Below are positions 1-64,000 of a DNA stretch of 64,000 nt, one piece after another. Positions within the stretch are counted from its first letter, which is position 1. Every line of letters starts with the position of its first letter. Position numbers and translations under genes: made by a program. Source of the DNA: an uncultured Phycisphaeraceae bacterium. Lineage in GTDB: Bacteria; Planctomycetota; B15-G4; JADJEK01. The DNA is taken from contig CAZYQW010000029.1 of assembly GCA_964649825.1 (NCBI GenBank), positions 69,735 through 133,734 on the forward strand, read 5' to 3'. The notes below the pieces were generated by a model. It saw nothing but the letters and a program-made list of their open reading frames with translations. It was not told the DNA's origin and ran no database searches.

Positions 1-1497
1 CGGCATCCGGACCGGCCCCGAGCTGCGCGACTCGACGCCGACGAGCAGCCCCTCCGCGCCGGCGAAGCCGGGAATGCCGCGATCGAACCGCGGCAGCGCT
101 CGGCACAACGCGTCGCGCGCCTTCGTCGGGAGCAGCTCATCGATCCGCGCCGGACGCGTACCGAGGAGGTAGCTCGTCCGCATCTCACCCGTCGAGAGGC
201 GCCCGGCGATGAAGTCCGGCACGCGCTGCGCCGGTGCGGTGTAGTCGCCGCCGCCCTCGTCGAAGAAGCGCCGCTCGAAGTGGCGCTGGAACTGGACGCC
301 CGCGAACGGCCCGTCACCGAAGGCGCGGTAGTCCTCGCCGGTGAACGTCGTCACCACCGCCGCGTTCGCGAAGCGCGACGAGTGCCGCGAGTTGCTCATT
401 CCGTTCGTGCAGAGGAAGCCGTCCTCGCTGATGCTCGCGACCACGCGCCCGCCCGGACACATGCAGAAGGAGTGCGCGCCTGGACCGTCCGGCCCGTCCC
501 GGCAGACCAGGTTGTACGACGCCGCGCCGAGGAGCTCGCGCTCGCGGCCGCTGCCGAGACGACCGGCGTCGATCAGCGCCTGGGGGTGCTCGACGCGCAC
601 TCCGAACTGGAACGGCTTGGTCTCGAAGCGGACGCCGTGACCGGCGAGCATCTCCCACGTGTCGCGCGCGCTGTGCCCGATCGAGAGGAGCACCGCGTCG
701 GCGCCGAGCTCGCCCCGCTCGGTTCGAACCGCCGCGATTCGACCCGGCGCGTCGCCGGCCATCGCGAGGCCGTCGACGCGGCACCGCCACTGGAACCGCA
801 CGCCTCGCTCCTCGAGACGGCGCCGCAGCGCGGGGATGATCCGATGGAGCCGATCGGTGCCGATGTGGGCGCGGGCGTCGTACAGGATGCTGGCGTCCGC
901 GCCGCACCCGACGAGCTCTTCGAGCAGTAGCACCTCGAGCGGATCATCGACGCGGGTATAGAGCTTGCCGTCGGAGTACGTCCCCGCCCCGCCCTCGCCG
1001 AACAGCATGTTGGAGTCGGGGTCGTGCCGGCGGTGACGGTTGAACTGGACGATCCGCTTGCCGCGCTCGTCGATCGCGTCGCCGCGGTCGACGATCGTGA
1101 CGCGCACGCCGTTCGCGGCGAGCGTCGCCGCCGCGAAGAGGCCGCCGGGGCCCGCGCCGACCACGACGACGTGACCGTCGCGGAGCGACGGGTCGGCGCG
1201 TTCGACGACGAGCGACGCCGGCGCGGCCGCCTCGTCGAGCCGACCCGACTTGCGCGCGCGTCGCATCCGCCCCGTCTCGACGCCGGCGTCGACGACGAGG
1301 TCGACCTGGCAGACGAAGCGGATCGGCCCGCGCGCGCGCCGAGCGTCGAGCGATTGCCGCACGATGCGAAACCCGGCCAGCCGGTCCGCGTCGAGACCGA
1401 GCTCATCGCACGCGCGGCGGCGGAGGGACGCCTCCGACTCCTCGAGCCCGCGCGAGAGGTTCTGGAGGCGCCAGGTCCGTGTCGATCTCTTCGTCAC
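1..1497 (-). CDS. NAD(P)/FAD-dependent oxidoreductase (COG2509 family). It is 3'-truncated by the window start.
   Basis: The minus-strand translation reads RVTKRSTRTWRLQNLSRGLEESEASLRRRACDELGLDADRLAGFRIVRQSLDARRARGPIRFVCQVDLVVD...VVVVGAGPGGLFAAATLAANGVRVTIVDRGD...FCMCPGGRVVAS. It has a dinucleotide-binding GxGxxG and the family-typical FCMCPGG motif. The frame is open to position 1, so it is absent from the ORF track. A GTG start at 1497 follows an in-frame TAA, and an alternative ATG lies at 1265. Confidence 0.8.
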   Translation of the reverse strand, partial: MTKRSTRTWRLQNLSRGLEESEASLRRRACDELGLDADRLAGFRIVRQSLDARRARGPIRFVCQVDLVVDAGVETGRMRRARKSGRLDEAAAPASLVVERADPSLRDGHVVVVGAGPGGLFAAATLAANGVRVTIVDRGDAIDERGKRIVQFNRHRRHDPDSNMLFGEGGAGTYSDGKLYTRVDDPLEVLLLEELVGCGADASILYDARAHIGTDRLHRIIPALRRRLEERGVRFQWRCRVDGLAMAGDAPGRIAAVRTERGELGADAVLLSIGHSARDTWEMLAGHGVRFETKPFQFGVRVEHPQALIDAGRLGSGRERELLGAASYNLVCRDGPDGPGAHSFCMCPGGRVVASISEDGFLCTNGMSNSRHSSRFANAAVVTTFTGEDYRAFGDGPFAGVQFQRHFERRFFDEGGGDYTAPAQRVPDFIAGRLSTGEMRTSYLLGTRPARIDELLPTKARDALCRALPRFDRGIPGFAGAEGLLVGVESRSSGPVRMP

Positions 1498-1666
1498 GCG
1501 TTACGCGATCGCCTTGCCGGCGACGCACGTGATCTCGAGCGTCGACCTCACGACGGCGATGAGGTTCGAGATGCGCATCAGCTCCTCCGGTGCCGGACGG
1601 TCGCAGGAGCATCGTGCCGAAACGCGGGGGCGGCGTCGAGGGCCTCGGATCCACGGGCGGCGGACT

Positions 1667-3016
1667 TCACGGTTCCGTCGGCGCGACGTCGATCGGTCGA
1701 CCGATCGCCGCCTCCAGGCCGGCGTGCGCGATCGCGGTCTCGAGACGCGCGGCCAGGTGCGCCCGGCGGGAGCGCAACACGTCGAGCTCGGCCTGGAGGA
1801 CCGCGGTCGCGGGACCGGATCCCGTCGCGTAGGACACACGAACCACGTCGAGCCGCCGGCGCGCCGCGGGCAGGAGCTCCTCGCGCAGGATCCTCTCCGC
1901 CGCCCGCGTGGCTTCGACGGCGGCGACGGCGTCGCGGACCTGGCGCTCGACGACGAGCTCGGCCTCCGCGCGAAGCAGGCTCGCCCGCTCGAAGCGAAGA
2001 CGCTCCGCCGCGGCGCTCGCCTCGGAGCGGTCGAAGACCGGCAGCGGAACCGAGAGGCTCGGGCCGAAGCGGGACGGACCACGCTCCGACTCCCCCGCCG
2101 GCCGCTCGGCCCGTTCTCCGACCACGCCGATCGATGCACGGCTCCACCACGACGATCCCGCGAGCACGGCCCGGGCGTGCGCCGCCGTCTCTTCTTCGCG
2201 ATGCATGACGAGGTCGAGACGGGCGTCCCGCGCGCCCGCGACGAGCCGGTCTTCGTCGAGCGGGCCCTCCCAAGGAGGCGGGAGGGGGGTCGTGAGCGCC
2301 ACCGCCGGATCGACCGTCCACGCGATCCGCTCCGCGAGGGCGTTGCGGGTGGTCCGCAGCTTGCGGCGCGCCTCGATCGATTCGAGCTCGGCGCGCAGCC
2401 GATCCACGTCGGCCACGCTCGCTTCCCATTCCGTCGCTCGTCCCGCCCCGCGTCGGGTCTCCACCTGCCCCCGCGCGCGTTCATAGACCGCCGCCTCCGC
2501 TTCCCGGATCGCGAGCTCTTCGGCCGCCGCGAGCGCCTCGTAGTAGCGAGCCCGCGTCTCGCGCGCGCGCGACGCGGCGAGATCGGCCACTCGGTAGATG
2601 GCCGCGCGGAGGTCGTGGGCGGCGACGTCGCGGCGTCGTGGGATGCGCCACAGATCGAGGATCTCCCACGCGATCCCGCCCTCCACTCCGGCCGATCCGC
2701 CTCCCGACGGGAAGAAGAGCGCGAGGTCGAGGATCGGGTTGGCCGGAAGCCCCGAACGAACCCACTCCGCCTTTGCGACGCCGATCTCGCGGAACGCGGC
2801 CTCGATCCCGGGATGCATGGCGACGGCGCGGCGCACCGCGAGCTCGAGCGACAGCCCCGCGTCCGGATCGATCGTCTCCGCCCCGGCCGCGTCCCCGGCG
2901 GACATCCCGATCGCTCGCGCCACCGCGACGCGCGCTTCGCTTTCCTCCGGGGCGGAGTCGACCGTGACGCACCCGGCGATCAGCGCCGGCAGGGCGAGGG
3001 CCATGAGTCGGGTCAT
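1667..3016 (-). CDS. Outer-membrane efflux protein of the TolC/CzcC family for the RND system.
   Basis: The N-terminus MTRLMALALPALIAGC has a lipoprotein signal peptide and lipobox. The 450-aa protein has paired coiled-coil and beta-barrel repeats typical of OEPs. Its ATG overlaps the czcA stop in an ATGA arrangement. Confidence 0.85.
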   Translation of the reverse strand: MTRLMALALPALIAGCVTVDSAPEESEARVAVARAIGMSAGDAAGAETIDPDAGLSLELAVRRAVAMHPGIEAAFREIGVAKAEWVRSGLPANPILDLALFFPSGGGSAGVEGGIAWEILDLWRIPRRRDVAAHDLRAAIYRVADLAASRARETRARYYEALAAAEELAIREAEAAVYERARGQVETRRGAGRATEWEASVADVDRLRAELESIEARRKLRTTRNALAERIAWTVDPAVALTTPLPPPWEGPLDEDRLVAGARDARLDLVMHREEETAAHARAVLAGSSWWSRASIGVVGERAERPAGESERGPSRFGPSLSVPLPVFDRSEASAAAERLRFERASLLRAEAELVVERQVRDAVAAVEATRAAERILREELLPAARRRLDVVRVSYATGSGPATAVLQAELDVLRSRRAHLAARLETAIAHAGLEAAIGRPIDVAPTEP

Positions 3017-6000
3017 GGGTCGACCTCCACCGTGGCGGGCCGGCCGAACCTGAGGTAGAGCGCGGGGACCACGATCATGTTCAAGAACGTCGAGCTGAGC
3101 AGGCCGAACAGGATCACGATCGCCATCGGGGTGAGCACCTCCGTCCCCGGCTCCTCGCCGCGCAACGCGAGCGGGACGAGCGCGAGGCCGGCGGACAACG
3201 CCGTCATCACGATCGGCGCCAGGCGCTCGAGGGAACCCCGGACGACCGCTTCGCGGAAGTCGAGGACGCCCTCCTCGTGCTGCAGGTGCTTGATGTGCGA
3301 CACGAGCAAGATGCCGTTGCGCGCCGCGATCCCGAAGACGGTGATGAACCCGATGATCGAAGCGACCGACAGCACGCCGCCCGACAACCACACGCCGGCG
3401 ACGCCGCCGATCAACGCGAGCGGAAGGTTGATCAGAACGAAGATCGCGTCCCGCGCCGAGGCGAACGCGAGGTGGAGGAGGAATCCGATCAGCACCAGCA
3501 CGAGGAGACCGACGAGCACGAGCCGGTTCCGCGTCGATTCCGCGCTCTCGAACTGCCCGCCGTACTCCACGTGGTACCCGTCCGGGAGATCGATCCGGTC
3601 GCTGATGCGCTCGCGGATCTCCTCGACCACGCCCACGAGGTCGCGGCCCGCCACGTTGCACATCACCGTGATCAGACGCTGCGTGCGCTCGCGCGCGATG
3701 AAGTTCGGCCCTCGGTCCTCCCGGATCGTGGCGACCGCCTTCAGGGGGACCCGCGCGCCGTGCGTCGACTCGAGGAAGGTGTCGCCGATCGACCGCGGCG
3801 ACACCGGCTCGTTCCCGACTCGCACGACGAGCGCGTACGCTCGGCTCCCCTGCAGCACGCGCCCCGCCTCGATGCCGAGCGACGCCGATGCCAGCGCCCG
3901 CGCCGCGTGGCCGACCGTGAGGCCGTGCCGCGCGAGGGCGGCCCGATCGAATTGCACGGTCAGCGACTGCACCGCGGCCTGCTGCTCGACGCGAAGGTCG
4001 ACGACGCCCTCGACGCCGGCCGTGACGGCGCGGATTCGCTCGGCGATCGACCGCAGCCGCACCAGATCGTCGCCGAAGACCTTCACCGCGATTCCGGTGG
4101 GCGTGCCCGAGAGCATGTGATCGATGCGATGGGAGATCGGTTGGCCGAAGGACGTCTGCACCCCCGGAACCGACGCGACGCTCTCCCGCAAGGCCTCGAG
4201 GAGCTCGGCCTTGGTCCGGCGCGGCGCGCCCAACCGTTCCGGCGCGGCCATGTCGAGGCGAACCTCGAGCTCCGACGACTCCACGCCCAGGACGTGCTCG
4301 TCCTCCTCCGCGCGGCCCGTCCTCCGCCCGATCGCCGCCACCTCGGGGTGCCTCATCACCTCTTCCTCCACCCGCTTCGCGAGACCGTCGCTCTCGGCCA
4401 GCGACGTGCCCGGCAGCGTCGCCACGTTGATGACCAGGGATCCTTCGTTGAACTCTGGCAGGAAGCTCTTCCCGGCCACCGAGAGTCCGAACACGGCGGC
4501 GACGAGCAGAAGCAGGGCCGGCGTGGACGACACCCACGGATGGCGAAGGGCGAACGCGAGAGGTCCGCGGTACCAACGCTTCAAGATCGACACCGTCCAC
4601 GGCTCGCCTCGTCGCGTCGATCCGCGCCCGGCCAGAAGGTACGAGCAGAGCGCCGGGGTCAGCGTGAGCGCCACGACGAGCGACGCGGCGAGCGACACGC
4701 TGAACGCGAGTCCGAGCGGCCGGAGCAGACGCCCCTCGACTCCCGTCAGGAAGAACAGGGGAACGAAGACGAGGAGGATGATGGCGGTCGCGAAGACGAT
4801 CGACATCCGCACCTCGTAGCTCGCCCCGACGATCACCGCGAACGACGATCGCCGTTCGGCCTCCGGCCTGGCCGCGTTCTCCCTCAGGCGCCGCACCACG
4901 TTCTCGACGTCGATGATCGCGTCGTCGACGAGCGCGCCGATCGCGATCGCCATCCCGCCGAGCGTCATCGTGTTGATGCCGGCGCCGAACCAGTAGAGCG
5001 TGAGCGCGGCGATCAGCAGCGACACCGGAATCGCGAGCAAGGTGATGAGGCTCGCACGAATCGACAGGAGGAACGCCGCGACCACGAGGATCACGAACAA
5101 CGCGCCCTCCTTCAGCGCCGCCACCGTGTTGTCGACCGCGGCGCGGATGAAGTCGGCCTGGCGGAAGATGTTGGCGTTCAGGCGCATCCCGTCGGGCAAC
5201 GTCGACTGCAGGTCCAGGACGACCTCGTCGAGCCGGCGCGTGAGCTCGAGCGTGTTCGCGTCGGGCTGCTTCTGAACGGCGAGGATCACGGCCGGCTCGG
5301 TGATCGCGCGCCCGTCATCGGCGCGACGCGACGCGGAGGCGGCCCCGCGGCGGAACGCGGCCCGCTCGGCGACCCGCGCGATGTCCCTCACCCTCACCGG
5401 GTTGTCGCCGCGCGAGACGACGACGGTCTGCTCGATGTCGGAGACGTCGCGGATCCGCCCGACTCCGATCACGAGGGATTCCTGCGCGCCGGCCGTGTAG
5501 ACGCCCGAAGAGACGTTCTCGTTCGACTCCGCGACGGCGTCCAGGACTTGCTCGACGGTGATCTCGTAGCCGGCGAGCCGCGCCGGATCGAGCCGCACCT
5601 CGAACTGCTTCACCTCGCCGCCGATCGGAAGCACCTGCGCCACGCCGGGGATCGACAGCAGGCGCCGGCGAACCCGGAACTCCGCGACGTCGCGCAGCTC
5701 CATCGGGTCGTTTCTGTCCGAGGTCAGCGCGAGGAAGAGGATTTCGCCCATGATCGAGGTCATCGGCGCGAGCACCGGCGGCTCGACTTGCTCGGGAAGC
5801 CGGCCGGACACGCTCGACAGCCGCTCCGCGACCGTTTGGCGGGCGCGGTACACGTCGGTACCCCAGTCGAACTCCGCCCACACGATCGAGAAGCCGAGCG
5901 TGGTCGCCGAGCGGACTCGCCGGATGCCGGTCGCTCCGTTCAACGCCGTCTCGATTGGAAACGTGACGAGCGTCTCCATCTCCTCCGGGGCCATTCCGTG

Positions 6001-6159
6001 ACCTTCGACGAGCACCGTGACGGTCGGCGCGGTCAGGTCGGGAAACACGTCGATGGGCAGCTTGCTCGTGGCGAACGACCCGAAGAGCAGCACCACGGCC
6101 GCGGCGAGCACGACGCCGAGACGGTTCTTCAGCGCACCACGTATGAGAGCGTTCAGCAT
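3013..6159 (-). CDS. czcA: Heavy-metal efflux RND transporter, CzcA/CusA family.
   Basis: The 1,048-aa protein starts MLNALIRGALKNRLGVVLAAAVVLLFG, as CusA/CzcA does. It has 12 TM segments and two large periplasmic loops. The track ORF is uninterrupted. Confidence 0.95.
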   Translation of the reverse strand: MLNALIRGALKNRLGVVLAAAVVLLFGSFATSKLPIDVFPDLTAPTVTVLVEGHGMAPEEMETLVTFPIETALNGATGIRRVRSATTLGFSIVWAEFDWGTDVYRARQTVAERLSSVSGRLPEQVEPPVLAPMTSIMGEILFLALTSDRNDPMELRDVAEFRVRRRLLSIPGVAQVLPIGGEVKQFEVRLDPARLAGYEITVEQVLDAVAESNENVSSGVYTAGAQESLVIGVGRIRDVSDIEQTVVVSRGDNPVRVRDIARVAERAAFRRGAASASRRADDGRAITEPAVILAVQKQPDANTLELTRRLDEVVLDLQSTLPDGMRLNANIFRQADFIRAAVDNTVAALKEGALFVILVVAAFLLSIRASLITLLAIPVSLLIAALTLYWFGAGINTMTLGGMAIAIGALVDDAIIDVENVVRRLRENAARPEAERRSSFAVIVGASYEVRMSIVFATAIILLVFVPLFFLTGVEGRLLRPLGLAFSVSLAASLVVALTLTPALCSYLLAGRGSTRRGEPWTVSILKRWYRGPLAFALRHPWVSSTPALLLLVAAVFGLSVAGKSFLPEFNEGSLVINVATLPGTSLAESDGLAKRVEEEVMRHPEVAAIGRRTGRAEEDEHVLGVESSELEVRLDMAAPERLGAPRRTKAELLEALRESVASVPGVQTSFGQPISHRIDHMLSGTPTGIAVKVFGDDLVRLRSIAERIRAVTAGVEGVVDLRVEQQAAVQSLTVQFDRAALARHGLTVGHAARALASASLGIEAGRVLQGSRAYALVVRVGNEPVSPRSIGDTFLESTHGARVPLKAVATIREDRGPNFIARERTQRLITVMCNVAGRDLVGVVEEIRERISDRIDLPDGYHVEYGGQFESAESTRNRLVLVGLLVLVLIGFLLHLAFASARDAIFVLINLPLALIGGVAGVWLSGGVLSVASIIGFITVFGIAARNGILLVSHIKHLQHEEGVLDFREAVVRGSLERLAPIVMTALSAGLALVPLALRGEEPGTEVLTPMAIVILFGLLSSTFLNMIVVPALYLRFGRPATVEVDP

Positions 6160-6170
6160 GATTCGCCCCC

Positions 6171-7874
6171 TTAGTGGTGATGGTGCCCGTCGGCCACCGA
6201 ATCGGGGGCGAGCGAGGCGAGGCGAACGGTGTAGGCGCCGCGGCTCACGACGCGCGCGCCCTCGGCAAGTCCGTCCAGCACCTCAACGCGGTCGCCGTCC
6301 TCGATGCCGACCTTCAGGAACCGCTTCTGGAAGCTCTCCCCGCCCACCAGGACGTAGGCGGTCGGCAAACCGTTCTCGACGACCACGGCCTCGCGCGGGA
6401 TCGCGATCGCGTTGTGCGCCACCCGCGTCCCGAGGTAGACGTCGAGCGACATCCCGATGCGCAGCCGGCCGAGCGGGTTCGGCACCTCGAAGAGCAGCGA
6501 AGCGGAGTGCGTGACGGAGTCGACGATCAGCGGCCGATGCACCAGTTCCGCGCCTTCGACGTCGCGCAGGTCGAGCATCGTCTCGTCATGCCCCGGGATC
6601 TTGACGATCGCCGAGGGATCGTCGCCAAGCGAGGGCAGGTCGAACTCCGGGACCCTCGCCTCGATCCAAACGATCGAGGCGTCGATGATCTCGAACACCG
6701 GTTCGCGCACGTCGAAGAACTGGCCCTCGATGCACTCGGCGCGTACGAGGACGCCGTCGATCGGAGCGCGGAGGGGCAGGAGCAGCCCGTCGCCTCCGCC
6801 CGCCTCGGTTCGCTCCGCGGCCGCGGCCTCGCCCTCGAGATCCACCAACCCGCGAAGCGCGTCGCGGAGCTCGTCCAGCAGAGCGTCGATCCCGGCGAGC
6901 TCGGCCGCCGCCACGCGGGTCGTTTGCTCGGCCTCATCCATTTCCTGATCGGTGGCCAGCCCCCGACCGTGCAGCGATCGCACGCGTTCGAGGGCACGAG
7001 CCGCGTAGTCGATGCGTGTCGTGAGCGTCGAGCGCGTCGCCGCGAGCTCGGCCGAGCGGACCGCCAGGTCGGTGCGCCGGAGGGCCAGCTCTCGACGCTG
7101 CGCCGCGAGCTGCGATCGGTTCGCCGCGAGCGCGGCGGCCTCGGTGACGGGCAGCGGCGGACGGATCCAGCCGAGAAGACGCCCCTTCGTGACCCTCTCG
7201 CCCATGTCCGGGAGCCCTCCGTCGGGTGCGACGATCGAGCCCGCGATCGGCGGCGTCACGTGGGCCGCGTTGCCGTGGCGCGTCACGACGCGGCCCGGCA
7301 CCTGCACCCGTTCGATCAAGTCCTCGCGATCGACGAGGTGAAGCCGCGTCCCGACGCGCCACTGCTCTTCGAGCCGGAACGTGACGAGATCCGGCACGTC
7401 GGCGCCGTCGGAGAGGGCCGCCCGCGCGGCCGCGTCATCCGCGTGCACGGCGACGGATCCGAGGTCGAAGCGATCCTCGTGATCCCCCCGCAGCACGAAC
7501 GAGAGCGCGACGTCGCCCGGGTCGGCGATCGTCAGCGCCGGGACGAAAAGACCCGGGCGGCGCGGAGCCTCGGCCGACGCGCGCGATTCGCGCCCGCCCG
7601 CCGAACGAGCGACGACCTCGAGCGTTCCCGCGGACACCGGCTCTCCGCTCGCCAGGATCGTGACGTGGGCGAGAAACTCGATCGGCCGGCCGGCCACCGG
7701 AATCGGAAACTCGACGAACAGCTCGGAACGATCGGTGAATACGGTGGCCGTCGTCGCCGGCGTCTCGTCTTCGTGAGCGGCGTCATCGTCCGCGTGAGGA
7801 TGCTGATGATGTGGAGGACAGCCCAATCCCGCGACGAGCAGGAAGAGCAGCCCCGAACGTAGGAATCGGTGCAT
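6171..7874 (-). CDS. RND efflux periplasmic adaptor (membrane fusion protein, CzcB/CusB-like) with His-rich termini.
   Basis: The 567-aa protein has a signal/TM segment, an N-terminal HHQHPHADDDAAHEDE stretch and a C-terminal DGHHHH. The coiled-coil hairpin and beta-barrel domain are typical of HlyD-family MFPs. The gene ends 11 nt upstream of czcA. Confidence 0.9.
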   Translation of the reverse strand: MHRFLRSGLLFLLVAGLGCPPHHQHPHADDDAAHEDETPATTATVFTDRSELFVEFPIPVAGRPIEFLAHVTILASGEPVSAGTLEVVARSAGGRESRASAEAPRRPGLFVPALTIADPGDVALSFVLRGDHEDRFDLGSVAVHADDAAARAALSDGADVPDLVTFRLEEQWRVGTRLHLVDREDLIERVQVPGRVVTRHGNAAHVTPPIAGSIVAPDGGLPDMGERVTKGRLLGWIRPPLPVTEAAALAANRSQLAAQRRELALRRTDLAVRSAELAATRSTLTTRIDYAARALERVRSLHGRGLATDQEMDEAEQTTRVAAAELAGIDALLDELRDALRGLVDLEGEAAAAERTEAGGGDGLLLPLRAPIDGVLVRAECIEGQFFDVREPVFEIIDASIVWIEARVPEFDLPSLGDDPSAIVKIPGHDETMLDLRDVEGAELVHRPLIVDSVTHSASLLFEVPNPLGRLRIGMSLDVYLGTRVAHNAIAIPREAVVVENGLPTAYVLVGGESFQKRFLKVGIEDGDRVEVLDGLAEGARVVSRGAYTVRLASLAPDSVADGHHHH

Positions 7875-7964
7875 GGATGGAGACCCTCGGGGAACCGGGA
7901 ATGCGCGCGTGAACCTCCCGCCCGCGGGACGCGGACGGGACGACGGCAGGACGACGATCCTGGT

Positions 7965-8393
7965 TCAGAGGGTCGGAGGAGCGCGCGGTGCGGATGGAGC
8001 GGTTTCGACGCCGATCGGTGGATGGACGGCAGGGATCGATTCGACCCGACGGGGCGCCGGCGGGTGGTCGGTGGACGGTGCGAGCTCGACGCCGGGCGGA
8101 GGCGCTTGAGCCTCGCCGCGCGCAGAGTCCCGCTCCCAGCACTTCTTCGGCAGCACGAAGCGCGGCGTGTCGCCGTGAACGTGCCAGTCGGCGCGGCAGT
8201 CATCGTCGCACCGCAGGATCGGTCCCGCGACCTTGACCGCGGCGACGCCCTCGAGCCCCGGCTCCTGGCCCGGGTGACGATGAGGCTCGTGCGAGTGATC
8301 CGGCTCGGAATGATGGGCGTGGACGTGGTACGGCTGGAGCGCCACGTGCGCCAGCACCAGGAGTGCGATCCAGATCGATCCGAGCCTCCGCAT
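7965..8393 (-). CDS. Small secreted His-rich protein, a putative periplasmic metal-binding accessory of the RND operon.
   Basis: This is the 142-aa tail of the 307-aa track ORF. It reads MRRLGSIWIALLVLAHVALQ (signal peptide) followed by PYHVHAHHSEPDHSHEPHRHPG, and also contains CDDDC and KKCW. It sits 90 nt upstream of the MFP gene on the same strand. Confidence 0.5.
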   Translation of the reverse strand: MRRLGSIWIALLVLAHVALQPYHVHAHHSEPDHSHEPHRHPGQEPGLEGVAAVKVAGPILRCDDDCRADWHVHGDTPRFVLPKKCWERDSARGEAQAPPPGVELAPSTDHPPAPRRVESIPAVHPPIGVETAPSAPRAPPTL

Positions 8394-8506
8394 GGCGAGG
8401 AAGCTAGCCGATGCGACGCCGCCCGGCAACTGCGGAGAGCCGACGCCGTCGACGTCGGCCCTCCACCGGGTGGCCGGGGTCGCCAGCGACCCGACGCGAC
8501 CCGCCG

Positions 8507-11500
8507 TCAGCAATCGAGGATGTCGAGCCGGAGCGCCTGCGTCGTGCGCCAGCACGCCCCACCGTTCTCGCGCACCACCCCCTGGACGTAGTAGGTCTGG
8601 CCGACCATGACGACCGATGACGGGAGCGGGACCGGGAAACGCATCGTCCCTTCCGCGTCGGAAGTGGCGTACAGCGTCAGCAGGATCGGCTCCACGAAGA
8701 TCGGACAACCCTGCAGAGACAGGCTCGCCGACGCGGCGGGCACCACGGTGGCGCCGATGTAGAGCAGACCCGGCTTCGATGGTGCAGCCCCCTCGACCCG
8801 GATCTCGAAGAGGAGGTTGTCGATGCACGGGGCCGACCCGGCGACCAACGTGGGCGCGACGCCTCCGGCGCAGCCGGATCCCACGCACGCGAACCCCACG
8901 TCCGACACTTCGTCGCTCGACGTCGCGGGGATGACCTCGCTCACGTCGTTCAACGTCGTCAGGTTCCCGCCGGACGGGACGACTCGAAGCTCGATCGGCT
9001 GTTCCACGTCGACGCCGGCCGTATCGACGTGGACCTGCCGGAAGAACGGGAGGAGCGCGGCCGGGGCCGGAACGGACGGAACCGACGTCGACCCGAGCAG
9101 CGTGCCGCCCTGCGAGACCTCGATCGAGGCCACGCTCGAGTCCTGCCGCCCGACGTTGTGCACCTCGACGAAGACGCCGTCGCCCTCGCCGTCCCAGATC
9201 GCGCTCATCTTACCTACGGCCGGATCGGCGACGTCGAGCGACGGAGTCGTCTCCGACCCCGGCTCGAGCGTGAGCACGATCGACGTGGTCTGTCCGGACG
9301 GGAGGCCCGGGATCGTGAAGCGTCGGCCCGGCTTGAGGAATCCCAGGCCCGACGTCGCGACGACCGGAGACCCCGGCTGGTCGTCCGGCCCCGCCGGTCC
9401 CCACGACAGCGCGTACGTCCCGAACTTCATCCGATGCCACACGCGAAACGAGACGTCGGCCGCGGACGCCCCGAAGTTGTGGACGAGAAGGTTGAGCTGC
9501 GTCCCGTCGTGGTCCGGCTTCACGTTGACGAGCGGGGCGACGTCGAGGTCGCCGGAGCCTTCCGGTCGCTCCCACGTCACGATCGGCCGCTGCTCGCTCG
9601 ACCATTGTCCGCCCGATACCACGGCGTAGAGGAGTTTGTGGCTCCCCTTGATGTGGAAGTACGCCCGGTCGTTGTAGGAGACCGCGGTGGTCGCGAGCGG
9701 GAAGAACGACCGCAGCCACGTCGCCGCTTCCGACATCGCCGCCTCGATCTCGCCCTTGTCCTCGTTCAGGACGAACTTCATGTAGGGATCGCCGGTGTTC
9801 GCGAGCCACTGATCGAACTGACCCTGGTCCGGCTCGGTCGTGGAGGAGACGGGGACGACCGGGTTCGGCCCTTCATAGAGGAAGTGGCGCGCCCGGAAGA
9901 AACTCGACCTGACGTCGTTGCGATACTCGTTCGACGCCCAAGCCGGGCTTCCCGGCGCCGCAAACGGGTTCGGCGGCGTCGTCGCGACGAACACCGTCGC
10001 CGGGACGATCGGCTCGAGGTACGACGGGTCGCCGGTGTGACGGTACGCCATCAGCAGCAACGCGTAGACCTGCTCGAGGTACTCGGATTCCGCCGTGTAG
10101 TCGTTCCTCCACCATTCATTGCCCGCCATGCCCGGCAAGCCGAACTGCCCCGCGAACGCGTCGTCGGTCCGAATCGCGGCGGGGGGGATACCGATCGGCT
10201 TCGCCGCCCCCACCGGCTCGTTCGGATCGCTCGACATGCACGCGTCGCGCCACCCGTCGGCCAGCTTCAGAAGAACATCCAGGGCGACGGGATCGGCGCT
10301 GAAGTCGGCGACGAACAGGGCCGGCACGAGAGCGCGAAGATTGATCGGCGCGTCGATCGTGTGGATCATCAAGCTGTTGTTCTCGTCCACCGCCGTGGCG
10401 CCGAACGAGTAGCTTCGAATGTGCCACGGCTGCTCGACCGTGGCGAGCGGCTTCATCCATGGCGCGTCATCGGGCGGGTAGGGGAGGAGGTCGTGGAACA
10501 GGTTTCGCAGCGTGCGCATCGGGATCTCGAGGTACGTCGGATCCGCGTAGTAGCGAAGCAACGCCCCGAAAAGCGGATGCGTCGTGTACTCGCCCGCGTG
10601 CTCGGAGTCGCCGGCGCCGTCGAAGTAGCCCTGCGCCTGGTTCACGTTCGGACCGAACAGAACGGTGTCGCCGGCGCCGCGCAGCGCGCGCTGCAACGGC
10701 GACTCGTGCCAGAAGTCGCCGGTCGGCGAGAAGACCCGCGGCGTTCCCCAGAGGGCTCCCAACAACTCCACGTCGTCCCCGTCGCCGCCCCCGAACTCGC
10801 CCTCGATGAGCCGTCGCTCCGACCACCAGCGCCCGACCTCCTGATACGCCGAGAGGTAGTCGCGCGTCGCGGTCGCCCAGGCCGGTGCGGAGGACGTGGC
10901 GCCCGGCTCGGTGAACTCTGACCACCACGTCGTGGCCGGGTCGTACGTCGGGGGCGCGTCGCCGTCCCAATCCGGAATGATCGTGCCCTCCGGCGCGATG
11001 CCCGAGTAGTTCTGCGAGATCCAGAGGAACATCTTCACCGCGGCCGCGTCTCGGAACAGTCCGTTCGAGCCGAGCTCGGTCGCCATCGACGCCACGATGT
11101 CGTGCCAGTAGTTCGTCGCGTTCTTCGGCTGTCCGGGGGGCGCCGCGGGGGCCTGCGTCGAGCGCCCGTAGTACTGGACCGCGCGGCGATACTCGGCCCG
11201 CGGCAGCAGCGGGCACGTCTCGATGAACGGATTGTCCGACGCGAAGAGATCGCCCTGGATCTGACGGAAGAGGAGCTCGGCCGCGCCGAGGTTGCGCATG
11301 ATCCCGCTCAAGAGCCCTTGGGTGGCGAACCCGCCGGAAACCGCGTTGGACGTGTAGCCGCGGACTTGCGCGAAGAAGAGCGCGTCGCGGAAATCGAGCG
11401 CGCTCTCGAGCAGCTCCGATTCCGCGACGTTCGGGGTCGCGATGGCGGAGAGCAACGCGATCGCCTCGTCGAGCTCGGCGTCGCGCGGGTCGCCCGGCCA

Positions 11501-12406
11501 GACCGAACCTCCGGCCTCGCCCAGCCAGCCGGCCTCCTCCGAGCCATCGAGCCAGCCGACGAGCCACAGCAACGCGCTGGCGCGAAGGAGCGGATCGGAG
11601 GTCGAGATGCCCACGGCGGCGGCACGTGCCGCGACCAAGTCGGACTCGTTCAGCGCGTCGACGAGGTCGAGGACCGCGGAAGCGGTCGAGTCCGTCACGA
11701 TCCCTCCCGACGCGTGCGAGTAGCGGATCGGGAGCGGAACGTCGTCGTAGATCTCGACCCCTTGGATCGAGTTGTAGCTCTCGTCGTCGCCCTCCGCGCG
11801 AAAGTGGAAGCCGATCGAAGAATCGCCCGGCGGGACCTCGACGGTGACGCGCAGCTTCAGGTAGCCGCCGACCGACGTGGTGATGCATGCCGACAGCGTG
11901 GTCGCCTCGAACTCGTCGCTGGCGCCCTTGCTGAGGATCGTCCGCGCGAAGAGACCCGTCGCCGCCGCGGCCGGTGCATCGGCGGGATCGGTCTCGATCC
12001 AGACCTCCAGGTTTCGCAAGGGCGTCGTGTTGGGACTGCCGCACATCGTTCCCGACCGGCCTACGTTGCCGAGGTACAGCACGCAGCGATAGACACCGGG
12101 ATCGATGTCGACGCGGAAGACGCACTCGGTCGAACCCGAGTCCGGGGCGGTGACCACGGAGTCACGGAGCACGTCGAACTGGCCATGGTAGACGGTGTTC
12201 GGATCGATGGTCGCCCAGGAGACGACGCCCTGCGGCGCGACGGCCGGCTCCCACCCGTATCCCGACCCAGGATAGAGGGTGACGTTCGTGACTCCGGTCC
12301 AGCCGGCCTGCAGGCTGCTCGCGGGGCCCATGTCGAAGCGAAACGGCTGCGCGTGCGTGACCGTGCTGCAAACAAGCGTGACGATGACGGGGATCGATGC
12401 TCTCAC
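8507..12406 (-). CDS. Large secreted multi-domain protein of 1,299 aa. The fold is probably carbohydrate-active (CBM-like N-domain, alpha/alpha-rich core, C-terminal beta-sandwich and Cys-rich domains).
   Basis: The true start is GTG at 12404-12406, preceded by AAGGGAGG plus a 4-nt spacer. The signal peptide reads MRASIPVIVTLVCSTVTHAQ. The rest of the 2,830-aa track ORF upstream is antisense to other genes. The central region is rich in W/Y/D/E, as in (alpha/alpha)-barrel hydrolases or lyases. The C-terminus has 6 Cys (GFACVGSGCAGG...GCPIF...GGACW...DC). Confidence 0.75.
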   Translation of the reverse strand: MRASIPVIVTLVCSTVTHAQPFRFDMGPASSLQAGWTGVTNVTLYPGSGYGWEPAVAPQGVVSWATIDPNTVYHGQFDVLRDSVVTAPDSGSTECVFRVDIDPGVYRCVLYLGNVGRSGTMCGSPNTTPLRNLEVWIETDPADAPAAAATGLFARTILSKGASDEFEATTLSACITTSVGGYLKLRVTVEVPPGDSSIGFHFRAEGDDESYNSIQGVEIYDDVPLPIRYSHASGGIVTDSTASAVLDLVDALNESDLVAARAAAVGISTSDPLLRASALLWLVGWLDGSEEAGWLGEAGGSVWPGDPRDAELDEAIALLSAIATPNVAESELLESALDFRDALFFAQVRGYTSNAVSGGFATQGLLSGIMRNLGAAELLFRQIQGDLFASDNPFIETCPLLPRAEYRRAVQYYGRSTQAPAAPPGQPKNATNYWHDIVASMATELGSNGLFRDAAAVKMFLWISQNYSGIAPEGTIIPDWDGDAPPTYDPATTWWSEFTEPGATSSAPAWATATRDYLSAYQEVGRWWSERRLIEGEFGGGDGDDVELLGALWGTPRVFSPTGDFWHESPLQRALRGAGDTVLFGPNVNQAQGYFDGAGDSEHAGEYTTHPLFGALLRYYADPTYLEIPMRTLRNLFHDLLPYPPDDAPWMKPLATVEQPWHIRSYSFGATAVDENNSLMIHTIDAPINLRALVPALFVADFSADPVALDVLLKLADGWRDACMSSDPNEPVGAAKPIGIPPAAIRTDDAFAGQFGLPGMAGNEWWRNDYTAESEYLEQVYALLLMAYRHTGDPSYLEPIVPATVFVATTPPNPFAAPGSPAWASNEYRNDVRSSFFRARHFLYEGPNPVVPVSSTTEPDQGQFDQWLANTGDPYMKFVLNEDKGEIEAAMSEAATWLRSFFPLATTAVSYNDRAYFHIKGSHKLLYAVVSGGQWSSEQRPIVTWERPEGSGDLDVAPLVNVKPDHDGTQLNLLVHNFGASAADVSFRVWHRMKFGTYALSWGPAGPDDQPGSPVVATSGLGFLKPGRRFTIPGLPSGQTTSIVLTLEPGSETTPSLDVADPAVGKMSAIWDGEGDGVFVEVHNVGRQDSSVASIEVSQGGTLLGSTSVPSVPAPAALLPFFRQVHVDTAGVDVEQPIELRVVPSGGNLTTLNDVSEVIPATSSDEVSDVGFACVGSGCAGGVAPTLVAGSAPCIDNLLFEIRVEGAAPSKPGLLYIGATVVPAASASLSLQGCPIFVEPILLTLYATSDAEGTMRFPVPLPSSVVMVGQTYYVQGVVRENGGACWRTTQALRLDILDC

Positions 12407-12556
12407 GGAACCTCCCTTTCCAAGACTCGACACATCGGCCGAAACGTTCATTCTTCGCCGCGGGATTCTACGCTCCGCCCGGCCGCCGTTGGTCTCTGGA
12501 CCTTCGGTCCGCATGTTCGTAGCCTCGAGTCTCGGTCCTCCCTCCGGCTCTTCGTC

Positions 12557-12967
12557 ATGATCGAGCTGCGTACGCTTCACCTCATCGTTGGAACGGTCGG
12601 CCTGATCGCCTTCCTGCTGACCGGACAGCACATGCACTGGGTCCATCATCATCTGCAGGGGATGCACGATGGGCCGCGCCTGTTCTTTCGCTCGGCTCAC
12701 ATCTACCTCCTCTGGTCGTCGCTGCTGAACGTGCTGGTCGGCTGCTATCTTGCGCGACTCACGTCGAGGCTCGCTCGGCACGTGCAGCTCCTGGCCTCGC
12801 TGGCGATCCTGGCCGGGCCGCTCCTTCTCTGTGTGTCGTTCTTCCATGAACCGTACAACGCGGGTCTCTTGCGCCCCGTCGGGCGGGCGGCCGTCGTGCT
12901 GGCCACGGCCGGCGTCTTGGCTCATGCCGGCGCGGCGATCACGGGGCAGGGCGCAACCAGCCGATAG
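12557..12967 (+). CDS. Small integral membrane protein (hypothetical).
   Basis: MIELRTLHLIVGTVGLIAFLLTGQHMHWVHHH...LWSSLLNVLVGCYLA...LLASLAILAGPLLLCVSFF gives 3-4 predicted TM helices. It is divergent from the large secreted protein gene. Confidence 0.45.
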   Translation: MIELRTLHLIVGTVGLIAFLLTGQHMHWVHHHLQGMHDGPRLFFRSAHIYLLWSSLLNVLVGCYLARLTSRLARHVQLLASLAILAGPLLLCVSFFHEPYNAGLLRPVGRAAVVLATAGVLAHAGAAITGQGATSR

Positions 12968-12981
12968 AGATCGCGAGGTCG

Positions 12982-14640
12982 TCAGTCCTCGATGTACCCG
13001 AGCTCTTTCAATCGTCGGATCACGTCGGGGTCGAGTGCCGGCGGGCCCTCGCCTTCCGGACGTCGCGTGGCGAACTCGATCAACCGATCGAGGAGGGCGC
13101 GGGCTCCCGGGTCCGGCGCCTGCGCCACGCCGCGAAGCTCGCCCGGGTCGGCGACGACGTCGAAGAAGCGCGTCTGCTTCTGCGTCATGTCCCGCACGAT
13201 GAGCCGCTCGCGCGTCCGCGCCGCCTTCAACGTCTCCCAGCCGTAGCACTCCATGAAGACCTCGCCGCGCGGGCCGCCTCGACCGTCCTCGAGCTGTCGC
13301 AGGTCGACGCCGTCGAACGTCGGCGGCGGCGCGATGCCGAGGACGCCGAGAATCGTCGGTGCGACGTCGATCAAGCTGACGAGATGGTCGCGGGTCGTGC
13401 CGGCGCCGGCGCCACCCACACCATCGGGATAGCGGATGAACAAAGGGACGCGCGTCACCGCGGTGTAGAGGAACGGGTCGTGCGTGAACGATCGTTTCTC
13501 GTGGTCGAGGAGGCTCTCGCCGTGATCCGCGGTGATGACGACGAGCGTGTCGGCCCGTCGCTCCCGCGTCGACAGCTCCGCGAGGAGCGGCTCGAGCTCG
13601 GCGTCGACGTAGCGGATCCCCGCGTCGTAGCGGTCGATGATGTAGTGCAGGTCGTCCTCGCCGAGCCCGCGCTCCTCGGCCGCCCCGGGCGTCAGGTTGT
13701 AGTGCTGCTCCACGTCGCCCACGCCCGGCCGCGCCGCCGCCGCGAACGTCGACGTGAAGCTGCCGGTTCGTCCGTAGGGGCGATGCACGTCGTACAGGTG
13801 CAGCCAGACGAAGAACGGTTGGTCGCGTCCGGCGCGGATGAACTCCAGCGCTTCGCTCACGATCGCGCGCGCGTCGCGAGCGCCCTCGCGGCGCCACCCG
13901 AAGCCCTGGCCGAGATTCTGGTCGGAGAGGAGCGCCAGGTTCACGCTCGCACCGGTTCGATAGTCGTGCACCGCGAGCACTTCGGCGAGCGTCACTTGCC
14001 GCGGGTCGAGGCGGTTCCACGTGTACAGGCCGTGGTCGCTGACGTAGCGCGACGTGAGGAGGGAGGCGTGTGACGGAGGAGTGAAGCTGCTCGTGCTGAA
14101 CGCGTGCTCGAAGCGGACGCACTGCTTCGCGAACCGGTCGAGGTTCGGGCTCGTCGGTCGCGCGTATCCGTAGCAGCCGAGGCGATCCGCGCGGAGCGAG
14201 TCGATCGTTACCACGAGGACGTTGCTCGGGTTCGGCGCCCGCCGCGCCGGAAGCGCGTAGAGATCGAACGTGAGCGGCGCCGCGCCGGCGGAGGGACCGT
14301 CGTCGATCCGTACGCGGACGACTCGCTCGTCGGAGAGCGGCTGTTCGATCACGTCCACGCGCGGCCGTCCGACGCGGTTTCGCACCACGACGCGAAACTC
14401 GCCGGCCGGCGGCAACGGAGCGACGACCTCGGTTCGGAGCCCTTCGATCGGCCGCCACTGGCGGTGCTCGATCGCGACCACGCCGTCCTTCAGGATCAGC
14501 ACGTCGACGCCGTCGACCGCGTCGGCCGCGAACGAGAGGAGGTGGATCTCCTCCTTCCCCTCGCCGTCGGCCCGCGCCCGATCGCCCGCTCCGGCCATGC
14601 CGAGCGACACGAAGACGACGAAGCTCCGGGCGAGGTCCAT
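12982..14640 (-). CDS. Sulfatase-family (alkaline-phosphatase superfamily) hydrolase, secreted.
   Basis: The signal peptide is MDLARSFVVFVSLGMAGAG. The sequence VLVVTIDSLRADRLGCYGYARPTSPNLDRF...FSTSSFTPPSHASLLTSRY matches the sulfatase N-terminal metal-binding and active-site region. The protein is 552 aa. Confidence 0.85.
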   Translation of the reverse strand: MDLARSFVVFVSLGMAGAGDRARADGEGKEEIHLLSFAADAVDGVDVLILKDGVVAIEHRQWRPIEGLRTEVVAPLPPAGEFRVVVRNRVGRPRVDVIEQPLSDERVVRVRIDDGPSAGAAPLTFDLYALPARRAPNPSNVLVVTIDSLRADRLGCYGYARPTSPNLDRFAKQCVRFEHAFSTSSFTPPSHASLLTSRYVSDHGLYTWNRLDPRQVTLAEVLAVHDYRTGASVNLALLSDQNLGQGFGWRREGARDARAIVSEALEFIRAGRDQPFFVWLHLYDVHRPYGRTGSFTSTFAAAARPGVGDVEQHYNLTPGAAEERGLGEDDLHYIIDRYDAGIRYVDAELEPLLAELSTRERRADTLVVITADHGESLLDHEKRSFTHDPFLYTAVTRVPLFIRYPDGVGGAGAGTTRDHLVSLIDVAPTILGVLGIAPPPTFDGVDLRQLEDGRGGPRGEVFMECYGWETLKAARTRERLIVRDMTQKQTRFFDVVADPGELRGVAQAPDPGARALLDRLIEFATRRPEGEGPPALDPDVIRRLKELGYIED

Positions 14641-14706
14641 GGCGCTTCCTCCGTTGGATGGACGTTCCGGACGATATCACGGTTCCCGTCGCGCCGGACG
14701 ATCGAG

Positions 14707-17325
14707 TCATCGCGAACGCCACCCGTCCAACCCGCGCTCGATCTCGTCCAGATCCGCTCTGCTCGGGGTGACGTCGACGATCGTCTCTCCCGCGTCCTCG
14801 ACGACGATCGTGCGCGCGTCGTCGAGCTGCCGGGAGAACCCGGGGAACGTCGTCGTCCGCGGCACGTAGACGTTCCAGCGGAGCCGGTACTCGCCGGGAA
14901 CGGCGACGGTGAGCCGGGCCTCCCGGTTCTCGAGCGGGCCGTACGCGTCGCCGAACAGGTGCCCGTACGGCGCGAGCGCGCCCTCCACCGGCGACGTTCG
15001 CTCGAGCTGGACGTTCACCGAGAACGCCGCCTCGCCGGGGATCTCGCGCTCGAGATGGAGCCGGACCCGGACCGGCAGCCCGTCGCGGAGGGAGACGCGC
15101 GTCACGCCGCGCGCGCCATCGACGAGCCGCGGGCGAAAGCCCGGCGCGGCGAGCACCAGATCGAGACCTTGCGGCCGCGCGGTCACCAAGTGCGCGCGCC
15201 CGTACGGCCCGAGGTGCTCGGCGCCCCGGCCGCGCGACGGCACGGCGAGCCGCACGCCCGGCACGGGGGTTCCGCGGGCGTCGACGCACTCGAGCCGCAC
15301 CAGGGAGAAGCGCCCGCGGAGGTCGAGGGGGTTCAGACGCGGATCCCGGCTCGTCTCGTTCGGCGCCACGTCGATCCCGTCGACGATCGCCACCGGCGTC
15401 TCCGCTTCCTCCGGCGCGCTGACGCGCACGCGCCAGGTTCCCGCCGCCACGAATTCCGATCGGTACGTGCCGTCGGGCCCCGGCCAGACTCGCACGCGGC
15501 GACCTCCCTCGTCCTCGAGGTGGACCTCGACGTCGTTTCGCGGCACGCCGTCGTCCAGCTCGATCCGCGCCTCGATCGAGCCGACCAGCGGCAGCGACAG
15601 GGCGACGTCGCGCGCGCCGCGCGTGAACGGAACGGGGCTCGACGCATGCCCGTCCTTGCTGGCCGAGACCGTCCCGGCCTCGTCGACCGATTCGAGATGA
15701 AACGCGAACCGTCCGTCCGACCCGCTCGAGGACGTGAACGTATGGACCCGACCCGCGTTCACCGGCGCGTTCGAGAGCTTGGCCAGGGGGTTCTCCTCGT
15801 TCATGCGCCGCACGGCAACACGGATCGCGGCGCCCTCGACGGGACTCCCGTCCGCGCGCGCGACCGTTCCGCCGACGAGGAACGGCACCGCGGTCAACCG
15901 CACGTCGCCCACGTCGTGAACCCCCGGCGAGAGCGGATCGGGACGCCGCGTCATCCCGGCCCGCGACGTGTCGATGCGATCGTCGGACGACACCGGATGC
16001 ACGAGGAAGTCCGGGCCGAGCCGCCGGCCGCGCGGCGCGCGGTAGACCGCGTCGAACCGACCGGCACGGTCGGTCCTGATCCGCGGCACTTCGCTCGTGG
16101 AATCGAAGGGCGCGCCGCGCGCGAACGGTGCATCGATCGCGATCGTCGCGTGCGCGAACGGAGCGCCGTCCGGATCGAGCAGGCGCCCCACGAGGACGGT
16201 GTTCGTCTCGCGCGGATCCGTCCGCCGCGCGACGACCACGATCTCGGCGCCCTCGACGCGCGGTCCCTCGTGGACGACGGTGATGGGATCCAACGGTTGC
16301 GCATCGAGGGCGACGCGAAACGTCGCCCGTCCCGGCACCACCGCGTGAGGAAAGACCACGTCGCCCTCCTTCGCGATCCGCGTCTCGTAGAGCCCGCTGT
16401 GCGAACCGCCCCACCCGACCGAGACGCGCGTGCCTCCGCGATGGATGCTCCCGTCGCGTTCCTCGACCCGGACTCGGATGCGGCCGGTGGGCGGCGCCAC
16501 CACCCGGATGGACTCGGACGGCAGGGCCTCGGGATCGATCCCGGCCGATTCGCGACCGGTCCCGTCGTCGAGGGTCACGTAGGGCCGGACGCGGTACGCG
16601 ACGTCCGATGGCCGGCGGCGGCCCGCCCGCGTCAGCCAGCGCGCGTGAGGGATCCGCACGAACGTGTCTCCAGGTCGCGCCGCTCCGATGAACCGTGGCA
16701 GATAGATCGGGTAGCCCATGTCCATGCGCTCGACGAGGACCACGGGCACGTCGGGTCGAGGTCCGCCCGCCGCGTCGACGACCTCGACGATGATCGTCTC
16801 GTCGCGCTCGAGCTCGATGACCACCTCGGTCGTCTTCGAGGCGTCGAACGGCTCGCATGCAAACTCGTCCCCGCGACGCGCGGCCACGAACGTCCACCCT
16901 CGCGTGGGCGGCAGCCGGACCCGCCCGTCGTCGTCGGCCGCCAGCTTCCTCCCCGCCGCGGCGAGCACCTCCTCGGCGTCGCGCCAGACGAAGAACCACT
17001 CCCCGTGCACGCGCGCCTCGATCTCGGTCTCGTCGGCGAACCAGACCTCGGCGCCGGCCGCTGGCTCGTTCGAATCGGTTCGTACCAGGACGCGAGCCCC
17101 CGGATCCCCCTTCCGGGCGGCAGCCGGCTCCTCCTCGACCACGATCACGTTCCGCGACGGCTCGGAGGCGGCGACCGGGAGGACCGGCTCGACGGAGGTT
17201 CCCCCGACCGACTCCACTCCCTCCGCCACCCCGTCCGGCCGGCGCGAGAATCGATCCCCGAGCATCGACCAGGCCGCGAATCCAGCCAGCGCGAGCGCCA
17301 CGATCAGGGAGAGGTTCCGTTTCAT
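14707..17325 (-). CDS. Secreted or membrane-anchored protein built from repeated beta-sandwich (carboxypeptidase-regulatory-like) domains.
   Basis: MKRNLSLIVALALAGFAAWSM is a signal anchor. Motifs such as DGSPVEGAAIRV and DARGTPVPGVRLAV recur about every 90-100 aa. The protein is 872 aa. Confidence 0.7.
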   Translation of the reverse strand: MKRNLSLIVALALAGFAAWSMLGDRFSRRPDGVAEGVESVGGTSVEPVLPVAASEPSRNVIVVEEEPAAARKGDPGARVLVRTDSNEPAAGAEVWFADETEIEARVHGEWFFVWRDAEEVLAAAGRKLAADDDGRVRLPPTRGWTFVAARRGDEFACEPFDASKTTEVVIELERDETIIVEVVDAAGGPRPDVPVVLVERMDMGYPIYLPRFIGAARPGDTFVRIPHARWLTRAGRRRPSDVAYRVRPYVTLDDGTGRESAGIDPEALPSESIRVVAPPTGRIRVRVEERDGSIHRGGTRVSVGWGGSHSGLYETRIAKEGDVVFPHAVVPGRATFRVALDAQPLDPITVVHEGPRVEGAEIVVVARRTDPRETNTVLVGRLLDPDGAPFAHATIAIDAPFARGAPFDSTSEVPRIRTDRAGRFDAVYRAPRGRRLGPDFLVHPVSSDDRIDTSRAGMTRRPDPLSPGVHDVGDVRLTAVPFLVGGTVARADGSPVEGAAIRVAVRRMNEENPLAKLSNAPVNAGRVHTFTSSSGSDGRFAFHLESVDEAGTVSASKDGHASSPVPFTRGARDVALSLPLVGSIEARIELDDGVPRNDVEVHLEDEGGRRVRVWPGPDGTYRSEFVAAGTWRVRVSAPEEAETPVAIVDGIDVAPNETSRDPRLNPLDLRGRFSLVRLECVDARGTPVPGVRLAVPSRGRGAEHLGPYGRAHLVTARPQGLDLVLAAPGFRPRLVDGARGVTRVSLRDGLPVRVRLHLEREIPGEAAFSVNVQLERTSPVEGALAPYGHLFGDAYGPLENREARLTVAVPGEYRLRWNVYVPRTTTFPGFSRQLDDARTIVVEDAGETIVDVTPSRADLDEIERGLDGWRSR

Positions 17326-17504
17326 GTTTCCGCGCAGGAGGATACGACGTCCCGGCCGCGTCGCGTGCGTTTTCTCGATCTTGAAACCTCCGGCGCCGCT
17401 CCGGCCCCCGATCCGTGTTCCACCCTCAGGTTGCCGCGGACGAACGCCGATTGGCTTCCCAGCGAAGGCCCATCCAACGGAACAGGTGGAACGAAGGCGA
17501 TGCG

Positions 17505-18503
17505 ATGAGTTCGAACCTGACCGAACAGGCGCGCCAGACGGCCGGTGCGCGATCCGGAGGTTCCGATCTCACGATCGACGCCGAGGCGTTCGAACGCTTC
17601 CCCAGCGCCTGCCCCGGACTCGGGAACTTCGACCTCCCGATCGATGACGGATTCGAGCTTCGTCCCGACGAGTTCGAGCTCCAGCGGCGGATCGTCGAGA
17701 TCGTGTCCGCCGACGAGTACGAGCTGCCCCACATCCCGTCGTCCCACCTCGCGATCCTCGACCTGGTGAGCAATCCCGAAGTCGACCTGAAGCGCGTCGA
17801 ACCGATCCTGTCGCGCGACCTCGTCCTGACCGCGGCCCTCCTCAAGGTCGCGAACTCGGTCGCCTTTGCCGGTTCGCGGCCGGTCGAGACCGTCCGCGGG
17901 GCCCTCTGCCGGGTCGGGCTGCATGGCGTCCGCTCGGTGCTGCTCTCGCTGTCGCTGAAGAGCGTGATCTTCAATCCGAAAGCGCTCGTCCCGATCGCGG
18001 AGGAGGTCTGGCGCCAAGCCGTGTCCGTCGCGTGCAACGCGCGGGCGCTCGCCGTTCCACTCTGTTTCGACCCCGAGCGGTACTACGCGCTTGGACTCCT
18101 CCACGACATCGGCAAGGTGCCGCTGCTCGGCCTCCTCCGCCGATACGCTCCACCCCGTTTCGACTTCCGCCGCTCCTTCGTCGGCGCGATCTTCGCCGCT
18201 CACCATGAGCGGATCGGGCGGGAGCTGACCACGAGCTGGAACCTCCCCGAGGAGATCGTCGCCGTCGCAGGTTGCCATCACGACTACGACCGGAACCTGG
18301 AGCACGTGACGAGCGCCGCGATCGTCCACCAGGCGCATCGACAGGACCTCTACCTCAGCTCCGGTCGCGCGGACGACTACCTTCGCCTCGAGGACGACCC
18401 GAGCATGGCCGTCATCGGCATCGCCCCCGAGTATCGACGGCCCCTACTCGACGCCGTACGACGCAGCTACCTGCTCCTGCAACGCACCGACGCGTTCGCT
18501 TGA
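17505..18503 (+). CDS. HDOD-domain signalling protein.
   Basis: ELPHIPSSHLAILDLVSNPEVDLKRVEPILSRDLVLTAALLKVANS...LGLLHDIGKVPL carries HD-related HDOD signatures. The ATG at 17505 is preceded by AGGTGGA/GAAGGCGA. An alternative GTG lies at 17415. Confidence 0.8.
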   Translation: MSSNLTEQARQTAGARSGGSDLTIDAEAFERFPSACPGLGNFDLPIDDGFELRPDEFELQRRIVEIVSADEYELPHIPSSHLAILDLVSNPEVDLKRVEPILSRDLVLTAALLKVANSVAFAGSRPVETVRGALCRVGLHGVRSVLLSLSLKSVIFNPKALVPIAEEVWRQAVSVACNARALAVPLCFDPERYYALGLLHDIGKVPLLGLLRRYAPPRFDFRRSFVGAIFAAHHERIGRELTTSWNLPEEIVAVAGCHHDYDRNLEHVTSAAIVHQAHRQDLYLSSGRADDYLRLEDDPSMAVIGIAPEYRRPLLDAVRRSYLLLQRTDAFA

Positions 18504-18894
18504 CTCTAGTGGTGTGATTCAGAGTTGTTGACGTTTCTCCGGGGCCCTCGTCGTCGCTGGCTGCGTAGTCGTCTCCAGGTTCGGCGCGAATCTGGAATGA
18601 CTGGCGAAAGCTCGCGCGGTCCGCCCCACGATTCATGAGAGCGCGCAGCGCCACCTTCTCTCTTCTCTCTCTTCTCGACCCCCGAGTCCGCGCACGCATC
18701 GTGGCCCCCAGGCGGGCGGAGCGGGTCGATCGGGCCGCGCCGAGCGAGTTCCGCAGCGAGCCGCCCACGCACCACCCCACCAAAACTCCCCACCGCAACC
18801 CCTTCGCCCAACCCCGAGCGAGGACTGTTCGAGCGACCGCGGCCCGATCGACCCGCTCCGCCCGCCCGACCCCGTCACCAATATTCTCCCCGGC

Positions 18895-19914
18895 TTAGCG
18901 GCGCGCGGCGCCCCCGCTCTCCAACGGCGGGCACGCGGCGAAGAACGCGCGGAGGGCGTCCCCGGCTCCTTCCGTCTCCCACGGCGGACGCACGGGCCAC
19001 GAGTGCAGCACGTCGACCGAGTTCTCGGTCGCGGTCGCGCCGCCCGAGACGACGAGCGCGATCTCGGCGTTCTGCCGGTGGATCCGCGCCCCCGCGTCCT
19101 GCTCGCGTTCGCGATAGAACTCCGCGATCCGTCGCTCGCTCTCCTGCACCGCGGCCGTCATCTCCGCGATCAGCTCACGCGCCTCGACCGCGAACCTCCC
19201 TCCCGTCTCCCCGTGCTCGGCGAGGTAGCGTCGCGCCGCGGCCCAGGCGAGGACCATCGGCTGCTTGTCATACTCGACGCCCTTCGCCTTCGACGCGAAG
19301 GCGGCGGCGATCCGGTAGGTCGCCTCCTCGCGGAGCACGCTGTCCGCGCATCGCGACACGAGCCGCGCGTAGGCCTCGGCCGCGAGGTCGAACTCGGCGT
19401 TGGCGCGATGTTGATCCCCGAGAAGGAGCCACGCCTCGTCGACCCTCTCGTACGCCGGGTACTGCACGACGAGGTAGCCGAGCGCCTCGATCGCCGCGCG
19501 GCGGTCGATCACGATTCCGCCGAGCAGCGGCTTCGGATGCTCGGCCAGACCAACGCCGATCGCGAACAACCGATCCGGAACGACCACGTGCGTCCGGCTC
19601 AGGGGAAAGTCGTCGGCGAGCCGGCGATACTGGAGGAGCGCGGTCTCGAAGTCGCCGGACTGATAACGCGACTCGGCGGCGAGGAATCGCACCGTCTCGG
19701 TCTTCTCGTAGTCCGGCCGCTCCGTCAGGATCGATTCGCAATACGCGAGGCACTCCTCGTGACGCGCCGCCTTGAACAGGCTGACCGCGCGCGCGAGAAG
19801 ATCGTCCGAACCCTCGTTCCCCGCGTCGGGCTCCCGACCGTCCTTCGTCCTCGCCGGCGCGAAACAGCCGCCGATCGCGACCACGAGCGCGACCGCGATC
19901 CACGGTTGCTTCAC
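18895..19914 (-). CDS. TPR-repeat outer-membrane lipoprotein (BamD/YfiO-like).
   Basis: MKQPWIAVALVVAIGGCFAPA has a lipobox. TPR-like helical repeats follow. It is the last gene of the metal-uptake operon and overlaps the permease stop by 4 nt. Confidence 0.6.
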   Translation of the reverse strand: MKQPWIAVALVVAIGGCFAPARTKDGREPDAGNEGSDDLLARAVSLFKAARHEECLAYCESILTERPDYEKTETVRFLAAESRYQSGDFETALLQYRRLADDFPLSRTHVVVPDRLFAIGVGLAEHPKPLLGGIVIDRRAAIEALGYLVVQYPAYERVDEAWLLLGDQHRANAEFDLAAEAYARLVSRCADSVLREEATYRIAAAFASKAKGVEYDKQPMVLAWAAARRYLAEHGETGGRFAVEARELIAEMTAAVQESERRIAEFYREREQDAGARIHRQNAEIALVVSGGATATENSVDVLHSWPVRPPWETEGAGDALRAFFAACPPLESGGAARR

Positions 19915-21158
19915 GGCCGCACCTCGATCACGACCTCTTTCGCCGAACAGACGTCGGGGGGAAGCAGCTCCGTACCCTCGTCCGGCTCGAGCGGATCGCC
20001 CGTCCAGAGGCTCGCCGACAGCGTGTACCTCGCCGGCGCGAGCTCGCCCGTCGCGATTTCGACCCGGCCCGCCGCGCGCTTCGACACGAGCGGGAGCTTC
20101 TCCACCCCCAGCGCGTCGCCGGCGTCGATCACGAGGTAGAGGTTCGCCGGCGCGGCACCACGGATCCGTATCACGTAGTCGACGGCCAGCACCGCGCCGC
20201 GCCGGACCTCGGTCTCATGCGCGACCAGCTCGAGGTCGACGTGAAACGACTCGACGCTTGCCGCGGACTCGGACCCCGCCGGTCGCGGGGCGTCATCGCG
20301 CGCCGATACGACCGTCCACGCGATCAACCCCACCAACGTCGCGGCGCCGAGCGCGGGATGAACGCGGTACGAGAGTGCGCTCAACAGAAAGCCCGCCGCG
20401 GTCACGACGATCGCGGGTCCGGTCGGAAAGTCGAACAGGATCGAGAACAGCACGCCGGCCACCGCCGTCGCGATCGCCGTCGCGATCGACGCGGCGAAGA
20501 CGCGGCCGAGACGATCGACGAGCAGCAGTCCCGTCATCGGCGGCAGGATCAGGAACGCGAACGCCAGCAGCGATCCCGCCGTTCCGATCGAGAGCGCGAT
20601 CACGACTCCGAACGACAGGAACAGGAGCACGTTGAACAGACCGGTCCGAACGCCGAGCGTGCGTGCCGTCTCGACGTCGAACGAGACCATCAGGAACTCG
20701 CGCGCGAAGAGGACGTGGATGACGACGATCGCGGCCATGCCGCACGCGAGGACGACGACCTGATGGCTCGTCGTGAACAGCAGCGATCCGTAGATGATGT
20801 GCTCGACCTGATCGAGCTCGGCACCCGACCGCGAGACGAGCAGGACGGACACGGCCGACGCGACCGCGAACGCGACGGCGACGATCCCGTCCCGCGGGAC
20901 TCGGACCGGCGACCGGCCGCGCGAGAAGAGCAGGACGCCGGCGAGCGCCGAGAGCACCGCGGCCGGCAGCGGCGCGAGATGGAGGAAGAACGCGAGGGCG
21001 ACGCCGGCCCCCGCGATCTGCGCCGTCGCGATCCCTACGAACGAGACCCGGCGCAGGACGACGTAGACGCCGACGATCGAGCAGCCCAGCGCGATGAGGA
21101 CGGCCGCGAGGTACGCGTAGCGGTAGGTCGACAGGAGATCGAGCCACGCGACCCTCAT
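19911..21158 (-). CDS. znuB: Metal ABC transporter permease (ZnuB/MntB, ABC-3 family) with an unusual C-terminal domain of about 130 aa.
   Basis: The N-terminal ~280 aa form a polytopic ABC-3 permease. The C-terminal SFHVDLELVAHETEVRRGAVLAVDYVIRIRG...YTLSASLWTGDPLEP looks like a beta-sandwich. Total length is 415 aa against 260-290 typical. Confidence 0.85.
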   Translation of the reverse strand: MRVAWLDLLSTYRYAYLAAVLIALGCSIVGVYVVLRRVSFVGIATAQIAGAGVALAFFLHLAPLPAAVLSALAGVLLFSRGRSPVRVPRDGIVAVAFAVASAVSVLLVSRSGAELDQVEHIIYGSLLFTTSHQVVVLACGMAAIVVIHVLFAREFLMVSFDVETARTLGVRTGLFNVLLFLSFGVVIALSIGTAGSLLAFAFLILPPMTGLLLVDRLGRVFAASIATAIATAVAGVLFSILFDFPTGPAIVVTAAGFLLSALSYRVHPALGAATLVGLIAWTVVSARDDAPRPAGSESAASVESFHVDLELVAHETEVRRGAVLAVDYVIRIRGAAPANLYLVIDAGDALGVEKLPLVSKRAAGRVEIATGELAPARYTLSASLWTGDPLEPDEGTELLPPDVCSAKEVVIEVRP

Positions 21159-21919
21159 CGCGCCGGCTCCCGAGCGATGACCAGGCGTCTTCCTCCGACC
21201 TCGTGCACGTCGATCGGCACGCCGTAGATCTCGCTCAAGCGCGGCGGCAGCAGGATCTCGTCGCGCGGGCCGATCGTCACCGCGCCGTCATGGACGAGAG
21301 CGATGTGCGTCGCGGCTCCGGCGACGAGGTTCAGGAGGTGCGTCACGAACAGGATCGTCACGTTCCGATCGCGGCAGAGCGCCGTCACGACGTCCATGAT
21401 CCCGCGCTCGGACCCGATGTCCATTCCGTTCGTCGGCTCGTCGAGCACGAGCAGGTCGGGCTGCGCGGCCAGCGCGCGCGCGATCAACGACCGCTGCTGT
21501 TGGCCGCCGGACAGGTCACGGAACAGCTCGTGCTTCAGGTGGAGGATTCCGAGCTGCACGCAGGCCTCGTCGACCGCTTCGAGGTCTTCCGCCTTGGCAC
21601 GGCGCAACGGTCCGATCCGCGGGTAGCGCCCCATCAAGACGAGGTCGAACACGCGGAGGGGAAAGACTGGATCGATCGAGAGGCGCTGCGGAACGTAGCC
21701 GACCCGCACGTTGGGCGCGAGGCGGGAGACGCGGCCGCGGCTCGGCTCGAGCACGCCGAGCGCGGCGCGAAGCAGCGTCGTCTTCCCCGAGCCGTTCGGG
21801 CCGACGATGCCGACGAACGAGCCCGCCTCGACGTCGAACGAGACGTCGCGCAGGACGGCCCGACGGCCGTACGCGAACGACGCGGCCTCGAACCGGAGGA
21901 TGGCTTGCGCCGGAGCCAC
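21155..21919 (-). CDS. znuC: Metal ABC transporter ATP-binding protein (ZnuC/MntA-like).
   Basis: Walker A is GPNGSGKTTL, the signature is LSGGQQQR and Walker B is LLVLDEP. It overlaps the permease start by 4 nt. Confidence 0.9.
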   Translation of the reverse strand: MAPAQAILRFEAASFAYGRRAVLRDVSFDVEAGSFVGIVGPNGSGKTTLLRAALGVLEPSRGRVSRLAPNVRVGYVPQRLSIDPVFPLRVFDLVLMGRYPRIGPLRRAKAEDLEAVDEACVQLGILHLKHELFRDLSGGQQQRSLIARALAAQPDLLVLDEPTNGMDIGSERGIMDVVTALCRDRNVTILFVTHLLNLVAGAATHIALVHDGAVTIGPRDEILLPPRLSEIYGVPIDVHEVGGRRLVIAREPAR

Positions 21920-21924
21920 GCGCG

Positions 21925-22830
21925 TCAGCGAAGCGCCCCGAGGATCGCGTCGAGGTCCTTCTCGATCAGGTCCTGGTAGGAGTCGGTGCCGGGCGCGAAG
22001 CCCGGGAGCGTGCCGAGCGTGACGACGGTGACGTCCGTCCGCTCCACCAGGAACCTCGTGGCCGATTCATCGTGGAACGGTTCGCGCACGACCACCTGGA
22101 CGCCCCGCTTCTGGATCGTGTCGATCACGTCGAGCAGATGCTTCTGCGTGGGAGGGATCCGCGGCTTCACCTCGACCGTCTCCACCACCTGGAACCCGAA
22201 GCGGCGCGTGAAGTAGGGGAACGAATCGTGATAGACCACGAGCGGCGTGTTCTTCCTCGGGATCGCTCGCTTCAGCCAGTCCCGCAGGCGCGACCTGACG
22301 TCGGTCTCGAACGCCTCGCGGTTCGCGAGGAAGACCTTCGCGGAGCTCGGGTCGATCGCGGTCAGGCCGGCCGCCACGGTCTGCGCGATCGCGATCGCGT
22401 TGAGCGGGTCCATCCAGTAGTGCGGGTTGCCGTAGATGTGGACGTCGCCCTCGGCGCGGCTCGGGTTCTCCGGCACTTGGAGCAGCTTGATCCCGAGCGA
22501 TGCGTCGATGTTCCCCGGCTTGCCGGCCGCGATCCTCGGGTTGCGCGATCCCTTGATCGCCGGATCCGCCCAGAGCTCGAGGTCGAGCCCGGAGTGCACG
22601 AACGCGTCCACGCTCTGAAGGCGCGCGAACACGGACGGCTTCGCCTCGACCGCGTGCACGTCGCCGCTCGGGAGGGTGATGCTCGTAACGGTGACGCGCT
22701 CGCCGCCCACCTGCGCCGCGATGCTGCCGAGCGCGGGGTGCGTGGCCACGACTTCGAGCGTGCGCGACGACACGTCGTCCGCGCCCGCGATGCTTGACAG
22801 GAGGAGGATCGTCGTGGAGAAGATGCTCAT
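21925..22830 (-). CDS. znuA: Metal ABC transporter substrate-binding protein (ZnuA/TroA-like).
   Basis: The internal start MSIFSTTILLLSSIAGADD is a signal peptide. HIYGNPHYWMDP and VVYHDSFPYF are TroA-family metal-site motifs. The protein is 301 aa. Confidence 0.85.
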   Translation of the reverse strand: MSIFSTTILLLSSIAGADDVSSRTLEVVATHPALGSIAAQVGGERVTVTSITLPSGDVHAVEAKPSVFARLQSVDAFVHSGLDLELWADPAIKGSRNPRIAAGKPGNIDASLGIKLLQVPENPSRAEGDVHIYGNPHYWMDPLNAIAIAQTVAAGLTAIDPSSAKVFLANREAFETDVRSRLRDWLKRAIPRKNTPLVVYHDSFPYFTRRFGFQVVETVEVKPRIPPTQKHLLDVIDTIQKRGVQVVVREPFHDESATRFLVERTDVTVVTLGTLPGFAPGTDSYQDLIEKDLDAILGALR

Positions 22831-24179
22831 CGGTTCACCCAGTACGGTTCGGGGGGATGCGCGCCGAAGACCCAGACGAGCTGAGCGGAGAGGCCGTGGT
22901 TCGTCGCCGAGCTGCCGTCGGTCTCGCCACGGATGAAGTTGTACTGGAAGCGCAGGCGAATGAACTCGTTCACGTAATGCGTGACGTACGGCGCGATGCC
23001 CCAGATGCTCGCGTCCTCGAGGAACGGTGACTGGGCCGCGTCGAAGCGGACGCCGGCGTACCACTGCGAGTCGAGCTGGTTCTGCACCGTGAGGTACCCG
23101 CCGAGCCCGTCGACCGAACCGCGCCCCTCGCCAGTGTCGACCGAGCTGCCGATCAGCTCCGCCTGGATGAGCCACGCGTCGTACGAACCGGGCTCGGGGT
23201 CGTCCCACCTCCACGTGAGGTCGGTGCCCACCACCGTGCTCGCCTCGTGCGGGCCGGACGAATTGCCGGGAGTGAACAGGAACGACAGCCCCGCCTCGAA
23301 GTCCGAGTTCGGGGTGACCTGCCAGAAGTTCCTCCAGTGGACGTTCGCCGCCGCCTGGTTCTTCGTCTCCGTCCCGAACAGCGGCGCCTCCTCGTTCACG
23401 GCGTTGATCGCCTGCACCGTGAGCTCCGAGTGGGTGGGGAAGAGCCCCCCTTCGGGCATCGTGAAGAGCACCTTCGAGACCGAGATCCCGGGCGATCCGG
23501 TCCCTTCGTCCCCGAACAGCAGCCGGTGCGCGATCGGCCGATCGATCTGCGGGAGGTCATGCTGATGGATGCGGTTCGCGCGGCCGAAGTCGAGGAGGAA
23601 CTTGCCCACCGTCGCCGACAGGTCCCACGGCAGCGAATGGAACGTGATGTACGCCTCCTCGAACGCCGTCTCCTCGTCGCCGACCGCGAGGATCGCGACG
23701 CCGTCCGCTTCCGGGCTGACCGGCGCGCGGAGCTCGATCTCGGTCTCGCGCAAGGTGAAGACGTTGGTCTCCTCGAACAACCCGGGGAACGCTTCCTCGA
23801 TCTTCATGCGGCTGCCGCTCACGCGGATGTCCTGCGTCTGCGCCGTGAAGTCGGGGATCACCGAGATGGTCGGATTCAGGATCGACGGCGAGCTGCTCGG
23901 CCGCACCGACGGCGGCGGACCGGATGCCTCCGCGAGCCGGAGGAGCTCGTCGAGCTCGTCCTCTTCGAGCTTCTGCTCCTGCTCCGACTTCAGCGCGCCG
24001 AGCAGGGCCTCGAGCGAGCGGATTCGTTCCGCGTGCTCGCGGTTCTGCTCGTCCTGTTGCCGCCGTTGCTGCTCGATCAACTCCTTCAACTCGGCCGCCG
24101 TCGGGGGCGGCGTGCTCGGTGTCTGCGCCGACGCCAGCCCGCCCGCCGAGACGACCAGTGCGATCATGATGCGTTGCAT
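22827..24179 (-). CDS. Outer-membrane beta-barrel porin with an N-terminal coiled coil (phosphate-selective porin O/P-like). It is the first gene of the metal-uptake operon.
   Basis: The internal start is MQRIMIALVVSAGGLASAQ (signal peptide). The coiled coil reads AELKELIEQQRRQQDEQNREHAERIRSLEALLGALKSEQEQKLEEDELDELLRLAE. Alternating amphipathic beta strands follow, ending in a C-terminal aromatic (VWVFGAHPPEPYWVNR). ATGA overlap with znuA. Confidence 0.7.
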   Translation of the reverse strand: MQRIMIALVVSAGGLASAQTPSTPPPTAAELKELIEQQRRQQDEQNREHAERIRSLEALLGALKSEQEQKLEEDELDELLRLAEASGPPPSVRPSSSPSILNPTISVIPDFTAQTQDIRVSGSRMKIEEAFPGLFEETNVFTLRETEIELRAPVSPEADGVAILAVGDEETAFEEAYITFHSLPWDLSATVGKFLLDFGRANRIHQHDLPQIDRPIAHRLLFGDEGTGSPGISVSKVLFTMPEGGLFPTHSELTVQAINAVNEEAPLFGTETKNQAAANVHWRNFWQVTPNSDFEAGLSFLFTPGNSSGPHEASTVVGTDLTWRWDDPEPGSYDAWLIQAELIGSSVDTGEGRGSVDGLGGYLTVQNQLDSQWYAGVRFDAAQSPFLEDASIWGIAPYVTHYVNEFIRLRFQYNFIRGETDGSSATNHGLSAQLVWVFGAHPPEPYWVNR

Positions 24180-24267
24180 CGTTCTCCTCTCGCTATGACG
24201 TATGCCAGGCGCCGCCCGAGACGCCCGATGCGCCCGGGCCGCGGCAGCCTGGTCGAGCTCGATGGAG

Positions 24268-24588
24268 CTAGTCGCGGAGAGGAGGAGCCCGTGGTCCCGA
24301 TGCGCCGAAGGGGAAGAGTTCGACGTGGACGTCGACGGGAACGGCGTCCGGATGGACCTCGATCGGTGCAGCACGAGCGCGTTCGCACGAAATGTCGATC
24401 GTCACGAACCGCTTGGACGCGAGGCAGAGCGCGCAGGAATCGTCGTGATGTGCGTCGGGTTCGCCGTCGCACGCGGTCGGCCCGGTCGCGTCGTGCGGAT
24501 TCCCGCACTCGTGGTGACGCTCGGCGTGGAACAGCCCCGCGTGCAGCGTCGACGCCGGCACCACGAGGGCGAGAAGAACGAAGAACAA
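24268..24588 (-). CDS. Small His/Cys-rich single-TM protein (hypothetical; start uncertain, TTG).
   Basis: The tail of the 361-aa track ORF reads (M)FFVLLALVVPASTLHAGLFHAERHHECGNPHDATGPTACDGEPDAHHDDSCALCLASKRF. It lies 88 nt upstream of the porin gene. The upstream part of the ORF is Arg/Pro junk. Confidence 0.3.
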   Translation of the reverse strand: MFFVLLALVVPASTLHAGLFHAERHHECGNPHDATGPTACDGEPDAHHDDSCALCLASKRFVTIDISCERARAAPIEVHPDAVPVDVHVELFPFGASGPRAPPLRD

Positions 24589-24854
24589 CGCCCACTGGTC
24601 ACGATGAACGTGGAACGTCGACCTCGGAGCCGCGGAGCCAGCGGCTCTCGTGGCTCCAGCGGGACCCGAGACACCCGAGTGACCGGGGGGTCGAGGGGGC
24701 GTGCGGGGAGGTCGAGGGCGACGGGAGCCGATCACGAGGAGGAGCGTACCGGAACGACTTCTTGCTGCCAAGCGTCGCCTTCCCATCGCCTTCCCGGCCC
24801 GGCTCGGCCGGGGGCGACGTCGCCGTCTCGGCGGGACGCTCCCGCGGCGCGGAC

Positions 24855-25112
24855 TCAGGCCGCCGACGATGAGGAGCGCATGGCGCGAGCGACCCCGATG
24901 GCCACTCCGAGTCCGCCCAGGATCGCGACGATCGGCAGATCGGTCACCTCCCACGCGACGGCCAGCGTGAACAGACCGGCGAGGGCGGCCATCCGGAGGT
25001 TCTCCCCGGCCAGATGGCGCCGGCGCGCCGCCGCCGGAGTGGGACCGCGCGCGTCGGCTTCGCGCTCGAGTTGATGCAGGATGTCGGCGCTCGTTCGTCC
25101 GGTTCGGTCCAT
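24855..25112 (-). CDS. Small membrane protein (hypothetical).
   Basis: MDRTGRTSADILHQLEREADARGP...MAALAGLFTLAVAWEVTDLPIVAILGGLGVAIGVA gives 2 TM helices. GC3 is high. GAGGG lies 8 nt upstream of the ATG. Confidence 0.3.
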   Translation of the reverse strand: MDRTGRTSADILHQLEREADARGPTPAAARRRHLAGENLRMAALAGLFTLAVAWEVTDLPIVAILGGLGVAIGVARAMRSSSSAA

Positions 25113-25340
25113 CGTTCGCCCTCGGGGGTGCGGAGTCCGTCGAGTCATGGAAGAAGAGACGATCCGCACCGCCGCCGCTTCCCTCGATCTTCAGGAGGGT
25201 CTTCGCTCGGTTTGTTCCCTTGATCTGCCGGAGGAAGCGCTCGACCGGAGGCCGGGTCGTCGGGCCGCTCGCCGAGCCAGTCGACGTCACCCGTCGGTGA
25301 CACGCCGATGTGCCGTTCGAAACGGAACGGGTTCGTCGTG

Positions 25341-25372
25341 ACCAAAAAAACACCTACGAAAGGTAGGCGTCC
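25341..25372 (-). terminator. Stem-loop followed by a U7 tract on the minus strand (intrinsic terminator or attenuator-like).
   Basis: On the minus strand the sequence reads ACGCCTAC-CTTTC-GTAGGTGT followed by TTTTTTT. The stem is 8 bp with one G·U pair. It sits in an AT-richer divergent intergenic region. Confidence 0.35.
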
Positions 25373-25543
25373 CGACAAGCCGTGAGTCAAACTGAAGCCG
25401 TTGGGAACCCAAATGGTCGGATCCACCCGACACTGACCGCGCCCTCGGTCGGGCCCGATACGTCCTACCGCGACACGTCCCCCGGGGATGGTTTCTCCGT
25501 TGGTTGCGGTCCTGCCGCGTTGGGATATGGATGAGGTGAAACG

Positions 25544-26980
25544 ATGATGTTCGCCATACACGCTCGTTCCCCGGCTTCGTTACGACTCGGCGGCCGCATC
25601 GCCACCGCGTTCGGCCTCGCCTTCGCCCTCTTCGCCCCGGGTTCGGCTCGCGCGCAGGTACCCGACGTCGTCGCGTTCAACGCGCTCGGACCACCGCAGA
25701 CGATCCTCGGCAAGACGATCGCCGTGAACGTGCTGATGATCAACCTGGGCGGTCCGCTGTCCGGTGACATCTCGTTCGAGGTCATTCTCACGGAGGATAC
25801 GGCCATCGACGCCGGCGACTTGGTCATCGGCGCTCAGACCGAGGCCGTCGTCGGCGCGTTCACGGTGCCCGCGACGATCCCCGACACGCTCACGCCGGGT
25901 TCCTACAACCTGGCGCTCCGCGTGCTGCCGGTGGCGGGCGAGATCAACCTCGACAACAACGAGGTGATCGGCAGCAAGCTCGAGGTCACCGACGTCAATC
26001 TCTGCATCGCGAACCCGGCCGACATCGTGAGCGTCGGCACGGTCGACGGCCCCGCGCCGCCGGCGCACGTGGTGCAGGTGCTGAACTGCGGCAGCTCCGC
26101 CGGAATCCTGATCTTCACTGTCGTCGAGAACGTCTCGTGGCTGACGGCGACGCCGAGCACGAGCTTCACGGTGGCCGGCGGCGCTCCCCAGCCGGTCATG
26201 CTGTCCTTCGACTCGACGGGACTGACGGCCGGGCAATACGCGACCCAGGTGCTGTTCCAGAACTTCCAGGACTCGACCGACTTCGAGATCCTGAACGTGA
26301 CGCTCAACATCGAGGACGTCACGATCCACTCGGGCGACCTGATCCTCGGCGAGATCGACAAGGCGAACGACTTCGACGAGGCCTTGTTCCCGGCCGTCGA
26401 AGGAATGACCTTCAAGGTCCAGGTCTCGTCCCAGACGGGCAACGTGCGACCGGTCGTCTCGATCTTGACGGAGAGCGGAGACCTGGTGAAGAGCTGGACG
26501 TTCCAGCACAGCACCAAAAAGATCACGAAGACGACCAAGCTCGCAGAGACCGGCTTCTACCGGCTGCGGATCGAGGGCGAGGGAGACACCCTGGGCGACT
26601 ACATCGTGCAAACCCGACTGAAGCTCCCGCCCGCCGCAAAGAAGGTCTCCAAGACGGTCAGCCCGAGCAGCGGGAAGGTCACGGCCGCCATGGTGGTGCT
26701 TGGTCTTCCCGACGGCATCCTGCAGTTCACCATCAAGCCGAAGAAGAACTTCACCGGACCACTCGTCGTCACGCTTCGCAGCCCCGACGGGACGGTGCTC
26801 GACGTCTCCGCCAACACGCAAACGCTGCCGAATGGAACGCTCGAGGTCCAGGGCGTGCCGTTCGTGGACGTGGGAGCGTACGAGATCGAGATCTCGGGGT
26901 TCGGCTCGGACGCCGAGAAGGTGAAGTTCACCGCGGATCCGACGAAGCCGGGAGCGGGCGCCACGGTGCTCTTGCCGTAG
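25544..26980 (+). CDS. Secreted protein with CARDB/Ig-like beta-sandwich domains (hypothetical).
   Basis: The signal peptide is MMFAIHARSPASLRLGGRIATAFGLAFALFAPGSARAQ. Repeated ~100-aa beta-rich segments follow. Third-codon-position GC is noticeably lower than in neighbouring genes. Confidence 0.75.
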   Translation: MMFAIHARSPASLRLGGRIATAFGLAFALFAPGSARAQVPDVVAFNALGPPQTILGKTIAVNVLMINLGGPLSGDISFEVILTEDTAIDAGDLVIGAQTEAVVGAFTVPATIPDTLTPGSYNLALRVLPVAGEINLDNNEVIGSKLEVTDVNLCIANPADIVSVGTVDGPAPPAHVVQVLNCGSSAGILIFTVVENVSWLTATPSTSFTVAGGAPQPVMLSFDSTGLTAGQYATQVLFQNFQDSTDFEILNVTLNIEDVTIHSGDLILGEIDKANDFDEALFPAVEGMTFKVQVSSQTGNVRPVVSILTESGDLVKSWTFQHSTKKITKTTKLAETGFYRLRIEGEGDTLGDYIVQTRLKLPPAAKKVSKTVSPSSGKVTAAMVVLGLPDGILQFTIKPKKNFTGPLVVTLRSPDGTVLDVSANTQTLPNGTLEVQGVPFVDVGAYEIEISGFGSDAEKVKFTADPTKPGAGATVLLP

Positions 26981-27046
26981 AACCGCGTTCGACTCTCTTC
27001 GTCCCGTGTGCTGAATCGATATCCTCGCCGTCCGAAAGGACGACGA

Positions 27047-27805
27047 ATGGAAGATCAACCCAAGCTCTCCGAGCTCAAGGCCCAGCACACGCCCGAGAAG
27101 ATCCGTAAGCAGCTCGAGGAAGGGCCGCGGACGAGCTACCTGAAGGACGTCGTCTTCGGCGCGGTCGACGGGACGGTCACGACGTTCGCCGTCGTATCGG
27201 GAGTCGCCGGGGCCGGCCTGTCGGAAGGCGTGGTCGTGATCCTCGGCCTCGCGAATCTGTTCGCGGACGCGTTCAGCATGGCGGTGGGCGACTTCCTCGG
27301 GACCAACGCCGAACGGCAGCGCCTCGATCGCGAGCGGCGCGCGGAGGAGCATCACATCGCGGTCTATCCCGAGGGGGAGCGCGAGGAGGTTCGTCAGATC
27401 TTCCGGATGAAGGGGTTCGAGGGCGATGATCTCGAGCGGGCCGTCGAGATCATCACGTCCGACGTGGAACGCTGGGTCGACACGATGTTGAGGGAGCAGC
27501 ACGGGCACGAGGGTGCGCGGGCCAACCCGTGGATCGCCGGCATCCTTACCTTCGCGGCATTCGCCGTCGCGGGCTCGATCCCGCTGATCCCGTTCCTCCT
27601 GCGGTTCGCCGGCATCGACGTGGAGCACCCGTACGCGCAGAGCCTGTGCTTGACCGCGATGGCGTTCCTCGTGATCGGCGCCGCGAAGGGAAAGCGCGTC
27701 GGGCAACGCACCCTCGTCGCCGCGCTCGAGACGCTCGCGATCGGAGGCGCCGCGGCGGCTTTGGCGTACGGCGTCGGCTACCTGCTCCAGGGCGTCGCGA
27801 CGTAA
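27047..27805 (+). CDS. VIT1/CCC1-family iron/manganese transporter.
   Basis: VVFGAVDGTVTTFAVVSGVAGAGL, a cytoplasmic loop rich in E/R/H, and a C-terminal TM bundle match the family. AAGGA lies 8 nt before the ATG at 27047. Confidence 0.85.
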   Translation: MEDQPKLSELKAQHTPEKIRKQLEEGPRTSYLKDVVFGAVDGTVTTFAVVSGVAGAGLSEGVVVILGLANLFADAFSMAVGDFLGTNAERQRLDRERRAEEHHIAVYPEGEREEVRQIFRMKGFEGDDLERAVEIITSDVERWVDTMLREQHGHEGARANPWIAGILTFAAFAVAGSIPLIPFLLRFAGIDVEHPYAQSLCLTAMAFLVIGAAKGKRVGQRTLVAALETLAIGGAAAALAYGVGYLLQGVAT

Positions 27806-27870
27806 GGGTTCGCACCAAGAATCACGTCCCGTTTTGTGCGGCCTGCTCCACCCCTGGCTGCGCCGCGACG

Positions 27871-29634
27871 CTATTCGCCGGCGCCATCCTTCCCTGCCTC
27901 GGCCGGCTTCGGAATCACCACCATCTCCCCGCCGTTCCTCTCGGCGAGCTCCCGCAGGAAGTCCAGGTCGGCGTCCGCTCCGAACGCGATCGTATCGACG
28001 CGGATCTCGCCGCTTCGGTTCAGCCGAGAGACCTCCTCGACGATGTCGAGCGCGTTGGTCATCAGGCCCAGCGTCGGCCGCCCGTCCGAGAGGACGATGA
28101 TCTGGTCGGGAACGGGCCGCTTCCGGTCCGACGCGAGCCGCGATCCGACCCACGCGATGCCGACCGCGGCCCGCACGCCGCCGAAGAAGTCCGTCCCCCC
28201 GACTGCCCCGATCCCACGGACGAAGCGGCGCGCTCTCCCCCTCGCCTCGTCGGAGCCGGGGACGAACGCGTCCACGAACACGCGAACGTTCTGACTGAAC
28301 GTGACCACGTTGAACTGGGTCTCCTCGTCCAGCCGCTCGATCGTGCCGAGGAGCTCTTTTCGCGCCGACTCGATCTTCGATTCGAACCCGACCGGGCCGA
28401 TCAGGTCCTGCATGCTGCCGGACCCGTCGATCACGAACACGATCCGGCGACCGAGGATCGGCACCCCGTAGAAGCGCGGAGCGGCCGCGTACCGCTTGTC
28501 GAGCGGTCCGATCGACTTGCCTTGTCTCATGAGCCGGCGCGCGCGGATGTACTCCAGGAACCGTGGCTGCGCCCGCTCCTGGAGGTACCACTCCAGGTAC
28601 TTCGATCGATCGGTCGGGTTGCGAAACGTCACCGGCGTCAGATGATCGATCGTGTCCCCCAACGCGTCCTCGACCCGCACCGGGAACGACCGCGCTCCGG
28701 GCGCGGACCCACGCGATGGGTCGGCGAGGAGTTCGGCCAGGCGACGAATCGAGGTCTCGACGACACGCTTCCGCAACACGCGGAGCACCGCGAGGCAGAC
28801 CTCCTCGTCCTCGGACGGCGAGACGAGGTCGATCAATCGCTCGAGCTTCGCGTCCGCGAGCTCCAGCTCGGGATCGGCGTCGAGCGTCCCCTCGACGGCA
28901 CGGGCGGCGGCGGCGCGCACGAGCGCGTTCTCCTCGTGAAGCAGCGCCGCGAAGCACGTCTCCAGGATCCTGAAGCGGTGAAACGGCGCCAGGGAGTCGT
29001 GTCGTACGCTCGCCGCCAACAGATCGGCGGCGACCTCGCGCTCCGCCGCGCTCGCCCCTTCCGCGTCGCGCAGCGTCGCGAGCAAGGCGTCGACCGAGCG
29101 CGAAAACGGGAGCCGCAGGATCGCGTGCCGCGCCTCGCGTCGCACGAGGTGCGGTCGAAACGGTTGCGCCATCCACCAGTCGCGCGGCGAGTAGACGCGA
29201 TGGAGGTCATGCGCGGCGACGCGCAGGAGCAGGCGTATCGAGGCGTCCGTCGCGTCGTCGGACGTCAGGCTGAACCGCTCGAGAAGATCGGCGAAGGCGA
29301 CGAACCGGGGCCGGTCGGAGAAGTCGGACAGCATCCCGCCGGCGCGGGTGATCGCGATCAGATCGGCCGGCGAGCTGTCGTGGACGTCCTCGGGGTGGAT
29401 CGACAGATACCGCCGCAGCTCGTGCTCGTAACGTTCGAACTCGGCCATGCGATCGCCGTCGGTCGCGCACGTCGCGCGCAGCAGCTCGAGATGAACATCC
29501 TCGGCCAGGCGGTGCTGGGGCTTGCCGTCGACGTACTCGCGGAACCACTTCTCCAGCCGGTCGTACGCCGAGTCGCGGGGCGCTCCCACGCCGGCGGCAC
29601 CGATCGCGATCACGACCCCCAGGATCCAATGCAA
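27871..29634 (-). CDS. Secreted von Willebrand factor A (VWA) domain protein with an N-terminal HEAT-like helical region.
   Basis: The signal peptide is MHWILGVVIAIGAAGVGA. RIVFVIDGSGSM (MIDAS DxSxS) and IIVLSDGRPT mark the C-terminal VWA domain. Confidence 0.8.
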   Translation of the reverse strand: MHWILGVVIAIGAAGVGAPRDSAYDRLEKWFREYVDGKPQHRLAEDVHLELLRATCATDGDRMAEFERYEHELRRYLSIHPEDVHDSSPADLIAITRAGGMLSDFSDRPRFVAFADLLERFSLTSDDATDASIRLLLRVAAHDLHRVYSPRDWWMAQPFRPHLVRREARHAILRLPFSRSVDALLATLRDAEGASAAEREVAADLLAASVRHDSLAPFHRFRILETCFAALLHEENALVRAAAARAVEGTLDADPELELADAKLERLIDLVSPSEDEEVCLAVLRVLRKRVVETSIRRLAELLADPSRGSAPGARSFPVRVEDALGDTIDHLTPVTFRNPTDRSKYLEWYLQERAQPRFLEYIRARRLMRQGKSIGPLDKRYAAAPRFYGVPILGRRIVFVIDGSGSMQDLIGPVGFESKIESARKELLGTIERLDEETQFNVVTFSQNVRVFVDAFVPGSDEARGRARRFVRGIGAVGGTDFFGGVRAAVGIAWVGSRLASDRKRPVPDQIIVLSDGRPTLGLMTNALDIVEEVSRLNRSGEIRVDTIAFGADADLDFLRELAERNGGEMVVIPKPAEAGKDGAGE

Positions 29635-29755
29635 CGGCCACCTCCGTCCAAATTGCGCGCGCGCGTTGGGTCGCGGACGGGTGGGGCGCCGCGGTCGTCC
29701 GAGATTCTACGGGATCGCGCCGGATCGCCGCCCCAGCCGGCGCGAGGCTCGCGAC

Positions 29756-32629
29756 TCAGGGGACGTCGAACGTCCGCGCCACGAAGTCGAGTGCGCCGCT
29801 CTTGTCGTACACCGCGGCGTAATAGACCCACGTCCCGGACGGGAGGGGCGGGACGTTCGGGATCCGGATCGAGTAGCTGTCGCCGCCGTCGTGCGCGAGG
29901 GGCAGCTTGCCGAGGTACTGCCCGGTCGGCAGCACGATGTGGACCTCGACGCGGTCGACGTCGACGGCGCCGACGGGATCGGTCGCAAAGACGCGGAACA
30001 CGAAATCGCTCGGTCCCACGAACGGGTTCGGCTCGACGAACGCGTCGAGGAGCTTCGGCGGAACGTTGGTCTGCCTCCGCACCACCGCGACCCAATCGGC
30101 CCCGCCCGCCGGCGGCGCGCCGAGGTTCACGACGCCGGGTCCGGCAACGGTCGCGACCGTCCCGGGCTGGAGCGGACCGCCGAGCCGCGCGTCGTACCAG
30201 CCGATGGAATAGGTCGCCGTGCTCGCCTGGACGTCGAGCGTCGTCGCCCCGCCGTTTGGACGATAGACCGCATAGACGTGATCCGGCCGCGCCAGCACGA
30301 AGTCGTTCGCTTCCGGAGTGAGCTCGTCGCGGTGTTCCATTTCCGCGAACGGGATCTCGGTCGCGAAGAAGTCGAGCGCCACTTTCGTGATGTCCCACAT
30401 GTGGTCGCGGCTGCGCCAGTCCTCGCAGTCGAGGTCGCTGTGCGGGAACGCGTAGCCGAAGTACCACTCGCAGCCGCTCCCCTGCCCCATGAGGTTGCCC
30501 CACAACGCGTTCTTCCGGATCGAGTCGTGCCAGAAGTCGTTCGCGTCCGGGACGACGCCCGAGTTCGCAGGGACCTGCTCGTCGTTGCACACGAACCAGC
30601 GATGCCCGGCCGCCGCCGATGCGTCGACCCACTTCAGCGTCTCGGAGTGCACGACGTCCGGATCGACCTGCATCGACGGTCCGTCGATCGTCGCGAAGCC
30701 GAGCAGCGGCGTGTAGACCTGGCTCAGCGCGCTCGGGAACGTGTGCACCGTGATCGGGTGGTCGTACGGGTCGTTCGCGCGGATGAACTCGGCGAACGCG
30801 CGGCGCTCCGCGTCGGTGTTCGTGTTCTCCTCGCCGAGGTTCCAGACCAACGCGAGGTTGTGGCCGAAACGCGCGATCAGCTCGCGGTAGTAGAGCGTGC
30901 GCATGAAGCCGATCCCGCCGCCCGACAGCGCCTGATCGTTCTCGGTCTCCTGCGTGATCACGTTCAGCGCCAGCCCGAGGTCGGTCATGTGGTCGAGCAC
31001 GACGTCCCACTGCGCGAGCTTGCTGACGTCGTAGCGGTACTTCGCGACGGTCGAGATCCACGGGAAGACCTCGCGGCCGTCGCCGCCGTCGACGTTGAAG
31101 GTCAGGAAGTAGACGCTGTTCATCCCCTTGCCCGCGAGGTAGTTCAGCGCACCGATGATGCGTTGGCCCTTCGGCGTCGGCCCGCCGCCGAGCCACGTCG
31201 GATCCCCGGCGTCGAAATCGCCGGCGTGCGCGTCGAAGTGGTGCAGGCCATCGGCGTGGACCCCGAAGTTCAGATCGTTCACGGCCCCGCCGGTATCGAC
31301 CGTGTTGTCGAACTCGTAGTACCCGAGGAAGTTCTCTGGGCTGTCCGCGCCTCCTTTGATGAACGGTTCGTTCGTTTCGGCGAACCGAAGGTGGTGACCA
31401 CCGACGTACCGCAGCGCGCCCTTCTTGCGGAAGCCCGGCGCCGCCGCGTCGGCCGGCTGGACGACGAACGACCCGCCGCCGCCGTCGAACGAGATCGGCA
31501 CGCCGGGGTTCGCGTCGTAGTCGACGGAGACGTTCACGCCGGTGCGAAACGAGGCGACGAAGAACCAGGTGCCGGCCCGATCGGGGACGAAATGCGCGCG
31601 CCACTTCGTGCCGCTCTGCGCGCTCGTGTTCGCGGCGTCGCCGTCCGCCGCGAAGAACCCGGGAACGTCGTAGACCGCCCCGCTCTCCGGGTGGGCGAAC
31701 TGGACCTGCATTCGATAGTTCAAGAACGGGTTGTCGGCCGCGCTCTCGTGGAGCGACGAGGCGTGGGTGTAGGTCACGCTCGTCTTGTGCCACTTGCGCG
31801 CCACGCCGGAGACGGCCGCGGCGCTCGCAGGGTCGTACGCGACGACGGTCGCGCGGTCGGTCGCGGTCGCGCCGAGCGTGTCGGTCGCCGCGAGCTCGAA
31901 GACGTGCGCGCCGTACGCCGAGACCGAGACGACCGTCGACGCGCTCGACGGGCTCTGGATCACGGCCGGAGGGCCAGACACCTGCGTCCACTGCACCTGC
32001 TGGATCCCGTCCGCGTCGGACGCGCTCCCGAGCAACGACGCCTGGACGGCGGGCGCGGTCACGATCCGCATCGGGCCAGCGTCGACGTCGGGCGACGCGT
32101 TGCCGAGGAACGTCGTATCGAGATGCGTGGCCGGAACGATCGCTTTGGTCTGCCCCGGCCCCTGGAAGAAGAGCCGGATGGTCGCCGCGCCGCCCTGGTT
32201 GAAATGCTCGAGGCGGATCGGAAGCCAACCGCCCGCGGTCGCGATGAACGCGCCGTTGTCGTCCTGCACGGCATGCGTCGTCCAGACGTCGATCAAGAGC
32301 TGGCCGTCGACCCAGAGACGCACGCCGTCGTTCGACGTCGTCGTGAACGTCCATGCGCCCGACGCCGGAAGGTGGACGAAGCCGGTCCAACGCTCGGAGT
32401 AGAGGTCGTCCGCGAAGATCGGCGTGCCGTCCGGCGCGTCACCGTTCCAGACGAAATCGATCGCTGGATCGGTGCGCACGAAGTCGCCGGAGGTTCCCGG
32501 AACCGGTGGGTTCTTCTGCTCGAAGTAGTCGCCCCGAAGGCCCGGCGCGCCGAAGACGGAAGGAGAGAGGAGAGCGCCGAGCAACGCCGACGACAGCGCG
32601 CCGTGCGCGCGCACGAACCGCGGAAGCAT
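29756..32629 (-). CDS. Secreted PA14-domain protein with a DUF5060 plus DUF4038 (GH140-like) putative glycoside hydrolase core.
   Basis: A signal peptide is present. GDYFEQKNPPVPG...WTGFVHLPASGAWTFTTTSNDGVRLWVDGQLLID is a PA14 domain. The region from KWHKTSVTYTHASS through HFVPDRAGTWFFVASF looks like DUF5060. NSVYFLTFNVDGGDG...WNLGEENT resembles a TIM-barrel DUF4038/GH140. Confidence 0.7.
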   Translation of the reverse strand: MLPRFVRAHGALSSALLGALLSPSVFGAPGLRGDYFEQKNPPVPGTSGDFVRTDPAIDFVWNGDAPDGTPIFADDLYSERWTGFVHLPASGAWTFTTTSNDGVRLWVDGQLLIDVWTTHAVQDDNGAFIATAGGWLPIRLEHFNQGGAATIRLFFQGPGQTKAIVPATHLDTTFLGNASPDVDAGPMRIVTAPAVQASLLGSASDADGIQQVQWTQVSGPPAVIQSPSSASTVVSVSAYGAHVFELAATDTLGATATDRATVVAYDPASAAAVSGVARKWHKTSVTYTHASSLHESAADNPFLNYRMQVQFAHPESGAVYDVPGFFAADGDAANTSAQSGTKWRAHFVPDRAGTWFFVASFRTGVNVSVDYDANPGVPISFDGGGGSFVVQPADAAAPGFRKKGALRYVGGHHLRFAETNEPFIKGGADSPENFLGYYEFDNTVDTGGAVNDLNFGVHADGLHHFDAHAGDFDAGDPTWLGGGPTPKGQRIIGALNYLAGKGMNSVYFLTFNVDGGDGREVFPWISTVAKYRYDVSKLAQWDVVLDHMTDLGLALNVITQETENDQALSGGGIGFMRTLYYRELIARFGHNLALVWNLGEENTNTDAERRAFAEFIRANDPYDHPITVHTFPSALSQVYTPLLGFATIDGPSMQVDPDVVHSETLKWVDASAAAGHRWFVCNDEQVPANSGVVPDANDFWHDSIRKNALWGNLMGQGSGCEWYFGYAFPHSDLDCEDWRSRDHMWDITKVALDFFATEIPFAEMEHRDELTPEANDFVLARPDHVYAVYRPNGGATTLDVQASTATYSIGWYDARLGGPLQPGTVATVAGPGVVNLGAPPAGGADWVAVVRRQTNVPPKLLDAFVEPNPFVGPSDFVFRVFATDPVGAVDVDRVEVHIVLPTGQYLGKLPLAHDGGDSYSIRIPNVPPLPSGTWVYYAAVYDKSGALDFVARTFDVP

Positions 32630-32680
32630 AGGGAGAGACTCCTCGAATTGCGGGGCTGGCCACGTCGCTGGCGGTCGAGT

Positions 32681-34033
32681 CTATTTCGAATCGAACCGTC
32701 CCGGGGACTCAAAAACCCTCGGTCCCGCCGAGCTGCGTGCCATCCGACCCTGCCGCCGGCCGAGCAGGAAACCCGTCCAAGCCCAGGCCAACGCGAACGG
32801 AACCGCGGTCAGCGCGACCATCGGCAGCGCCAGCGGCTCCTTCAGCGTCGCGAACGCCACCGCCGCGAGCGAGTCGCCGCCGCGATAGACGAAGGTGTCG
32901 ATGAAGCTCTTCGCCTTGTACTTCTCCGCGCGGTCCACGACCGTGAAGAGGATCTCGCGCGCCGGCCGCGTCACCGAGTAGTTGGTCGCCTTGCGGAGCA
33001 CCTCGAACACGATGATCGCCTCGAGGGTGAACGTCGCGCCGAGGGTGGCGAACCCGATCACCGTGATGACGGGAACGAGCACGAGTCCGAACGTCACGCC
33101 GAAACGATCGATCAGTCGTCCGGCGACGAAGAGCTGGCCCAGCAGCGCGAGCCACTGCACGACGAGCTCGACGTGGGCGAAGAGGGCGACCTGATCGCGC
33201 CGGTCGGGCACCTCGACGGCGACGATGTTCTGCCGCTCGAAGTAGAGGACCGACGACGTGTACGCGTAGAGGAAGAGGAACAGACAGATCCCGATCAAGT
33301 ACGGCGAGCGCGCGATCCGCCGGAGACCCTCGAACGCGCCGCTCAGGATCGGCTGGCGTTGGTCGCCGTCGTGCCGCGCCTCCACTTCCAACGCGGTCGA
33401 GACGCGCCGCAACCGCACCACGCATCGAACGCCGAGCTCGAGCAGCACCGCCGCGACGACGAGCAGCGGAAACACGCCGATCCGCTCGACCAGCAAGGCG
33501 GTCAACACGGATCCGGCCATGCCGCCGATCGTGACCGTCGCGGTCAGGATCGGAAACAGGCGCCGCGCCGGACCGCTCTGGAACGTGTCGGCCATCAAGA
33601 CGAAGTAGACCGACGTCGCGAACAGGTTGTAGACGCTGACCCACACGTAGAAGGCGCGCGCGAGCCAGACCTCCTGCGTCGGGTTCGCGATCGAGAACGC
33701 CCCGGCGAACACGAGAAGCACGACCGCGATGAAGCGATACAGCACGGGCGCGACCGAACGCCGCGGGAACCTGGACGCGAGCGCGGCGAAGGCGAGATGG
33801 GCGACGAGCATCGCGACGAGGCCGACGAGGAAGAGCGACTCGAGGTTCTCGACTCCCTGCCGGATGCCGCGCTCGTCGCGGATCGGCTTGATCACCGCGT
33901 AGGAGCAGAAGACGAAGAACCCGAACAGGAACGACCAGACGACGACGGGCCATTCGCCCGGTTCGACTTTGAGCAACCGTTGGATCGCCCCACCCCGAGC
34001 GGACGCCGCTCGTTGGTCCGAGTCCTCGATCAA
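32681..34033 (-). CDS. Polytopic transporter, MFS-like (resembles the NTP/ADP translocase TLC family).
   Basis: The 450-aa protein has about 12 TM helices. The N-terminal WPVVVWSFLFGFFVFCSYAVIKPIRDE resembles the TLC-family start motif. Confidence 0.6.
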   Translation of the reverse strand: MIEDSDQRAASARGGAIQRLLKVEPGEWPVVVWSFLFGFFVFCSYAVIKPIRDERGIRQGVENLESLFLVGLVAMLVAHLAFAALASRFPRRSVAPVLYRFIAVVLLVFAGAFSIANPTQEVWLARAFYVWVSVYNLFATSVYFVLMADTFQSGPARRLFPILTATVTIGGMAGSVLTALLVERIGVFPLLVVAAVLLELGVRCVVRLRRVSTALEVEARHDGDQRQPILSGAFEGLRRIARSPYLIGICLFLFLYAYTSSVLYFERQNIVAVEVPDRRDQVALFAHVELVVQWLALLGQLFVAGRLIDRFGVTFGLVLVPVITVIGFATLGATFTLEAIIVFEVLRKATNYSVTRPAREILFTVVDRAEKYKAKSFIDTFVYRGGDSLAAVAFATLKEPLALPMVALTAVPFALAWAWTGFLLGRRQGRMARSSAGPRVFESPGRFDSK

Positions 34034-34704
34034 CGCGGCGTGGCTCCCCCCCGGCCCCGCCGATACAGCGCGACGATCTCGTCCGGCCGGTCGACGAAGT
34101 GCCCCGGCTCATGGCGCGCGAGCTCGTCGCGGCCGCGAAACCCCCAGGTCACCGCGACCGACGTCATCCCCGCGGCGCGGGCCGTCTGCATGTCGATGGG
34201 AGTGTCACCCACGTACAAGACCTCCTCGGCTGCGAGCTCGAGCCGGCCCAGGATCCAACGGGTCGACGTCGGGTCGGGCTTGCGCGGAAACTCGTCGCGC
34301 TGACCGAGCACCACCTCGAAGGCGTCGCTCGCTCCAAGCCCGGCGATCGTCTGCACGGTGAGCGGGTGAGGCTTGTTGGAAAGAACGGCGAGACGGGCGC
34401 CGATCGCCCGCAGCTCCTCGATCATCGCGGCGACGCCGTCGTAGAAGCGGACGTGGAGCATGGGGTTGCGGTCATAGAACGCGCGAACTTCCATGGTCAG
34501 CGCGGGCAGCAGGTCGAGGCGACCCTCGGGCAGGCCTTTTCGGCACAGGACTTCGACGCCTTCGCCGACCATCCCCGCCACGGCTTCCCCGGGATGCGAC
34601 GGCAAGCCGAGCGCTTCGAGGCCGTGGTTCAACGCCGCTGAGATCGTCCGCAGGGTGTCCGCGAGCGTTCCGTCGAGGTCGAAGATCAAGCCGCGCCAGG
34701 TCAT
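34030..34704 (-). CDS. HAD-superfamily hydrolase (phosphoglycolate phosphatase-like).
   Basis: LIFDLDGTLADT is HAD motif I, VLSNK motif II and YVGDTPIDMQTARAAG motif IV. It overlaps the transporter stop by 4 nt. Confidence 0.85.
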   Translation of the reverse strand: MTWRGLIFDLDGTLADTLRTISAALNHGLEALGLPSHPGEAVAGMVGEGVEVLCRKGLPEGRLDLLPALTMEVRAFYDRNPMLHVRFYDGVAAMIEELRAIGARLAVLSNKPHPLTVQTIAGLGASDAFEVVLGQRDEFPRKPDPTSTRWILGRLELAAEEVLYVGDTPIDMQTARAAGMTSVAVTWGFRGRDELARHEPGHFVDRPDEIVALYRRGRGGATPR

Positions 34705-34815
34705 TCGAGGCGGAGCATAGCGGGGGCTGCGCACCTTTGCCGATCGACGCCGTCACGTTCCGCGTCGGGCGCGCGCCCCGCGGACGCGCGACGGTTCGCA
34801 CCCGGCGACGTCGAT

Positions 34816-35829
34816 CTACCTGCCCGCGCGCTCGAACGCCCGCCGGATGCGCAGGATCTCGGTCAGGAAGTGTCCAGCCAGGGGGTCGCCCGCGCGCTCG
34901 CTCGCGAGCAAGCGAAACGTCGCTTCGGCTTCGTCGATTCGACCCGAGAAGAAGTCGACGTACGCGAGGACGACCAGCGCCTCGCCGTCCTTGGGTTTTG
35001 CCAGCACGTGCGCGACGAGCGCGCCCCGTTGCGCCTCGAGAGCCTCGACGTCGTCGTAGAGCGCGGCCAGCCCGACGCCGGTCTCCACCCACTCGGGCAG
35101 CGAATCGAGGCCGCGCCGGATCTCGAGCGAGGCAGCGTCGTAGTCTCCCTTCGCGAACAGGGCGTGGGCGCGGGCGAACCGCAGGATCCCGGAGTTCCCG
35201 GACTTCGGCAGCGTGCGACGGAGCTGCGCATCCACCTCGTCGTACTTGCCGGCGGCGAACGCACGCACCGACCGCCGGAGGGCCGGCGCGACGTCCTCCC
35301 GTCCTTCGATCTCCTGCATGGCCGCGAGCACGGCGGGTGGGAACTCCGGCCGGAGCGCGTGGTCCGCCGAGGTCTCGGCCAGGAGCAGCGCCGACTCGGA
35401 CAGGGGATGAAACCACGCGAAGTAGGTCGGCACGACCCCGAAGCCGGCGGGGAGGCCGGGAAGCACGATCGGCTGGACGTCGCTCGGAACCAGGAACGGA
35501 GACCACCCTTCTTCGGTCGATCGGATCAGCTCCGGAACGTCGGTCTCCGGCACCGCGCGCGGGGGCTCCGCTTCGCCACCGAACCGAACGTCCGGCGTCC
35601 CGGTGACGTGGAGTCCCGAGGAGACGTCGCCCTTGTCACGCCTGGCACGCCGGAGGCCGGCGAGGACGTCGCGAGTCTTCGCGCCGGCCTCTCGTCCCAG
35701 GGTCTCGCCGGGCCGGAAGGCGGCCGCGAACTCGCCCGAGTCGTTCGTGCCGGCATGGAGCGGCGGGCGTCCCGAGAAGGACATGAGAGCCGCGAGCAGG
35801 ATCATGGACGAGGCGAGACGCGCCGTCAT
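34816..35829 (-). CDS. Secreted TPR-like repeat protein (hypothetical).
   Basis: The internal start MTARLASSMILLAALMSFSG is a signal peptide. The C-terminal half is helical-repeat rich. Confidence 0.55.
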   Translation of the reverse strand: MTARLASSMILLAALMSFSGRPPLHAGTNDSGEFAAAFRPGETLGREAGAKTRDVLAGLRRARRDKGDVSSGLHVTGTPDVRFGGEAEPPRAVPETDVPELIRSTEEGWSPFLVPSDVQPIVLPGLPAGFGVVPTYFAWFHPLSESALLLAETSADHALRPEFPPAVLAAMQEIEGREDVAPALRRSVRAFAAGKYDEVDAQLRRTLPKSGNSGILRFARAHALFAKGDYDAASLEIRRGLDSLPEWVETGVGLAALYDDVEALEAQRGALVAHVLAKPKDGEALVVLAYVDFFSGRIDEAEATFRLLASERAGDPLAGHFLTEILRIRRAFERAGR

Positions 35830-35939
35830 CGATGAGACCTCCGGATTCCGAGCCACGCGATCATCCAAGTCGTCGGATGTCATTCGGATGTGTCATCGGA
35901 TGCAGCGCGCCACCGACTGAAACGCGTTCGCCGGCCCCG

Positions 35940-36995
<1,056 letters not shown>

Positions 36996-37192
36996 GCCGG
37001 TGGTCTCCCAAATTCAGATAAAGCGATCGCATTTTCTCGTGTCGCGAGATTCGATTCAAGTCGTCTCGCGTCCCCCCCGGGAAGAAAGACCCGTTCCGAA
37101 ATCGGACCGGTTTCGAGCCCCGGAATCGGTCAACTCTCCCCCTCTGGATCGTCGATCAATGAGCGAGAAACGGAACCGCGGCTGGAGCCCCG

Positions 37193-38341
37193 ATGATTCA
37201 GCGATCCGGGCCGCTCACTCCCGGTCGGAAGCAAGGCGTGTCCACCGTCCTGGGGAGCGGGCTGATCAGTGCCCTGGGGGTCGTCTCCGTCGCCCTGCTG
37301 ACGGGGGACGCGACGGCGGTGACGCTGCTCGGCGTCTTGGGCGCCCTCGGCGTTGCGCACCTCTGGACCGCACGGAGGCCTCCCCGCCCGCGCCCGGACG
37401 ACGTCGAAACGACCAGCCGGTTTCACGACGACTACCTGCGGCTTGCCGGGCAGTTCGAAGAGGCGCTCGCCGACTACCAGCGCCAGGTCACGTCCGCCGA
37501 GCGGCAGCGCGAGGAGCTGAACACCTGCGTGCGCCGGCGAACCGCCGACCTGATCCGAACGAACCGGCGCCTCGAACGCCTCGATCGGGTCCGCGATGAG
37601 TTCCTCTCCTTGCTCGCGCACGAGCTGCGCACGCCGTTGACGTCGATCCGCTCGTACCTCGAGGTCGCGATCAACCAGACCTCGATCCCGCACGATCGCC
37701 AACAGGACCTGCTGCGCAACTGCCGGCGGCTCGTCCAGAGGCTCGCCAAGCTCATCAACGACCTGATCCACGTCAGCCAGCTCCGTGCTGGCCGATACGA
37801 GTTCCGCATCGTCGCCGTCAACCCCCGCGACGTCCTCGACGAAGTGATCGAGGCGCAGCGGACCTCGATCCAGTCGCGAGGTTTGCGCCTCTGCGTCGCG
37901 CTGCAGGAGAACACCGGCGCGGTCTCGACCGATCGCGACGCGTTCAGCCGGATCCTCGAGGGGGTCGTCACGAACGCGATCCAGCACGGTCCCGACGGCT
38001 CGGAGATCACGATCGAAGCGGCACGGGTCGGAGAGCACGTCGAGATCGCCGTCGAGGACCAGGGATCGGGGGTGTCGCCCGAGGACCACGAGATGATCTT
38101 CGAGCCGTTCTTCAAGACTCGCTCGGTGGGGCAGTCGACGCGCGAAGGGACCGGGCTCGGCCTCTTCCTCTGCCGCGAACTCGCGCAACGCATGGAAGCC
38201 GACCTGCGCCTCGACGCCGCGTCGAAGGGGGGAGCCCGCTTCATCGTCTCGCTGCCGTGCGCGCGGCGCTCCGGCGAGCCGAAGACGCCGCCGGCGACCG
38301 AACGAGGCGTCCCGACCTACCCCAGCTCCACGCGCGGGTAG
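37193..38341 (+). CDS. Sensor histidine kinase (two TM helices, HisKA and HATPase_c). No cognate response regulator is adjacent.
   Basis: The H-box is LAHELRTPLTSI and the G-box is GTGLGLFLCRELAQRM. The N-terminus has 2 TM segments. Confidence 0.85.
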   Translation: MIQRSGPLTPGRKQGVSTVLGSGLISALGVVSVALLTGDATAVTLLGVLGALGVAHLWTARRPPRPRPDDVETTSRFHDDYLRLAGQFEEALADYQRQVTSAERQREELNTCVRRRTADLIRTNRRLERLDRVRDEFLSLLAHELRTPLTSIRSYLEVAINQTSIPHDRQQDLLRNCRRLVQRLAKLINDLIHVSQLRAGRYEFRIVAVNPRDVLDEVIEAQRTSIQSRGLRLCVALQENTGAVSTDRDAFSRILEGVVTNAIQHGPDGSEITIEAARVGEHVEIAVEDQGSGVSPEDHEMIFEPFFKTRSVGQSTREGTGLGLFLCRELAQRMEADLRLDAASKGGARFIVSLPCARRSGEPKTPPATERGVPTYPSSTRG

Positions 38342-40020
38342 GCACGCCACGCGCGCCGCAGCAGGTCCGCGCCCAACAGCGCCGCCGCGTCGTCGGGCAT
38401 GGCGTCGAGGATCGCCTCGCTCATCAGGATGACGAGCTTGCGGCGCGCCCGCGTCAGGCTCACGTTCAGCCGGTTCGGCGAGAAGAAGAAGCTCGCCTCC
38501 GAGAGAACCGCCTGCGGATCGCTCGCCGTCAACGACAGCACGATCAGGTCGCGCTCGCCGCCCTGCAGCCGCTCGACCGTGTCGACGACCGGAAAGCGCT
38601 CCGGTGGTAGATCGAGGCGACGCCGCAGAAGCGCGCGAATCCGATTCCCCTGCGCGCGATGCGGAGCGATGACGGCGACCTCGTCGGGCGAAAGCCCATG
38701 TCCGATCGCGGCCGCCACGATGTCCGCCGCCGCCTCCGCCTCCGCCGGCGCCATCGTGCGCGCCCCGAGGTGCTTCACCGGCACGATCAGCCCCGGCGGG
38801 TCGGGACGCAGGATCGGCCCGGGATCGCCGTCGAGCGCGAGGCGGATGCCGCGGTTCGCGGCCGCCGCTCTCAGCCGCCCGCCGTAGAACGCGGCGCTCG
38901 GGAACGAGCAGAGCTCCTCGTTCATCCGGTACGTCGACGTCAGCAGGTGCGACCCGTAGCGCTCGTGCAGGTGCTCGAACGCCGACCGGAGCGCGAGCGA
39001 GTCCTCGTGCTCGGCCACGACGAGCGGTGGAAGCTGTCGATGGTCGCCCACCAGGAACCGGCGCCGACCGAGCGCCAGCGCGGCGCACGCGTGCGGCATC
39101 GCGACCTGTCCCGCCTCGTCGACGAGGACGAGGTCGAACCGCCGCCCGAGGAGCCGTACGGCCGCGTGCGTCGTTGCTCCGACCACGACGGGGCCGTTCA
39201 GCGCCCCCAGCCCGCGCGGCGTCGGAACCAGCTCGACGCCCTCCTCGTCCAGGCGATCGGCCTGCGACTCGGAGCCGATCTTGACGACGGCCAACTCCCG
39301 ATCGAGGCGCGCGACGGCGCGCAGGACGTTGTTGACGGCACGATGCGTGAACGCCGTCACCACCACCTGCTGGCCGTGGTCGAGGAAGGTCCGCACGAGC
39401 GCGGCGGACAACATCGTCTTCCCCGCCCCCGGCGGACCCTGCACGAGTGTGAACGGACGGCGACACCCATCGATGAACGCGGCGGTCTGCGACTCGTCGA
39501 GCCCATGGCGCGCCGCGTCCGACTCGTCTCCGATCGCCCGGACCGGCGTCCTCTCGGCGTCCCCGGTCAAGAGACGGCGAGTGTCCTCGAAGTCGCGGCT
39601 CGTGAAGACGGCGCGCACCGCGCCGATCAGCCGATCGGTCAGGTCGAGATCGCGCCGATCGAGCACGAGCTCGCCGGACGTATCGATCGGGGTGGGCGCC
39701 ACGAACCGGTCCACCTCGACTCGGATCGTCTCGCCGTTCGGATCGTGATCACGGAAGACGACCTGCATCCCCTCATCGATGCGCTCGCCGTTCGAGATCC
39801 AAAGAAGGTCGCCCGGCCGGAACCTCGACAGGTTCTCCGGACATCCGAGCAGGACGCTCCCGCCGTCGTCTCGGATCCACGAGAGGCCGCGCACGGCTTC
39901 GCCGGACTCGACGCGCTCCTCGAGCGACAGCGCGTGGACCTCGCGCATCGCCTGCGCGCTCGCGCGACGTTCCCGCTCGAGGATCGCGACGAGGCGTTCC
40001 GGAATCGAGCGTCCGTTCAT
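38317..40020 (-). CDS. Superfamily-1 DNA helicase (AAA_11/AAA_12, Dna2/Nam7-like).
   Basis: The internal start is MNGRSIPERL. Walker A is GPPGAGKT, with DEAGQ, GDHRQLPP and a C-terminal VSLTRAR. ATGA overlap with the upstream nuclease gene. The 3' end overlaps the convergent HK gene by 25 nt. Confidence 0.85.
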   Translation of the reverse strand: MNGRSIPERLVAILERERRASAQAMREVHALSLEERVESGEAVRGLSWIRDDGGSVLLGCPENLSRFRPGDLLWISNGERIDEGMQVVFRDHDPNGETIRVEVDRFVAPTPIDTSGELVLDRRDLDLTDRLIGAVRAVFTSRDFEDTRRLLTGDAERTPVRAIGDESDAARHGLDESQTAAFIDGCRRPFTLVQGPPGAGKTMLSAALVRTFLDHGQQVVVTAFTHRAVNNVLRAVARLDRELAVVKIGSESQADRLDEEGVELVPTPRGLGALNGPVVVGATTHAAVRLLGRRFDLVLVDEAGQVAMPHACAALALGRRRFLVGDHRQLPPLVVAEHEDSLALRSAFEHLHERYGSHLLTSTYRMNEELCSFPSAAFYGGRLRAAAANRGIRLALDGDPGPILRPDPPGLIVPVKHLGARTMAPAEAEAAADIVAAAIGHGLSPDEVAVIAPHRAQGNRIRALLRRRLDLPPERFPVVDTVERLQGGERDLIVLSLTASDPQAVLSEASFFFSPNRLNVSLTRARRKLVILMSEAILDAMPDDAAALLGADLLRRAWRAYPRVELG

Positions 40021-41393
40021 CGCGCTCCGGCCTCGCCGCGGCAGAGCTCGTCCCGCAGCCGCGCGATCGTGTCCAGCTCGTGGCGAAGCCGGCGATGGAC
40101 CGACTCGATGTCGGCTCCGGGTTCGCCTTCGAGGTAGCGGAGAGCATCGACGTCGGATGGATCGGCCTCGACCGGCGCGATCCCCGCCGCGCGCGCCGCG
40201 AGGGCGAGCGTGCGATCGAAACCGGGGAGCGCCACCGACCGGCGCAGCTCGGCGCGAAGATCGATCGCGCGGCGTCGAACGCGCTCCACCGCCGAGCCGA
40301 GCCACGGCAGCCGATCCACGATCCGCTCGAGCACGCGTGACAGCGCGGGTCCGAACGTCAGGATCGGACCACGGGAGCGGTCCAGGTTGACGACGAAGGC
40401 ACGAAACTCGGCGAGCGGGTCGATCGCCTCCGGCCGCCGCAGGAACCGCACGAGGAACTTCTCGCGGTCGTCGAGCACGAGCCCGGCGACGGCGATCTCG
40501 GCCGGATCGAGACGCTCGTTGATCAGCGCCACGAGCGCGATCTGCGCCGCCGCGACCTCGTCCCGCGGCGCAACGACGCGCAGCGGCGCGCCGTCGCGGG
40601 CGGCGCGGGCTCGACGCGACACGCGACGCACGAGATCGCTCGGCAACCCGGACGCCCGCGCGGTCGGACCGGGCCGCTCGAGATCCGCGAGGGCGCCGAT
40701 CGACGACACGCCGGCGGCCCGAAGCGCCCCTGCCTGCGCGCGCGTCAACCCCGGCAGGCCCGCGACGTCGTCCTCGACCTCGAGATCCGCCGCGCAGAGA
40801 TCGCGGTAGCGACAGTCGAGGCACGCCTCCGTTCGGTGCGGACCGGGGTCTTCACCGCGACGGGAGTCGTCGATTCGCGCGAGCAGGTGGTCGAGCGTCG
40901 CATCCAGCTCGCCGAGCTCGAAGGGAATCCTCGTTCCGTCGCGGACGATGACGTAGCCGCGGCGCGGCGCCGCGCCGAGCTCGCCGAGCATGCGCGAGTA
41001 GAACGCGACCTGCAGACGAGCCGACGCGTGGACCTTCTGCGAGCTCTTCACGTCGGCGACCTCGTAGACGCCGTCCGAGTTTCTGAGCAGGAGGTCGGGG
41101 CGGCCAAGGCGTTCCGGCGTGATGAGCACGCCGTTCGCGATCGCGCTCGCGCCCTCGTCCATCAGCGCGCACGTCGCCTCGAACCCAGTCTGGAAGTCGC
41201 CGCGCTCGAACTCGACATCGACCGGCGCGATGTCCTCGAGGATGCGCGCCTCGACCCGACGGCCGGTACGGAACAGCACCTCCATGCGTGGTGTCGGGGG
41301 CAGCTCGACCTCCTTCGGGCGATGGAAGGAAAGGTACGGAATCCTCGCGCAGGTGAGGTACTCCTTGACTCGGGTGCCATCGACGGGACGCAT
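40017..41393 (-). CDS. RecB-like PD-(D/E)XK nuclease (TM0106-type) partnered with the SF1 helicase.
   Basis: YLTCARIPYLSF and DGVYEVADVKSS (D...E-x-K) are present. A C-terminal Cys cluster reads CLDCRYRDLC. It is translationally coupled to the helicase. Confidence 0.7.
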   Translation of the reverse strand: MRPVDGTRVKEYLTCARIPYLSFHRPKEVELPPTPRMEVLFRTGRRVEARILEDIAPVDVEFERGDFQTGFEATCALMDEGASAIANGVLITPERLGRPDLLLRNSDGVYEVADVKSSQKVHASARLQVAFYSRMLGELGAAPRRGYVIVRDGTRIPFELGELDATLDHLLARIDDSRRGEDPGPHRTEACLDCRYRDLCAADLEVEDDVAGLPGLTRAQAGALRAAGVSSIGALADLERPGPTARASGLPSDLVRRVSRRARAARDGAPLRVVAPRDEVAAAQIALVALINERLDPAEIAVAGLVLDDREKFLVRFLRRPEAIDPLAEFRAFVVNLDRSRGPILTFGPALSRVLERIVDRLPWLGSAVERVRRRAIDLRAELRRSVALPGFDRTLALAARAAGIAPVEADPSDVDALRYLEGEPGADIESVHRRLRHELDTIARLRDELCRGEAGAR

Positions 41394-41476
41394 GGGAGCA
41401 TCTTCGCGACCGTGCCGGCGAAGTCCCGCGTTTTTCCGCGGCTCCGGCTCCGCCGCGCCGCCGCTACGATGCGTGC

Positions 41477-41899
41477 ATGGCGCAGCGACCCTGGTACCAG
41501 GATGGAGTCCGCTTCGAGTGCGCGCGCAGCGGGAAGTGCTGCACCGCGCACGGCGCCTATGACCGCGTCTACCTCGACGACGACGAGGCCGATGCGGTCG
41601 CCGCTCTCCTCGGCATCACGCTCGGCGAGCTCGAGCGCGAGCACTGCTGGTTCGAGGACGACTACCGCCTGGTTCGGTTCAAGGACCGCGCGTGCGGCTT
41701 CCTCGACGGCACGAGCTGCACGATCTACGAGGCGCGGCCGGTGCAATGCCGCACCTGGCCGTTCTGGCCGAGCAACCTTGCCCAGCGCACCTGGCAGAAG
41801 GACGTCGCGAGCTTCTGCCCCGGGGTCGGAAAAGGACGGCGCTATTCGCGCGCCGAGATCGACGCCATCGCGTCGCAGGCCTCGCAGGCCGAGGAGTAG
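41477..41899 (+). CDS. YkgJ-family (UPF0153) Fe-S/zinc-binding protein.
   Basis: CARSGKCCTAHG, CGFLDGTSCTIYEARPVQCRTWPFWP and FCPG are the characteristic Cys-cluster motifs. Confidence 0.8.
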   Translation: MAQRPWYQDGVRFECARSGKCCTAHGAYDRVYLDDDEADAVAALLGITLGELEREHCWFEDDYRLVRFKDRACGFLDGTSCTIYEARPVQCRTWPFWPSNLAQRTWQKDVASFCPGVGKGRRYSRAEIDAIASQASQAEE

Positions 41900-42872
41900 C
41901 GGCGGGCATGGCGGGTCGCGGGTGCGGCTCGTGATCGAACCACGAACGCCGTGGGATCGACTCCGGACGACGAGCGCGCGACCCGGATCGGGCTCCACGT
42001 CCTCGGTCCAGACGATCGTATCCTTTCGGCAGAGGCGGGCCTCGCGGGTGACACCGGGAAGGTGAACGCGGCGTCGAGCCCGTTTCTCGAGCGGTTCGCG
42101 GAGAACGAACGTCCCGGTCGCGCGATCGAGGACGAACTCGGCATCCAGGGCCCGGGGACGTGATGCGCATCGGCGCGCCGGGATCCACAACCAGACGACG
42201 GCGTCCGTGGTCGTGCTCGGATGGACCTCGACCTCCTCCAAAGCGGTGACGAAACCCTCTGCCCGTACTTCGACGCGAACGATCCCGGTCGGGACTCGTG
42301 GCGGTCACGGAAAGTCGGAGTTCACGTGTGAGTCCACGCGTTCCGCGCGTTCGGCCCGAGGATCCTTCGCGGGCGCGGGCGGCGACACGGGAGAGCCGCG
42401 GAACGCGCGCACGATCAGCACCACGACGAGGGCGGCGAGTGAGATCCAGACGAAGCGGCGAAGGAGCGTCTTCATGGGCGTTCCACGCCGAGTCTACTGG
42501 TGTTCGGTGACGGGGCATCAATCACGGGACTTCAGAACCTCCACGATGTCGATCCGGCCGAGCCGGCGCCAAGCGCTGGCTGGCTTGGCGCGGCTCATCC
42601 CGCGTCCAGGCGGGATTACCCGAGAGGGTCGGACTGGTCGTCGAGCTGACGAGATCAAAGAACCCGTGCTCCAGGGTGCGCAGCCGTCTCTTCCCCGCCG
42701 CCAGAGCCCGACTTGCCGACGCGCCCCTTCTTGCGAACGCGGTCGGACCCGTCGGCAGGGATCCGGTCAACGGACCCAATTGAATCCGGGGGCCGCTCGC
42801 CATTAGGATGCCCTGGCTTGAATACCATGGGGGCCGCGATCGCCGCTCCCAACGCCCCGTTGGGGGAAGAAC

Positions 42873-43235
42873 ATGAAGGGCGACGCCATGCTGGGACTCG
42901 AGCTTCGAGAGGAATTCCGCGGCAAGCGGCTGAAGGGCACGCAGATCGAACTGCCGGACGCAGTCAACCTGGCGGCCGCCGACTTCCTGCGGATCACGTA
43001 CCCGAGTGGGGACGTGCTTTCCGCCGTCGAGCCCATCGGGCCGGAGCAGGGACATCCTGTGGTCCTCATCGGCGAGCCCGGCCAGGGCAAGTCGCACTTG
43101 ATGGCGGCCCTCGTCCACGCCCTGAACGACCCGACCACAACTCCGTCATCGTCTCCGTCATCGCCGCCTCTGCAGATGTCCCCATGTCGCGGTGCGTCAG
43201 CTTTGCTCTATTGTGAGTCCGGACTTGATGTGTGA
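42873..43235 (+). pseudogene. A 5' fragment of a P-loop ATPase gene, truncated after Walker A.
   Basis: GGGGGA lies 6 nt before the ATG. After GHPVVLIGEPGQGKSHLMAALVHAL the frame degenerates into a low-complexity TTTPSSSPSSPP tail and a stop inside the 19-bp tandem repeat. The length is 120 aa where about 400 or more would be expected. Confidence 0.45.
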
Positions 43236-43249
43236 GTCCGGGCTTGATG
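43212..43249. repeat. Tandem 19-bp direct repeat (TGTGAGTCCGG[A/G]CTTGATG, two copies) at the pseudogene/sce7726 junction.
   Basis: The two adjacent copies differ at one position. The repeat overlaps the stop of the truncated ATPase and the 5' leader of the sce7726-like gene. Confidence 0.7.
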
Positions 43250-43297
43250 CGCGTCTCGAGGCCGCACCGGCAACCGCCCGGCGTCGTGGAGGCAACC

Positions 43298-43891
43298 ATG
43301 AGGAGCAGTGACCTGGTCCTGCGGGACGCTGATATCCGACCGGCACTGCGCTTGAAGCTGGTCGGCAAGCACGCTGACGAAGCCAACACGGTCATTATCG
43401 AGGAGTTGGGCGTCTGCCGTGGACGCGTTCGAGTTGACCTGGCGGTCGTCAACGGCACGCTCCACGGCTACGAGATCAAGTCGGACCGGGACAGCCTGCG
43501 GCGTCTGACCACGCAGATCGACTTCTACGGGAGGGTCCTCGATCGAGCGACGCTCGTGGTCGGCGAGCGTCACCTGCCCAGTGCGCTCGGCGTCCTTCCG
43601 GCGTGGTGGGGTGTCCTTCACGTCCAGCAGGCGCCCCGCAGGCAGCGCTTCAAGACCATCCGCCGCGGGCGGAAGAACCCCCAGAGAGATCCTCGCGCGC
43701 TCGTGGAGCTGCTCTGGCTGGATGACGCGCTCGCCCTTCTGGAGACACGCGAGGTTGCGAAGGGCGTCAGGGGCAGGCCGCGGCGGCTCGTATGGGATCG
43801 GGTGTGTGAGCACTTCAGCGTCGACGAGATCGCAGCAGCCGTCCGAGCACAACTCAAGGCCAGGGCAGCGTCGCAAGTCCCTCCTGAATGA
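43298..43891 (+). CDS. sce7726-like PD-(D/E)XK-fold protein.
   Basis: GGAGG lies 7 nt before the ATG at 43298. RVDLAVVNGTLHGYEIKSDRD is a canonical D...(D/E)xK nuclease core. The 197-aa protein is convergent with the sce7725-like gene and overlaps it by 38 nt. Confidence 0.7.
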   Translation: MRSSDLVLRDADIRPALRLKLVGKHADEANTVIIEELGVCRGRVRVDLAVVNGTLHGYEIKSDRDSLRRLTTQIDFYGRVLDRATLVVGERHLPSALGVLPAWWGVLHVQQAPRRQRFKTIRRGRKNPQRDPRALVELLWLDDALALLETREVAKGVRGRPRRLVWDRVCEHFSVDEIAAAVRAQLKARAASQVPPE

Positions 43892-44921
43892 CGAGCGAGA
43901 TGTGGTGAATGGTCCCGAGGCGGCGCCAGGCCTCGGCAGATCCGAAGCCACCGGCCCGGTCAGCAGCGGCCTTCATCGACTTGCAGCCTTCACAATGCGC
44001 CGGACCAAAGAAGCTGGATCGCAGATGTCCATACACGAGCTTGGTCGCAAGTGCGGGAAACTGCACCCCCGGCCGCGTGACGCGGGTGCTCTCCCCCTTG
44101 ATGAGGAGCCAATCATCCGGCATTGCGTACCGGATCGAAGCCGACATCTGCATGATCCGAGGGTCAAAGCCCTCGACACCCGTGGGGTACTGAATAGCGC
44201 AGTCGCTGAAGGTGGGGAGCCGCGCAAGGCGACCCCGTGCTTTATGGAGGCGGTCGCGCCAGGCGATCCACTCCACTCGCTCGACAAGGTTGTCAGAGTT
44301 GCGGGCAACGCCGCCCCTCATGGGGAAGGCGCACGCGGAGATGGTGAAGGTCCGCCACCGCCGGTGATCAGGAACGTCGGATAGGAACGCTGCCGTCAAG
44401 GCGGCAACGCCGTCCACGATCATCTCGTCGACCGCACCCAAGTCGACGATCAAATCCGTTCCTTCCGGCGCGAGCCCGTGTTTCGCCATGAACGCTTGGA
44501 GGCTCCCGGTGAGGTTCCCGCTCTCGAACTCCTCGCGGGTGAGCCTCAGCGCGATCCCATGACGTTGATGCGCAAGGGCTGCGGCCAGGTCGGCGGTCCG
44601 CGAAATCCCGGTGACCGGCGTGAAGACGATGCCGGCCGAGTTCGCCCGTCGGAAGACCTCGAGGGCGGCCGCCGGACCGTCAGAGGCGATCTCGCGGGCA
44701 TCGAGGAAGCACCTCGCATAGGAGATGACGCTGCCCGCGAGACCCTTGAATGCGTTGTCGAGGTGGGCAGCGACCGTCGCGGCCTTGTCGGCCTTTCGTT
44801 CGACGACTTCCAAGAGGGGCGTGATGCGCGCCCGAAGGGGTTGCAGGACCGAGCCGAGAGCACTCTTCTCGCCGCGTTTCACCTTCAGCACCGGAACGTA
44901 GTGGTGGTCGCCGAAGGTCAT
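43854..44921 (-). CDS. sce7725-like protein (355 aa), partner of the sce7726-like gene.
   Basis: GGAGG lies 8 nt before the ATG. MTFGDHHYVPVLKVKRGEKSALGS...CEGCKSMKAAADRAGGFGS. It overlaps the PIN gene stop by 4 nt. Confidence 0.65.
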   Translation of the reverse strand: MTFGDHHYVPVLKVKRGEKSALGSVLQPLRARITPLLEVVERKADKAATVAAHLDNAFKGLAGSVISYARCFLDAREIASDGPAAALEVFRRANSAGIVFTPVTGISRTADLAAALAHQRHGIALRLTREEFESGNLTGSLQAFMAKHGLAPEGTDLIVDLGAVDEMIVDGVAALTAAFLSDVPDHRRWRTFTISACAFPMRGGVARNSDNLVERVEWIAWRDRLHKARGRLARLPTFSDCAIQYPTGVEGFDPRIMQMSASIRYAMPDDWLLIKGESTRVTRPGVQFPALATKLVYGHLRSSFFGPAHCEGCKSMKAAADRAGGFGSAEAWRRLGTIHHISLVIQEGLATLPWP

Positions 44922-45529
44922 GGGGCACCTCCGGTTCGAGGATCCCAGAGGACAAGCGGAGCCAGCTCAGCGGCGAGGCTCTCGTAGTACGAGATGAGTG
45001 CTTCGCGGGGAGCCGCGTTCCCTATCGAGAAGCAGCCCTGGATCATCTTGTCCGCTGCGGCGACTGGCGCGAGACGCTCCCGAACTGCATCCGCTCCGAG
45101 TTGATCGCAGAGGGCGAGAAGTATGGCCTCCAGCACTACGATTCGACCCGAGAGCGCAGAGGGGAATCCTTCGACGTCCTTGAGAGCGCGCAGTGCCCGC
45201 TTGTCGCCGGACACCACGAGCAGGTTCGCCTCGGCCGCCGCGGCGAAGAGCTGGGCCTCACCGACGTCGATCCCCTCGACAGGGATCAGGAGGTCGAGCC
45301 AGGTATCGCTGGGCTTGGGCATGACGGGAATGGATTCCGCGACCGGGATCAAGGCGTCGCAGACGTCCCCACCGAGCTGCTTCCGGAGCCTGCCCCTGCG
45401 CAGCATGTGCGGGAGGGCCGCCAGCCTGCCGCAATCGCCAAGGCCCGCCGCGAGCAGGCCAGCCGCGTCGCTGAGCAGCCCCGCGGCCTGCAGCTTGCAG
45501 AAGACATCCGTGTCAACCAGCAGCTTCAT
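44918..45529 (-). CDS. PIN-domain (DUF4411-like) putative ribonuclease.
   Basis: The internal start is MKLLVDTDVFCK (first PIN Asp). EAQLFAAAAE and LLVVSGDKRAL supply the further acidic residues. The ATG is embedded in the last 17 nt of the upstream ImmA-like gene. Confidence 0.65.
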   Translation of the reverse strand: MKLLVDTDVFCKLQAAGLLSDAAGLLAAGLGDCGRLAALPHMLRRGRLRKQLGGDVCDALIPVAESIPVMPKPSDTWLDLLIPVEGIDVGEAQLFAAAAEANLLVVSGDKRALRALKDVEGFPSALSGRIVVLEAILLALCDQLGADAVRERLAPVAAADKMIQGCFSIGNAAPREALISYYESLAAELAPLVLWDPRTGGAP

Positions 45530-46496
45530 CGCGTTCCGGGTCGCCGTAGACGCAGCGGAGCAGAGCGCGGTCACTCTCGGTCGCGGCATCCAGGTCAACG
45601 TAGCGGTCGAAAAGCTGGCGCAGCTGCTTGCGAGCACCCGCCCCCCGGTACAGAGCCTTCACCGCCATCGTCGCCTTCGCATAGTCCCCGGTGCGTCGAG
45701 CCCACGCGAAGATTACGGCGCTCGCGTCGGCGCCTGTTGTGCGCTCGATCTCCGCAGCCAAGCGTGCGAGCTCCTTGAAGCTGCGCCCGTCGACTTGTGG
45801 AACCGAGTCGCCGCCGACGACGACACGGGTGGCGAACTGGTCAGCGCGGATCTCGATGTCCGCATCGTCCGCGATCTCCTCCTCCTCGTCCACAACAGGC
45901 TGGCCTGGGGCGCAGTCGCCGGCAGCGACGTGGCCTGCTTCGTGGGCGGCGAGAAACGCGACACGCCCGGGTTCGTCATGCTTGTGGGCGAGCAGGATGA
46001 CTGGTCTGCCCTCGACGACGCAGGCAATGCCCTGGAAGCTTGGTGCTGGAAGCACCTCGAGGGGGACAACGGGCACACCCCTCATCCACAGGTCGGAGAC
46101 GATCTCGGTCAGCGTCAGCGCCATACCGGCACGATCGATCTCGTCGCGCCAGGCGAGGCCGTCGTCGGGAGGCACCGCGACTTGAGGCTTCGAGTCGCGA
46201 AGGCAGCGAACGACGGCGGCTGCGATTCTGGTTGCCGAGTGGATCGCTGGTCCAAGTCGGTCGCGGTCTACATCTCGGACGCGTCTGAGCTGCGCCTGGG
46301 GGTACTCGGGCGCGGCTATCGCTGCGCCGGGATCAGCAACCGCCGCCAGCGGTAGCCCAAGGAAGCGCGCGACACGAATCTCGACGTCTTGGAGGAGGCG
46401 AGGATCGTCAGCGCAGCTGTCATCCCACCATTCGGGCAGGATAGCCGGGCACACGAAGTCCTTCTTGAACCCCGCGCGGGACAAACGGCGCATCAA
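45513..46496 (-). CDS. ImmA/IrrE-family zinc metallopeptidase domain protein.
   Basis: LAAHEAGHVAAGD contains an HExxH zinc site. GC3 is visibly lower than in core genes. An AT-richer promoter-like region lies at 46497-46640. Confidence 0.7.
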   Translation of the reverse strand: MMRRLSRAGFKKDFVCPAILPEWWDDSCADDPRLLQDVEIRVARFLGLPLAAVADPGAAIAAPEYPQAQLRRVRDVDRDRLGPAIHSATRIAAAVVRCLRDSKPQVAVPPDDGLAWRDEIDRAGMALTLTEIVSDLWMRGVPVVPLEVLPAPSFQGIACVVEGRPVILLAHKHDEPGRVAFLAAHEAGHVAAGDCAPGQPVVDEEEEIADDADIEIRADQFATRVVVGGDSVPQVDGRSFKELARLAAEIERTTGADASAVIFAWARRTGDYAKATMAVKALYRGAGARKQLRQLFDRYVDLDAATESDRALLRCVYGDPERDEAAG

Positions 46497-46789
46497 GGTC
46501 GTGTACGTGTGCTTCGCCAGCGGACTGCTCCATTCGTTGTGTGCTCTCAGGTGTCAACGTATGCAAGTTTCATTCCGCGTAGCGATCGAGCGGCGCGGGG
46601 AGGATAGGAACTCCAAACTACCGCTGCACACGGTCGGCGTCGAGTTGACGGATCACACGTGTCGTCGAAAGGTCTCGTGCCGTTCGTCCCCACTCATCCG
46701 TTCGACGGATCGGGTCGAGGCGACGGCTGGGTTCGCGTTTCCGTCGTCGGGGTCGGTGTCGTCGGGTCCGACCGCGTCCAGCGTCGCCT

Positions 46790-47130
46790 CGATGAGGCTC
46801 GCGCGCGCGGCGTCCAGCTCGTAGGCCGCGACCTGGACCGCGAACTGGGCGGCCCGTCTCCCCTGGCGGGCGCTTTCCTCGTCGCGCATCGCGAGGACGA
46901 GCCGGTTCTTCCCCCTCGATCCCCTCCGCGGCGAGCTCGCGGACGCGATCGGGCAGAGTTTCCGCGTAGCGGAGGTCGGCTTCCGCTTGTTTCTCGCGGG
47001 CCTTCGCTTCGTGGAGCGACGCCTCCGCGCGCGCGTCCGCGCCTCGGCCTCGGCCCGGGTCCGCGCGTCGAGGAGCTCCTGCGGCTTCTCGCCGTCGTTG
47101 ACGAGGACGAGACGAGCCGCCGTGGACCGA
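46790..47130 (-). pseudogene. Degraded remnant of an HlyD-family membrane fusion protein gene (frameshifted).
   Basis: Two adjacent minus-strand frames each give coiled-coil MFP-like text (EASLHEAKAREKQAEADLRYAETLPDRVRELAAEGI and FAVQVAAYELDAARASLIEATLDA), but no single frame is intact. Confidence 0.3.
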
Positions 47131-47203
47131 ACGAGCGACCCGCTCCCCAGGTCGCGTCGTCGAGGGGTTCGCAGTCGCCGCGGGATCGAACCGCCTCCGA
47201 TCG

Positions 47204-48562
47204 CTATCGATCCGGTCGGGACGAGCTGCCCCACTCCACGCGCCGGTCGAACACCAGCGTGCGATCGAGCTTCGCGTCGAACGACTCGATCACTGCTCGG
47301 AAGCTGGGTCGAGGACGGCCGCGGAACACCTCGTCGCCGTTCGCGCGCACGACGACGTCGAGCGACGGGTCGAACGTTCCCGGTCGCAGCCAGACGCTGA
47401 AGCTCTTCGGATCGGCACGCGCGATCGTCAGATCGAACTCGTTCCCGTCCCGCACGGCGACGACGCGCATCGCGTCCGTCGGGACATCGCAGTGGAGCCA
47501 GTAGAAGTCATGCTTCTGGTAGCGCGTCACCTTGTCCGCCGCGGTCGGCAGGGGAAACGGTTCGGTCGCGTACTCCCACACCAGCTTGGTGGGGAACGCG
47601 TTGCGCTTCCTCTGACCGATCCATTCGATCCCCTTCGTCGGTTCCCCCGGCGGGAAGGCGTGGGCGAGCCCGGGATAGGTCGCGAACTCGATCTCGACGT
47701 AGCCGCCGGGGTCCGCCTGCCGCAGCTCCTCGATCCGATCCCAGACGTAGAGGTACGTACCCGGCATGCAGTTCCGGTCGGCGAGACCGATGTAGTAGTA
47801 CATGGCGAGGTTGCGCACGTTGGGCACGAACCCGTGCTGCACCGACTTCACCTCTTCTTTGGTCGCGAGCTGGCTCTGCGGCTCGGCCATCACCACGCCG
47901 GCGCACGGAGACGCACCCGCGAGGAGGTCCGGGTGGCGCCCCGCCATGAACCAGGATCCGGTCCCGCCCATGCTGAACCCCATCGAGTAGACGCGGTCCG
48001 GGTCGATCTCCTGCTGCACCTTGGCAAGCTCGATCAACGAGAGGAGGAAACGCTCGCCGTGCACGGTGTTCCACGTATCGTGGACGAGCCGGATCCCCTG
48101 CGGATAGACGCCGACGCAGTTCTTCGCGTGCCAGCGCGTCGCCTCCGAAGCCGAACCGGCGCCCTCGCCGCCGCCGTGGAGGCCGAGCACGAGCCCTTTC
48201 CCCTTGCCCTTGCCCGACGCGATCCACGTCGCCTCGCCGTATGGAGTGTCGATCGCGTCGCCCTTCACCTTCGGGCCGTACCGCTTCGCCGCCTTGAAGA
48301 GCATCTCGACCACGGCGTCGAGCGAACCGTCCGGCAGCTCCCCCATCTGCGCGGCCTCCTCGAGCAGACGCTCGCGAGCCCCGTCCGCCCACGCCTCGAA
48401 GTAGTTCTTCGGACGCGCCTCGAACCAGCGCTTCCCGAACGACTCGATGGCTCGCTTGTCGAGCTTCTCGGCGCTCCGCGCAAGCGCAGCCGGTGCAAAC
48501 GGGGCGAGGATCACGACGAAGACGGTGAGCGGCCAAGCGGAGCGTCGGAGGGTGCTTCTCAT
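47204..48562 (-). CDS. Secreted alpha/beta-hydrolase (esterase/peptidase-like).
   Basis: The internal start MRSTLRRSAWPLTVFVVILAPFAPAALA is a signal peptide. GFSMGG is a GxSxG nucleophile elbow. The protein is 453 aa. Confidence 0.7.
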   Translation of the reverse strand: MRSTLRRSAWPLTVFVVILAPFAPAALARSAEKLDKRAIESFGKRWFEARPKNYFEAWADGARERLLEEAAQMGELPDGSLDAVVEMLFKAAKRYGPKVKGDAIDTPYGEATWIASGKGKGKGLVLGLHGGGEGAGSASEATRWHAKNCVGVYPQGIRLVHDTWNTVHGERFLLSLIELAKVQQEIDPDRVYSMGFSMGGTGSWFMAGRHPDLLAGASPCAGVVMAEPQSQLATKEEVKSVQHGFVPNVRNLAMYYYIGLADRNCMPGTYLYVWDRIEELRQADPGGYVEIEFATYPGLAHAFPPGEPTKGIEWIGQRKRNAFPTKLVWEYATEPFPLPTAADKVTRYQKHDFYWLHCDVPTDAMRVVAVRDGNEFDLTIARADPKSFSVWLRPGTFDPSLDVVVRANGDEVFRGRPRPSFRAVIESFDAKLDRTLVFDRRVEWGSSSRPDR

Positions 48563-48719
48563 GCGAGCGATTCTAAGTCGACCCCACTTCGAGAACCCCC
48601 ATGTCATCGGCGGCCGCGCGGGCCGGCGCCGTGGTTTGCTACGCTGGCCACCCGCGAAAACCCCGCCGGCGAAGCGCCGCTCGCCTTCGCGAGGCGGCGA
48701 ACTCCCTGGTGAACGTCCA

Positions 48720-50033
48720 GTGATCCATCCCTCTCTCGCATGGCTCGTGTGCAGCGTCGTCACCTTGAATGAAGGCGACGGCGATCCCGTGGTCTGGCTC
48801 TCCGAGCACGCCGGCGCGATCCGCACGATCGACCCGAGCGATGACGACTTCTCGGACCTCGAGTGCATCGCGGAGGCGATCGGAGACGCGCGCATCGTCT
48901 GGCTCGGCGAGCCGTCGCACGGCGACGGCGCCGCCTTCCGGGCGAAGGACCGCCTCGTTCGATTCCTCCACCGCCGTCACGGCTTCTCCACGCTGCTCTG
49001 GGAGTCGGGGTTCTTCGACTGCGCGGTGATGCAGGAGAAGCTGCACGAGGAGGGGCGCACGGACGCCGCGGCGAGCTGGGGCGTCTTCTCGATCTGGGGA
49101 GCGAGCCACCAGACGCTCCCCGTGTTCCAGTACGCGCGATCGACCTACGGCTCGGAGGATCCGCTCGTGATGGCCGGCATCGACTGCCAGTTCTCCGGGC
49201 GAGGGTCGGAGGGGATCAAGGACTTCGTCCTGCGCTTCTTCGACGAGGCGGGGAAGGACACGCTCTCCGCGGAGCTTCGCGCCGGCCTCGAGCGCGCGAA
49301 CCGGCATCTGTTCTTGTCGCCGTTCTTTCCGGCCGAGTCGCAGCTCGAGAAGGCGACGGCGGTGCTCGATGAGATCGCGGAAGGGACGAAGGACCCCGAT
49401 TCGCCGCTCACCAAGGTCCACTCCGAGCGTGAGCTCTCGTTCCTGCGGCAGACCCTGAAGTGCTACGCCGCTCAGCTCACGCTGAGGCTGCGCCTGCGCG
49501 ACGAGGCGACGCGCGCGACCGCGAGCAACCTGCGCGAGCGCATGATGGCCGAGAACCTGCTTTGGCATCTCGAGCACGCGAAGCCGGACGCGCGCTTCAT
49601 CGTGTGGGGCGCGGGCATCCACGGCGCAACGAACCTCGCCGAGGTCGAGCCGATCGACGAAGCGACGTCGTTCGCCGGGTTCGAGCCCGCCGGCAACATC
49701 CTGCGCGAACGGTTCGGCGACCGCTACTACTCGATCCTCTTCACCGCCCACCACGGCCACGCCGCCGTCGTCATGGCCGAGGCGAAGCCGATTCCGAACG
49801 CGCCCGAAGGTTCGTTCGAGACACTCTGCCGAAGCACCGGGAACGCGTTCACGTTCGTGGACCTCCGAGCCGCACGGCGGGAGGGTGGCGAGTGGCTCCG
49901 GGAACCGCGAGTGGCCAGACCACTCGGCTACGTCGACGTGACCGCCGCGTGGCCGCGCATCTGCGACGCGTTGTTCGTCATCGAGGAGATGACGCCGAGC
50001 ACGTTGCCGCCGGATGATGCGGCGGGGGAATGA
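48720..50033 (+). CDS. Erythromycin-esterase-family (Ere-like) protein.
   Basis: IVWLGEPSHGDG and RERMMAENLLWHLE resemble the Ere family. A GTG start is predicted at 48720. The protein is about 437 aa. Confidence 0.6.
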   Translation: MIHPSLAWLVCSVVTLNEGDGDPVVWLSEHAGAIRTIDPSDDDFSDLECIAEAIGDARIVWLGEPSHGDGAAFRAKDRLVRFLHRRHGFSTLLWESGFFDCAVMQEKLHEEGRTDAAASWGVFSIWGASHQTLPVFQYARSTYGSEDPLVMAGIDCQFSGRGSEGIKDFVLRFFDEAGKDTLSAELRAGLERANRHLFLSPFFPAESQLEKATAVLDEIAEGTKDPDSPLTKVHSERELSFLRQTLKCYAAQLTLRLRLRDEATRATASNLRERMMAENLLWHLEHAKPDARFIVWGAGIHGATNLAEVEPIDEATSFAGFEPAGNILRERFGDRYYSILFTAHHGHAAVVMAEAKPIPNAPEGSFETLCRSTGNAFTFVDLRAARREGGEWLREPRVARPLGYVDVTAAWPRICDALFVIEEMTPSTLPPDDAAGE

Positions 50034-50097
50034 GGGCGCGGGGCGGGCGGGTCGAGCTTGCCGCTTCCATCCATGTCGAGGCATCGAGGACGATTCA

Positions 50098-50880
50098 TCA
50101 ATCACTCGGCAACAGTCGCAGCATCCGCTGCTCCACCAACACCCGGAAGTGACTCGCCATGCTCAAGGCGAGCGGGCGGTCGCGGACCAGCACCCCCACC
50201 TCGATGTTCCGATCGAACGCGGCCTCGGTGAGGTTCGCAGAGGTCACGAAGACTGCCTCGTCGTCGGCCACGACCGCCTTGGCGTGGAGGACGCCGGAGG
50301 GGCGCTCGGGGTCGAGGGCGCGCGGGTCGTAGAAGACCGTGGGCCGCGCCTGGCCGGGCCAATCCTCCTTCCAGAGACGATCGGCGAAGCTCCGCACGAG
50401 CTGGTCGGCGGGCGCGGGATCGCCGCGCTTGCGCTGGATGTTCAGCAGGAGGGTCACGCGGAGGCCGGGGCACGCGTCCATGCGGCGGGCGAGGAGTTGG
50501 AAGGCCCGGGGGCCGTCGAAGTAGGCGTACGTGCTGATCCAAAGCGACCGGGTGGCCCCCGCGAGGAGCTGGTCGAACGCGTCGCGGGTCCGGCGGACGT
50601 GGAGGCCGGGGACCTCGGGGCCGGACCAGACCAGGTCCGGCCGGATCTGCTTCGCGGTGACCGCTTCCACGGTCCGGAGCCAGGCGGCAGCGCCGCGCCC
50701 GGACACGCCGATGCGATCCAGGTCGCGAAGGCCGGTGGCGATCGCCTCGATGCCGTCCTCCAGGCCCACGGTGGCGCGCAGCGACGCGGCGGCGTAGGGC
50801 GGACCCAAGAGCCCGCTGTCGAGGGCCGCGGCGAGGCGCTGGCGCTGGTGGGATGGCAGGTCGAGGAGGGGCTCGATCAT
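50098..50880 (-). CDS. drmC: Phospholipase-D-family nuclease, DISARM DrmC-like.
   Basis: The HKD motif is HAKAVVADDEAVFVTSANLT. The 260-aa protein overlaps the drmB stop by 4 nt. Confidence 0.8.
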   Translation of the reverse strand: MIEPLLDLPSHQRQRLAAALDSGLLGPPYAAASLRATVGLEDGIEAIATGLRDLDRIGVSGRGAAAWLRTVEAVTAKQIRPDLVWSGPEVPGLHVRRTRDAFDQLLAGATRSLWISTYAYFDGPRAFQLLARRMDACPGLRVTLLLNIQRKRGDPAPADQLVRSFADRLWKEDWPGQARPTVFYDPRALDPERPSGVLHAKAVVADDEAVFVTSANLTEAAFDRNIEVGVLVRDRPLALSMASHFRVLVEQRMLRLLPSD

Positions 50881-52679
50881 TCCACGAGCCGGAAGAAGGC
50901 CGCGTCGGGCTCACCGAGAACAGGCACGACGAGGGCGCGGTCGAGGTAGTCGTTGCGCATCTCGCATGAGGTCTCGGCGACCAGGGTGCAGCCGTGGCAA
51001 GCGGCGCCGTGCAGGAAGCGCTTCTCCAGGCTCGAGGCCGGGGAGTGCTGGGCGCACACCGGGTCGTTGGAGCAGAGCGCCGCCATGCGGAGCGCGTTCG
51101 CGAGGTGATCTTCGATGTGGCGGCCCTGCTGGACGAGTCCGCCGAGCGTCCCCTCCGCGTCGGGGGTACCGGTGTACAGGAGCACGCCGTAGCGCTCACC
51201 GTCGGGGTCGGAGTACACACGCTCGCGGATGGAGCTCGCCGGGTAGCCACAGCGCATCGCGAGCGACTGGATGAGGAGATGGGACAGGGTGTGGAGGAGG
51301 ACGTAGGGCCCCCCGGGAAACGACCGCTTGCCCCGGCCTCTCCCATCGTCCTGCCACCGCTTGTACCCCGCGGCCAGGTCGTCGACGCGGGCCTTCACAA
51401 CGGGCCGCGCGAGCCACGCCGCGATCATCTCGGCGCGCAGATGAAGAAACACACCCTCCCCGCGGTTCTCGACCGCCGGGAACCAGGTGGGCTCCTCGTC
51501 GAGCTCGGCCCGCACGACGTCGGTGTCGTACTCGCCGTTGATGTCGGGCGTGACGGCCTCGAACCGCGTGAATCCAACCAGGGCGAGGACCTCGCGGAGG
51601 CGGTGGAGCTGGACGACGCTCTGGACGCCCGCGAAGCGATCCGACTTGTGCCAGACCGATTCGGGCAGCCGGCGGGCGTGGAAGTTGAGGTCGATGGGGA
51701 CGTCATCCCCGAAGCCCTCGAGCGCGGTGAGCAGCGCGTCCAACTCCACCTGCTTGACCGGCCGTTCCTCTACCACTCCCGCCTTCATCTCGCTGATGAT
51801 CTGCAGGACCTCGCGATCTCCGTATGGCGCGAGCTTCTCGGCGACGCGGGGCTTCCTCTTCACGGTCGCCAGGTCGCCCGCGTCCTCGACGATCTGCAGG
51901 TCGTCCCAGAGCTCGGTGAACACGGCGCGCGCCTTCGCGCCCTGGTCCGGCAGCGACAGCACGCTCACGACCTGGGGGAAGTATGCGTTGGCGGCGGTCC
52001 GGATGAGAAGCCGGCTCGGCAGGGAGCACTCCTCGCTCGCACCGCGCCCCAGCCACGGCATCGCCCCGCTGCATGTCCCCAGCGCTTCGCTCTCGGAGGC
52101 CTCGTAGAGGCTTCGCGGCGCCACCTCTTTGCACTCGCAGCGGATCGAGAGGTCCGCGAGATCGCCGGTCGTCCCCGTCTCGTCGAGCCAGAGCTGCAGG
52201 CGACATGTCGAGTCGGGTCCGTGAAGGAAGCGGTGCCATTGGATGTCATCGACGTGGCCACGCGGGCACGCGCGGACGAACCGCGTGGCCACGACCCGGA
52301 GATTCTCGAATCGCCCGTGGTCGAGCAGCTTGCGATGGACGAGCCGCCGCGACCGCGCGCTCCGGTCGCCCTCCGGCGGGGGCTCCTGGACCACGTACCA
52401 TTCGGGGAAGCGATACGCGCTGATGCCTCTTCGCCGGTGATCCGACCAGTCGTCCGATTCGATCGGCGGCGCGAACATTCGCGGATCGTCCACGTCCGTC
52501 ATCATCTGGAGCTTGCGCTCGAGCCGGGGCTCGACGACGGGCTCGAGTTCGCTGGTCGGCCCCCACGTCCGGAGACCGCCGAGGATCGCGGAGTCCTTCG
52601 GCAAATCGATCAACGCCCCAGGCCCGTAGGTCAGGATCACCTGGCTGCGCCGGAGCTGTCCGTGCGCTTTTCGTCTCAT
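50877..52679 (-). CDS. drmB: DUF1998-domain protein, DISARM DrmB-like.
   Basis: The 600-aa protein carries the C-terminal Cys motif typical of DUF1998/MrfB (SNDPVCAQH...HGAACHGCTLVAETSCEMRN). It overlaps the drmA stop by 4 nt. Confidence 0.8.
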   Translation of the reverse strand: MRRKAHGQLRRSQVILTYGPGALIDLPKDSAILGGLRTWGPTSELEPVVEPRLERKLQMMTDVDDPRMFAPPIESDDWSDHRRRGISAYRFPEWYVVQEPPPEGDRSARSRRLVHRKLLDHGRFENLRVVATRFVRACPRGHVDDIQWHRFLHGPDSTCRLQLWLDETGTTGDLADLSIRCECKEVAPRSLYEASESEALGTCSGAMPWLGRGASEECSLPSRLLIRTAANAYFPQVVSVLSLPDQGAKARAVFTELWDDLQIVEDAGDLATVKRKPRVAEKLAPYGDREVLQIISEMKAGVVEERPVKQVELDALLTALEGFGDDVPIDLNFHARRLPESVWHKSDRFAGVQSVVQLHRLREVLALVGFTRFEAVTPDINGEYDTDVVRAELDEEPTWFPAVENRGEGVFLHLRAEMIAAWLARPVVKARVDDLAAGYKRWQDDGRGRGKRSFPGGPYVLLHTLSHLLIQSLAMRCGYPASSIRERVYSDPDGERYGVLLYTGTPDAEGTLGGLVQQGRHIEDHLANALRMAALCSNDPVCAQHSPASSLEKRFLHGAACHGCTLVAETSCEMRNDYLDRALVVPVLGEPDAAFFRLVE

Positions 52680-55600
52680 GCCGAGTCTCCCGCCTCCGCC
52701 CCGTTGAGCTCCCTCAGGAACAGGTTCACCTCGGGCTCTACGTCGCGAAGCGACCGGTTCGCGCGGAACTTCCGGTGGTCCTCGGACTTGTCGGTGTCCA
52801 GCATTTCCCGAAGCAGAGGCCGCGGCCCGCGCACTTCGTACTTCTGGTACTGCATCCGGGCACCGACCTCACGCGACTCCGCTACAACTCGCGCCCAGGA
52901 ATCGAGGAGGTCCGTGACGCGCTGTTGTACGCTCAGCGCCCGCTCCGCCCGCTCCTGCTCGTCCATGCGCGGCTGCCCGGCGACACGGCGCAGGAAGGTG
53001 TCTCGCAACTCCGACTCGAGCCCGGCGCGGACATCGTCGATCCCTCCGACCGCTTCGGCGGGCGTCAGCTCCCGGCGCGCGTGGCGGGCGAGCGCCACCA
53101 ACGCCCCGGCGAAGCCCCGATCGAGGGCCCGCGCCGAGAACGGGGTGACGCTGGCCGGCTCCACCGCGCGATAGAACGTCTCGTGGTAGTGTCGAAAGCG
53201 CTCGTAGTGCGACCGGTCGCGCGGCTTGTGCATGTTGAGCAGCGTCACCACGAGGCCTGGCCGCTGGTCGTCGCGACCGACGCGGCTGGTCGCCTGGATG
53301 TACTCCGCGTGCGTCTTGGGCTGGCCGAGCACGACCATCAGCCCCAGCCGGGGGATGTCGAGGCCGACCGAGATCATGTTCGTGGCGATCGCGAAGTCGA
53401 CCCGCCGCTCTTCGTGGAACTCGCAGCTCAGGCGCTGCTTCGCTTCGGAGACCCCGCTGGTGGGGACGCGCGAGGTCAACTCCATGACCTCGGAGACTCG
53501 CTTGCGATCCTGGAATAGCCCTCGGTCCTCCCCCGCGCGCCGGCGGTTGCCGTAGCCCTTCAGGGTGTTCTGGACCTCCTCCTCGAGGATGCGGCGGCAG
53601 CCGCCGAGCTCGCGTAGGCTGTTGAAGTACCCGAGCACCGTCATGTACGGATCGGCGGGGTTCTTCTCGTTGCGGTGGCCGCCCGCGTCGCGGTACGCCC
53701 GCTCCGCCGCACCCATCAGGGCCAGCCAAACGCGGCGGAGGATCACCTTCGGATTGCGACCCTGCGAGGCCACGCCGAGGTACAGGCGGGCGGCTTTCCG
53801 CTCGACGCCCACCTCCGCCGCCGCCTGCGCGTCGGATGGGACGACCCGAGCGAAGAACGAGTCCCTTCGGTCGGGCCCGGGTGGCGGGAAGACCATGGTC
53901 TGGGGACGCCCGAAGACGGCCTGGATCTGCTCTGCGGCCTGGCGGACGGTGGCCGTCGACGCCACGATCTTCGGCTTGATCGCCTTGCCATCGACCTCGC
54001 GCACGATGAGGGCCTCGATCACCGTCTCGTACAGGCCGGCCATCGTGCCGAGCGGCCCCGAGATGAGGTGCAGCTCGTCCTGGATGATCAGGTCGGGCGG
54101 CGGCAGCGGGGCAGGGAGCCTGGAACCCTGGCCGGGCTCGGCATTGCCGTAGAAGCCGTGCTTGTCGTGCCGCTCGGCACCGCCGAGAAGCGCACCCGAC
54201 GGGCCGACCCAGGGCAGCGACGCGAACTTGTCCACGGTGGCGATGAGGAATGCCGGCAGCCGCCGGTAGATCGGCTCATCGACGGCGAGGATGGGGAGCG
54301 GGCGCTCGCGGGAGAAGTCGCATTCGAAGTTGACGCACACGATGCGCAGCTCGCGCGGCCGGTCGGCGTCCGGCTGCAAGTCGAACGAGTCCGGCTCGAA
54401 CCTGGTGCCGCACCACGGGCAGGTCTCGATGGGGATCGGGGACGGGTTCGCGTGCGGGTCGCGCTTGTAGTCGCGCACCTTGATCCGGGCGGTGTCCGAG
54501 ACCTTGTCGCCCTTGTGACCCATCCGGTTGGGCGTCGCCGCCTTGCCCACCCACAGCCCGATCTCGAAGGGCCACGTCCCGTAGCGCCCGGGATCCGCGC
54601 TCCGCTCGAGTTCCAGCGCGCACACCAGCCCCGCAGCCCGGCCGAGCTGATCGAGCGTGAGGAGGCGGAGGGTGTAGCGCATGAGGACGCTCACGCCCGC
54701 GCTCTGGAGCCCCGCGTTCCGCAGCCGGCGCAGGACCATCGTGTAGGCGGCGAGTCCGAGGTACGCCTCGGTCTTGCCGCCGCCGGTCGGGAAGAACAGC
54801 AGGTCGACCGTGTCGCGGTGTTTGCTCGGGTCGGTCGGATCCGCGATGCCGGACACGTTGAGGAGCACGAAGGCGAGCTGGAACGCGCGCCAGGCGGGTG
54901 CGTCGTCCCGCGACCGCCGCTGGAGAGCGCGGGCCACGGCGCGGTTCGCGACCCGAAACGCGTCCAAGGCGCTCGGGTCGGCGCGCAGGGTCTCGATGCC
55001 CTGGTCGATGCGGTCGGCGGCGGCGCGCGCGAGAACGAGGAGCCCCTCCACGGTCTCTCGCCGGGAATCGCCGAGCCTCCCCAGCACGCCCCGCTGCGCC
55101 GCGATCCAGGCGCGGTAGTGCACCACCAGCGGCCGAAGCGCCTGCGCTGCCGCCTCACCGTCGGCCAGGGCCCCGAGCTCGAGCATCCCGAGCGTCGCCC
55201 CTTCGATCTTCGATGTCTCGGTCCGCTCCACCTCGGCGTTCGGCACCCATGCGGTGCGCAGCTCGCGGCAGCGGCCATCCACCACCGACCACTCCGCGGA
55301 CACGCCGTGCCCCGCCGCGTACTCCGGCGCGTCGGCGTAGTGGACGTCGGCGACGCGCTCGTCCCAGTCGCGCGCCCGCGAGCCACGCGGATCCGGCCGG
55401 GGCACGAACGACTCCTCGCAGCGAACCCTGAGGCTCGCCTGGAACGCGTAGGCGCGGTCGGGGTTGTCGGTGTCGGGCGCGCGCCGGTTGATCAGGAAGA
55501 CCGAGATCGAGCGCGTTCCCGGGGGAATCTCGTTCGCGAACTCCCGCGCGTCGACGGCGCGATCGACGACGTGGAGCTGGAGGCCGCCGGAGCTCGGGAC

Positions 55601-56137
55601 ATCCAGGACGCACGGCTCGCGGCTCCCGCTGCCAAGGCGGACCCGGACGGGCTCCTCGCGGGCGTCCCGCTGCCACACGGACAGCGGCTTCCCGTCCTTG
55701 TCGGCCATCTCGCCGCGGTCGTAGTCCCCCCACCCGACGACGACGTCCAGGGCGGAGCACGCCGCCGGGACGAGGAAGCTCAAGCCCATGGACGACGGGA
55801 AGTAGCTCTTCTTCGCCGCGCGGCGTTCGTCCGCGCTCTCCTCCTCCAGACCGGCGTGCTCGGGCACGACGTCGAGGTCGTCGTCCTCATCCTGGTCGCC
55901 GGCCAGCTCGGGCGGCGTTCCCGTGGGGATGAGGAAACCCGTCAGGTACCAGTTGGACGGCCGCTCCCAGCCGCGCAGGCGCTCCTCCGCGTACGCATGA
56001 CCGGCCCAGGGACCCACCAGGTCGAGCTCGAGAGCTTCGACGAGGCGCGCTCGGATCGCCTCGGAGTCGACCGCGGTCGAGACCTCCCCGCCGTGCCCGT
56101 CCGTCACCGCATCGCTCCGTTCATCGGCACTCATCAT
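52676..56137 (-). CDS. drmA: Large SF2 helicase, DISARM DrmA-like.
   Basis: Walker A is FFPTGGGKTEAYL. DELH reads IIQDELHLISGP and motif VI reads QATSRVGR. The start ATGATG at 56137 overlaps the last 17 nt of darG. The track's longer ORF start at 56233 is less likely. Confidence 0.8.
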   Translation of the reverse strand: MMSADERSDAVTDGHGGEVSTAVDSEAIRARLVEALELDLVGPWAGHAYAEERLRGWERPSNWYLTGFLIPTGTPPELAGDQDEDDDLDVVPEHAGLEEESADERRAAKKSYFPSSMGLSFLVPAACSALDVVVGWGDYDRGEMADKDGKPLSVWQRDAREEPVRVRLGSGSREPCVLDVPSSGGLQLHVVDRAVDAREFANEIPPGTRSISVFLINRRAPDTDNPDRAYAFQASLRVRCEESFVPRPDPRGSRARDWDERVADVHYADAPEYAAGHGVSAEWSVVDGRCRELRTAWVPNAEVERTETSKIEGATLGMLELGALADGEAAAQALRPLVVHYRAWIAAQRGVLGRLGDSRRETVEGLLVLARAAADRIDQGIETLRADPSALDAFRVANRAVARALQRRSRDDAPAWRAFQLAFVLLNVSGIADPTDPSKHRDTVDLLFFPTGGGKTEAYLGLAAYTMVLRRLRNAGLQSAGVSVLMRYTLRLLTLDQLGRAAGLVCALELERSADPGRYGTWPFEIGLWVGKAATPNRMGHKGDKVSDTARIKVRDYKRDPHANPSPIPIETCPWCGTRFEPDSFDLQPDADRPRELRIVCVNFECDFSRERPLPILAVDEPIYRRLPAFLIATVDKFASLPWVGPSGALLGGAERHDKHGFYGNAEPGQGSRLPAPLPPPDLIIQDELHLISGPLGTMAGLYETVIEALIVREVDGKAIKPKIVASTATVRQAAEQIQAVFGRPQTMVFPPPGPDRRDSFFARVVPSDAQAAAEVGVERKAARLYLGVASQGRNPKVILRRVWLALMGAAERAYRDAGGHRNEKNPADPYMTVLGYFNSLRELGGCRRILEEEVQNTLKGYGNRRRAGEDRGLFQDRKRVSEVMELTSRVPTSGVSEAKQRLSCEFHEERRVDFAIATNMISVGLDIPRLGLMVVLGQPKTHAEYIQATSRVGRDDQRPGLVVTLLNMHKPRDRSHYERFRHYHETFYRAVEPASVTPFSARALDRGFAGALVALARHARRELTPAEAVGGIDDVRAGLESELRDTFLRRVAGQPRMDEQERAERALSVQQRVTDLLDSWARVVAESREVGARMQYQKYEVRGPRPLLREMLDTDKSEDHRKFRANRSLRDVEPEVNLFLRELNGAEAGDSA

Positions 56138-57191
56138 CCCCGCGCCCACCCGGAGCACCGAGCCAGCCTCGGCGCGCGAGGGTCTCGCGAGCGATGCCGA
56201 TCTGACGGGGAGTGAAGCGCTTCTTGCGCTCATCCCAGGCGTGCGTGCACGCGATCAACTCGCTCTCGGAGGTCACCCCATCGCGGACCACCACCCAGTG
56301 CACGGTCGCGAGCAACTCGAGGCCCGAGGGCGTCTCGAAACCCTCGACCAGCGCCGCGACCCGATCGAACCGGGCCTGCGTCTCCGGTGCAGCCGCCAAC
56401 ACCGCGCGAGCCTGTTCCACGGCCCCCGGCATGAGCTCCAGCACCTTGTCCGGAGCGTCGCCGCCGTCGCCGTAACCGGTCACGTAGTGGCCCTCGATCT
56501 CCCGCAGCACGTGGCGGAGGTTCTCGACGTATGGGCCGTAGTAACCCTTCTTCACGCGCAGACGGAGGTTCTCGCCCGCCTCCTGCATGAAGTACATGAG
56601 CTTGTGGATCTCCAGGAGCGACGCGAAGGGATCGAGCAGCCCAGCGGTGTAGCGGTCGATCAGGCCGATGAGCGCGGCCCGCCCCGCGGTCATCGGCGGC
56701 GCCGCGGCGCCACGGTTCGGCGTCGCCCGCGGTCGCGCCGGCGACGGCTCGAAGATCGTCACGCGCACCTCGGCCAGGTCGCGCAGCGCCTGCTCGATGC
56801 GCGCCCGCACCTGGCCCCACTCCAGGCCACCCAGACCCGCGCCGAGGGGAGGAATGGCCACCGAGCGGATCCCTCGCTGCTCGATCTCGGCGACCAGCGC
56901 CGCCAGGCCCGCGTCGATGTCCTCCATGCGCGACTTGCCGCGCCAGTGCCGCTTGGTCGGGAAGTTGATGATGAAGCGCGGGGGCGTCAGGCGCCCGGTC
57001 TCGAAGACGAACATGCGGCCCGGCTGGACCTCGCCGCGGCGGCACGCGGCGGCGTAGGCGCGGAAGTTGTCGGGCCAGGCCTTCTTGAACTGCAGCGCGA
57101 TGCCACGCCCCATGAACCCGACGCAGTTGACGGTGTTCACGAGCGCTTCCGCGTCCTCCGCGAGGAGATCGCCGGTCTTGAACTCGATCAT
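56121..57191 (-). CDS. darG: DarG antitoxin (macro-domain ADP-ribosyl hydrolase plus C-terminal DarT-binding domain).
   Basis: The internal start is MIEFKTGDLLAEDAEALVNTVNCVGFMGRGIALQFKKAWPDNFRAY, a macro domain with GIA and LGAGLGG elements. It lies 14 nt downstream of darT. The protein is 356 aa. Confidence 0.8.
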   Translation of the reverse strand: MIEFKTGDLLAEDAEALVNTVNCVGFMGRGIALQFKKAWPDNFRAYAAACRRGEVQPGRMFVFETGRLTPPRFIINFPTKRHWRGKSRMEDIDAGLAALVAEIEQRGIRSVAIPPLGAGLGGLEWGQVRARIEQALRDLAEVRVTIFEPSPARPRATPNRGAAAPPMTAGRAALIGLIDRYTAGLLDPFASLLEIHKLMYFMQEAGENLRLRVKKGYYGPYVENLRHVLREIEGHYVTGYGDGGDAPDKVLELMPGAVEQARAVLAAAPETQARFDRVAALVEGFETPSGLELLATVHWVVVRDGVTSESELIACTHAWDERKKRFTPRQIGIARETLARRGWLGAPGGRGDDECR

Positions 57192-57205
57192 CGCGGCTCC
57201 TCGGT

Positions 57206-57856
57206 TCAGAAGTACCAGGACCTCTTGACCGCCGTCGCCGTCGAACGGCTCGCTTGGGCCAGAGCGCTCTCGACTCGATGTCGAATGCCGTCGGATGGTA
57301 CTCCGATGCCTTCGACGAGATCCAACGGGAATCGCCCTTCGAGCAGGAACTCGGCCTGCTTGCCCTCCTTGATGTCTGGTGCTCGAAAGTCGGCCGCCGC
57401 GATCGCCGCCCAGTTCAGTTCGTCGAGATCGCTCCAGCGATTCCGGAACTCCGTGGCGTAGGCACCGGCGTTCGCGAGCGAGAAGCACCAGCGCACGCGG
57501 TGCTCCTCGGCCCAGCGTACGACTTGGGCCAGGTCCGCGTGCAGATGGAGAATCGACTCCTGCCCGCCGCGATAGGTCAGCTCGGCGTGGTTCCCCCGGT
57601 GCAGGAGGTAGAGCATGATCGACCGGGGACAGAAGTAGAACGGGACGTAGTCGCCGACCGTCGTTCCGTCATGACAAGGCACGTGGATCCTGTGCAGGCG
57701 GCGCTGCTTGATGTCCGTCATGCCGATCGGCTGCGCCGGACCGCTGCGCGCGATCATCGCGCGATCGGACAGGAGCGCGCCCTCCGCGAGGATCGCGGGC
57801 AGGTTGTCCACGTGAGTGATGTGGTACACCTTCGGCCGATCGGGCGGTGCGCTCAA
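57206..57856 (-). CDS. darT: DarT toxin (DUF4433 ssDNA thymidine ADP-ribosyltransferase).
   Basis: KVYHITHVDNLPAILAEGALLSD matches the DarT N-terminal NAD-binding motif. A TTG start at 57856 follows GGGGAGG plus 8 nt, and an alternative GTG lies at 57829. The TTG overlaps the TGA of the upstream MTase by 2 nt. Confidence 0.75.
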   Translation of the reverse strand: MSAPPDRPKVYHITHVDNLPAILAEGALLSDRAMIARSGPAQPIGMTDIKQRRLHRIHVPCHDGTTVGDYVPFYFCPRSIMLYLLHRGNHAELTYRGGQESILHLHADLAQVVRWAEEHRVRWCFSLANAGAYATEFRNRWSDLDELNWAAIAAADFRAPDIKEGKQAEFLLEGRFPLDLVEGIGVPSDGIRHRVESALAQASRSTATAVKRSWYF

Positions 57857-60800
57857 TCGAACAGCCTCCCCTGCGGTGACGCGGCCGCGCCCTTCTTCGA
57901 GCGCCCCTGACCTGCGCCGGCGCGCGCCTCCTCCTTGGCACGCTCGGCGTTCAGCTCGAGGAGCCGGGCGAGGACCTCGTCGCGGACGTCGTCGGGCCAG
58001 CGGTAGCGCCAGGGCTTCTTGCGGCTGCCCCACTCCTCCTCGTCGACCTCGTAGTCGAGGAGGAACTCGCACTCGGTCGGGATGTCGTCCCAGCCGTACG
58101 CGCGCAGGACCGCGCGATCCATGGCGGCGTGGAGCTCGCGGAGCCGGAGGATGTCCGGGTCGCGCTCCTCCGGGTCGTGGAAGCGGTTGTAGGTCTTCGT
58201 AAGGCCAGCGTCGTTGCGGACCATGAGAGCGGCGCGGAAGTCGTGGTACTCCTGGCCGGCGGCCTCGAGGTCAGGGTGTTCGGTCCAGTTGGCCGGGAAG
58301 GGGTAGGTCTGAAAGACAGCCGTCGGGTTGTATGTAAGGTCATCCGCCACACCACGGGTCGTCCCGAAGAATGAACTCCACACCTCGTGCGCGCGACACT
58401 GCAATGCCGCAATCGACGAGTGGCTTTCGAATGGAAACACGATGAGCTTGTGAGAGAAGACCTGACCCGAGGGTACACAACCAATGACGTGGTGAGCGAC
58501 AGCTGCAGCTCCAGTGACAAGCACCCGGTCCAGCCCGGCGATGGCGGCGTAGAGCTCCGGCCGAAGTCTCTCGAACTGCCACCAGCGCGCTGTTGAGTGG
58601 CTGCCGCGCGTTCCGTGCACGCGCTTCTCGACGATCGCCATCAGCTCCGGCCACTGCCGCCGGCATTCCTCCTCGGACCGCTCGCCGAAGTTGATGACGT
58701 ACCGGTGGTGCGCATGCGTCGGGCTCGAGTTCACCTCCTCGCCACCGATGTAGGGCAAGATCACGTCCCGGTTGCGCGGGTTCTTGGCCAGCAGACGCTC
58801 CATGTCGGCGAGACTGGAAGCGACGCCCTTCGTGTCCGTGTCGTCGAAGGTGAAACCCATGCCAAGGACGATGCTTCCCTGGAAGCTCCGCCCCGCATTC
58901 GACGACAGGCGAGCGGGATCCTCGTGGCCGCCGCGATGGAACAGAAACGCGGTGATCTGCTCGACCTCCCGCCCGTCGAGATGCCTGGATCCGGCCCACT
59001 CGTCGCGCGCGACATGCACCACGCTGACGACGACCGCGGCCTGCCCCGGCCACCTGACCCGGCGATCGGCGCGGTAGACCTGGCCTGCGTGCCGGCAGAT
59101 CCAGCGCAGCCCGGTCGAACGCGTGTCGCCCTGCCTGATGGTGTTGGTGGCGATCAGGCCGAACGCGCCACCGCGCCGCAGCAGATCGAACGCGCGCCGG
59201 AAGAAGTGCGCAACCAGGTCGGCGTTGCCGTGGCTCTCGGCGTGAAGAGCCTTCAGCCACTCCGGGTATCCGGGCACGTTGGAGGCCGCGACGGTGTTCT
59301 TGTAGGCGAACGGAGGATTGCCGACGATCGCGTCGAACCCCGGATTCTCCCGTCCGGACACCTCCGGGAACTCCACCTCCCAGTGGAACGGCGCGAGCGG
59401 CGGATCCTCGGTCCGACGTTCCAGGAGGCGGCCCGTATGGTCCTCCGCTGAGCCATCGCTGATCGCGTGCACGAAGTCCCGTCGCCTGTCCTCGCGCGCC
59501 TTCGGCTTGTCCCCCGCGAAGAACGCGTCGACGAGCAAATCGCCGTACAGCCGCACCCGTGCGAGCTCGGCCTGGGCCTCGTCCCAGATGTCGCGGAGCA
59601 CGAAGTCCGACACGCCCTCGCCGGCCTCGCGGATCTCGCGGCGCAACGCCGCCGCCCGCTCCAGGTGTCCGCGGATCCGCTCACGCAGCCTGCTCTCGAA
59701 CTCGAGGCTGTCGTCCCAGTGGAAGATCTCGATCTGCCGTCGCGACATCCCGACCAGCGAGTCGCCGTGCCGCAGCGCGTGATCCACGAACGTGAGCGGG
59801 TGGTCCTTCGCCAGCGTCGCGAGCCAGAGCGAGACCTTCGCCAGGTCGACCGCGACGGGGTTGCGGTCGACGCCGTAGAGGCACCGCTGCGCGACCAGAC
59901 GCATCGCATGGACCCGTTCGTCCTCGTCGGCGGGAATCGGCGGGGTCTGGCGATAGAAGTTCCAGCTCTCGACCAGAGCCTCGCCGAGCTGGCGGCACGC
60001 CTCGACCAGGAACGCGCCCGACCCCATCGCCGGGTCGCACACCTTCAGGTCGAGGATCTGCCCGGGGCGTGGGGGCCGGTCGTCGCTGCCACGCAGCCGC
60101 TGGAGAATCGGCTCCAGGGTCCGGCGGACGATCGGCTCGGTCAACGACCGCGGCGTGTAGTGCGAGCCGGAGCGCCGGCGAGCCTCGCTCGGCTGGAGGA
60201 CCATCGCTCCGCTCGGCACCAGGTCCGGCGTCGCCGCGGGGTCGATTACCGGCTGCAGCGCGGCGTGGAGCTCCTCCAGCGTCGACGCGTCCTTCACTGC
60301 CTGCTTGACCCGATCGGTGAGCTTGCGATCGGCGCGGTCCCGGATCCACTTGTCGCGCTTGGCCGCGTCCACGTTCAGGAGGGCGTCGAGGTCGATCGCG
60401 GTCGGCGCGCCGTGCTTCTTGTGGGCCTTCACCGCCACCGCGCGCCCGCTGGCGGTCTCCATGCGGAAGCCCATCATGGTCTCGTAGACCGAGCCGATCT
60501 GCTCGACGTCGAGCGCGCGGTAGGAGAGCCGCTCGCCGTCGAGGACCAGCAGTTTCTCCAGGGCGCGGTGAATGGTGCCGTCGGGCACGAGCGGCACGTC
60601 GACGCCCTCGTGGATCTGCCGCGCGCTACCCGTGGTACGCCCTTCGAGGAACGGGAAGCGGTCGGGGTCGAAGAGCACACCGTGGCGAGCGGGCAGGCGC
60701 ATGCCGCCGGCCTCGGCGCCGTCATGGATCATCCGGAAGAGCACCAGGAGCTGCGCCCACGCGCCGAATCGCTGGTCCATCGTGTCGGGGTAGCGCGACG

Positions 60801-61785
60801 CGTCGGAGCGCAGGCGCTCGTAGAGGCCCGCGAGCGAGTAGTGCCGGAGGAACGCCTCGTCCTTCGGCAGCATGTCGCGCTCCTCGGCGTAGAGCAGGAA
60901 CACGAGGCGCAGGATGACGGTGAGGAGCCCGCGGTAGACCTCGTCCGGATGCTCGCGGAGCACGTCGGCGAGAAGCTCGCCCCGGGTGGCGTCCTGCGCG
61001 GCCTGGAGGCCCCGGAGCAGTTCGTACAGCGCCTGCAGCACCTGCTCGGCGAGGCGCTCGCTGACCTCGTTCTGGTACTTACGGCTATCCTCGAGCAGGG
61101 CGGTGAGCCGCTTGTCCTTCGGCAGGGACAGCAGCCGCGGCTCGCTCAGCAACAGCCGCAGCGCGGCGCAGATCGGCCGGCCAGCGGTCTGGACCAGCTC
61201 CCCCGCGCGGAAGTCGAGCCAGCCCGAGGTCTCCCTCCGCGGCGCCGACACGAGCCGCACCGCGTGCCCGTTGAACAGGAGGCCGGCGAGCACGCCGTGC
61301 TTGCGCAGCATCCGCTCCATGCGGCTGTGCGGCGACGCATCGAGCCGCGACCCCGGCACGGGGTCGTCGAACCCCTGGTCGGGATCGATCACCGAGACCA
61401 GGAGCTGCCACGCGGGTTGGCCCGCGGCTGGTAACAGCTCACGGACCGCGAAGTCGGGGGCGAGGGTCTCCTCGAAGTCCTCGAGGTACACGAGGAGCTC
61501 GGGCGGCACTGGGGCCTCGGCCGTACCCGCGTAGCCCTTGGGCGAGAAGCTCCAGCCGAGGACGTGCCGCACGAAGCGTTCGAACTCCACGAACAACCGC
61601 GGAGTGCCGCGGTCGCCGTCCCAGCCGGGGACGCAGTCGCGGACTCGCCGCTGGGTCTTCATGTCGTTGCGGTCGAGAATGGCTCCGGCGCGGACCAACG
61701 CGGTCGGCGACACGACGAGGCCGGTCGGCTGGACGAAACCGAGCCACTCGACGTGGGCGAGGACGTTCGGATCGGGCCGGGCCAT
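57853..61785 (-). CDS. drmMI: N6-adenine DNA methyltransferase of 1,310 aa (Eco57I/PglX-like), DISARM DrmMI-like.
   Basis: The true start is the internal MARPDPNVLAHVEW at 61785. The first ~380 codons of the track ORF are GC-rich junk that overlaps the SNF2 gene. Motif I is VCDPAMGSGAFLVEA and motif IV is IVGNPPFAYK. The TGATG arrangement overlaps the SNF2 stop. Confidence 0.8.
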   Translation of the reverse strand: MARPDPNVLAHVEWLGFVQPTGLVVSPTALVRAGAILDRNDMKTQRRVRDCVPGWDGDRGTPRLFVEFERFVRHVLGWSFSPKGYAGTAEAPVPPELLVYLEDFEETLAPDFAVRELLPAAGQPAWQLLVSVIDPDQGFDDPVPGSRLDASPHSRMERMLRKHGVLAGLLFNGHAVRLVSAPRRETSGWLDFRAGELVQTAGRPICAALRLLLSEPRLLSLPKDKRLTALLEDSRKYQNEVSERLAEQVLQALYELLRGLQAAQDATRGELLADVLREHPDEVYRGLLTVILRLVFLLYAEERDMLPKDEAFLRHYSLAGLYERLRSDASRYPDTMDQRFGAWAQLLVLFRMIHDGAEAGGMRLPARHGVLFDPDRFPFLEGRTTGSARQIHEGVDVPLVPDGTIHRALEKLLVLDGERLSYRALDVEQIGSVYETMMGFRMETASGRAVAVKAHKKHGAPTAIDLDALLNVDAAKRDKWIRDRADRKLTDRVKQAVKDASTLEELHAALQPVIDPAATPDLVPSGAMVLQPSEARRRSGSHYTPRSLTEPIVRRTLEPILQRLRGSDDRPPRPGQILDLKVCDPAMGSGAFLVEACRQLGEALVESWNFYRQTPPIPADEDERVHAMRLVAQRCLYGVDRNPVAVDLAKVSLWLATLAKDHPLTFVDHALRHGDSLVGMSRRQIEIFHWDDSLEFESRLRERIRGHLERAAALRREIREAGEGVSDFVLRDIWDEAQAELARVRLYGDLLVDAFFAGDKPKAREDRRRDFVHAISDGSAEDHTGRLLERRTEDPPLAPFHWEVEFPEVSGRENPGFDAIVGNPPFAYKNTVAASNVPGYPEWLKALHAESHGNADLVAHFFRRAFDLLRRGGAFGLIATNTIRQGDTRSTGLRWICRHAGQVYRADRRVRWPGQAAVVVSVVHVARDEWAGSRHLDGREVEQITAFLFHRGGHEDPARLSSNAGRSFQGSIVLGMGFTFDDTDTKGVASSLADMERLLAKNPRNRDVILPYIGGEEVNSSPTHAHHRYVINFGERSEEECRRQWPELMAIVEKRVHGTRGSHSTARWWQFERLRPELYAAIAGLDRVLVTGAAAVAHHVIGCVPSGQVFSHKLIVFPFESHSSIAALQCRAHEVWSSFFGTTRGVADDLTYNPTAVFQTYPFPANWTEHPDLEAAGQEYHDFRAALMVRNDAGLTKTYNRFHDPEERDPDILRLRELHAAMDRAVLRAYGWDDIPTECEFLLDYEVDEEEWGSRKKPWRYRWPDDVRDEVLARLLELNAERAKEEARAGAGQGRSKKGAAASPQGRLFD

Positions 61786-64000
61786 CAATTCGACTCCGGC
61801 CAGAGGTAGACCAGACCCACCGGCTCCACGCGGGTCGCGCGGACCTCGTAGAACTCCCGAATCCGATCGGGCTCGCCGGCCAGGTCGCGGTCGAACTGCT
61901 CGAGCCGCACCTTCCACCAACGCGCGTCCGCCTCGAGTTGGCGCCGGGCGTCCGCGAGCTGGCGCTTGCGCTCCTCCAGCTCCTGCTTCGCCGCTTCGCG
62001 CTCGGCTTGCTCCTCGGCGAAGAGCGACGCCTGGCCGAGCTTGCGCTCCTCCTCCGCAATCCGCCGCTCCTCCTCGTGCTCCTTGCGGCCGTACTTGCCG
62101 AGCTCCTCCTCGACCCGCTTGCGCTGGCGCTCCAGCGTTTCCCGCAGGTCGCGGGCCTCGCGCTCGCCCCGCGTCCGCAGTCGGTCCGCCGCCGTGGCCG
62201 CGACCTCGTCCGCCCGCGGCTGGAGCTGGGGCAGGAGTTCCTCGACGTCGCGGGTCGCGGCCTCCAGGAGCCGCGCCTGGATGGTCTTGTTTGGCGCACG
62301 ACCCGCGGTGGCTCCGGCGAGGGCCACCTCGAGCAGCTCGAGCGTCTTCACCTCCGCGTCCCGTGCGTAGGCCTTGAGCGGTCCGCCGCGCTTCGCCGGC
62401 TCGAGCCAGCGCGCGGTGACCGGGATGACCTCCTCGTGGAGCCGCTCCGCGCCCCGGCCGTAGAGCGAGAGTCGGCCGAGGAGGATGACGCGGGGGATGG
62501 AGTCGGTGGCCTGCGCAAGGCAGGCGCGCGACAGGTCGTGGTGGACGAAGCCCTGGGTGCGGAACCGGGCGAGCAGGCGCTGGGCGACCCGCTGCTCGAG
62601 GTGGAGGTGCACCGTGTCCTCGGTGAGGATGCCTTCGTCCTCGAACACGATCGGACGAATCGGCGACTCGCGTCGCCAGTCGGCGAGCTTCTGTCCGGTG
62701 CGGCGCGGTGCGCGCAAGGTGTCGACGGTTGCGGCCCAGCTCGCGTCGAGGCCGACCTTGCGGTCGAGCGGCGGGAACGACCAGACCGGCCGGCCGTCCG
62801 CGTCCTTCTCCTCCACCAGGGGCTTCGCGCCGAGCAGCTCCAGCGAGCACGAGAGGGCGTTGCGAAACGGCGCGGCCTCGAAGCCCACCCACCGGCGCGA
62901 GTTCTGCAACAGCCCGCGGCACCGCTCGATCTGCGCCGCGAGGTCGTCCTGCCGATCGCGGGCGCCCTCCAGCTCCTCCTCGGCGATGCGCTTCTGCTCG
63001 GCGTCGAGATCGGCCGCCTCGATCGCCGCCGCGAGACGCTCGGCGTCGCGGTGGCGGATGCCGCCCCGCATCAGCCGTTCGACGTCGTCATCGATCACCT
63101 TGGAGAGGCTGCCGAGCTCCGCCTTGATGGTCTCGGTCTTGCGCACCAGCACCTCGAGGACGTGGTCCTCGATCCGCTGCGGAAGCACGAAGTAGTGGCA
63201 GCGGACCTCGTCGGCGGGCTGCAGCTTGCGGTCGATGCGGCCGTTCCGCTGCTCGATGCGGCCGGGGTTCCAGGGCAGGTCGAAGTGGAACAGATCGGTG
63301 CAGTGGGCCTGGAAGTTGAGGCCCTCGCGGGCTGCGTCGGTGGCGAGGAGGATGCGCAGGGGTTCCTTCGACGGGTCGGCGTTGAAGCGGCGCTGGATCT
63401 CGCGCCGGTTCTTGCCGGCGGTGAGGCCATCGATGACCGCGATGCGCTCGTCGGCCAGTTCGGTCCCTTCGATGGCTTGCTCCAGCATCTGCTTGAGGTA
63501 GCGCTTGGTGCCCTCGCGGTTCTCGGTGAAGACCAGGACGCGCCGGTCGGTCCACGTCGCCGGCGCGCCGCGCGCCGCCTCGCCGAACGGCGGCAGGCCG
63601 GGACACTGCTGCTCGCGGATCCAGTCGATCAGCCGGCGGAGCTTGGCGTCGGGGACGTGGCGGGACTGGTCGGCGATCTGCTCCATCCGGTCGAGCAGCT
63701 CCTGCTCCGTCCTCCAGATCGCTTGCTCGCCCGGTCCACGCCGGGCGCCGCGCTCGGCCGCTGCCGTCACCGCCTCGACTTCGCTCGCGTCCTCCGCGTC
63801 GAGCTGCTCGGCGGTCCACTCGCTCCGTTCGTCGTCGGCGTCCGGTGCGTGGGTCAGGAGTTCGCCGCCGCCGTCGGTCGTCCCGCCCACTTCGTCAGCG
63901 AGCGCGGAGGTGGCGACAGAGTTCTGCCACTGCTTCTCCGCCGTCTTCCGGTGCACCTTGAGGGTGCGCCAGAAGGCCTCGATGGAGGAGAGCAGCCGTT
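61785..64000 (-). CDS. drmD: SNF2-family helicase (DISARM DrmD-like). The 5' end lies beyond the window.
   Basis: A helicase C-terminal domain is present (RVLVFTENREGTKRYL...ILLATDAAREGLNFQ...FDLPWNPGRIEQRNGRIDR). A long coiled-coil C-terminal tail follows. The minus-strand frame is open through position 64000, and the track's 'M' at 63956 is GTG. Confidence 0.75.
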   Translation of the reverse strand, partial: RLLSSIEAFWRTLKVHRKTAEKQWQNSVATSALADEVGGTTDGGGELLTHAPDADDERSEWTAEQLDAEDASEVEAVTAAAERGARRGPGEQAIWRTEQELLDRMEQIADQSRHVPDAKLRRLIDWIREQQCPGLPPFGEAARGAPATWTDRRVLVFTENREGTKRYLKQMLEQAIEGTELADERIAVIDGLTAGKNRREIQRRFNADPSKEPLRILLATDAAREGLNFQAHCTDLFHFDLPWNPGRIEQRNGRIDRKLQPADEVRCHYFVLPQRIEDHVLEVLVRKTETIKAELGSLSKVIDDDVERLMRGGIRHRDAERLAAAIEAADLDAEQKRIAEEELEGARDRQDDLAAQIERCRGLLQNSRRWVGFEAAPFRNALSCSLELLGAKPLVEEKDADGRPVWSFPPLDRKVGLDASWAATVDTLRAPRRTGQKLADWRRESPIRPIVFEDEGILTEDTVHLHLEQRVAQRLLARFRTQGFVHHDLSRACLAQATDSIPRVILLGRLSLYGRGAERLHEEVIPVTARWLEPAKRGGPLKAYARDAEVKTLELLEVALAGATAGRAPNKTIQARLLEAATRDVEELLPQLQPRADEVAATAADRLRTRGEREARDLRETLERQRKRVEEELGKYGRKEHEEERRIAEEERKLGQASLFAEEQAEREAAKQELEERKRQLADARRQLEADARWWKVRLEQFDRDLAGEPDRIREFYEVRATRVEPVGLVYLWPESN

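Follow-up and report, generated by a model that had tools for sequence, protein, structure and literature searches.

The locus considered here raises the question of what a pair of convergent genes does within a bacterial defence island. It lies in a window of 64,000 nucleotides, the whole stretch of DNA analysed, from an uncultured Phycisphaeraceae bacterium. The earlier note on this DNA had placed the pair in such an island, and this is borne out by a DISARM operon at 50098 to about 62000, 3.5 kb from the cassette to which the pair belongs, and by an MkoA-like helicase and a Cas4-like nuclease encoded at 38317-41393. The same note had presented the two genes as a conserved sce7725/sce7726 pair with no established function, and a 19-bp repeat in front of the sce7726 gene as a possible operator or insertion scar.

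The plus-strand member of the pair (43298-43891) encodes a protein of 197 aa, and its ATG start is preceded by a GGAGG motif at 43288-43292, 5 nt upstream. The protein matches the NCBIfam model NF033832 (sce7726) with 166.3 bits (cut-off 70) over residues 9-190 of 197, and its relatives carry Pfam PF26915 (Phage_P4_cII). The PADLOC 'cll' model matches it at 2e-31, and it shares 32% identity over 119 aa with P4 cII (E 4e-18). Among 18 diverse homologues, P4 cII included, seven residues are invariant (E36, D47, E59, K61, D65, R69 and Q73) and Y77 is almost so. The AlphaFold model (pLDDT 90.9) has an alpha-beta-beta-beta-alpha-beta core and a C-terminal helical domain. Comparison of this model with BFVD retrieved MmcB-like, Mrr and PD-(D/E)XK viral proteins, with E down to 9e-12; the PDB yielded weak structural matches to SfsA and YaeQ, and a profile-sequence search of the PDB found nothing. 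Judging from these matches and from the modelled fold, the 197-aa protein is a member of the sce7726 / Phage_P4_cII family with an invariant PD-(D/E)XK signature, and is predicted to be a nuclease. Both the family and the nuclease core had been proposed before, and the latter is corroborated by the invariance of E36, D47, E59, K61 and Q73 together with the predicted fold.

The minus-strand partner (43854-44921, 355 aa) also carries a GGAGG motif, 6 nt upstream of its ATG, so that both Shine-Dalgarno sites are as first described, yet its proposed identity as an sce7725 protein does not hold. Indeed, Pfam PF14350 (Beta_protein) matches it with 172.2 bits (cut-off 27), aligning residues 8-345 with positions 1-341 of the 342 of the profile. 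A search of NCBIfam release 20.0, in which we assume the sce7725 model to be included like its sister model NF033832, gave no match at E <= 0.01 and only a chance match to DdrC at E <= 10. Thus, the family check by profile confirms the sce7726 half of the proposed pair and fails for the sce7725 half. No sce7725 model match was obtained for any of the 10 beta-like proteins tested, and six other beta-like partners of cII had no NCBIfam match. The PGAP name for such partners is 'beta family protein', and the plasmid matches inspected have either a 'beta family protein' or a hypothetical protein as partner. A preprint retrieved with the term 'beta family protein' is irrelevant, as it deals with 2TM-beta effectors. 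According to the family profiles, the 355-aa partner is a Pfam Beta_protein and not sce7725.

This beta-like protein is a homologue of both P4 beta and component C of PD-lambda-2. PADLOC PD-Lambda-2_C profiles match it over the full length (1.1e-26 and 3.1e-26), the PADLOC 'beta' model gave no match, and BLASTP aligned it with P4 beta at 21% identity (E 2e-6). It is predicted to adopt a (beta/alpha)8 barrel-like fold (pLDDT 84.7), with PDB matches to generic TIM barrels only, and a profile-sequence search of the PDB retrieved nothing. Fold prediction, which had been suggested for both proteins, therefore supports a nuclease-like core in cII and goes no further than a TIM-barrel-like model for beta. 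Residues Y8, P10, E18, R126, D240 and H340 are invariant throughout the beta superfamily. On the other hand, an HCxxC..HH zinc site is invariant in the cassette subfamily and was rejected as a general feature of beta proteins, since its conservation stops there.

Two further minus-strand genes precede beta. The nearer one (44918-45529) encodes a protein of 203 aa from a conserved ATG at 45529, and not the 239-aa maximal ORF; an alignment of 37 homologues, 197-206 aa long, establishes this start. The protein belongs to no Pfam, NCBIfam or PADLOC family, has at least 707 homologues, all of them without annotation, and profile searches of NCBIfam and the PDB with its family returned nothing relevant. 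Residues D6, D8, D109 and D160 are invariant in the family, and the N-terminal hhhDxDxF motif is compatible with a PIN domain but also with HAD-type motif I. Sub-threshold Pfam PIN matches appear in 4 of 37 homologues (best E 0.005) and not for the window protein itself. The 203-aa protein possibly has a PIN-like or other DxD-motif alpha/beta fold, as its sequence motifs suggest.

The farther gene (45513-46493) shares 17 nt with the 203-aa gene and encodes a putative ImmA/IrrE-type (M78) metallopeptidase of 326 aa. Its HExxH motif (H184, E185, H188) is invariant in homologues, of which 26 of 31 match Peptidase_M78 (best E 1.4e-6), while the window protein itself scores 18 bits, under the Pfam cut-off of 22. 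The peptidase profile matches CapP (7t5t, 6e-4) and IrrE (3dte), and hhalign paired it with the peptidase half of PD-lambda-2 B at a probability of 90.7% (E 1.3e-6, residues 135-297, 154 columns). Pfam detected no HTH domain in the window protein or its homologues. The beta gene had been described as translationally coupled to an upstream PIN and ImmA module. The coupling stands, given the 4-nt overlap (ATGA) of the 203-aa gene stop with the beta start; the PIN assignment is not confirmed, and the ImmA assignment applies to the HExxH core only.

The four genes form an intact 3.4-kb unit at 43154-46556, in the order M78 peptidase without HTH, 203-aa protein, beta and convergent cII. The limits of this cassette are those of the segment common to other genomes. 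Indeed, two loci (L092 and L093) give an unbroken blastn match of 87% with exactly these limits, and about 40 further loci give matches of 63-80%, all within them. The GC3 of the cassette genes (0.74-0.79) is lower than that of the adjoining genes (0.86-0.92). We surveyed 80 genome loci that carry a relative of cII. Beta is present in 77 of these loci and directly convergent with cII in 75, which bears out the presumed co-inheritance of the pair in diverse bacteria. All four genes are found in 44 of the 80, across more than 10 phyla; the loci belong to Acidobacteriota, Myxococcota, Nitrospirota, Chloroflexota, Gemmatimonadota, Planctomycetota, Pseudomonadota, Actinomycetota, Desulfobacterota and Schekmanbacteria. 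Metagenomic homologues of the architecture number in the hundreds, also from more than 10 phyla, with protein identities of 55-90%. The junctions between the genes are conserved as well: the 17-nt overlap of peptidase and 203-aa gene is kept in 32 of 37 cassettes and the 4-nt overlap with beta in 26 of 37. The 3' ends of beta and cII overlap by 38 nt in the window (43854-43891), as had been noted, and by 23-56 nt, always 2 mod 3, in all 35 cassettes measured. A scan of the cassette found no promoter or terminator consensus, and the cII upstream region contained no match to the sigma-70 consensus. Two flanking inverted repeats, I1 and I2, were considered as element ends and rejected, because they are matches of 70-79% in GC-rich DNA and are located outside the shared unit. 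No complete-system match for this architecture was obtained among the PADLOC models tried, and our literature search found no paper that describes it.

The 19-bp repeat is located in the cII upstream region (43154-43297, plus strand), presumably promoter and leader, which is conserved only among the closest copies (the window, L092 and L002). It consists of two tandem copies with one mismatch, TGTGAGTCCGGACTTGATG at 43212-43230 and TGTGAGTCCGGGCTTGATG at 43231-43249, 49-86 nt upstream of the cII ATG (TRF: period 19, 2.0 copies, score 69). The two matches compare with 0.05 expected, none of 100 shuffles gave two, and the window holds no further copies. A 10-bp palindrome, AGTCCGGACT, lies inside the first copy. 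Comparison of homologous loci did not sustain the idea of a conserved operator. In L092, the nearest relative at 87% nucleotide identity, the 19-mer is single-copy. A single, diverged copy is present in L002, the leaders of more distant cassettes are unrelated, and the unit is absent from 97 loci other than L092. With only one copy in its nearest relative, the duplication is lineage-specific. From this distribution, the repeat arose in the cII leader of this lineage by a recent slipped-strand duplication, which may at most alter cII expression.

The repeat had further been said to sit exactly where an upstream ATPase gene is truncated. Such a gene remnant exists at 42873-43140 (plus strand); it contains a Walker A motif (GEPGQGKS), gives weak AAA/NACHT P-loop matches only, belongs to the flanking DNA outside the cassette and is missing from all related loci. 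Its coding sense is lost at about 43140, and the ORF runs on into cassette DNA to 43235. Since homology to other cassettes begins at 43154, the junction is placed at about 43140-43154, that is, some 60-70 nt to the left of the repeat. The tandem repeat is real, but its coincidence with the truncation is not. Moreover, as its position is 58 nt within the segment that the cassettes share, it does not mark an insertion junction and cannot be regarded as a scar. A separate 12-bp tandem, CTCCGTCATCGT (1.9 copies by TRF), is present at the junction itself, at 43141-43163.

By analogy with studied relatives, the segment 43154-46556 is probably a complete copy, gained by horizontal transfer, of a widespread cassette of the gop-beta-cII/PD-lambda-2 group, whose members are toxin-antitoxin-like, abortive-infection antiphage systems. 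The gop-beta-cII system of P4 is antiphage and protects against lambda and P1 (PMC9122126), and PD-lambda-2 is a published antiphage system with an abortive-infection phenotype (Vassallo et al. 2022, PMC9519451), so that relatives of the pair do have an established function. Furthermore, the phage gene orf184 triggers cell death via gop-beta-cII (bioRxiv 10.1101/2023.04.06.535777), and a passage of PMC9122126 that cites Ghisotti 1990 gives gop as toxic without beta. The toxin-antidote behaviour of gop and beta, as PMC9122126 describes it, could also belong to an addiction module that stabilises mobile DNA and has no antiphage role. Cells that lost the cassette would then die, and its occurrence in defence islands would reflect no more than integration hotspots. 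The presence of related beta/cII pairs on plasmids and phage-plasmids and the movement of the cassette between phyla as a compact unit fit this idea. However, both tested relatives protect against phages (PMC9122126, PMC9519451), and defence genes recur as neighbours of the cassette, for instance an SNF2 helicase with a methylase, DruA and MmeI in other loci. In addition, decayed copies (L006, L016 and L026), in which cII is kept and beta or the upstream genes are lost, argue against strict addiction. We consequently regard a pure addiction role as unlikely.

Slightly less credible still is a DNA-damage or SOS-like switch serving repair or control of a neighbouring element instead of defence, in which the M78 peptidase, like those of ImmA/ImmR, IrrE/DdrO and CapP/CapH, would sense damaged or single-stranded DNA and cleave a partner, and cII would be an MmcB-like repair nuclease. 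The matches of the peptidase profile to CapP and IrrE, and those of the cII model to phage proteins that carry an MmcB-like DNA repair annotation, are in keeping with it. Yet the cassette encodes no HTH repressor as substrate, its contexts are unrelated and thus offer no constant neighbour to regulate, and CapP-type proteases themselves serve defence systems. The reading of the earlier note, a functionally unassigned sce7725/sce7726 pair with the repeat as an operator or as an insertion scar in the ATPase gene, retains a real sce7726 member, a non-random repeat whose first copy holds a palindrome, and a truncated P-loop gene just upstream. It appears highly improbable as a whole, with a partner that lacks an sce7725 match and a 19-mer that is single-copy in the closest relative, absent elsewhere and internal to the cassette.

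To our knowledge, the mechanism is known for neither gop-beta-cII nor PD-lambda-2. For an antiphage cassette of this group, the following arrangement could be envisaged. A TIM-barrel-like beta and a PD-(D/E)XK cII, transcribed convergently with overlapping 3' ends, would be the conserved core. The peptidase and the 203-aa protein, encoded with beta in one translationally coupled operon, would occupy the position that gop has in P4 and that the HigB-like A and the Xre-peptidase B have in PD-lambda-2. By analogy, these two proteins may act as a toxic/neutralising or signal-processing pair. Beta, presumably required for defence, may couple a phage cue to the release of toxicity, and cII may provide DNA-directed nuclease activity or DNA sensing. 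Convergent overlapping transcription might, in turn, set the dose of cII relative to the operon. Experiments can thereby be aimed at defined sites: the HExxH motif of the peptidase, and the residues that are invariant in the cII nuclease and in the beta barrel. The annotation of the window is also corrected: the partner is named a beta family protein in place of sce7725, and the repeat-as-operator idea is dropped.

Compared with gop-beta-cII of P4 (the DefenseFinder/PADLOC 'Gop_beta_cll' reference, NC_001609 positions 247-2540), the cassette shows a beta of the same length, 355 aa, of the same Pfam family, Beta_protein, and adjoined by a convergent cII. In both, cII belongs to the sce7726 / Phage_P4_cII family with the E..D..ExK..Q signature, and beta closes a short operon. 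On the other hand, the window cassette lacks gop (no PADLOC gop match) and has two other genes before beta, and its 203-aa protein shows no similarity to Gop by BLASTP or hhalign. P4 cII is longer (264 aa against 197) with a different C-terminal part, and in P4 the beta and cII genes do not overlap but are 27 nt apart, with an annotated terminator in the gap.

Beta of the window is of the component C type of PD-lambda-2, and an M78 peptidase gene is present in the same operon in both systems. However, the cassette lacks the HigB-like A (about 94 aa; no PADLOC match), and hhalign of the 203-aa family against genuine PD-lambda-2 A gave a probability of 0.5%. Component B of PD-lambda-2 (about 400 aa) combines an Xre HTH with M78, whereas the window peptidase has an unrelated N-terminus of 134 aa; the PADLOC model for B reaches it only at 3.9e-4, over profile positions 246-346 of 402, while genuine B scores 512 bits. 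An unrelated gene, that of the 203-aa protein, separates peptidase and beta, so that the order is peptidase, 203-aa protein and beta instead of A, B and C. Against the analogy, two of the four cassette proteins lack an equivalent in the tested systems, and the roles assigned to beta differ between the two published systems, being an antidote in P4 (PMC9122126) and a required accessory factor in PD-lambda-2 (PMC9519451). As for the ImmA-ImmR, IrrE-DdrO and CapP-CapH switches, they share the HExxH M78 core with the cassette, which has no cognate HTH repressor gene and whose flanking domains are not recognisably like theirs. Annotated pairs of sce7725 and sce7726 have been described in Leptospira and P. 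aeruginosa islands (PMC12457778, PMC9394441). Like these pairs (NF033831/NF033832), the window has an sce7726 protein, its cII, but with a partner that matches no sce7725 model.

Since a convergent cII is also found beside complete PD-lambda-2 A+B+C operons (L073, L078 and five more loci), beta and cII look like a shared core with interchangeable upstream modules. We tentatively entertain the further possibility that beta and convergent cII are the true conserved engine of a large defence superfamily, in which a TIM-barrel enzyme or ligand-binding sensor would be coupled to a PD-(D/E)XK nuclease. If so, input or toxin functions would be supplied by exchangeable modules, namely gop, HigB/Xre-peptidase, the pair of M78 peptidase and 203-aa protein, and a 373-aa protein. 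In that case, gop-beta-cII and PD-lambda-2 would be one family, PD-lambda-2 would have a fourth gene, cII, that has been overlooked, and the 3' overlap, with its constant 2 mod 3 length, would be a regulatory device for the beta:cII ratio. The third architecture, M78 peptidase, 203-aa protein, beta and cII, may be the common one, and the core of beta and convergent cII appears to link gop-beta-cII and PD-lambda-2, two systems that are catalogued apart.

The 197-aa protein encoded on the plus strand at 43298-43891, with a GGAGG site 5 nt before its ATG, belongs to the sce7726 family, as the earlier note had proposed, scoring 166 bits against NF033832 for a cut-off of 70. This family corresponds to Pfam PF26915 'Phage_P4_cII' and to the PADLOC model 'cll', which matches the protein at 2e-31 and P4 cII itself with 376 bits; the alignment of the two proteins shows 32% identity over 119 residues. 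Positions E36, D47, E59, K61, D65, R69 and Q73 do not vary in a set of 18 diverse homologues, P4 cII among them, and Y77 varies very little; this reads as a PD-(D/E)XK pattern with QxxxY after it. For this cII-like protein, AlphaFold predicts (pLDDT 90.9) an alpha-beta-beta-beta-alpha-beta core in which strand 2 bears D47 and strand 3 bears E59/K61. Its Foldseek matches in the PDB are weak, the specific ones being the PD-(D/E)XK folds SfsA, YaeQ and RecE, and the BFVD matches are phage proteins that carry the annotations MmcB-like DNA repair protein, Mrr-type restriction endonuclease, Endonuclease I-like and PD-(D/E)XK (best E 9e-12). The proposed nuclease core is therefore supported at two levels, sequence pattern and predicted fold.

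The assignment of the 355-aa partner (43854-44921, minus strand, GGAGG 6 nt before the ATG) to the sce7725 family has to be replaced. An NCBIfam search with this protein gave no match, sce7725 included; instead, it matches Pfam PF14350 Beta_protein over its full length (172 bits vs 27) and PADLOC PD-Lambda-2_C at 1e-26, and its close relatives go under the NCBI name 'beta family protein'. Residues conserved between P4 beta and the 355-aa protein include Y8, P10, E18, R126, D240 and H340, while D160, R190, R215 and Y265 are nearly invariant. Such a pattern suggests a binding or active site rather than a simple antitoxin peptide. Strands and helices alternate in the beta model (pLDDT 84.7), which matches only generic (beta/alpha)8 barrels at TM 0.3-0.4, among them dihydropteroate synthase, triosephosphate isomerase, dehydroquinase and EAL domains.

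Upstream of beta lie two genes. The 326-aa M78 peptidase (45513-46493) belongs to a family with an invariant HExxH (H184, E185, H188), and 26 of 31 homologues match Peptidase_M78. The family profile matches CapP (7t5t, 6e-4) and IrrE, and the peptidase half of a bona fide PD-lambda-2 B protein can be aligned to residues 135-297 (hhalign 90.7%); no HTH domain was found in the 326-aa protein. The alignment of 37 homologues places the start of the second gene at 45529, giving 203 aa and making the 239-aa maximal ORF too long. The 203-aa protein represents a family without annotation of at least 707 members. Its tentative reading as a PIN protein draws on four Pfam matches below threshold and on the motif LLxDTDxF at the N-terminus, a motif that is also compatible with HAD motif I.

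The ORFs, GGAGG sites, 38-nt 3' overlap and upstream coupling that had been described are all present. The beta and cII ORFs have their last 38 nt in common, the beta start overlaps the stop of the 203-aa gene by 4 nt (ATGA), and the latter gene overlaps the peptidase gene by 17 nt. These arrangements recur: the 17-nt overlap in 32/37 cassettes, the 4-nt overlap in 26/37, and a convergent beta/cII overlap of 23-56 nt, always 2 mod 3, in 35/35. At the DNA level, the unit common to other loci is exactly 43154-46556, with 87% identity to two related loci (L092 and L093) and 63-80% to many others. GC3 of the cassette genes is 0.74-0.79 vs 0.86-0.92 for their neighbours.

With one genome scanned per species, 229 relatives of cII came to light, of which 80 loci were kept. 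Beta is encoded in 77/80 and directly converges on cII in 75/80, which bears out the suspected co-inheritance of the pair. All four cassette genes occur together in 44 loci, spanning more than 10 phyla. When cII is less than 50% identical to that of the window, beta is kept and the upstream genes are different. Complete PD-lambda-2 A and B stand upstream in L073 and L078 (B 512 bits, A 119-130 bits), and tblastn revealed five more loci with A and B. In L060, L063, L072, L073, L078, L079 and L086, PD-lambda-2 A, B and C are complete or contig-limited, and a convergent cII directly follows C. In another five loci, from Stenotrophomonas and Nocardiopsis (L076, L080, L081, L084, L087), the gene upstream of a beta that converges on cII encodes an unannotated ~373-aa protein with no match in PADLOC or NCBIfam, and some plasmids carry beta/cII with no recognisable upstream module. 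Beta with convergent cII thus stays constant as the core, and the module upstream of it can be exchanged. Decayed cassettes were also seen (L006/L007, L016, L026, L030, L034), with cII intact and beta truncated or lost; L016 has lost the 203-aa gene as well. An intact cII in such cassettes suggests that it may be kept, or be of use, by itself.

The tandem repeat reported at the sce7726 start is real and non-random: two 19-mers with one A/G difference occupy 43212-43249 (TRF score 69), the window holds no further copy, and two matches arose in 0/100 shuffles. In L092, the nearest relative with leader sequence, the leader reads ...CTGTTG TGTGAGTCCGGACTTGATG CGCGTCTTGAGG..., with a single copy of the 19-mer; the window has the unit twice, then CGCGTCTCGAGG as in L092. 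One diverged copy occurs in L002; the leaders of more distant cassettes are unrelated, and none of the other fetched loci contains the 19-mer. The repeat is, by this comparison, a lineage-specific tandem duplication, most simply arising by replication slippage. The single copy in L092 and the absence from other fetched loci rule out the suggested conserved operator. The alternative of an insertion scar is likewise rejected, because the repeat, 49-86 nt upstream of the cII ATG, lies 58 nt inside the left end of the cassette. The first copy contains a perfect 10-bp palindrome, AGTCCGGACT (43216-43225), intact in L092 and disrupted in the second window copy, where A has become G; it could be due to chance, roughly 0.15 being expected per 150 bp. 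At the left junction, a P-loop NTPase remnant (ORF 42873-43235, Walker A GEPGQGKS) encodes plausible protein only to ~43140 (...GKSHLMAALVHALNDP), with cassette DNA beyond. None of the related loci contains this P-loop gene, which is unique to the window genome. A second tandem, 12 bp CTCCGTCATCGT x1.9 at 43141-43163, sits exactly at this junction and could stem from microhomology where the cassette inserted or from another round of slippage.

The defence-island setting is confirmed by a class 1 DISARM operon on the minus strand (50098-~62000) and by a helicase-nuclease pair (38317-41393, minus strand). DISARM comprises DrmC (50098-50880, 266 bits), DrmB (50877-52679, 279 bits), DrmA (52676-56233, 914 bits) and DrmMI (57853-~61758, 1294 bits), all on the minus strand; the minus-strand ORF 61785-63956 is probably DrmD, which would extend the operon to 50098-63956. 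Between DrmA and DrmMI lies a DarG-like macrodomain gene (56121-57488, minus strand; PADLOC DarG 438 bits), an insertion of an uncommon kind, with no DarT partner evident. The pair consists of an SF1 helicase (AAA_11/AAA_12; PADLOC MkoA and DpdJ-like) and a 458-aa protein with a Cas4-like PD-(D/E)XK domain, and may be a further defence or repair pair. Cassette flanks vary by genome and include SNF2 helicase plus methylase, DruA, MmeI, DUF4011 helicase and housekeeping genes. In the closest relatives (L002/L008, L092), the cassette directly adjoins genes for an SNF2-family helicase of 924 aa, for a 169-aa protein and for a large protein resembling N6/N4 methyltransferases; L002 additionally has a DruA gene and IS elements. 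A 4372-bp contig from an independent public assembly (L088, Logan SRR10083321) is 100% identical to 42468-46839 and ends just outside the cassette on both sides, which could reflect strain variation around the island.

Homology, architecture, conservation and context are shown by the data, and the cassette very probably belongs to the gop-beta-cII / PD-lambda-2 family. How it works we infer by analogy with PD-lambda-2 and P4: it would be a toxin-antitoxin-like abortive-infection system, and a role in defence against phages is reasonably likely. The M78 peptidase and the 203-aa protein might form a toxic/neutralising or signal-processing pair, beta might couple a phage cue to activation, and cII could supply nuclease or DNA-sensing activity; this distribution of roles is a low-confidence proposal. 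The convergent overlap may tune expression of cII relative to the operon. That the cassette is purely an addiction module seems improbable, and a switch responding to DNA damage slightly more so.

The pair had been described as lacking an established function, but both gop-beta-cII and PD-lambda-2 are antiphage systems, so beta/cII is part of a known family (PMC9122126, PMC9519451). E. coli is protected by P4 gop-beta-cII from both lambda and P1 (Rousset et al., PMC9122126); gop is toxic without beta, according to Ghisotti 1990 as cited there, and the phage accessory gene orf184 triggers cell death via this system (bioRxiv 10.1101/2023.04.06.535777). PD-lambda-2 has three components, HigB-like A, Xre-peptidase B and C (Vassallo et al., PMC9519451). 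B on its own is toxic, an effect that A neutralises; C, 'related to a P4 phage antitoxin', i.e. beta, is needed to defend against lambda-vir, and abortive infection is the phenotype (PMC9519451). The two catalogued systems are here unified around a beta-cII core, and the window cassette exemplifies a third, very widespread architecture. In P4, gop (133 aa) and beta (355 aa) are followed by convergent cII (264 aa, annotated 'sce7726 family protein'), so that beta converges on cII as in the window cassette. PD-lambda-2, as we read its published description, is a three-gene system; the PD-lambda-2 operons in the seven loci listed above each carry a convergent cII after C.

Follow-up and report, generated by a model that had tools for sequence, protein, structure and literature searches.

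PD-lambda-2, described in E. coli (Vassallo et al. 2022), is an operon in which a Beta protein (PF14350) is encoded with an M78 peptidase protein and a small, 'toxin-like' protein of ribonuclease type. It is an abortive-infection system in which defence requires Beta, the toxic component is the peptidase protein, and the small RNase-like, HigB-like protein neutralises it (PMC9519451). In satellite phage P4, the gop-beta-cII system (Ghisotti 1990; Rousset et al. 2022) confers protection from lambda and P1 (PMC9122126), and a phage gene acts as its trigger (bioRxiv 10.1101/2023.04.06.535777). COG2856 peptidases have also been linked to PIN or RelE toxins in predicted multi-component toxin-antitoxin (TA) systems (PMC2701414, PMC5499597); the one compared here is the predicted three-component system of a COG2856/DUF955 peptidase, an Xre HTH protein and a PIN-like toxin (Makarova 2009; Matelska 2017: DUF4411, COG2405, PIN_14/20/26). 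Signal-activated proteolysis in defence or stress switches is further represented by CapP/CapH (CBASS regulation), IrrE/DdrO, ImmA/ImmR and the RmrA protein of RosmerTA.

Within a window of 64,000 nucleotides (the whole stretch of DNA analysed) from an uncultured Phycisphaeraceae bacterium, we confirmed that two overlapping genes highlighted in an initial annotation are genuine and encode a zinc peptidase and a PIN-fold nuclease. The annotation had missed that the unit comprises four genes, and that it is kin to PD-lambda-2 and gop-beta-cII, both validated by experiment. The pair makes up the upstream half of a cassette that is rigid and has spread horizontally, in which M78 peptidase, PIN-like and Beta genes follow one another and a cII/sce7726-like gene is convergent with them. 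Read from the sequence, the peptidase frame ends at TGA 45515–45513 (minus strand), and the PIN-like frame runs from ATG 45529–45527 to TGA 44920–44918 on the same strand. The two genes share the 17 nt at 45513–45529 (minus strand; GCGATGAAGCTGCTGGTTGA, read directly), exactly as annotated, and 53 of 61 related loci retain this overlap. The annotated 4-nt overlap at the following junction is equally precise: the Beta start codon (ATG 44921–44919, minus strand) and the PIN-like stop codon together form ATGA at 44921–44918, an arrangement kept in 32/61 loci. Given this recurrence, the junctions are not due to chance, and translational coupling of the peptidase and PIN-like genes with the Beta gene is supported. 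The convergent Beta and cII-like genes overlap at their 3' ends by 38 nt (43854–43891), and an overlap of 32–47 nt is found in 49 of 58 loci. The intergenic space at the cassette, as read from the sequence, is too small for an additional gene. In line with the annotation, which had remarked that the peptidase is not partnered with an HTH protein and had proposed a search for one elsewhere, no HTH domain was found in the four cassette proteins or in neighbouring ORFs.

The first gene (45513–46520, minus strand) encodes an HTH-less metallopeptidase, 335 aa long from CTG 46520 and 326 aa from ATG 46493. Its motif AAHEAGHVAAGD, read on the minus strand, encodes HEAGH, and the catalytic residues, counted from the ATG, are H184-E185-x-x-H188 and E214. 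These residues, part of HExxH and E..AD.YA, are invariant in an alignment of 56 peptidase sequences. Of 88 relatives, 84 retain the active site (HExxH plus Glu), and E185Q (HQxxH) is found at four loci without Beta and cII. The Pfam search proposed in the annotation did find Peptidase_M78 (PF06114; E = 2.6e-3), although at 18 bits, below the cutoff of 22; a distant full-length relative from Geminocystis scores 29.6 bits against this model. Matches to PADLOC models were obtained for CapP (1.8e-6), RmrA and PD-Lambda-2_B (3.9e-4). A profile search of the PDB aligned both HExxH and E..AD.FA with CapP (7t5t, E = 6.5e-3), and with the AF2 model (pLDDT 89.6) the same CapP structure was the sole meaningful Foldseek match (probability 1.00, E = 4.9e-3). 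With CapP as the only meaningful match in both sequence and fold, the assignment of an ImmA/IrrE/CapP-type zinc peptidase is supported.

The annotated peptidase start, ATG 46493, most likely has to be moved, with translation probably beginning nine codons upstream at CTG 46520. In the upstream alignment this probable start (46518–46531, minus strand) consists of a Shine-Dalgarno GGAG (46531–46528), a 7-nt spacer and CTG (46520–46518). The nine codons preceding ATG 46493 are conserved at the protein level (consensus x-A/T-K/R-H-T-F-x-T/S-L). At the −27 nt position, the codon is CTG in 33/84 loci and ATG, GTG or TTG in 20/84, with a Shine-Dalgarno-like motif at most 16 nt upstream in 58/84. The equivalent of ATG 46493, by comparison, is ATG in only 33/84 loci and is often no start codon whatever; several database homologues of the peptidase are 335 aa in length. 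A promoter-like stretch containing TTGACA had been annotated at 46500–46640. The hexamer is present (46557–46552, minus strand) and is kept just partly, as ATGACA, in a few relatives, but no acceptable −10 element lies 16–18 nt downstream of it, and a promoter scan of 43000–47500 returned no sigma-70-like site. A sigma-70 promoter was rejected on this empty scan and on the upstream alignment, in which a portion of the stretch is probably conserved coding or Shine-Dalgarno sequence.

The second gene (44918–45529, minus strand) encodes a 203-aa PIN-fold nuclease-like protein with putative catalytic residues D6, E91, D109 and E134 (also D8 and D88), which has no match among Pfam, NCBIfam or PADLOC models. 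We identified 440 homologues, mostly of 203 aa, and the family extends to 1,485 clusters at 50% identity (E ≤ 1e-3). With the AF2 model (pLDDT 93.9), a Foldseek search of the PDB returned only PIN domains (PAE2754, VapC), with probability 0.99, TM 0.54–0.64 on target length and E just 0.04–0.1; a PIN α/β fold with a conserved acidic tetrad is supported by this model. The tetrad residues are located at the ends of β1, β3 and β4 and the start of the helix preceding β3, and by topology, rather than by residue-level superposition, they would be equivalent to residues of VapC. The annotation had named lack of the tetrad as grounds for doubting a PIN protein; the tetrad is conserved in nearly all of 77 sequences, distant members included, and the PIN assignment stands. 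At the seven sites checked, the commonest pattern is unchanged in 63/77 sequences, with most of the others departing from it just by Asp/Glu swaps or at R111.

The annotated likeness to DUF4411 did not hold. PF14367 was matched neither by the window protein (E ≤ 0.1) nor by 53 family members (E ≤ 5) and 13 distant members (E ≤ 0.1), giving no match among the 53 + 10 + 3 members scanned. Hmmscan, run on the window protein together with 66 relatives, ruled out DUF4411 and every other Pfam PIN model for the PIN-like protein. No member reached the threshold of any Pfam model, and only 4 of 53 gave a weak match to PF01850 (PIN), at best with E = 0.0058. A relationship to P4 Gop was likewise ruled out (hhalign of the PIN profile against Gop, probability 0.07). 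The C-terminal half gave a weak profile match to the NLRP1 CARD (E = 0.07), which we treated as chance because the same residues form β3, β4 and helices of the modelled PIN fold. A search of a viral structure library gave no meaningful match.

The third gene (43854–44921, minus strand), annotated as sce7725-like, encodes a 355-aa Beta protein. That name needs correcting: the protein belongs to Pfam Beta_protein (PF14350, E = 2.7e-50), and, unlike its sce7726_fam partner, it was matched by no NCBIfam family model at E ≤ 0.1. Two PADLOC PD-Lambda-2_C models match it (1.1e-26 and 3.1e-26), whereas the PADLOC P4 'beta' model PDLC02985, on which P4 Beta itself scores 8e-188, does not at E ≤ 0.1; identity with P4 Beta is 21% by BLASTP (E = 2e-6). 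Convergent with it, the fourth gene (43298–43891, plus strand) encodes a 197-aa protein that matches NCBIfam sce7726_fam (NF033832, 1e-48) and the PADLOC gop_beta_cll 'cll' model (3e-31), with PF26915 (Phage_P4_cII) matched on an identical Logan contig. It is 32% identical to P4 cII (E = 6e-18), and residues E36, D47, E59 and K61 are invariant in 28 sequences, P4 cII among them. This E..D..ExK motif suggests a PD-(D/E)xK nuclease; searches of the PDB and Pfam gave no sequence link to support the assignment. Matches of Beta and the cII-like protein to solved structures (UDP-glucuronosyltransferase, RecA, DdrC and QatC fragments) were dismissed as noise.

The cassette resembles PD-lambda-2 in combining an M78 peptidase, a small ribonuclease-type protein and Beta, with Beta matching the PD-Lambda-2_C models and the peptidase aligning with Sinorhizobium PD-Lambda-2_B beyond HExxH, over ~160 residues (hhalign probability 93.5%, E = 2.3e-7). 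The differences are considerable. The partner is a 203-aa PIN-fold protein encoded after the peptidase gene, whereas in PD-lambda-2 it is of the HigB/RelE fold and encoded before it, and component A (HigB) is unmatched by any cassette protein in Pfam or PADLOC. The peptidase lacks an Xre HTH, has ~110 unrelated residues at its N terminus, and matches the PADLOC B model on the catalytic core only (positions 246–346), in contrast with 2.4e-77 for a true B homologue. The cassette also has a convergent cII-like gene. With P4 gop-beta-cII, the locus shares the layout X → beta ← cII, a Beta of 355 aa and the cII/sce7726 family. However, the slot of Gop (133 aa, a single gene) is held by two unrelated genes, peptidase and PIN-like, and the P4 'gop' PADLOC model is unmatched in the cassette. 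Beta is also divergent, and the 3' ends overlap where P4 has a terminator-containing gap.

The predicted three-component TA systems likewise co-transcribe an M78 peptidase with a PIN-fold protein bearing four conserved acidic residues, and have a mobile, patchy distribution. Here, though, there is no fused or adjacent HTH, the PIN-like family lies outside DUF4411 and every Pfam PIN family (hmmscan), the peptidase is about twice the length of the COG2856 core, and the pair is coupled to Beta and cII. CapP, IrrE, ImmA and RmrA share the peptidase fold and motifs, CapP being closest, but each has an HTH repressor as its target or fusion partner, and none is paired with a PIN-fold or Beta protein.

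All four genes keep their order, strands and overlaps in about 55–60 of 78 genome loci, which come from Acidobacteriota, Nitrospirota, Gemmatimonadota, Chloroflexota, Myxococcota, Pseudomonadota, Planctomycetota and others, including many uncultivated soil and groundwater phyla. Both halves are also found alone. The peptidase–PIN pair stands by itself on a Geminocystis plasmid, a Pseudomonas koreensis plasmid and metagenome contigs, and that the two genes behave as a module is supported. Beta and cII occur alone in Rhodococcus and on an E. coli plasmid with phage-like genes, behind Gop in P4, and behind a small gene and an Xre-M78 gene (PD-Lambda-2_B) in Sinorhizobium, where PD-Lambda-2_B (2.4e-77), PD-Lambda-2_C and cII lie together on a plasmid. 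The annotated signs of foreign composition were borne out, and a compositionally foreign cassette is supported: GC3 is 0.75–0.79 in the four genes and 0.890 ± 0.023, with a minimum of 0.843, in 26 others of the window. The cassette thus lies more than 4 SD lower than its neighbours, and a GC content as low is reached by only 2.3% of 3.2-kb windows. Flanking genes are different in every genome, and nucleotide homology between loci stops exactly at the four-gene borders. Some loci adjoin transposases, integrases, RM, Iet, MADS or AbiE genes; most are surrounded by ordinary metabolic genes rather than clear defence islands. For the PIN-like protein, tblastn against phage and plasmid collections gave no match and IMG/VR contained no relative, and searching the plasmid collection with the peptidase gave only two distant relatives.

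Taking kinship and mechanism together, we give about an even chance to the reading that the cassette represents a so far undescribed form of the Beta-protein anti-phage or abortive-infection systems PD-lambda-2 and P4 gop-beta-cII, in which a signal-responsive peptidase would gate a PIN nuclease upstream of a Beta/cII core. Gene structure, folds, conservation of catalytic residues, rigid joint inheritance, modular distribution and foreign composition are established by the analysis; the defence function, the direction of control, the cue and the substrates we infer as follows. The three co-directional genes would be expressed from one transcript at low, coupled levels, given that CTG is a weak start and that the genes overlap by 17 nt and 4 nt. 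The peptidase protein would keep the PIN nuclease silent, whether through binding or through control over an inhibitory segment or partner. The peptidase would then be switched by an infection cue, which could signal nucleic acid or DNA damage, as with CapP, IrrE and ImmA, or else be a phage protein, as with gop-beta-cII, and proteolysis would free the activity of the PIN RNase, possibly also that of the cII-like PD-(D/E)xK protein, with Beta, arresting growth of the infected cell. Counted in favour are the rigidity of the cassette across phyla, the links to the validated systems, the predicted COG2856 TA systems, the signs of mobility, and the overlapping genes with peptidase first and PIN second, as in antitoxin-toxin operons; the enzymes also look active, to judge from their kept catalytic residues. 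Against this reading are the missing HTH protein and identifiable cleavage substrate, the few clear defence islands, a PIN assignment drawn from a predicted structure with modest Foldseek E values, and the absence of the family from the phage, plasmid (tblastn) and viral-contig collections searched. The annotation had offered a signal-activated toxin module or a regulator of the adjacent pair, and these are the two leading hypotheses. As the PD-lambda-2 peptidase is toxic and its small RNase-like protein neutralises, the roles of peptidase and PIN-like protein could be reversed here, and since each half is also found on its own, the two could be independent modules just travelling together.

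A self-contained addiction pair is a rather unlikely alternative, in which the peptidase-fold protein would be mainly a stoichiometric antitoxin binding the PIN toxin, the pair would stabilise a mobile cassette rather than sense phage, and Beta and cII would be separate, sharing the transcript. Type II TA operons typically show this gene order and overlap, and the pair does occur alone on plasmids and in metagenome contigs. Of the four loci with E185Q, which lack Beta and cII, the two with a full-length PIN alignment (L061 and L066) keep D6, E91, D109 and E134, which points to a non-catalytic, binding role of the peptidase. A truncated PIN gene also adjoins a full-length peptidase gene in about ten loci, a count that is biased because the search patterns fall within PIN codons 1–46. 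Retention of HExxH plus Glu in 84/88 peptidases, however, argues that proteolysis matters, and the ATGA coupling to Beta, with a fixed four-gene order across phyla, argues for joint function.

The recurrence of Beta and cII as the constant core, alone or behind Gop or Xre-M78 genes, would suit a different arrangement, which we consider improbable: the cII-like PD-(D/E)xK protein with Beta would be the real effector, activated or derepressed by the peptidase, and the PIN-like protein would process operon RNAs, including the convergent 3' ends, or neutralise the peptidase, the part played by the HigB-like protein in PD-lambda-2. The invariant E, D and ExK residues of the cII family, the conserved convergent 3' overlap and the rescue of cells from the toxic PD-lambda-2 peptidase by a small RNase-like protein are consistent with it. 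Yet the cII nuclease assignment is by motif, the PIN tetrad is as strongly conserved as expected of an effector, and the pair persists without Beta and cII. An ImmA/ImmR-like switch of an integrated mobile element, with the peptidase cleaving a repressor encoded elsewhere and so inducing the element, is highly improbable. Such action is known for ImmA- and IrrE-type M78 peptidases (PMC2701414), and the P. koreensis relative has a small putative HTH gene overlapping the peptidase gene start. The window locus, however, has no HTH gene, integrase or excisionase, no match to tRNA genes or Rfam families, and just short, weak direct or inverted repeats as possible element ends; the confinement of nucleotide homology to the four genes and the varying flanks also stand against it.

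The cassette joins a PD-lambda-2-type Beta, a P4-type cII and an M78 peptidase related to PD-lambda-2_B, and so links two validated anti-phage systems. Together with the Sinorhizobium locus, it suggests that PD-lambda-2 and gop-beta-cII are versions of one modular system with a Beta/cII core. Extended further, this becomes a tentative and, as a whole, somewhat doubtful proposal: Beta/cII would form a universal core into which different input modules plug (Gop; small gene and Xre-M78; HTH-less M78 peptidase and PIN), the peptidase–PIN pair would be a new, widespread protease-gated nuclease family (~1,500 clusters at 50% identity), and its dosage would be set by the conserved CTG start. With no DNA-binding repressor in the pair, the direct target of the protease would be the nuclease or Beta/cII, not a transcription factor. 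The HTH-less pair is a tractable test case for whether ImmA-type proteases can gate an effector directly. The analysis also defines a well-conserved PIN-fold family missed by current Pfam, NCBIfam and PADLOC models, which leaves the cassette invisible to defence-system finders.

In the P. koreensis relative, the small gene overlapping the peptidase gene start is annotated as DNA-binding; its HTH matches are weak and sub-threshold, and this is the only relative with such a gene.

The four-gene cassette represents a hitherto undescribed form of Beta-protein defence and toxin–antitoxin system. Its peptidase, PIN-like and Beta genes lie on the minus strand and are coupled: the peptidase ORF, which carries the motif AAHEAGHVAAGD, ends at a stop codon at 45515-45513, the PIN-like ORF starts inside the peptidase gene (ATG 45529-45527, stop 44920-44918), and the Beta gene starts at 44921-44919, in an ATGA overlap with the PIN-like stop codon. 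The cII-like gene (43298-43891, plus strand) is convergent with the Beta gene, their 3′ ends overlapping by 38 nt (43854-43891). The features described in the initial annotation were all found, on the minus strand, including the 4-nt overlap of the PIN-like and Beta genes and the 17-nt overlap of the peptidase and PIN-like genes, whose string is identical to the one reported. Gene boundaries were settled by homologue lengths, with the PIN-like protein having 203 aa in the majority of its best 120 database relatives and the peptidase 326 aa in the majority of its relatives and 335 aa in a sizeable group.

The PIN-like protein matched nothing in Pfam, NCBIfam or PADLOC and belongs to a PIN-fold family that has no model in the family libraries searched. 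A word-indexed search gave 440 matches to this large and tightly conserved family, and an exhaustive one gave 1,485 clusters (50% identity, E≤1e-3). The AlphaFold model is confident (pLDDT 93.9, pTM 0.89), and in the PDB it matches archaeal PAE2754 and many VapC toxins best (probability 0.99, E 0.04-0.1), with TM scores of 0.54-0.64 when normalised to the ~132-aa targets. Asp6, Asp8, Asp88 and Asp109 are invariant, and Glu91 and Glu134 are conserved in at least 90% of sequences. In the model, Asp6 sits at the end of β1, Glu91 at the start of the helix before β3, Asp109 right after β3 and Glu134 right after β4, a topology (rather than a superposition) that suggests the PIN tetrad arrangement for D6/E91/D109/E134. 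The initial annotation had named loss of this acidic tetrad as refuting its proposal; the tetrad is retained in nearly all of 77 PIN-like sequences, distant plasmid members included. Its DUF4411 label had to be dropped, as DUF4411 was never matched by any family member scanned, and PF01850 was touched weakly by only 4 of 53 members. A family profile also gave a weak match to the NLRP1 CARD (E=0.07, full CARD length) at residues ~108-195 (44945-45208), which is probably chance, since these residues belong to the PIN fold in the model.

The peptidase scores slightly under the threshold against Pfam Peptidase_M78 (E=2.6e-3) and matches CapP (1.8e-6), RosmerTA RmrA and PD-Lambda-2_B (3.9e-4) in PADLOC, all of these matches being confined to residues ~130-235. 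His184, Glu185, His188 and Glu214 (the last within IE..AD.YA; numbering from ATG 46493) show no variation across an alignment of 56 sequences. In a profile search of PDB sequences, CapP (7t5t) was the sole match, with both motifs aligned, and Foldseek with the AlphaFold model (pLDDT 89.6) likewise returned CapP only (probability 1.00, E=4.9e-3, 156 columns). The first ~110 and the last ~90 residues, the latter comprising five helices, match nothing, and no HTH was found in the protein. A 138-kb NCBI contig encodes identical PIN-like and Beta proteins, and its member of the peptidase cluster has 203 aa; public annotation therefore seems to start the peptidase gene (45513-46520) internally.

Aligned upstream regions of related loci point to a start that probably lies at CTG 46520, because the nine codons ahead of ATG 46493 are conserved at the protein level, fewer than half of the loci have a start codon at the position equivalent to this ATG, and an alternative start further upstream recurs, usually behind a Shine-Dalgarno. 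The codon nine positions 5′ of the ATG is CTG in 33 of 84 loci (the window among them) and ATG, GTG or TTG in 20, and a GGAG-type Shine-Dalgarno usually lies ~7 nt 5′ of it (46518-46531, minus strand, for Shine-Dalgarno and CTG in the window). At several related loci CTG is the sole candidate start, with no ATG, GTG or TTG nearby. CTG is a rare and weak initiator, so the coupled genes would stay at a low level. The promoter-like stretch of the initial annotation contains a TTGACA at 46557-46552, 20 nt upstream of the predicted peptidase Shine-Dalgarno; this hexamer lacks a matching −10 element and is conserved only in part, and the proposed promoter is unsupported.

The Beta protein is recognised by Pfam Beta_protein (PF14350; E=2.7e-50) and PADLOC PD-Lambda-2_C (1e-26). 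It is 21% identical to P4 Beta and has no match to the PADLOC P4 'beta' model, against which P4 Beta itself scores 8e-188. The cII-like protein matches NCBIfam sce7726_fam (1e-48) and PADLOC 'cll' (3e-31) and shares 32% identity with P4 cII. Glu36, Asp47, Glu59, Lys61, Asp65, Arg69 and Gln73 do not vary among 28 sequences of its family, P4 cII among them, and together they resemble the motif of PD-(D/E)xK nucleases, although sequence searches connected the protein with neither a nuclease of solved structure nor any nuclease family in Pfam.

We scanned one genome per species and obtained 78 loci, in metagenome-assembled genomes of Acidobacteriota, Nitrospira, Gemmatimonadota, Dehalococcoidia, Myxococcota, Pseudomonadota, Planctomycetota, Bacillota and others. 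The four genes are inherited together, with the order peptidase, PIN, Beta and convergent cII found in about 55-60 of the 78 (tblastn with the four window proteins). The 17-nt peptidase/PIN overlap is kept in 53 of 61 loci, the ATGA PIN/Beta overlap in 32 of 61, and in 49 of 58 loci the convergent Beta and cII genes overlap by 32-47 nt. In P4, by contrast, a 28-nt gap holding a terminator separates beta and cII, and the overlapping 3′ ends of the cassette may let the two genes interfere with each other, through antisense RNA or at transcription. The nucleotide homology shared between loci runs from near the cII start (~43275-43390) to ~45-60 nt 5′ of ATG 46493 (~46540-46556), and the flanks are unrelated from genome to genome. 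GC3 of the four genes is 0.75-0.79 versus 0.890±0.023 for 26 other window genes, which supports the recent acquisition proposed in the initial annotation. Overall, the observation made there is confirmed and extended, and its interpretation is supported in part.

The two halves of the cassette are separable. Peptidase-PIN pairs without Beta/cII occur on the Geminocystis plasmid pGM03, a Pseudomonas koreensis megaplasmid and several metagenome contigs, and are full-length homologues by hhalign (PIN probability 93-98%, peptidase 99.6-99.9%); in P. koreensis a small gene lies ahead of the pair, and its product, annotated as DNA-binding, matches HTH models only weakly. Four related loci from Dehalococcoidia and Tectimicrobiota (L056, L061, L064 and L066) also lack Beta/cII, and exactly these four encode an E185Q (HQxxH) peptidase; L061 and L066, whose PIN alignments are full-length, have the PIN tetrad intact. 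A C5 DNA methyltransferase-like ORF lies near L061. Conversely, Beta/cII has no such partner on Rhodococcus plasmids or on an E. coli plasmid that also carries phage-like genes; it lies behind Gop in P4 and, at locus L093 (Sinorhizobium terangae plasmid pCB3126_2), behind a small gene (132-aa protein, PADLOC PDC-M63A 2e-6) and an Xre-M78 gene (PD-Lambda-2_B 2.4e-77). As L093 combines these with PD-Lambda-2_C (1e-41) and a convergent cII/sce7726 gene (3.4e-28), PD-lambda-2-type and gop-beta-cII-type systems intergrade. Some 160 residues of the window peptidase can be aligned with the PD-Lambda-2_B protein of L093 (probability 93.5%, E=2.3e-7). These arrangements fit a Beta(/cII) core that stays constant while the modules upstream of it are exchanged. 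At about ten loci (including L069 and L071-L078) the peptidase gene is full-length but the PIN gene breaks off after 24-98 codons, four of them sharing a break just after ALPHMLRRG (codon ~46-48), and unrelated genes follow (among them AbiEi, a 2,179-aa DEAD/MZB giant helicase, YgjP-like, DUF3800, DUF5131). The count is biased because our search patterns sit in the PIN N-terminus, and the recurrent breakpoint may partly reflect this.

PD-lambda-2 is an abortive-infection system in which Beta is needed for defence, and its peptidase protein is toxic on overexpression and neutralised by a small HigB-like protein (PMC9519451). The gop-beta-cII system protects against lambda and P1, with Gop toxic without Beta (PMC9122126) and toxicity triggered by a phage accessory gene (bioRxiv 10.1101/2023.04.06.535777). 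Having neither components A and B nor Gop, the cassette lies outside both systems as defined. Multi-component toxin–antitoxin systems that join COG2856 peptidases to PIN or RelE toxins have long been predicted by comparative genomics, the presumed substrate being an Xre repressor (PMC2701414, PMC5499597). The cassette gives a useful way into two systems whose mechanisms are obscure, although nothing in our findings runs against current expectations.

We give roughly even chances to a defence or abortive-infection cassette in which the peptidase would act as switch, Beta/cII would form the shared core, and the PIN protein would be a nuclease effector that stays inactive until proteolysis frees it. 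The folds, catalytic conservation, coupling, co-inheritance, modularity and mobility come from the data; the cue, the substrate and the direction of control are our inference. With no HTH protein, the protease would need to act directly on a component of the system. One main rival is a plain toxin–antitoxin pair with the peptidase-fold protein as a binding antitoxin, for which the gene order, antitoxin before toxin, and the E185Q variants argue. The other is that the peptidase-PIN pair would regulate a cII-like nuclease effector, with the peptidase neutralised by its PIN partner as in PD-lambda-2 by the HigB-like protein.

No tRNA, integrase or Rfam element was found near the window cassette. 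The nearest flanking proteins at 48 other loci (n=137) are mostly metabolic, with a minority of integrases, transposases or defence proteins (IetA, type I and III RM, MADS, RmrA, BrxH-like), and one distant cassette has an Eco57I-like gene and a helicase upstream. On the cII side of the window cassette, a 120-aa ORF (42873-43235, plus strand), ending 63 nt before the cII-like gene, encodes no more of a NACHT/AAA_16 STAND-type ATPase than its N-terminal Walker-A part and looks like the remnant of a gene cut when the cassette arrived; no convincing gene lies in 41900-42870. The sequence TGTGAGTCCGG(A/G)CTTGATG is present twice in tandem (43211-43248, plus strand) about 50 nt 5′ of the cII-like start codon and could be an operator/promoter element for cII or an insertion scar; a weaker third match is at 42316-42350. 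An SF1 helicase ORF (AAA_11/AAA_12, Upf1/Dna2-like) partly overlaps a 458-aa Cas4/PD-(D/E)xK-domain ORF at 38317-41393 (minus strand), 2-5 kb from the cassette, and the two may form a separate nuclease-helicase defence or repair pair. At 50098-56233 (minus strand), a 260-aa PLD-like (PLDc_2) gene directly follows same-strand ORFs of 600 and 1,185 aa, and neighbours overlap by 4 nt.

Follow-up and report, generated by a model that had tools for sequence, protein, structure and literature searches.

A DarT/DarG toxin–antitoxin pair nested between the methylase and helicase genes of a class 1 DISARM operon

Class 1 DISARM, reportedly described by Ofir et al. in 2018 and including a system of Serratia sp. 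SCBI, is said to consist of drmD, drmMI, drmA, drmB and drmC. Methylation-based defence operons of several kinds are known to host further genes. It has been reported that DISARM, BREX, type I restriction-modification (RM) and Hma systems often carry embedded genes, that many of these are known defence systems, and that they lie in the same orientation in 96.7% (Payne et al., 'guilt-by-embedding', bioRxiv 10.1101/2024.01.29.577857). The toxin–antitoxin system DarTG was found inside type I RM operons by Jankevicius et al. 2016 (PMC5179494), who raised both two-layer defence and addiction as ideas for this arrangement. In enteropathogenic E. coli (EPEC), DarTG2 is located between hsdS and hsdR (hsdS-darTG2-hsdR); the island is functional, and an active promoter repressed by RptR precedes its first gene. 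The family split on which a DarTG2-like type with a macrodomain antitoxin is based has been summarised in the same work (PMC12255303). We analysed a 64,000-nt stretch of DNA from an uncultured Phycisphaeraceae bacterium (the window), in which sequence comparison confirmed a predicted class 1 DISARM operon with an apparently intact DarT/DarG pair between the methylase and helicase genes. The initial annotation of this DNA had implied that such a combination is new, a claim that did not survive comparison with the three studies cited above, since both DarTG in methylation-based operons and defence genes embedded in DISARM had already been published. The locus is one example of the described habit of defence systems nesting inside methylation-based ones. 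The DISARM–DarTG pairing itself was not named in the literature searched (DarT/DarG with drmA; DUF4433 with DISARM), nor was DarTG named in the main text or the examined supplementary files of bioRxiv 10.1101/2024.01.29.577857.

The ORF list and profile searches of the window placed seven genes in a row on the minus strand, in the order drmD-drmMI-darT-darG-drmA-drmB-drmC. These identities and this order, and with them the class 1 DISARM and DarTG assignments, had been proposed in the initial annotation and were upheld by strong PADLOC and Pfam matches for all families and by alignments with PDB sequences; DUF4433, Macro, DUF1998 and PLD families were all present at the expected genes. The first gene, drmD (61785..64000), encodes the C-terminal ~737 aa of a SNF2-family helicase (PADLOC DrmD PDLC02621, 1.6e-136) with a Pfam Helicase_C domain (7.5e-15). 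Its match spans positions 406–1036 of the 1040-position model, and the protein, read here from 61785 to 63998, is partial because the window ends there: the first ~370 aa and the N-terminal ATPase lobe lie beyond base 64000, as do the 5' end and promoter of the operon. In homologous loci DrmD is full length at 1059–1121 aa and carries SNF2-rel_dom (for example, 1107 aa in L090). The second gene, drmMI (57853..61785), encodes a type IIG/MmeI-like N6-adenine DNA methyltransferase of 1310 aa, which matched the PADLOC DrmMI model (PDLC02643) over its full length (E=0, 1294.8 bits). The Pfam domains Eco57I (2.9e-20), MmeI_Mtase (1.2e-14) and N6_Mtase (1e-08) were above cut-off, and MmeI_TRD (8.2e-05), with 22.5 bits, was under its 27-bit cut-off. 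The translation contains the motifs NPPF (in GNPPFAYKN) and DPAMGSGAF, and DrmMI is predicted to be the modification module of the operon. The SF2 (YprA-like) helicase gene drmA (52676..56137; 1153 aa from an ATGATG start; PADLOC DrmA PDLC02575, 1.6e-275) has a Pfam Helicase_C domain and GGGKT and DELH motifs; its homologues in 80 sampled species-representative genomes were 48–71% identical. Directly 3' of it is drmB (50877..52679; 600 aa), encoding the DUF1998/MZB zinc-binding partner of DrmA (PADLOC DrmB 3e-83; Pfam MZB 1.1e-09) with a Cys cluster near the C-terminus. The final gene is drmC (50098..50880; 260 aa), a PLD-family nuclease (PADLOC DrmC 4.7e-80; Pfam PLDc_2 9.5e-14, PLDc 2.1e-06) whose HxK(x)4D motif reads HAKAVVAD. 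Facing the end of drmC is the end (50033) of a convergent, plus-strand ORF resembling erythromycin esterase (48447–50033), and the 38–50 kb region holds further defence-like genes (PD-Lambda-2_C-like, MkoA-like and Cas4-like).

The toxin gene darT (57206..57856, minus strand, TTG start) encodes a putative ssDNA ADP-ribosyltransferase of 216 aa, which matched Pfam DarT over its full length (8.5e-61) and PADLOC DarT (3.9e-64). In comparison with Thermus DarT (PDB 7omv; phmmer 2e-30), E169 (KQAEFLL) aligned with the E160A position of 7omv, the site of the catalytic Glu (Taq E160), so that the conserved catalytic residue, which the initial annotation had left to alignment, is present; this motif was unchanged in all 8 of the 8 relatives compared. 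The motifs YHITH, DYVPFYFCPRS and KQAEF are kept relative to the Thermus and Mtb DarTG proteins (7omv, 5m31, 5m3i, 7yk3). The antitoxin gene darG (56121..57191, minus strand; 356 aa) matched PADLOC DarG over positions 1–327 of the 329-position model (3.5e-132) and Pfam Macro (2.1e-25), and sequence matches gave an N-terminal macrodomain ADP-ribosylglycohydrolase followed by a C-terminal DarT-binding domain. The macrodomain aligned with Taq DarG (5m31; phmmer 2e-53), NFPTKRHWR with NFPTKKHWR of Taq, and the lysine equivalent to K80, the catalytic lysine of the Taq protein (PMC5179494), is kept; residues 167–337 aligned with the C-terminal domain of Mtb DarG (7yk3_B, 1.3e-26). The macrodomain-type antitoxin and the likeness to the Thermus and Mtb enzymes suggest that DarT is specific for thymidine. 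The order of toxin then antitoxin is common to this pair and Thermus/Mtb DarTG, whereas the genomic setting differs. GC content was 0.69 in 56–58 kb and 0.67–0.72 in the adjoining 2-kb intervals, showing no composition contrast for darTG.

Direct reading of the sequence agreed with the initial annotation that every junction of the operon is tight. The drmD stop and drmMI start share TGATG, as had been stated for the SNF2 helicase and methyltransferase genes, and drmMI and darT meet in TTGA, where the drmMI stop overlaps the darT TTG start. This last overlap had been given as 2 nt, which is the number of shared codon bases; the overlap exists and in gene coordinates is 4 nt (57853–57856). The 14-nt gap described between darT and darG was found, and it contains a Shine-Dalgarno-like GAGGAG ~7 nt 5' of the darG ATG. 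The 17-nt overlap proposed for darG and drmA holds if drmA starts at ATG 56137; this start is ambiguous, as GTG 56107 would leave a 13-nt spacer and ATG 56233 would make the overlap longer, but the junction is tight under all three choices. The reported overlaps of drmA with drmB and of drmB with drmC were each seen as ATGA. A scan of 48–64 kb, which has little power at ~70% GC, found no sigma-70 promoter-like sites, and the corresponding terminator scan, uninformative at this GC content, gave 6 sites against 5.2 expected, which is not above chance. With the tight junctions and no terminator signal above chance, co-transcription of the operon is plausible.

The defence-like genes at 38–50 kb would fit a chance neighbourhood within a defence island, and a chimeric assembly might also have brought the two systems together. 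However, rather than flanking the operon, darTG is built into it through overlapping codons. Moreover, a Logan contig of 5,744 nt (run SRR10083321; L081), an independent short-read assembly, is 100% identical to window positions 54767–60510, shows the order drmMI-darT-darG-drmA as in the window, and yields an identical 216-aa darT in its gene call. This 5.7-kb contig was the sole return of an exact look-up of the window's DarG; the same look-up of its DrmMI matched no record. At least 10 other contigs from different samples have the same gene order. Because this order is seen in independent assemblies, coincidence or artefact is effectively refuted, and we regard it as extremely improbable.

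We then considered the surroundings of drmA in related systems. Eighty related class 1 DISARM loci from species-representative genomes, found by DrmA search of contigs, were surveyed, and a slot was counted as occupied if more than 300 nt was inserted at the junction. We found an insert between drmMI and drmA in 29 of 51 informative loci, the remaining 22 being empty. Elsewhere, inserts were seen in 3/31 drmD–drmMI junctions and in none of the drmA–drmB (0/78) or drmB–drmC (0/62) junctions. The drmMI–drmA junction is one specific cargo slot of class 1 DISARM. Its occupants included GmrSD-like HEC-06/Orf5, PDC-S28 (1e-239), Drt1a (E=0; DRT1), RT_UG5-nitrilase (a UG5 reverse transcriptase), dCTP deaminase (5.5e-164), AriA/AriB (PARIS, in locus L042), a dGTPase-like HD protein, and a C5 methylase with a HATPase kinase and a receiver protein. 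As expected of embedded cargo, darTG in the window is located between host-system genes on the same strand, and related loci hold other cargo or none. DarT and DarG had no match in any of the 80 loci found by DrmA (0/51 informative species-representative loci), which marks the combination as uncommon in DISARM.

The contents of this slot bear on the proposal, also put forward for DarTG within type I RM (PMC5179494), that DarTG is kept mainly by killing cells that lose the locus, and so stabilises a costly 14-kb DISARM system or a mobile carrier while having little direct anti-phage role. DarTG is a proven toxin–antitoxin pair, a second pair (HigB-like toxin and HTH antitoxin) lies beside DarTG in the same slot in locus L085, and an intact darG persists in two decayed DISARM loci (P0014/L085 and P0084/L170). 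However, most slot cargo is not of the toxin–antitoxin type (GmrSD-like, DRT, dCTP deaminase, PDC-S28 and similar), and the slot therefore gathers defence genes generally. The L085 DarT has been cut to 135 aa, so addiction did not stop decay there. Besides, LeRoux et al. 2022, a study cited in PMC12255303 and PMC13069673, reportedly found that DarTG by itself gives phage defence in E. coli. Stabilisation as the main role of the pair thus appears unlikely.

A neighbourhood check for darTG in other DISARM loci, called for at the outset, showed that the association is recurrent. Among 10 sampled close relatives of DarG (68–73% identity), 8 were in DISARM, 6 of them within complete drmD-drmMI-darT-darG-drmA-drmB-drmC operons and 2 within decayed ones, and a metagenome scan provided additional cases (L087 and L090). 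In the DarG tree of sampled relatives, the nearest sequences make up a clade nearly confined to DISARM, and more distant ones are inside type I RM operons (L115, L126, L099 and L098, with the same layout as here) or Hma-like operons; L153 has DarTG in a DUF499/DUF1156 setting. Pairwise identities of DarG and DrmA varied in parallel across 6 DISARM–DarTG loci with GC from 0.59 to 0.70, a pattern that would fit transfer as one unit. On the other side, an IS-flanked, stand-alone DarTG (L084) falls inside the same DarG clade. The occurrence of the pair alone or in other hosts (type I RM, L153) argues for an autonomous module. Locus L131 has a second, unrelated DarG lineage adjoining drmA, and in a neighbour-joining tree of DrmA without support values, loci with DarTG were mixed among loci whose slot was empty or held other cargo. 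The separate L131 lineage and the mixed DrmA tree, both read from trees without support values, led us to reject the idea that DISARM gained DarTG only once as a full account.

These relationships also matter for the view that DarTG is wired to DISARM, either as a tripwire released by phage inhibition or degradation of DISARM proteins, or with DarT using ssDNA exposed by DrmAB. PrrC held by EcoprrI is a precedent for a tripwire module, and PARIS, a sensor of anti-restriction proteins such as Ocr, holds the same slot in L042. The near-exclusive DISARM clade of the closest DarG relatives (the 8 of 10 above), the parallel divergence of DarG and DrmA, the overlapping start and stop codons of drmMI and darT, and the adjacency or overlap of darG and drmA all point in this direction, as does the constant position of DarTG between modification and restriction/helicase modules in DISARM and type I RM alike (PMC12255303). 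Yet L084 stands alone within that clade, the unrelated DarG lineage of L131 is what would be expected of interchangeable cargo, the DrmA tree mixes loci of all three kinds, and DarT and DarG show no fusion, extra domain or unusual feature in comparison with the Thermus and Mtb proteins. Such wiring therefore seems quite unlikely. It is similarly doubtful that the DISARM-associated DarTG clade is a guard and not a passenger, with DarT released, or fed with ssDNA by DrmAB, specifically upon blockage or evasion of the methylation layer by a phage. If this were true, the seven-gene unit would be a single integrated system comparable to PrrC-EcoprrI and, more broadly, such back-up modules would have a conserved docking point at the methylase/motor boundary of DISARM, type I RM and Hma. 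The near confinement of the DarG clade to DISARM could in any case reflect more than passive co-carriage.

The locus is a class 1 DISARM system whose variable slot carries a complete DarTG, catalytically intact as judged by its residues, and we consider it probable that the two are separate layers expressed together. From what is known of these families, DrmMI would methylate host adenines, and DrmA/B, DrmC and DrmD would act on unmethylated incoming DNA. Should the control by DarG be lost during infection, DarT would ADP-ribosylate thymidines in ssDNA, and replication of both phage and host might be blocked (abortive infection). Nesting of darTG in the operon would give both layers shared transcription and co-transfer as a unit, and, as a side effect, the toxin–antitoxin pair may penalise loss of the locus. 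In this DISARM family the drmMI–drmA slot accepts defence cargo in general, with DarTG as one occupant among many, and the same DarTG family also fills corresponding positions of type I RM and Hma-like operons. If this two-layer reading is correct, the operon represents a clean natural case of layered immunity in a single transferable operon, in which restriction-like defence is combined with an abortive-infection back-up. The slot of DISARM and the DarTG clade mostly living there are possibly more useful than the single locus, as they offer a defined place to mine for new defence genes and a tractable test of embedded modules as guards of their host systems.

Compared with known class 1 DISARM, the locus has all five families in the usual order on a single strand. 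Their PADLOC matches are strong and full-length except for DrmD, which is only partly in the window, and the expected motifs are there. It differs in the additional darT and darG between drmMI and drmA, and no species-representative genome sampled has a DrmA more than 71% identical to the one here. With regard to embedded cargo, the PDC-S28, PDC-S11 and PDC-M11A models of Payne et al. match cargo in the drmMI–drmA slot; a statement that cargo is confined to this single junction was not found in bioRxiv 10.1101/2024.01.29.577857 and was measured here. With DarTG in type I RM operons the locus shares a macrodomain-type pair in the same orientation, located between modification and motor/nuclease parts, and a seven-ORF unit; an RptR-like regulator would be out of view here because the 5' end of the operon is outside the window. 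In contrast to those operons, the host here is DISARM and DarG is nearest to a mostly-DISARM clade. If the two-layer reading is true, DISARM would join type I RM as a host system with which DarTG is associated.

Seven consecutive ORFs occupy the minus strand at 50098–64000, in a window of about 70% G+C throughout. The initial annotation had assigned them to a class 1 DISARM-like operon containing a DarTG module, and all seven assignments were correct: PADLOC, Pfam and sequence motifs were concordant. The genes encode DrmD (PADLOC 1.6e-136, model positions 406–1036 of 1040, the coverage being incomplete because the gene extends past the window end), DrmMI (PADLOC E=0, full length; Pfam Eco57I, N6_Mtase and MmeI_Mtase; NPPF motif), DarT (PADLOC 3.9e-64; Pfam DarT 8.5e-61), DarG (PADLOC 3.5e-132; Pfam Macro 2.1e-25), DrmA (PADLOC 1.6e-275; GGGKT and DELH motifs), DrmB (PADLOC 3e-83; Pfam MZB/DUF1998 1.1e-09; C-terminal cysteine cluster) and DrmC (PADLOC 4.7e-80; Pfam PLDc_2 9.5e-14; HAKAVVAD motif). 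The junctions were as previously described, except that drmMI and darT overlap by 4 nt (TTGA) and that the drmA start is ambiguous among ATG 56137 (17-nt overlap with darG), GTG 56107 (13-nt spacer) and ATG 56233, all of them tight. The last gene is drmC, and a convergent erythromycin-esterase-like gene (48447–50033, plus strand) stops 64 nt from it. When the region was scanned, neither sigma-70 promoters nor intrinsic terminators gave a signal above chance, which is weak evidence because the genome is so GC-rich.

It had been proposed that a DarT-like ORF without conserved catalytic residues would speak against a DarTG module. We found these residues in place: the alignment of DarT with its Thermus counterpart (7omv, 2e-30) spans the whole protein, the catalytic Glu lies within KQAEFLL and aligns to the E160A substitution of the crystallised 7omv mutant, YHITH and DYVPFYFCPRS motifs also occur, and the catalytic motif is invariant in 8 relatives. 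The DarG macrodomain very closely resembles its T. aquaticus (2e-53) and M. tuberculosis (2.7e-51) counterparts and keeps the K80-equivalent lysine (NFPTKRHWR), and residues 167–337 align to the C-terminal domain through which M. tuberculosis DarG binds DarT. The roles of DarT E160 and DarG K80 were described by Jankevicius et al. 2016 (PMC5179494). Because the antitoxin is a macrodomain protein, the pair is probably DarTG2-like, and on the family split summarised in PMC12255303 it would be expected to modify thymidine.

A survey of gene neighbourhoods, as the initial annotation had suggested, showed that the arrangement is real and recurrent, with the same order in close relatives and metagenome loci. 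A DarG protein search returned thousands of relatives, and context was examined for 10 of the closest (68–73% identity). The complete drmD-drmMI-darT-darG-drmA-drmB-drmC order was assigned to P0001, P0009, P0021, P0033, P0035 and P0116; the P0001 contig ends upstream, so that drmD is not visible and drmMI is represented by its 3′ end alone. Two others lie in decayed DISARM loci, P0014, where both DarT and DrmA are shortened and a HigBA-like pair is present, and P0084, with fragments followed by drmB-drmC, while P0002 stands alone between insertion sequences and P0047 lies in a degenerate type I RM operon. Further embedded cases from a metagenome scan were L090, with all seven genes, and L087, whose contig is cut inside drmMI and hence has no drmD; the same scan yielded L131, in which DrmA follows DarG. 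Besides, a Logan contig (run SRR10083321) matched 5,744 nt at 100% identity with the same gene order, so misassembly does not explain the arrangement. That DISARM and DarTG are paired here by chance or artefact is extremely improbable.

Several related loci showed signs of decay or rearrangement. The P0014 locus (L085, 9579–13341) retains an intact DarG, with DarT cut to 135 aa, DrmA cut to 353 aa, and a HigB-like toxin and HTH antitoxin added between drmMI and drmA. In L082 (1168–1788), an otherwise complete DISARM-DarTG locus, the last ~35 residues of DarT are wholly divergent and end early, which could be a frameshift or assembly error. In L088, a 99-aa ORF (1801–2100, plus strand) with 61% identity to the N-terminal ~75 residues of DrmA lies directly upstream of darT (2097) in a DarTG pair not otherwise within DISARM, and may be left over from a previous DISARM setting or from recombination at the edge of the slot.

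To the extent that one genome per species was scanned, DrmA yielded 80 loci (48–71% identity) from many phyla, including Acidobacteriota, Planctomycetota, Gemmatimonadota, Cyanobacteria, Actinomycetota, Myxococcota and Gammaproteobacteria; none of these 80 carried DarT or DarG. Insertions, defined as >300 nt extra at a junction after correction for unaligned ends, were present at drmMI/drmA in 29 of 51 informative loci, at drmD/drmMI in 3 of 31, and at drmA/drmB and drmB/drmC in 0 of 78 and 0 of 62, respectively. The cargo was mostly co-oriented with the operon, with opposite-strand ORFs in a few loci (e.g., L033, L055 and L062), and defence genes predominated: GmrSD-like HEC-06/Orf5 (6 loci), PDC-S28 (1e-239), Drt1a (E=0), RT_UG5-nitrilase with PDC-S11, dCTP deaminase (5.5e-164), AriA/AriB (PARIS), a dGTPase-like HD protein, a SIR2/pAgo-associated-like protein, PDC-M11A, and a trio of C5 methylase, HATPase kinase and receiver protein. 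Since other defence modules often fill this slot, the DarTG of the window occupies a common cargo position.

Two cargo types deserve separate description. Three gammaproteobacterial MAGs (L017, L018 and L021) share the same 8–9 kb insert (e.g., L017 3342–9050), consisting of a C5 DNA methylase, a ~990-aa HATPase_c_3/HEF_HK/HATPase_c protein and a Response_reg_2 protein; their DrmA match begins only at residue ~140–155, giving a differing DrmA N-terminus. In L030 (7957–9300, 9360–9929) and L044 (7630–8961, 8918–9472), an HD/HD_assoc_2 protein with a weak dGTPase model match is followed by a ~185-aa small protein, which in L030 resembles the DarT-binding C-terminal domain of DarG (PADLOC DarG 163–326, 1.2e-16; 23% identity to the window DarG). 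This pair may be an uncharacterised toxin-antitoxin-like module.

More distant DarG relatives, sampled at 62–68% identity, occurred in other host systems. Type I RM operons had the order HsdM-HsdS-DarT-DarG-HsdR (L115, L126) or HsdM-DarT-DarG-(unscanned ORF)-HsdR (L099, L098). In L153 (5219–13997), a DUF499 and a DUF1156 protein flank DarTG, and ~7 kb downstream tblastn gave a weak DrmD/SNF2-like match (33% identity); DarTG here looks nested in a system of the Hma-like type (helicase, methylase, ATPase). L162, with a similar ORF layout, is possibly also Hma-like.

In a neighbour-joining DarG tree without support values, the DISARM-embedded DarGs clustered with the insertion-sequence-flanked copy, and L131 represented another lineage. 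This DISARM-specific clade favours a DarTG truly coupled to, or guarding, DISARM, but stand-alone copies, copies in other hosts and interchangeable cargo weigh against this reading, which we consider improbable. In the DrmA tree, also without support values, DarTG loci were interleaved with empty-slot and other-cargo relatives, and therefore the slot cargo turns over. Pairwise identities of DarG and DrmA ran parallel across six embedded loci (GC 0.59–0.70), and the window was the outlier for each protein; this fits the seven genes travelling between hosts as one unit.

The best reading, and probably the correct one, is two autonomous layers expressed from one operon. By the mechanisms of their families, DrmMI methylation would mark self, DrmA/B with DrmC and DrmD would act on unmethylated incoming DNA, and DarTG would serve as an abortive-infection back-up, ADP-ribosylating ssDNA once control by DarG fails. 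Embedding would provide shared regulation and joint transfer, with stabilisation of the locus as a free by-product; a mainly addictive role of DarTG is unlikely.

The surroundings contain additional defence-related genes. The minus strand at 43854–44921 encodes a 355-aa protein with matches to Pfam Beta_protein (2.7e-50) and PADLOC PD-Lambda-2_C (1.1e-26); an ORF that overlaps it upstream (44918–45637, minus strand) had no matches. This could belong to a PD-Lambda-2-like system, ~5 kb away from DISARM. An SF1 helicase-like ORF (38317–40824, minus strand; AAA_11/AAA_12, PADLOC MkoA 3.1e-54, DpdJ 1.4e-35) overlaps in coordinates an ORF call with a Cas4-like PD-(D/E)XK domain (40017–41393, minus strand), and the gene boundaries are provisional. 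Together with the PD-Lambda-2-like gene, these ORFs suggest a defence island at 38–64 kb. An RND pump of the AcrB type and its membrane-fusion partner (3013–7874, minus strand) suggest that the host is diderm, as would be consistent with the operon having many relatives that are high in GC and not actinobacterial.

No report of DarT, DarG and drmA in combination was found in the literature searched. The present analysis adds the measured confinement of cargo to the drmMI/drmA junction, a catalogue of that cargo, and the existence of a DarTG clade resident mainly in this slot. For DarTG inserted in type I RM operons, Jankevicius et al. 2016 had proposed either methylation/ADP-ribosylation crosstalk or locus stabilisation (PMC5179494). 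Payne et al. reported that DISARM, BREX, type I RM and Hma frequently contain embedded genes, that many of these are known defence systems and that 96.7% are co-oriented with the host system, and suggested complementary action and co-regulation; DarTG is unnamed in their text and in the supplements searched (bioRxiv 10.1101/2024.01.29.577857). In an EPEC island characterised in 2025, DarTG2 lies between hsdS and hsdR; the unit comprises seven ORFs, its first gene is preceded by an active promoter that RptR represses, and the authors regarded the position of DarTG2 as a potential hotspot for recombination of defence systems (PMC12255303). The locus described here is thus an instance of a published pattern, not a new kind of system.

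Follow-up and report, generated by a model that had tools for sequence, protein, structure and literature searches.

A predicted DarTG2-type toxin-antitoxin module is nested between drmMI and drmA of a class 1 DISARM operon

DarTG2 modules are found within the type I RM operons of EPEC E2348/69 (hsdM-hsdS-darT-darG-hsdR, RRDM island) and Thermus aquaticus. The anticodon nuclease PrrC is encoded inside the type I RM locus of EcoprrI, with which it makes the protein-protein contact that controls it, and is a precedent for a fail-safe that fires once the restriction enzyme is inhibited by a phage. BrxU/GmrSD are embedded in BREX operons. Homologues of ShdA are embedded in DISARM-like operons (PMC10270631). 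In EPEC, DarTG2 is positioned between hsdS and hsdR, in a seven-ORF island with an active promoter, repressed by RptR, 5' of its first gene (PMC12255303). The literature describes DarT as blocking replication by ADP-ribosylation of single-stranded DNA, and DarG as reversing the modification and sequestering DarT.

The window, the whole stretch of 64,000 nucleotides of DNA that was analysed, contains one complete class 1 DISARM operon on its minus strand. The genes are organized in the order drmD, drmMI, darT, darG, drmA, drmB, and drmC:

61785..64000, minus strand: drmD, SNF2-type helicase, 3' part, truncated by the window end (PADLOC DrmD 4.8e-131; Pfam Helicase_C)
57853..61785, minus strand: drmMI, N6-adenine DNA methyltransferase, 1310 aa (PADLOC DrmMI E = 0, 1293.6 bits)
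57206..57856, minus strand: darT (Pfam DarT 8.5e-61; PADLOC DarT 3.9e-64)
56121..57191, minus strand: darG, macrodomain antitoxin, 356 aa, ATG start (PADLOC DarG 3.5e-132; Pfam Macro 2.1e-25)
52676..56158, minus strand: drmA, DISARM helicase, start ambiguous (PADLOC DrmA 1.8e-275; Pfam Helicase_C)
50877..52679, minus strand: drmB, DUF1998/MZB protein, 600 aa (PADLOC DrmB 3e-83; Pfam MZB)
50098..50880, minus strand: drmC, phospholipase-D-family nuclease, 260 aa (PADLOC DrmC 4.7e-80; Pfam PLDc_2)

The core of class 1 DISARM, drmA (helicase), drmB (DUF1998), and drmC (PLD), lies on one strand, with drmD (SNF2 helicase) and drmMI (adenine methylase) 5' of it. The gene names given in the original prediction (DISARM methylase, DarT, DarG, and DrmA) are right, and the Pfam and PADLOC profiles agree with the structure-chain matches. 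DrmMI additionally matches the Pfam families Eco57I, MmeI_Mtase, and N6_Mtase. Its start is placed at ATG 61785 because the profile matches of a longer, 1689-aa ORF, which begins at an upstream GTG and was rejected, start at residue 389, and because drmD ends at 61785. The drmD stop TGA (61787-61785) and the drmMI ATG have one base in common (TGATG), forming a 1-nt overlap. The stop of drmA overlaps the ATG of drmB by 4 nt, and drmB and drmC overlap by another 4 nt. All seven genes are probably carried on a single message.

The five DISARM genes resemble canonical class 1 DISARM (Serratia sp. SCBI; definition of Ofir et al. 2018) in number, order, and domains. The window operon differs from it by two extra genes between drmMI and drmA, and no drmMII is seen in the window. 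As in the type I RM systems with DarTG2, a macrodomain DarG carrying a DarT-binding domain at its C-terminus is paired with a DarT that has the conserved glutamate, and the pair is tightly packed on the same strand, 3' of the methylase genes and 5' of an ATP-dependent motor or nuclease gene. However, the host operon in the window is class 1 DISARM and not hsdMSR as in EPEC and Thermus aquaticus. Furthermore, unlike in EPEC, no RptR-like regulator is seen in the window, beyond which the 5' end of the operon lies. The nesting of one defence gene set within another on the same strand is shared with ShdA in DISARM-like operons, whereas the cargo in the window, in contrast to that of the ShdA and BrxU/GmrSD cases, is a two-gene toxin-antitoxin pair. 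As with PrrC, a suicide effector is encoded among restriction-modification genes. PrrC differs in that it depends on protein contact and not on overlapping frames; DarTG brings its own antitoxin.

The arrangement is thus a modestly new version of the known placement of DarTG in RM operons. The nesting of DarTG is known for type I systems; the window locus adds class 1 DISARM to these, and type III may be a further case, as suggested by the survey described below. The titles and abstracts listed for 25 of the 39 papers that name both DarTG and DISARM contain no description of DarTG inside DISARM. We assign a probability of roughly 75% to the reading that the locus is a class 1 DISARM system with a DarTG2-type module nested in a variable slot, and that the overlaps at the junctions are ordinary packing. 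DarTG would then constitute an independent second layer of defence, and DISARM would separately restrict unmethylated incoming DNA.

The darT and darG genes encode a predicted DarTG2-type toxin-antitoxin (abortive-infection) module, in which the catalytic motifs of both proteins are intact. The DarT domain (DUF4433, ADP-ribosyltransferase) is present at full length, covering profile positions 1-201 of 201 of PF14487 with an E-value of 8.5e-61, and residues 5-216 match Thermus DarT (PDB: 7OMV) at 2e-30. The crystallised 7OMV chain, which we take to be the E160A mutant of Thermus DarT with E160 as the catalytic glutamate, reads KQAAFL where the window DarT has KQAEFL, and the catalytic glutamate is therefore kept. 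The N-terminal macrodomain of DarG matches 5M31 (2e-53) and 5M3I (2.7e-51), and its catalytic-lysine motif FPTK(K/R)HW is preserved as FPTKRHW, aligned with FPTKKHW. Residues 167-337 form the C-terminal DarT-binding domain, similar to 7YK3_B (1.3e-26), and positions 1-327 of 329 of the PADLOC DarG profile are covered. The two genes lie on the same strand in the order darT, darG, separated by a spacer of 14 nt in the window and of 15-32 nt in five relatives. The ATG of darG is preceded by GAGGAG. Translation of darT would start from a strong Shine-Dalgarno (SD) sequence of its own at a weak TTG, and that of darG, 14 nt further, from the GAGGAG SD at an ATG, so that the antitoxin would be favoured over the toxin.

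At the drmMI/darT junction, the drmMI stop TGA (57855-57853) and the darT start TTG (57856-57854) overlap by 4 nt, TTGA, on the minus strand. The darT start was predicted to overlap the methyltransferase stop, which is borne out by this overlap and by the alignment of the TTG with the start codons, ATG or GTG, of the darT genes of four relatives (L004, L005, L011, and L084). The N-terminus common to these DarT proteins is xxxPPxxPK(I/V)YHITHV, and the public gene call on the identical contig also uses the TTG. The SD sequence GGGGAGG is located at 57871-57865 on the minus strand, 8 nt before the TTG, in the codons for Q-G-R of the DrmMI C-terminus ...SPQGRLFD*. The original prediction assigned this SD, within the last codons of the methyltransferase, to either the TTG or a GTG 27 nt downstream. 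The assignment holds for the TTG, with a predicted anti-SD duplex energy of -11.1 kcal/mol, and fails for GTG 57829 (-1.7 kcal/mol). GTG 57829 was rejected as the start of darT, as it has no SD and the conserved N-terminal PPxxPK segment would be lost.

The darG/drmA junction is less well defined. The motif ATGATG at 56137-56132 precedes the darG stop at 56123-56121, resulting in a 17-nt overlap. The sequence that had been pointed out inside the last 17 nt of darG is therefore present, but its use as the drmA start is not established. In-frame alternatives are GTG 56158, GTG 56149, and GTG 56107. Public gene calls pick GTG 56158, which overlaps darG by 38 nt, whereas GTG 56107 is located 13 nt past the darG stop and has GGAG 7 nt upstream. 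The SD pairing of all these candidates is weak (-5.8 to -6.4 kcal/mol). Across 120 homologues, the start and the conserved DLVGP motif are separated by a modal distance of 26 residues, with a range of 13-40; in the window DrmA this distance is 28 from GTG 56107, 38 from ATG 56137, and 45 from GTG 56158. Among the three plausible starts (GTG 56158, ATG 56137/56134, and GTG 56107), GTG 56107 is thus the one that best fits the N-termini of the homologues. ATG 56233 was rejected because it has no SD (+0.6 kcal/mol), overlaps darG by 113 nt, and would give an N-terminus far longer than that of any homologue. The start-over-stop arrangement of termination-reinitiation is present at drmMI/darT; for drmA, it hinges on the start that is used. 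In relatives, darG and drmA are spaced by +13 nt (L004), +22 nt (L005), and -4 nt (L084), and they are fused in L007 and L162.

The interval between drmMI and drmA was surveyed in 60 related DISARM loci. It contains cargo of 0.4-8 kb in 29 of them and is empty in about half. The cargo includes GmrSD (4 ORFs), also known from BREX operons, DUF1016/YhcG nuclease (3), PIN, AAA_15/21, AbiEi, and GNAT-PIN genes, as well as a patatin and a SMODS-domain ORF, PD-(D/E)XK nucleases, and CBASS-like genes. The slot of one locus is occupied by ThsB-TIR, a helicase, and a Panacea-domain gene. The drmMI-drmA junction is a variable site of accessory defence genes in this DISARM family, and it seems to serve generally as a slot for them. 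The parts of the literature covered here contain no description of a general, highly variable drmMI-drmA slot. Knowledge of the slot helps in annotation and in mining for new defence genes.

The overlapping and abutting starts and stops probably represent usual operon compaction rather than a sensor dedicated to stoichiometry. Junctions in these operons most often overlap by 4 or 1 nt, so the geometry in the window is not above expectation. The spacing is -4 nt between drmA and drmB in 35 of 54 loci and between drmB and drmC in 19 of 33. In the 24 loci whose slot is free of cargo, the candidate drmA start closest to the stop of drmMI falls between -4 and +3 nt in 19 cases; it is located at -17 nt in a single locus and at +27 to +34 nt in the other four. 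A scan of positions 49500-64000 for sigma-70 consensus sites alone identified no promoter-like sites, and the same interval contains five terminator-like sites, compared with 4.3 expected, none of them at either junction. The scan thus gives no hint of internal signals and is otherwise uninformative.

The original prediction considered the junctions to make toxin and antitoxin expression stoichiometrically dependent on the flanking restriction genes, possibly as a built-in sensor or fail-safe. Such a guard would operate if a phage that blocks the expression or the proteins of DISARM upset the balance of DarT and DarG, resulting in abortive infection. The stable co-inheritance of DarTG and a single DISARM subclade, the tight packing at both edges of the insert in the window, and the recurrence of DarTG relatives in type I, type III, and DISARM systems, flanked by methylase and motor genes, are consistent with this wiring, as is the precedent of PrrC, which the type I enzyme EcoprrI keeps latent. 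However, the drmMI/darT overlap is not conserved among relatives: the two genes are separated by an 85-nt gap in L004 and by other genes in L005 and L011. Since darT has a strong SD of its own, it need not depend on the translation of drmMI. RNA folding identified no sequestering or structured element at either junction (z about 0), which, together with the SD, would speak against obligate dependence. Because both darT and darG are downstream of drmMI, coupling would shift them together and leave their ratio unchanged. Furthermore, the slot of sister loci contains unrelated defence genes or nothing. Neither the stoichiometric dependence nor the fail-safe is thus upheld by the comparison, and we consider a guard of this kind distinctly improbable.

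A closer association is conceivable at the other edge of the insert, where DarG, or DarT and DarG, could physically cooperate with DISARM, so that the nested pair would be a functional DISARM subunit in the subclade. DarG might, for instance, be attached to DrmA, or DarT might receive single-stranded DNA from the DrmAB helicase. The darG gene is positioned directly 5' of drmA in six of the eight DarTG loci, and in two of these six the genes are fused in frame into ORFs of 1563 aa (L007) and 1494 aa (P0206 on L162), the DrmA parts of which share only 51% identity. DrmAB is activated by 5'-overhang DNA (PMC9142583), and DarT acts on single-stranded DNA. On the other hand, each fusion is a single sequence from a single contig. 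Searches with both fusion proteins recovered just these two singletons, and the 150 best DarG cluster representatives include none longer than 502 aa, so the fused form is not a conserved architecture. A single base separates the L162 fusion from an ordinary ATGA overlap, and the naming style of L007 suggests a long-read assembly, which would be prone to indels. In addition, 1.1-3 kb separate darG from drmA in L002 and L011. The suggestion that DarG may supply a function needed for DISARM activity is unlikely in general, because DarG is absent from most DISARM loci, and physical cooperation within the subclade is very unlikely too.

Combining the two ideas, DarTG could be wired to DISARM in the subclade through a contact of DarG with DrmA, at which the two fusion ORFs hint, and phage interference with DrmAB would free DarT to ADP-ribosylate single-stranded DNA exposed by the helicase. 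We regard this as a speculative and quite improbable scenario. If true, it would represent a PrrC-like guard in DISARM and would explain why, in type I, type III, and DISARM systems alike, DarTG recurs with the methylase on one side and the motor genes on the other. Should the co-inheritance and the rare fusions of DarG with DrmA stem from genuine cooperation, the locus would offer a tractable case of layered immunity, in which restriction is backed by abortive infection.

The distribution of the module is consistent with nesting in a variable slot. Eight loci, from different phyla, have DarTG in the slot; they belong to one DarG clade and, except for L007, also to one DrmA subclade. As judged from these relationships, DarTG is co-inherited with one DISARM subclade, and its persistence there across phyla might be due to a functional link instead of hitch-hiking. 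In type I and type III RM systems, other relatives of DarTG are flanked by the methylase and motor genes. An alternative, which Jankevicius et al. (PMC5179494) offered for type I RM operons containing DarTG, is that the module acts mainly as an addiction module, which counteracts the loss of the DISARM locus or of its mobile carrier and is not directed against phages. The whole cassette is common to distant phyla at similar identity (DarG 68-71%, DrmA 67-69%), which is in line with this alternative. However, DarTG expressed alone has been reported to protect directly against phage, and inside the DrmA subclade DarTG has decayed or been replaced without the loss of DISARM: L149 has GmrSD in the slot, L082 has a DarG remnant only, and L090 is free of cargo. 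Addiction as the main function is therefore unlikely, and it is not exclusive of, but compatible with, the nested-module explanation. The closest species-level DarG, with 71% identity, is from a Binatia MAG.

The operon lies in DNA with a G+C content of about 70%, is encoded on the minus strand throughout from drmD to drmC, and its genes were assigned by profile searches as follows:

61785 to beyond 64000, minus strand: drmD, SNF2-type helicase, truncated by the window end
57853-61785, minus strand: drmMI, methylase
57206-57856, minus strand: darT, toxin
56121-57191, minus strand: darG, antitoxin
52676 to about 56107-56158, minus strand: drmA, helicase with an ambiguous start
50877-52679, minus strand: drmB, DUF1998/MZB protein
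50098-50880, minus strand: drmC, PLD-family nuclease

DarT matches the solved Thermus DarT and retains the glutamate of the KQAEF motif. DarG matches solved DarG macrodomains, including the FPTKRHW lysine motif, and in its C-terminal half the DarT-binding domain of mycobacterial DarG. Together with the profile assignments, which agree with the gene identities of the original prediction, these matches indicate that the class 1 DISARM operon is complete and that an intact toxin-antitoxin pair of the DarTG2 type separates drmMI from drmA. A 1689-residue ORF for drmMI was rejected as an artefact of the open upstream frame, because profile matches cover it only from residue 389 onwards and the end of drmD, at 61785, falls within a TGATG that also contains the drmMI start codon. 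In the related locus L004 (4514-9124), the drmMI ORF has 1536 residues, and its C-terminus is approximately 225 residues longer than that of the 1310-residue protein of the window. The minus-strand neighbours downstream of drmC (47204-50105) are a 488-residue ORF without a family match and a 563-residue ORF with a weak alpha/beta-hydrolase match.

The TTG start codon of darT at 57856 shares the sequence TTGA with the drmMI stop. The GGGGAGG located 8 nt upstream, inside the final drmMI codons, gives a predicted anti-Shine-Dalgarno pairing energy of -11.1 kcal/mol, stronger than any other in the operon, and no such pairing is predicted for the GTG 27 nt downstream of the TTG. Four related loci start darT at exactly the homologous codon and share the N-terminus xxxPPxxPK(I/V)YHITHV with the window, and the public gene call on the identical contig selects the same TTG. 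The overlap of darT with the end of the methylase gene, proposed from the sequence, is thus borne out. The relatives use ATG or GTG, unlike the TTG of the window; with a weak TTG start for darT and an ATG start for the darG that follows it, expression would, we infer, tend towards an excess of antitoxin.

The position of the drmA start is less constrained. An ATGATG is present in the final 17 nt of darG, as originally noted, and GTG codons at 56158 (the start in public gene calls), 56149, and 56107 are in-frame alternatives, all candidates having weak Shine-Dalgarno pairing of -5.8 to -6.4 kcal/mol. The DrmA region preceding the DLVGP motif is unconserved in 120 homologues, with a commonest length of 26 residues. 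In the window this length would be 28 residues from GTG 56107, 38 from ATG 56137, and 45 from GTG 56158. GTG 56107, the closest to the common length, lies 13 nt beyond the end of darG, and a GGAG precedes it by 7 nt. The alternative starts, their weak pairing, and the homologue lengths make an overlap of darG and drmA possible but not established.

Four of the six operon junctions in the window are 1-nt or 4-nt overlaps, and 4-nt overlaps are also found in related loci at drmA/drmB (35 of 54) and drmB/drmC (19 of 33). In 19 of 24 loci lacking cargo genes between drmMI and drmA, the candidate drmA start nearest to the drmMI stop is at -4 to +3 nt; in the remaining five it is at -17 nt (one locus) or at +27 to +34 nt (four loci). 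The overlaps behind the original observation are thus how genes of this operon family are packed by default. No promoter-like (sigma-70 consensus) or terminator-like sites were detected by scanning, and no unusual RNA structure by folding, at the drmMI/darT or darG/drmA junctions. The junctions around DarTG are not conserved among DISARM relatives: drmMI and darT are separated by 85 nt in L004 and by other genes in L005 and L011, and drmA starts 13 nt after darG in L004, starts 22 nt after it in L005, and overlaps it by 4 nt (ATGA) in L084. The original prediction read the overlaps as a possible sensor or fail-safe tying toxin and antitoxin expression to the flanking restriction genes. The comparison with relatives lends this mechanism no support, and it is further weakened by the strong Shine-Dalgarno sequence of darT itself, the location of drmMI upstream of both darT and darG, and the interchangeable content of the drmMI-drmA junction.

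Among 60 loci in which both the drmMI end and the drmA start could be placed, the two genes are adjacent in 31 and separated by 0.4-8 kb in 29. ORFs in this slot match GmrSD type IV restriction enzymes (as in L149:8097-9947), DUF1016/YhcG PD-(D/E)XK nucleases, PIN domains, endonuclease/exonuclease/phosphatase proteins, Uma2, AbiEi, HD domains, AAA_15/AAA_21 ATPases, and an M78 peptidase with HTH. CBASS-like families are represented by one patatin-domain and one SMODS-domain ORF. A large GNAT-PIN protein of 744-776 residues is common to L011 (6104-14102), which additionally carries PDC-M50A-like and HNH-like genes, and L106 (4648-10394), and the slot of L165 (562-8001) contains a ThsB-type TIR protein, a DEAD/ResIII helicase, and a Panacea-domain gene. 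DarTG is thus but one item in a varied range of cargo at a DISARM module boundary. On the best-supported reading, DarTG in the window is a second layer of defence, nested in a cargo slot and probably co-transcribed with DISARM, and the packing of the operon is ordinary.

A DarG scan of species-representative genomes yielded 80 loci from many phyla with 61-71% identity. Five are inside class 1 DISARM between drmMI and drmA, in metagenome-assembled genomes labelled Binatia, Gemmatimonadaceae, Eisenbacteria, Vicinamibacterales, and Latescibacterota, and metagenomes add two more (L084 and L162). All eight DISARM-embedded DarGs belong to a single clade of a neighbour-joining tree calculated without support values. 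In a DrmA distance tree, also without support values, one subclade holds seven of the eight DarTG-DISARM loci; L007, the DrmA of which is just 51% identical to that of the window, was not placed. The subclade also includes L149 with its GmrSD enzyme, L090 with an empty slot, and L082, which retains between drmMI and drmA only a 38-residue DarG fragment (1396-1509, 61% identity, query residues 46-83) that looks like a decayed DarTG. A single old acquisition that travelled with the cassette across phyla, and later decayed or was replaced, would fit this pattern.

Fused DarG was encountered twice. L007:134-4825 (plus strand) is a single 1563-residue ORF with DarG followed in frame by DrmA, and a search with this fusion found the 1494-residue protein P0206 (L162:267-4751, plus strand), in which DarG continues through eight residues to the normal DrmA N-terminus MTTQSE, the DrmA part being of the window's lineage. 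Removing one base from a four-G run in L162 would end DarG at a TGA overlapping the drmA ATG (ATGA). Both fusions are singletons in the protein collection, on one contig each, and the 150 best DarG representatives include no protein of fusion size. The two ORFs could be genuine frameshift fusions or the product of assembly errors, and hint only weakly at a physical link between DarG and DrmA. Even with the fusions and the co-inheritance of DarTG with DISARM, we consider a functional link between the two systems improbable. The many DISARM loci that have no DarG contradict the proposal that DISARM activity depends on it.

At 35 DarTG loci outside DISARM, a family search of the largest ORF within 4.5 kb on either side identified 12 ResIII proteins, six HsdM-type methylases, and six N6_N4 methylases, the last accompanied by five type III endonuclease-domain proteins. 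In L008, darT begins 5 nt past the end of the methylase ORF, and a 1015-residue ORF follows darG. The order of N6_N4 methylase ORF, darT, darG, and an ORF of about 1000 residues is seen in L008 (7427-14187), L010, L013, L015, L033, L050, and L072, with family counts pooled and not all ORFs scanned individually; the first four loci are from Pseudomonas, Ectopseudomonas, and Stutzerimonas. This mod-darT-darG-res order looks like a type III restriction system. In EPEC, DarTG2 is flanked by hsdS and hsdR, and the promoter upstream of the seven-ORF island to which it belongs is repressed by RptR (PMC12255303). ShdA homologues have been reported embedded in DISARM-like operons (PMC10270631), and no description of DarTG inside DISARM was found in the parts of the literature covered by our search. 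DarTG was already known to be nested in restriction-type operons, and its presence in DISARM extends this arrangement; the significance of this extension is modest and lies chiefly in the recurrent methylase-DarTG-motor order and the DISARM cargo slot.

Elsewhere in the window, a 2830-residue open frame on the minus strand (8507-16999) without a Pfam or PADLOC match could be a shadow ORF in 70% G+C DNA or a very large uncharacterised protein. A 355-residue minus-strand ORF (43854-44921) matches PADLOC PD-Lambda-2_C (1e-26). At 38317-41393 (minus strand), an SF1 helicase (AAA_11/AAA_12; PADLOC MkoA/DpdJ-like, 3e-54) overlaps or abuts a Cas4-like PD-(D/E)XK nuclease ORF (40017-41393), and the two may be a further pair of defence genes within this island.
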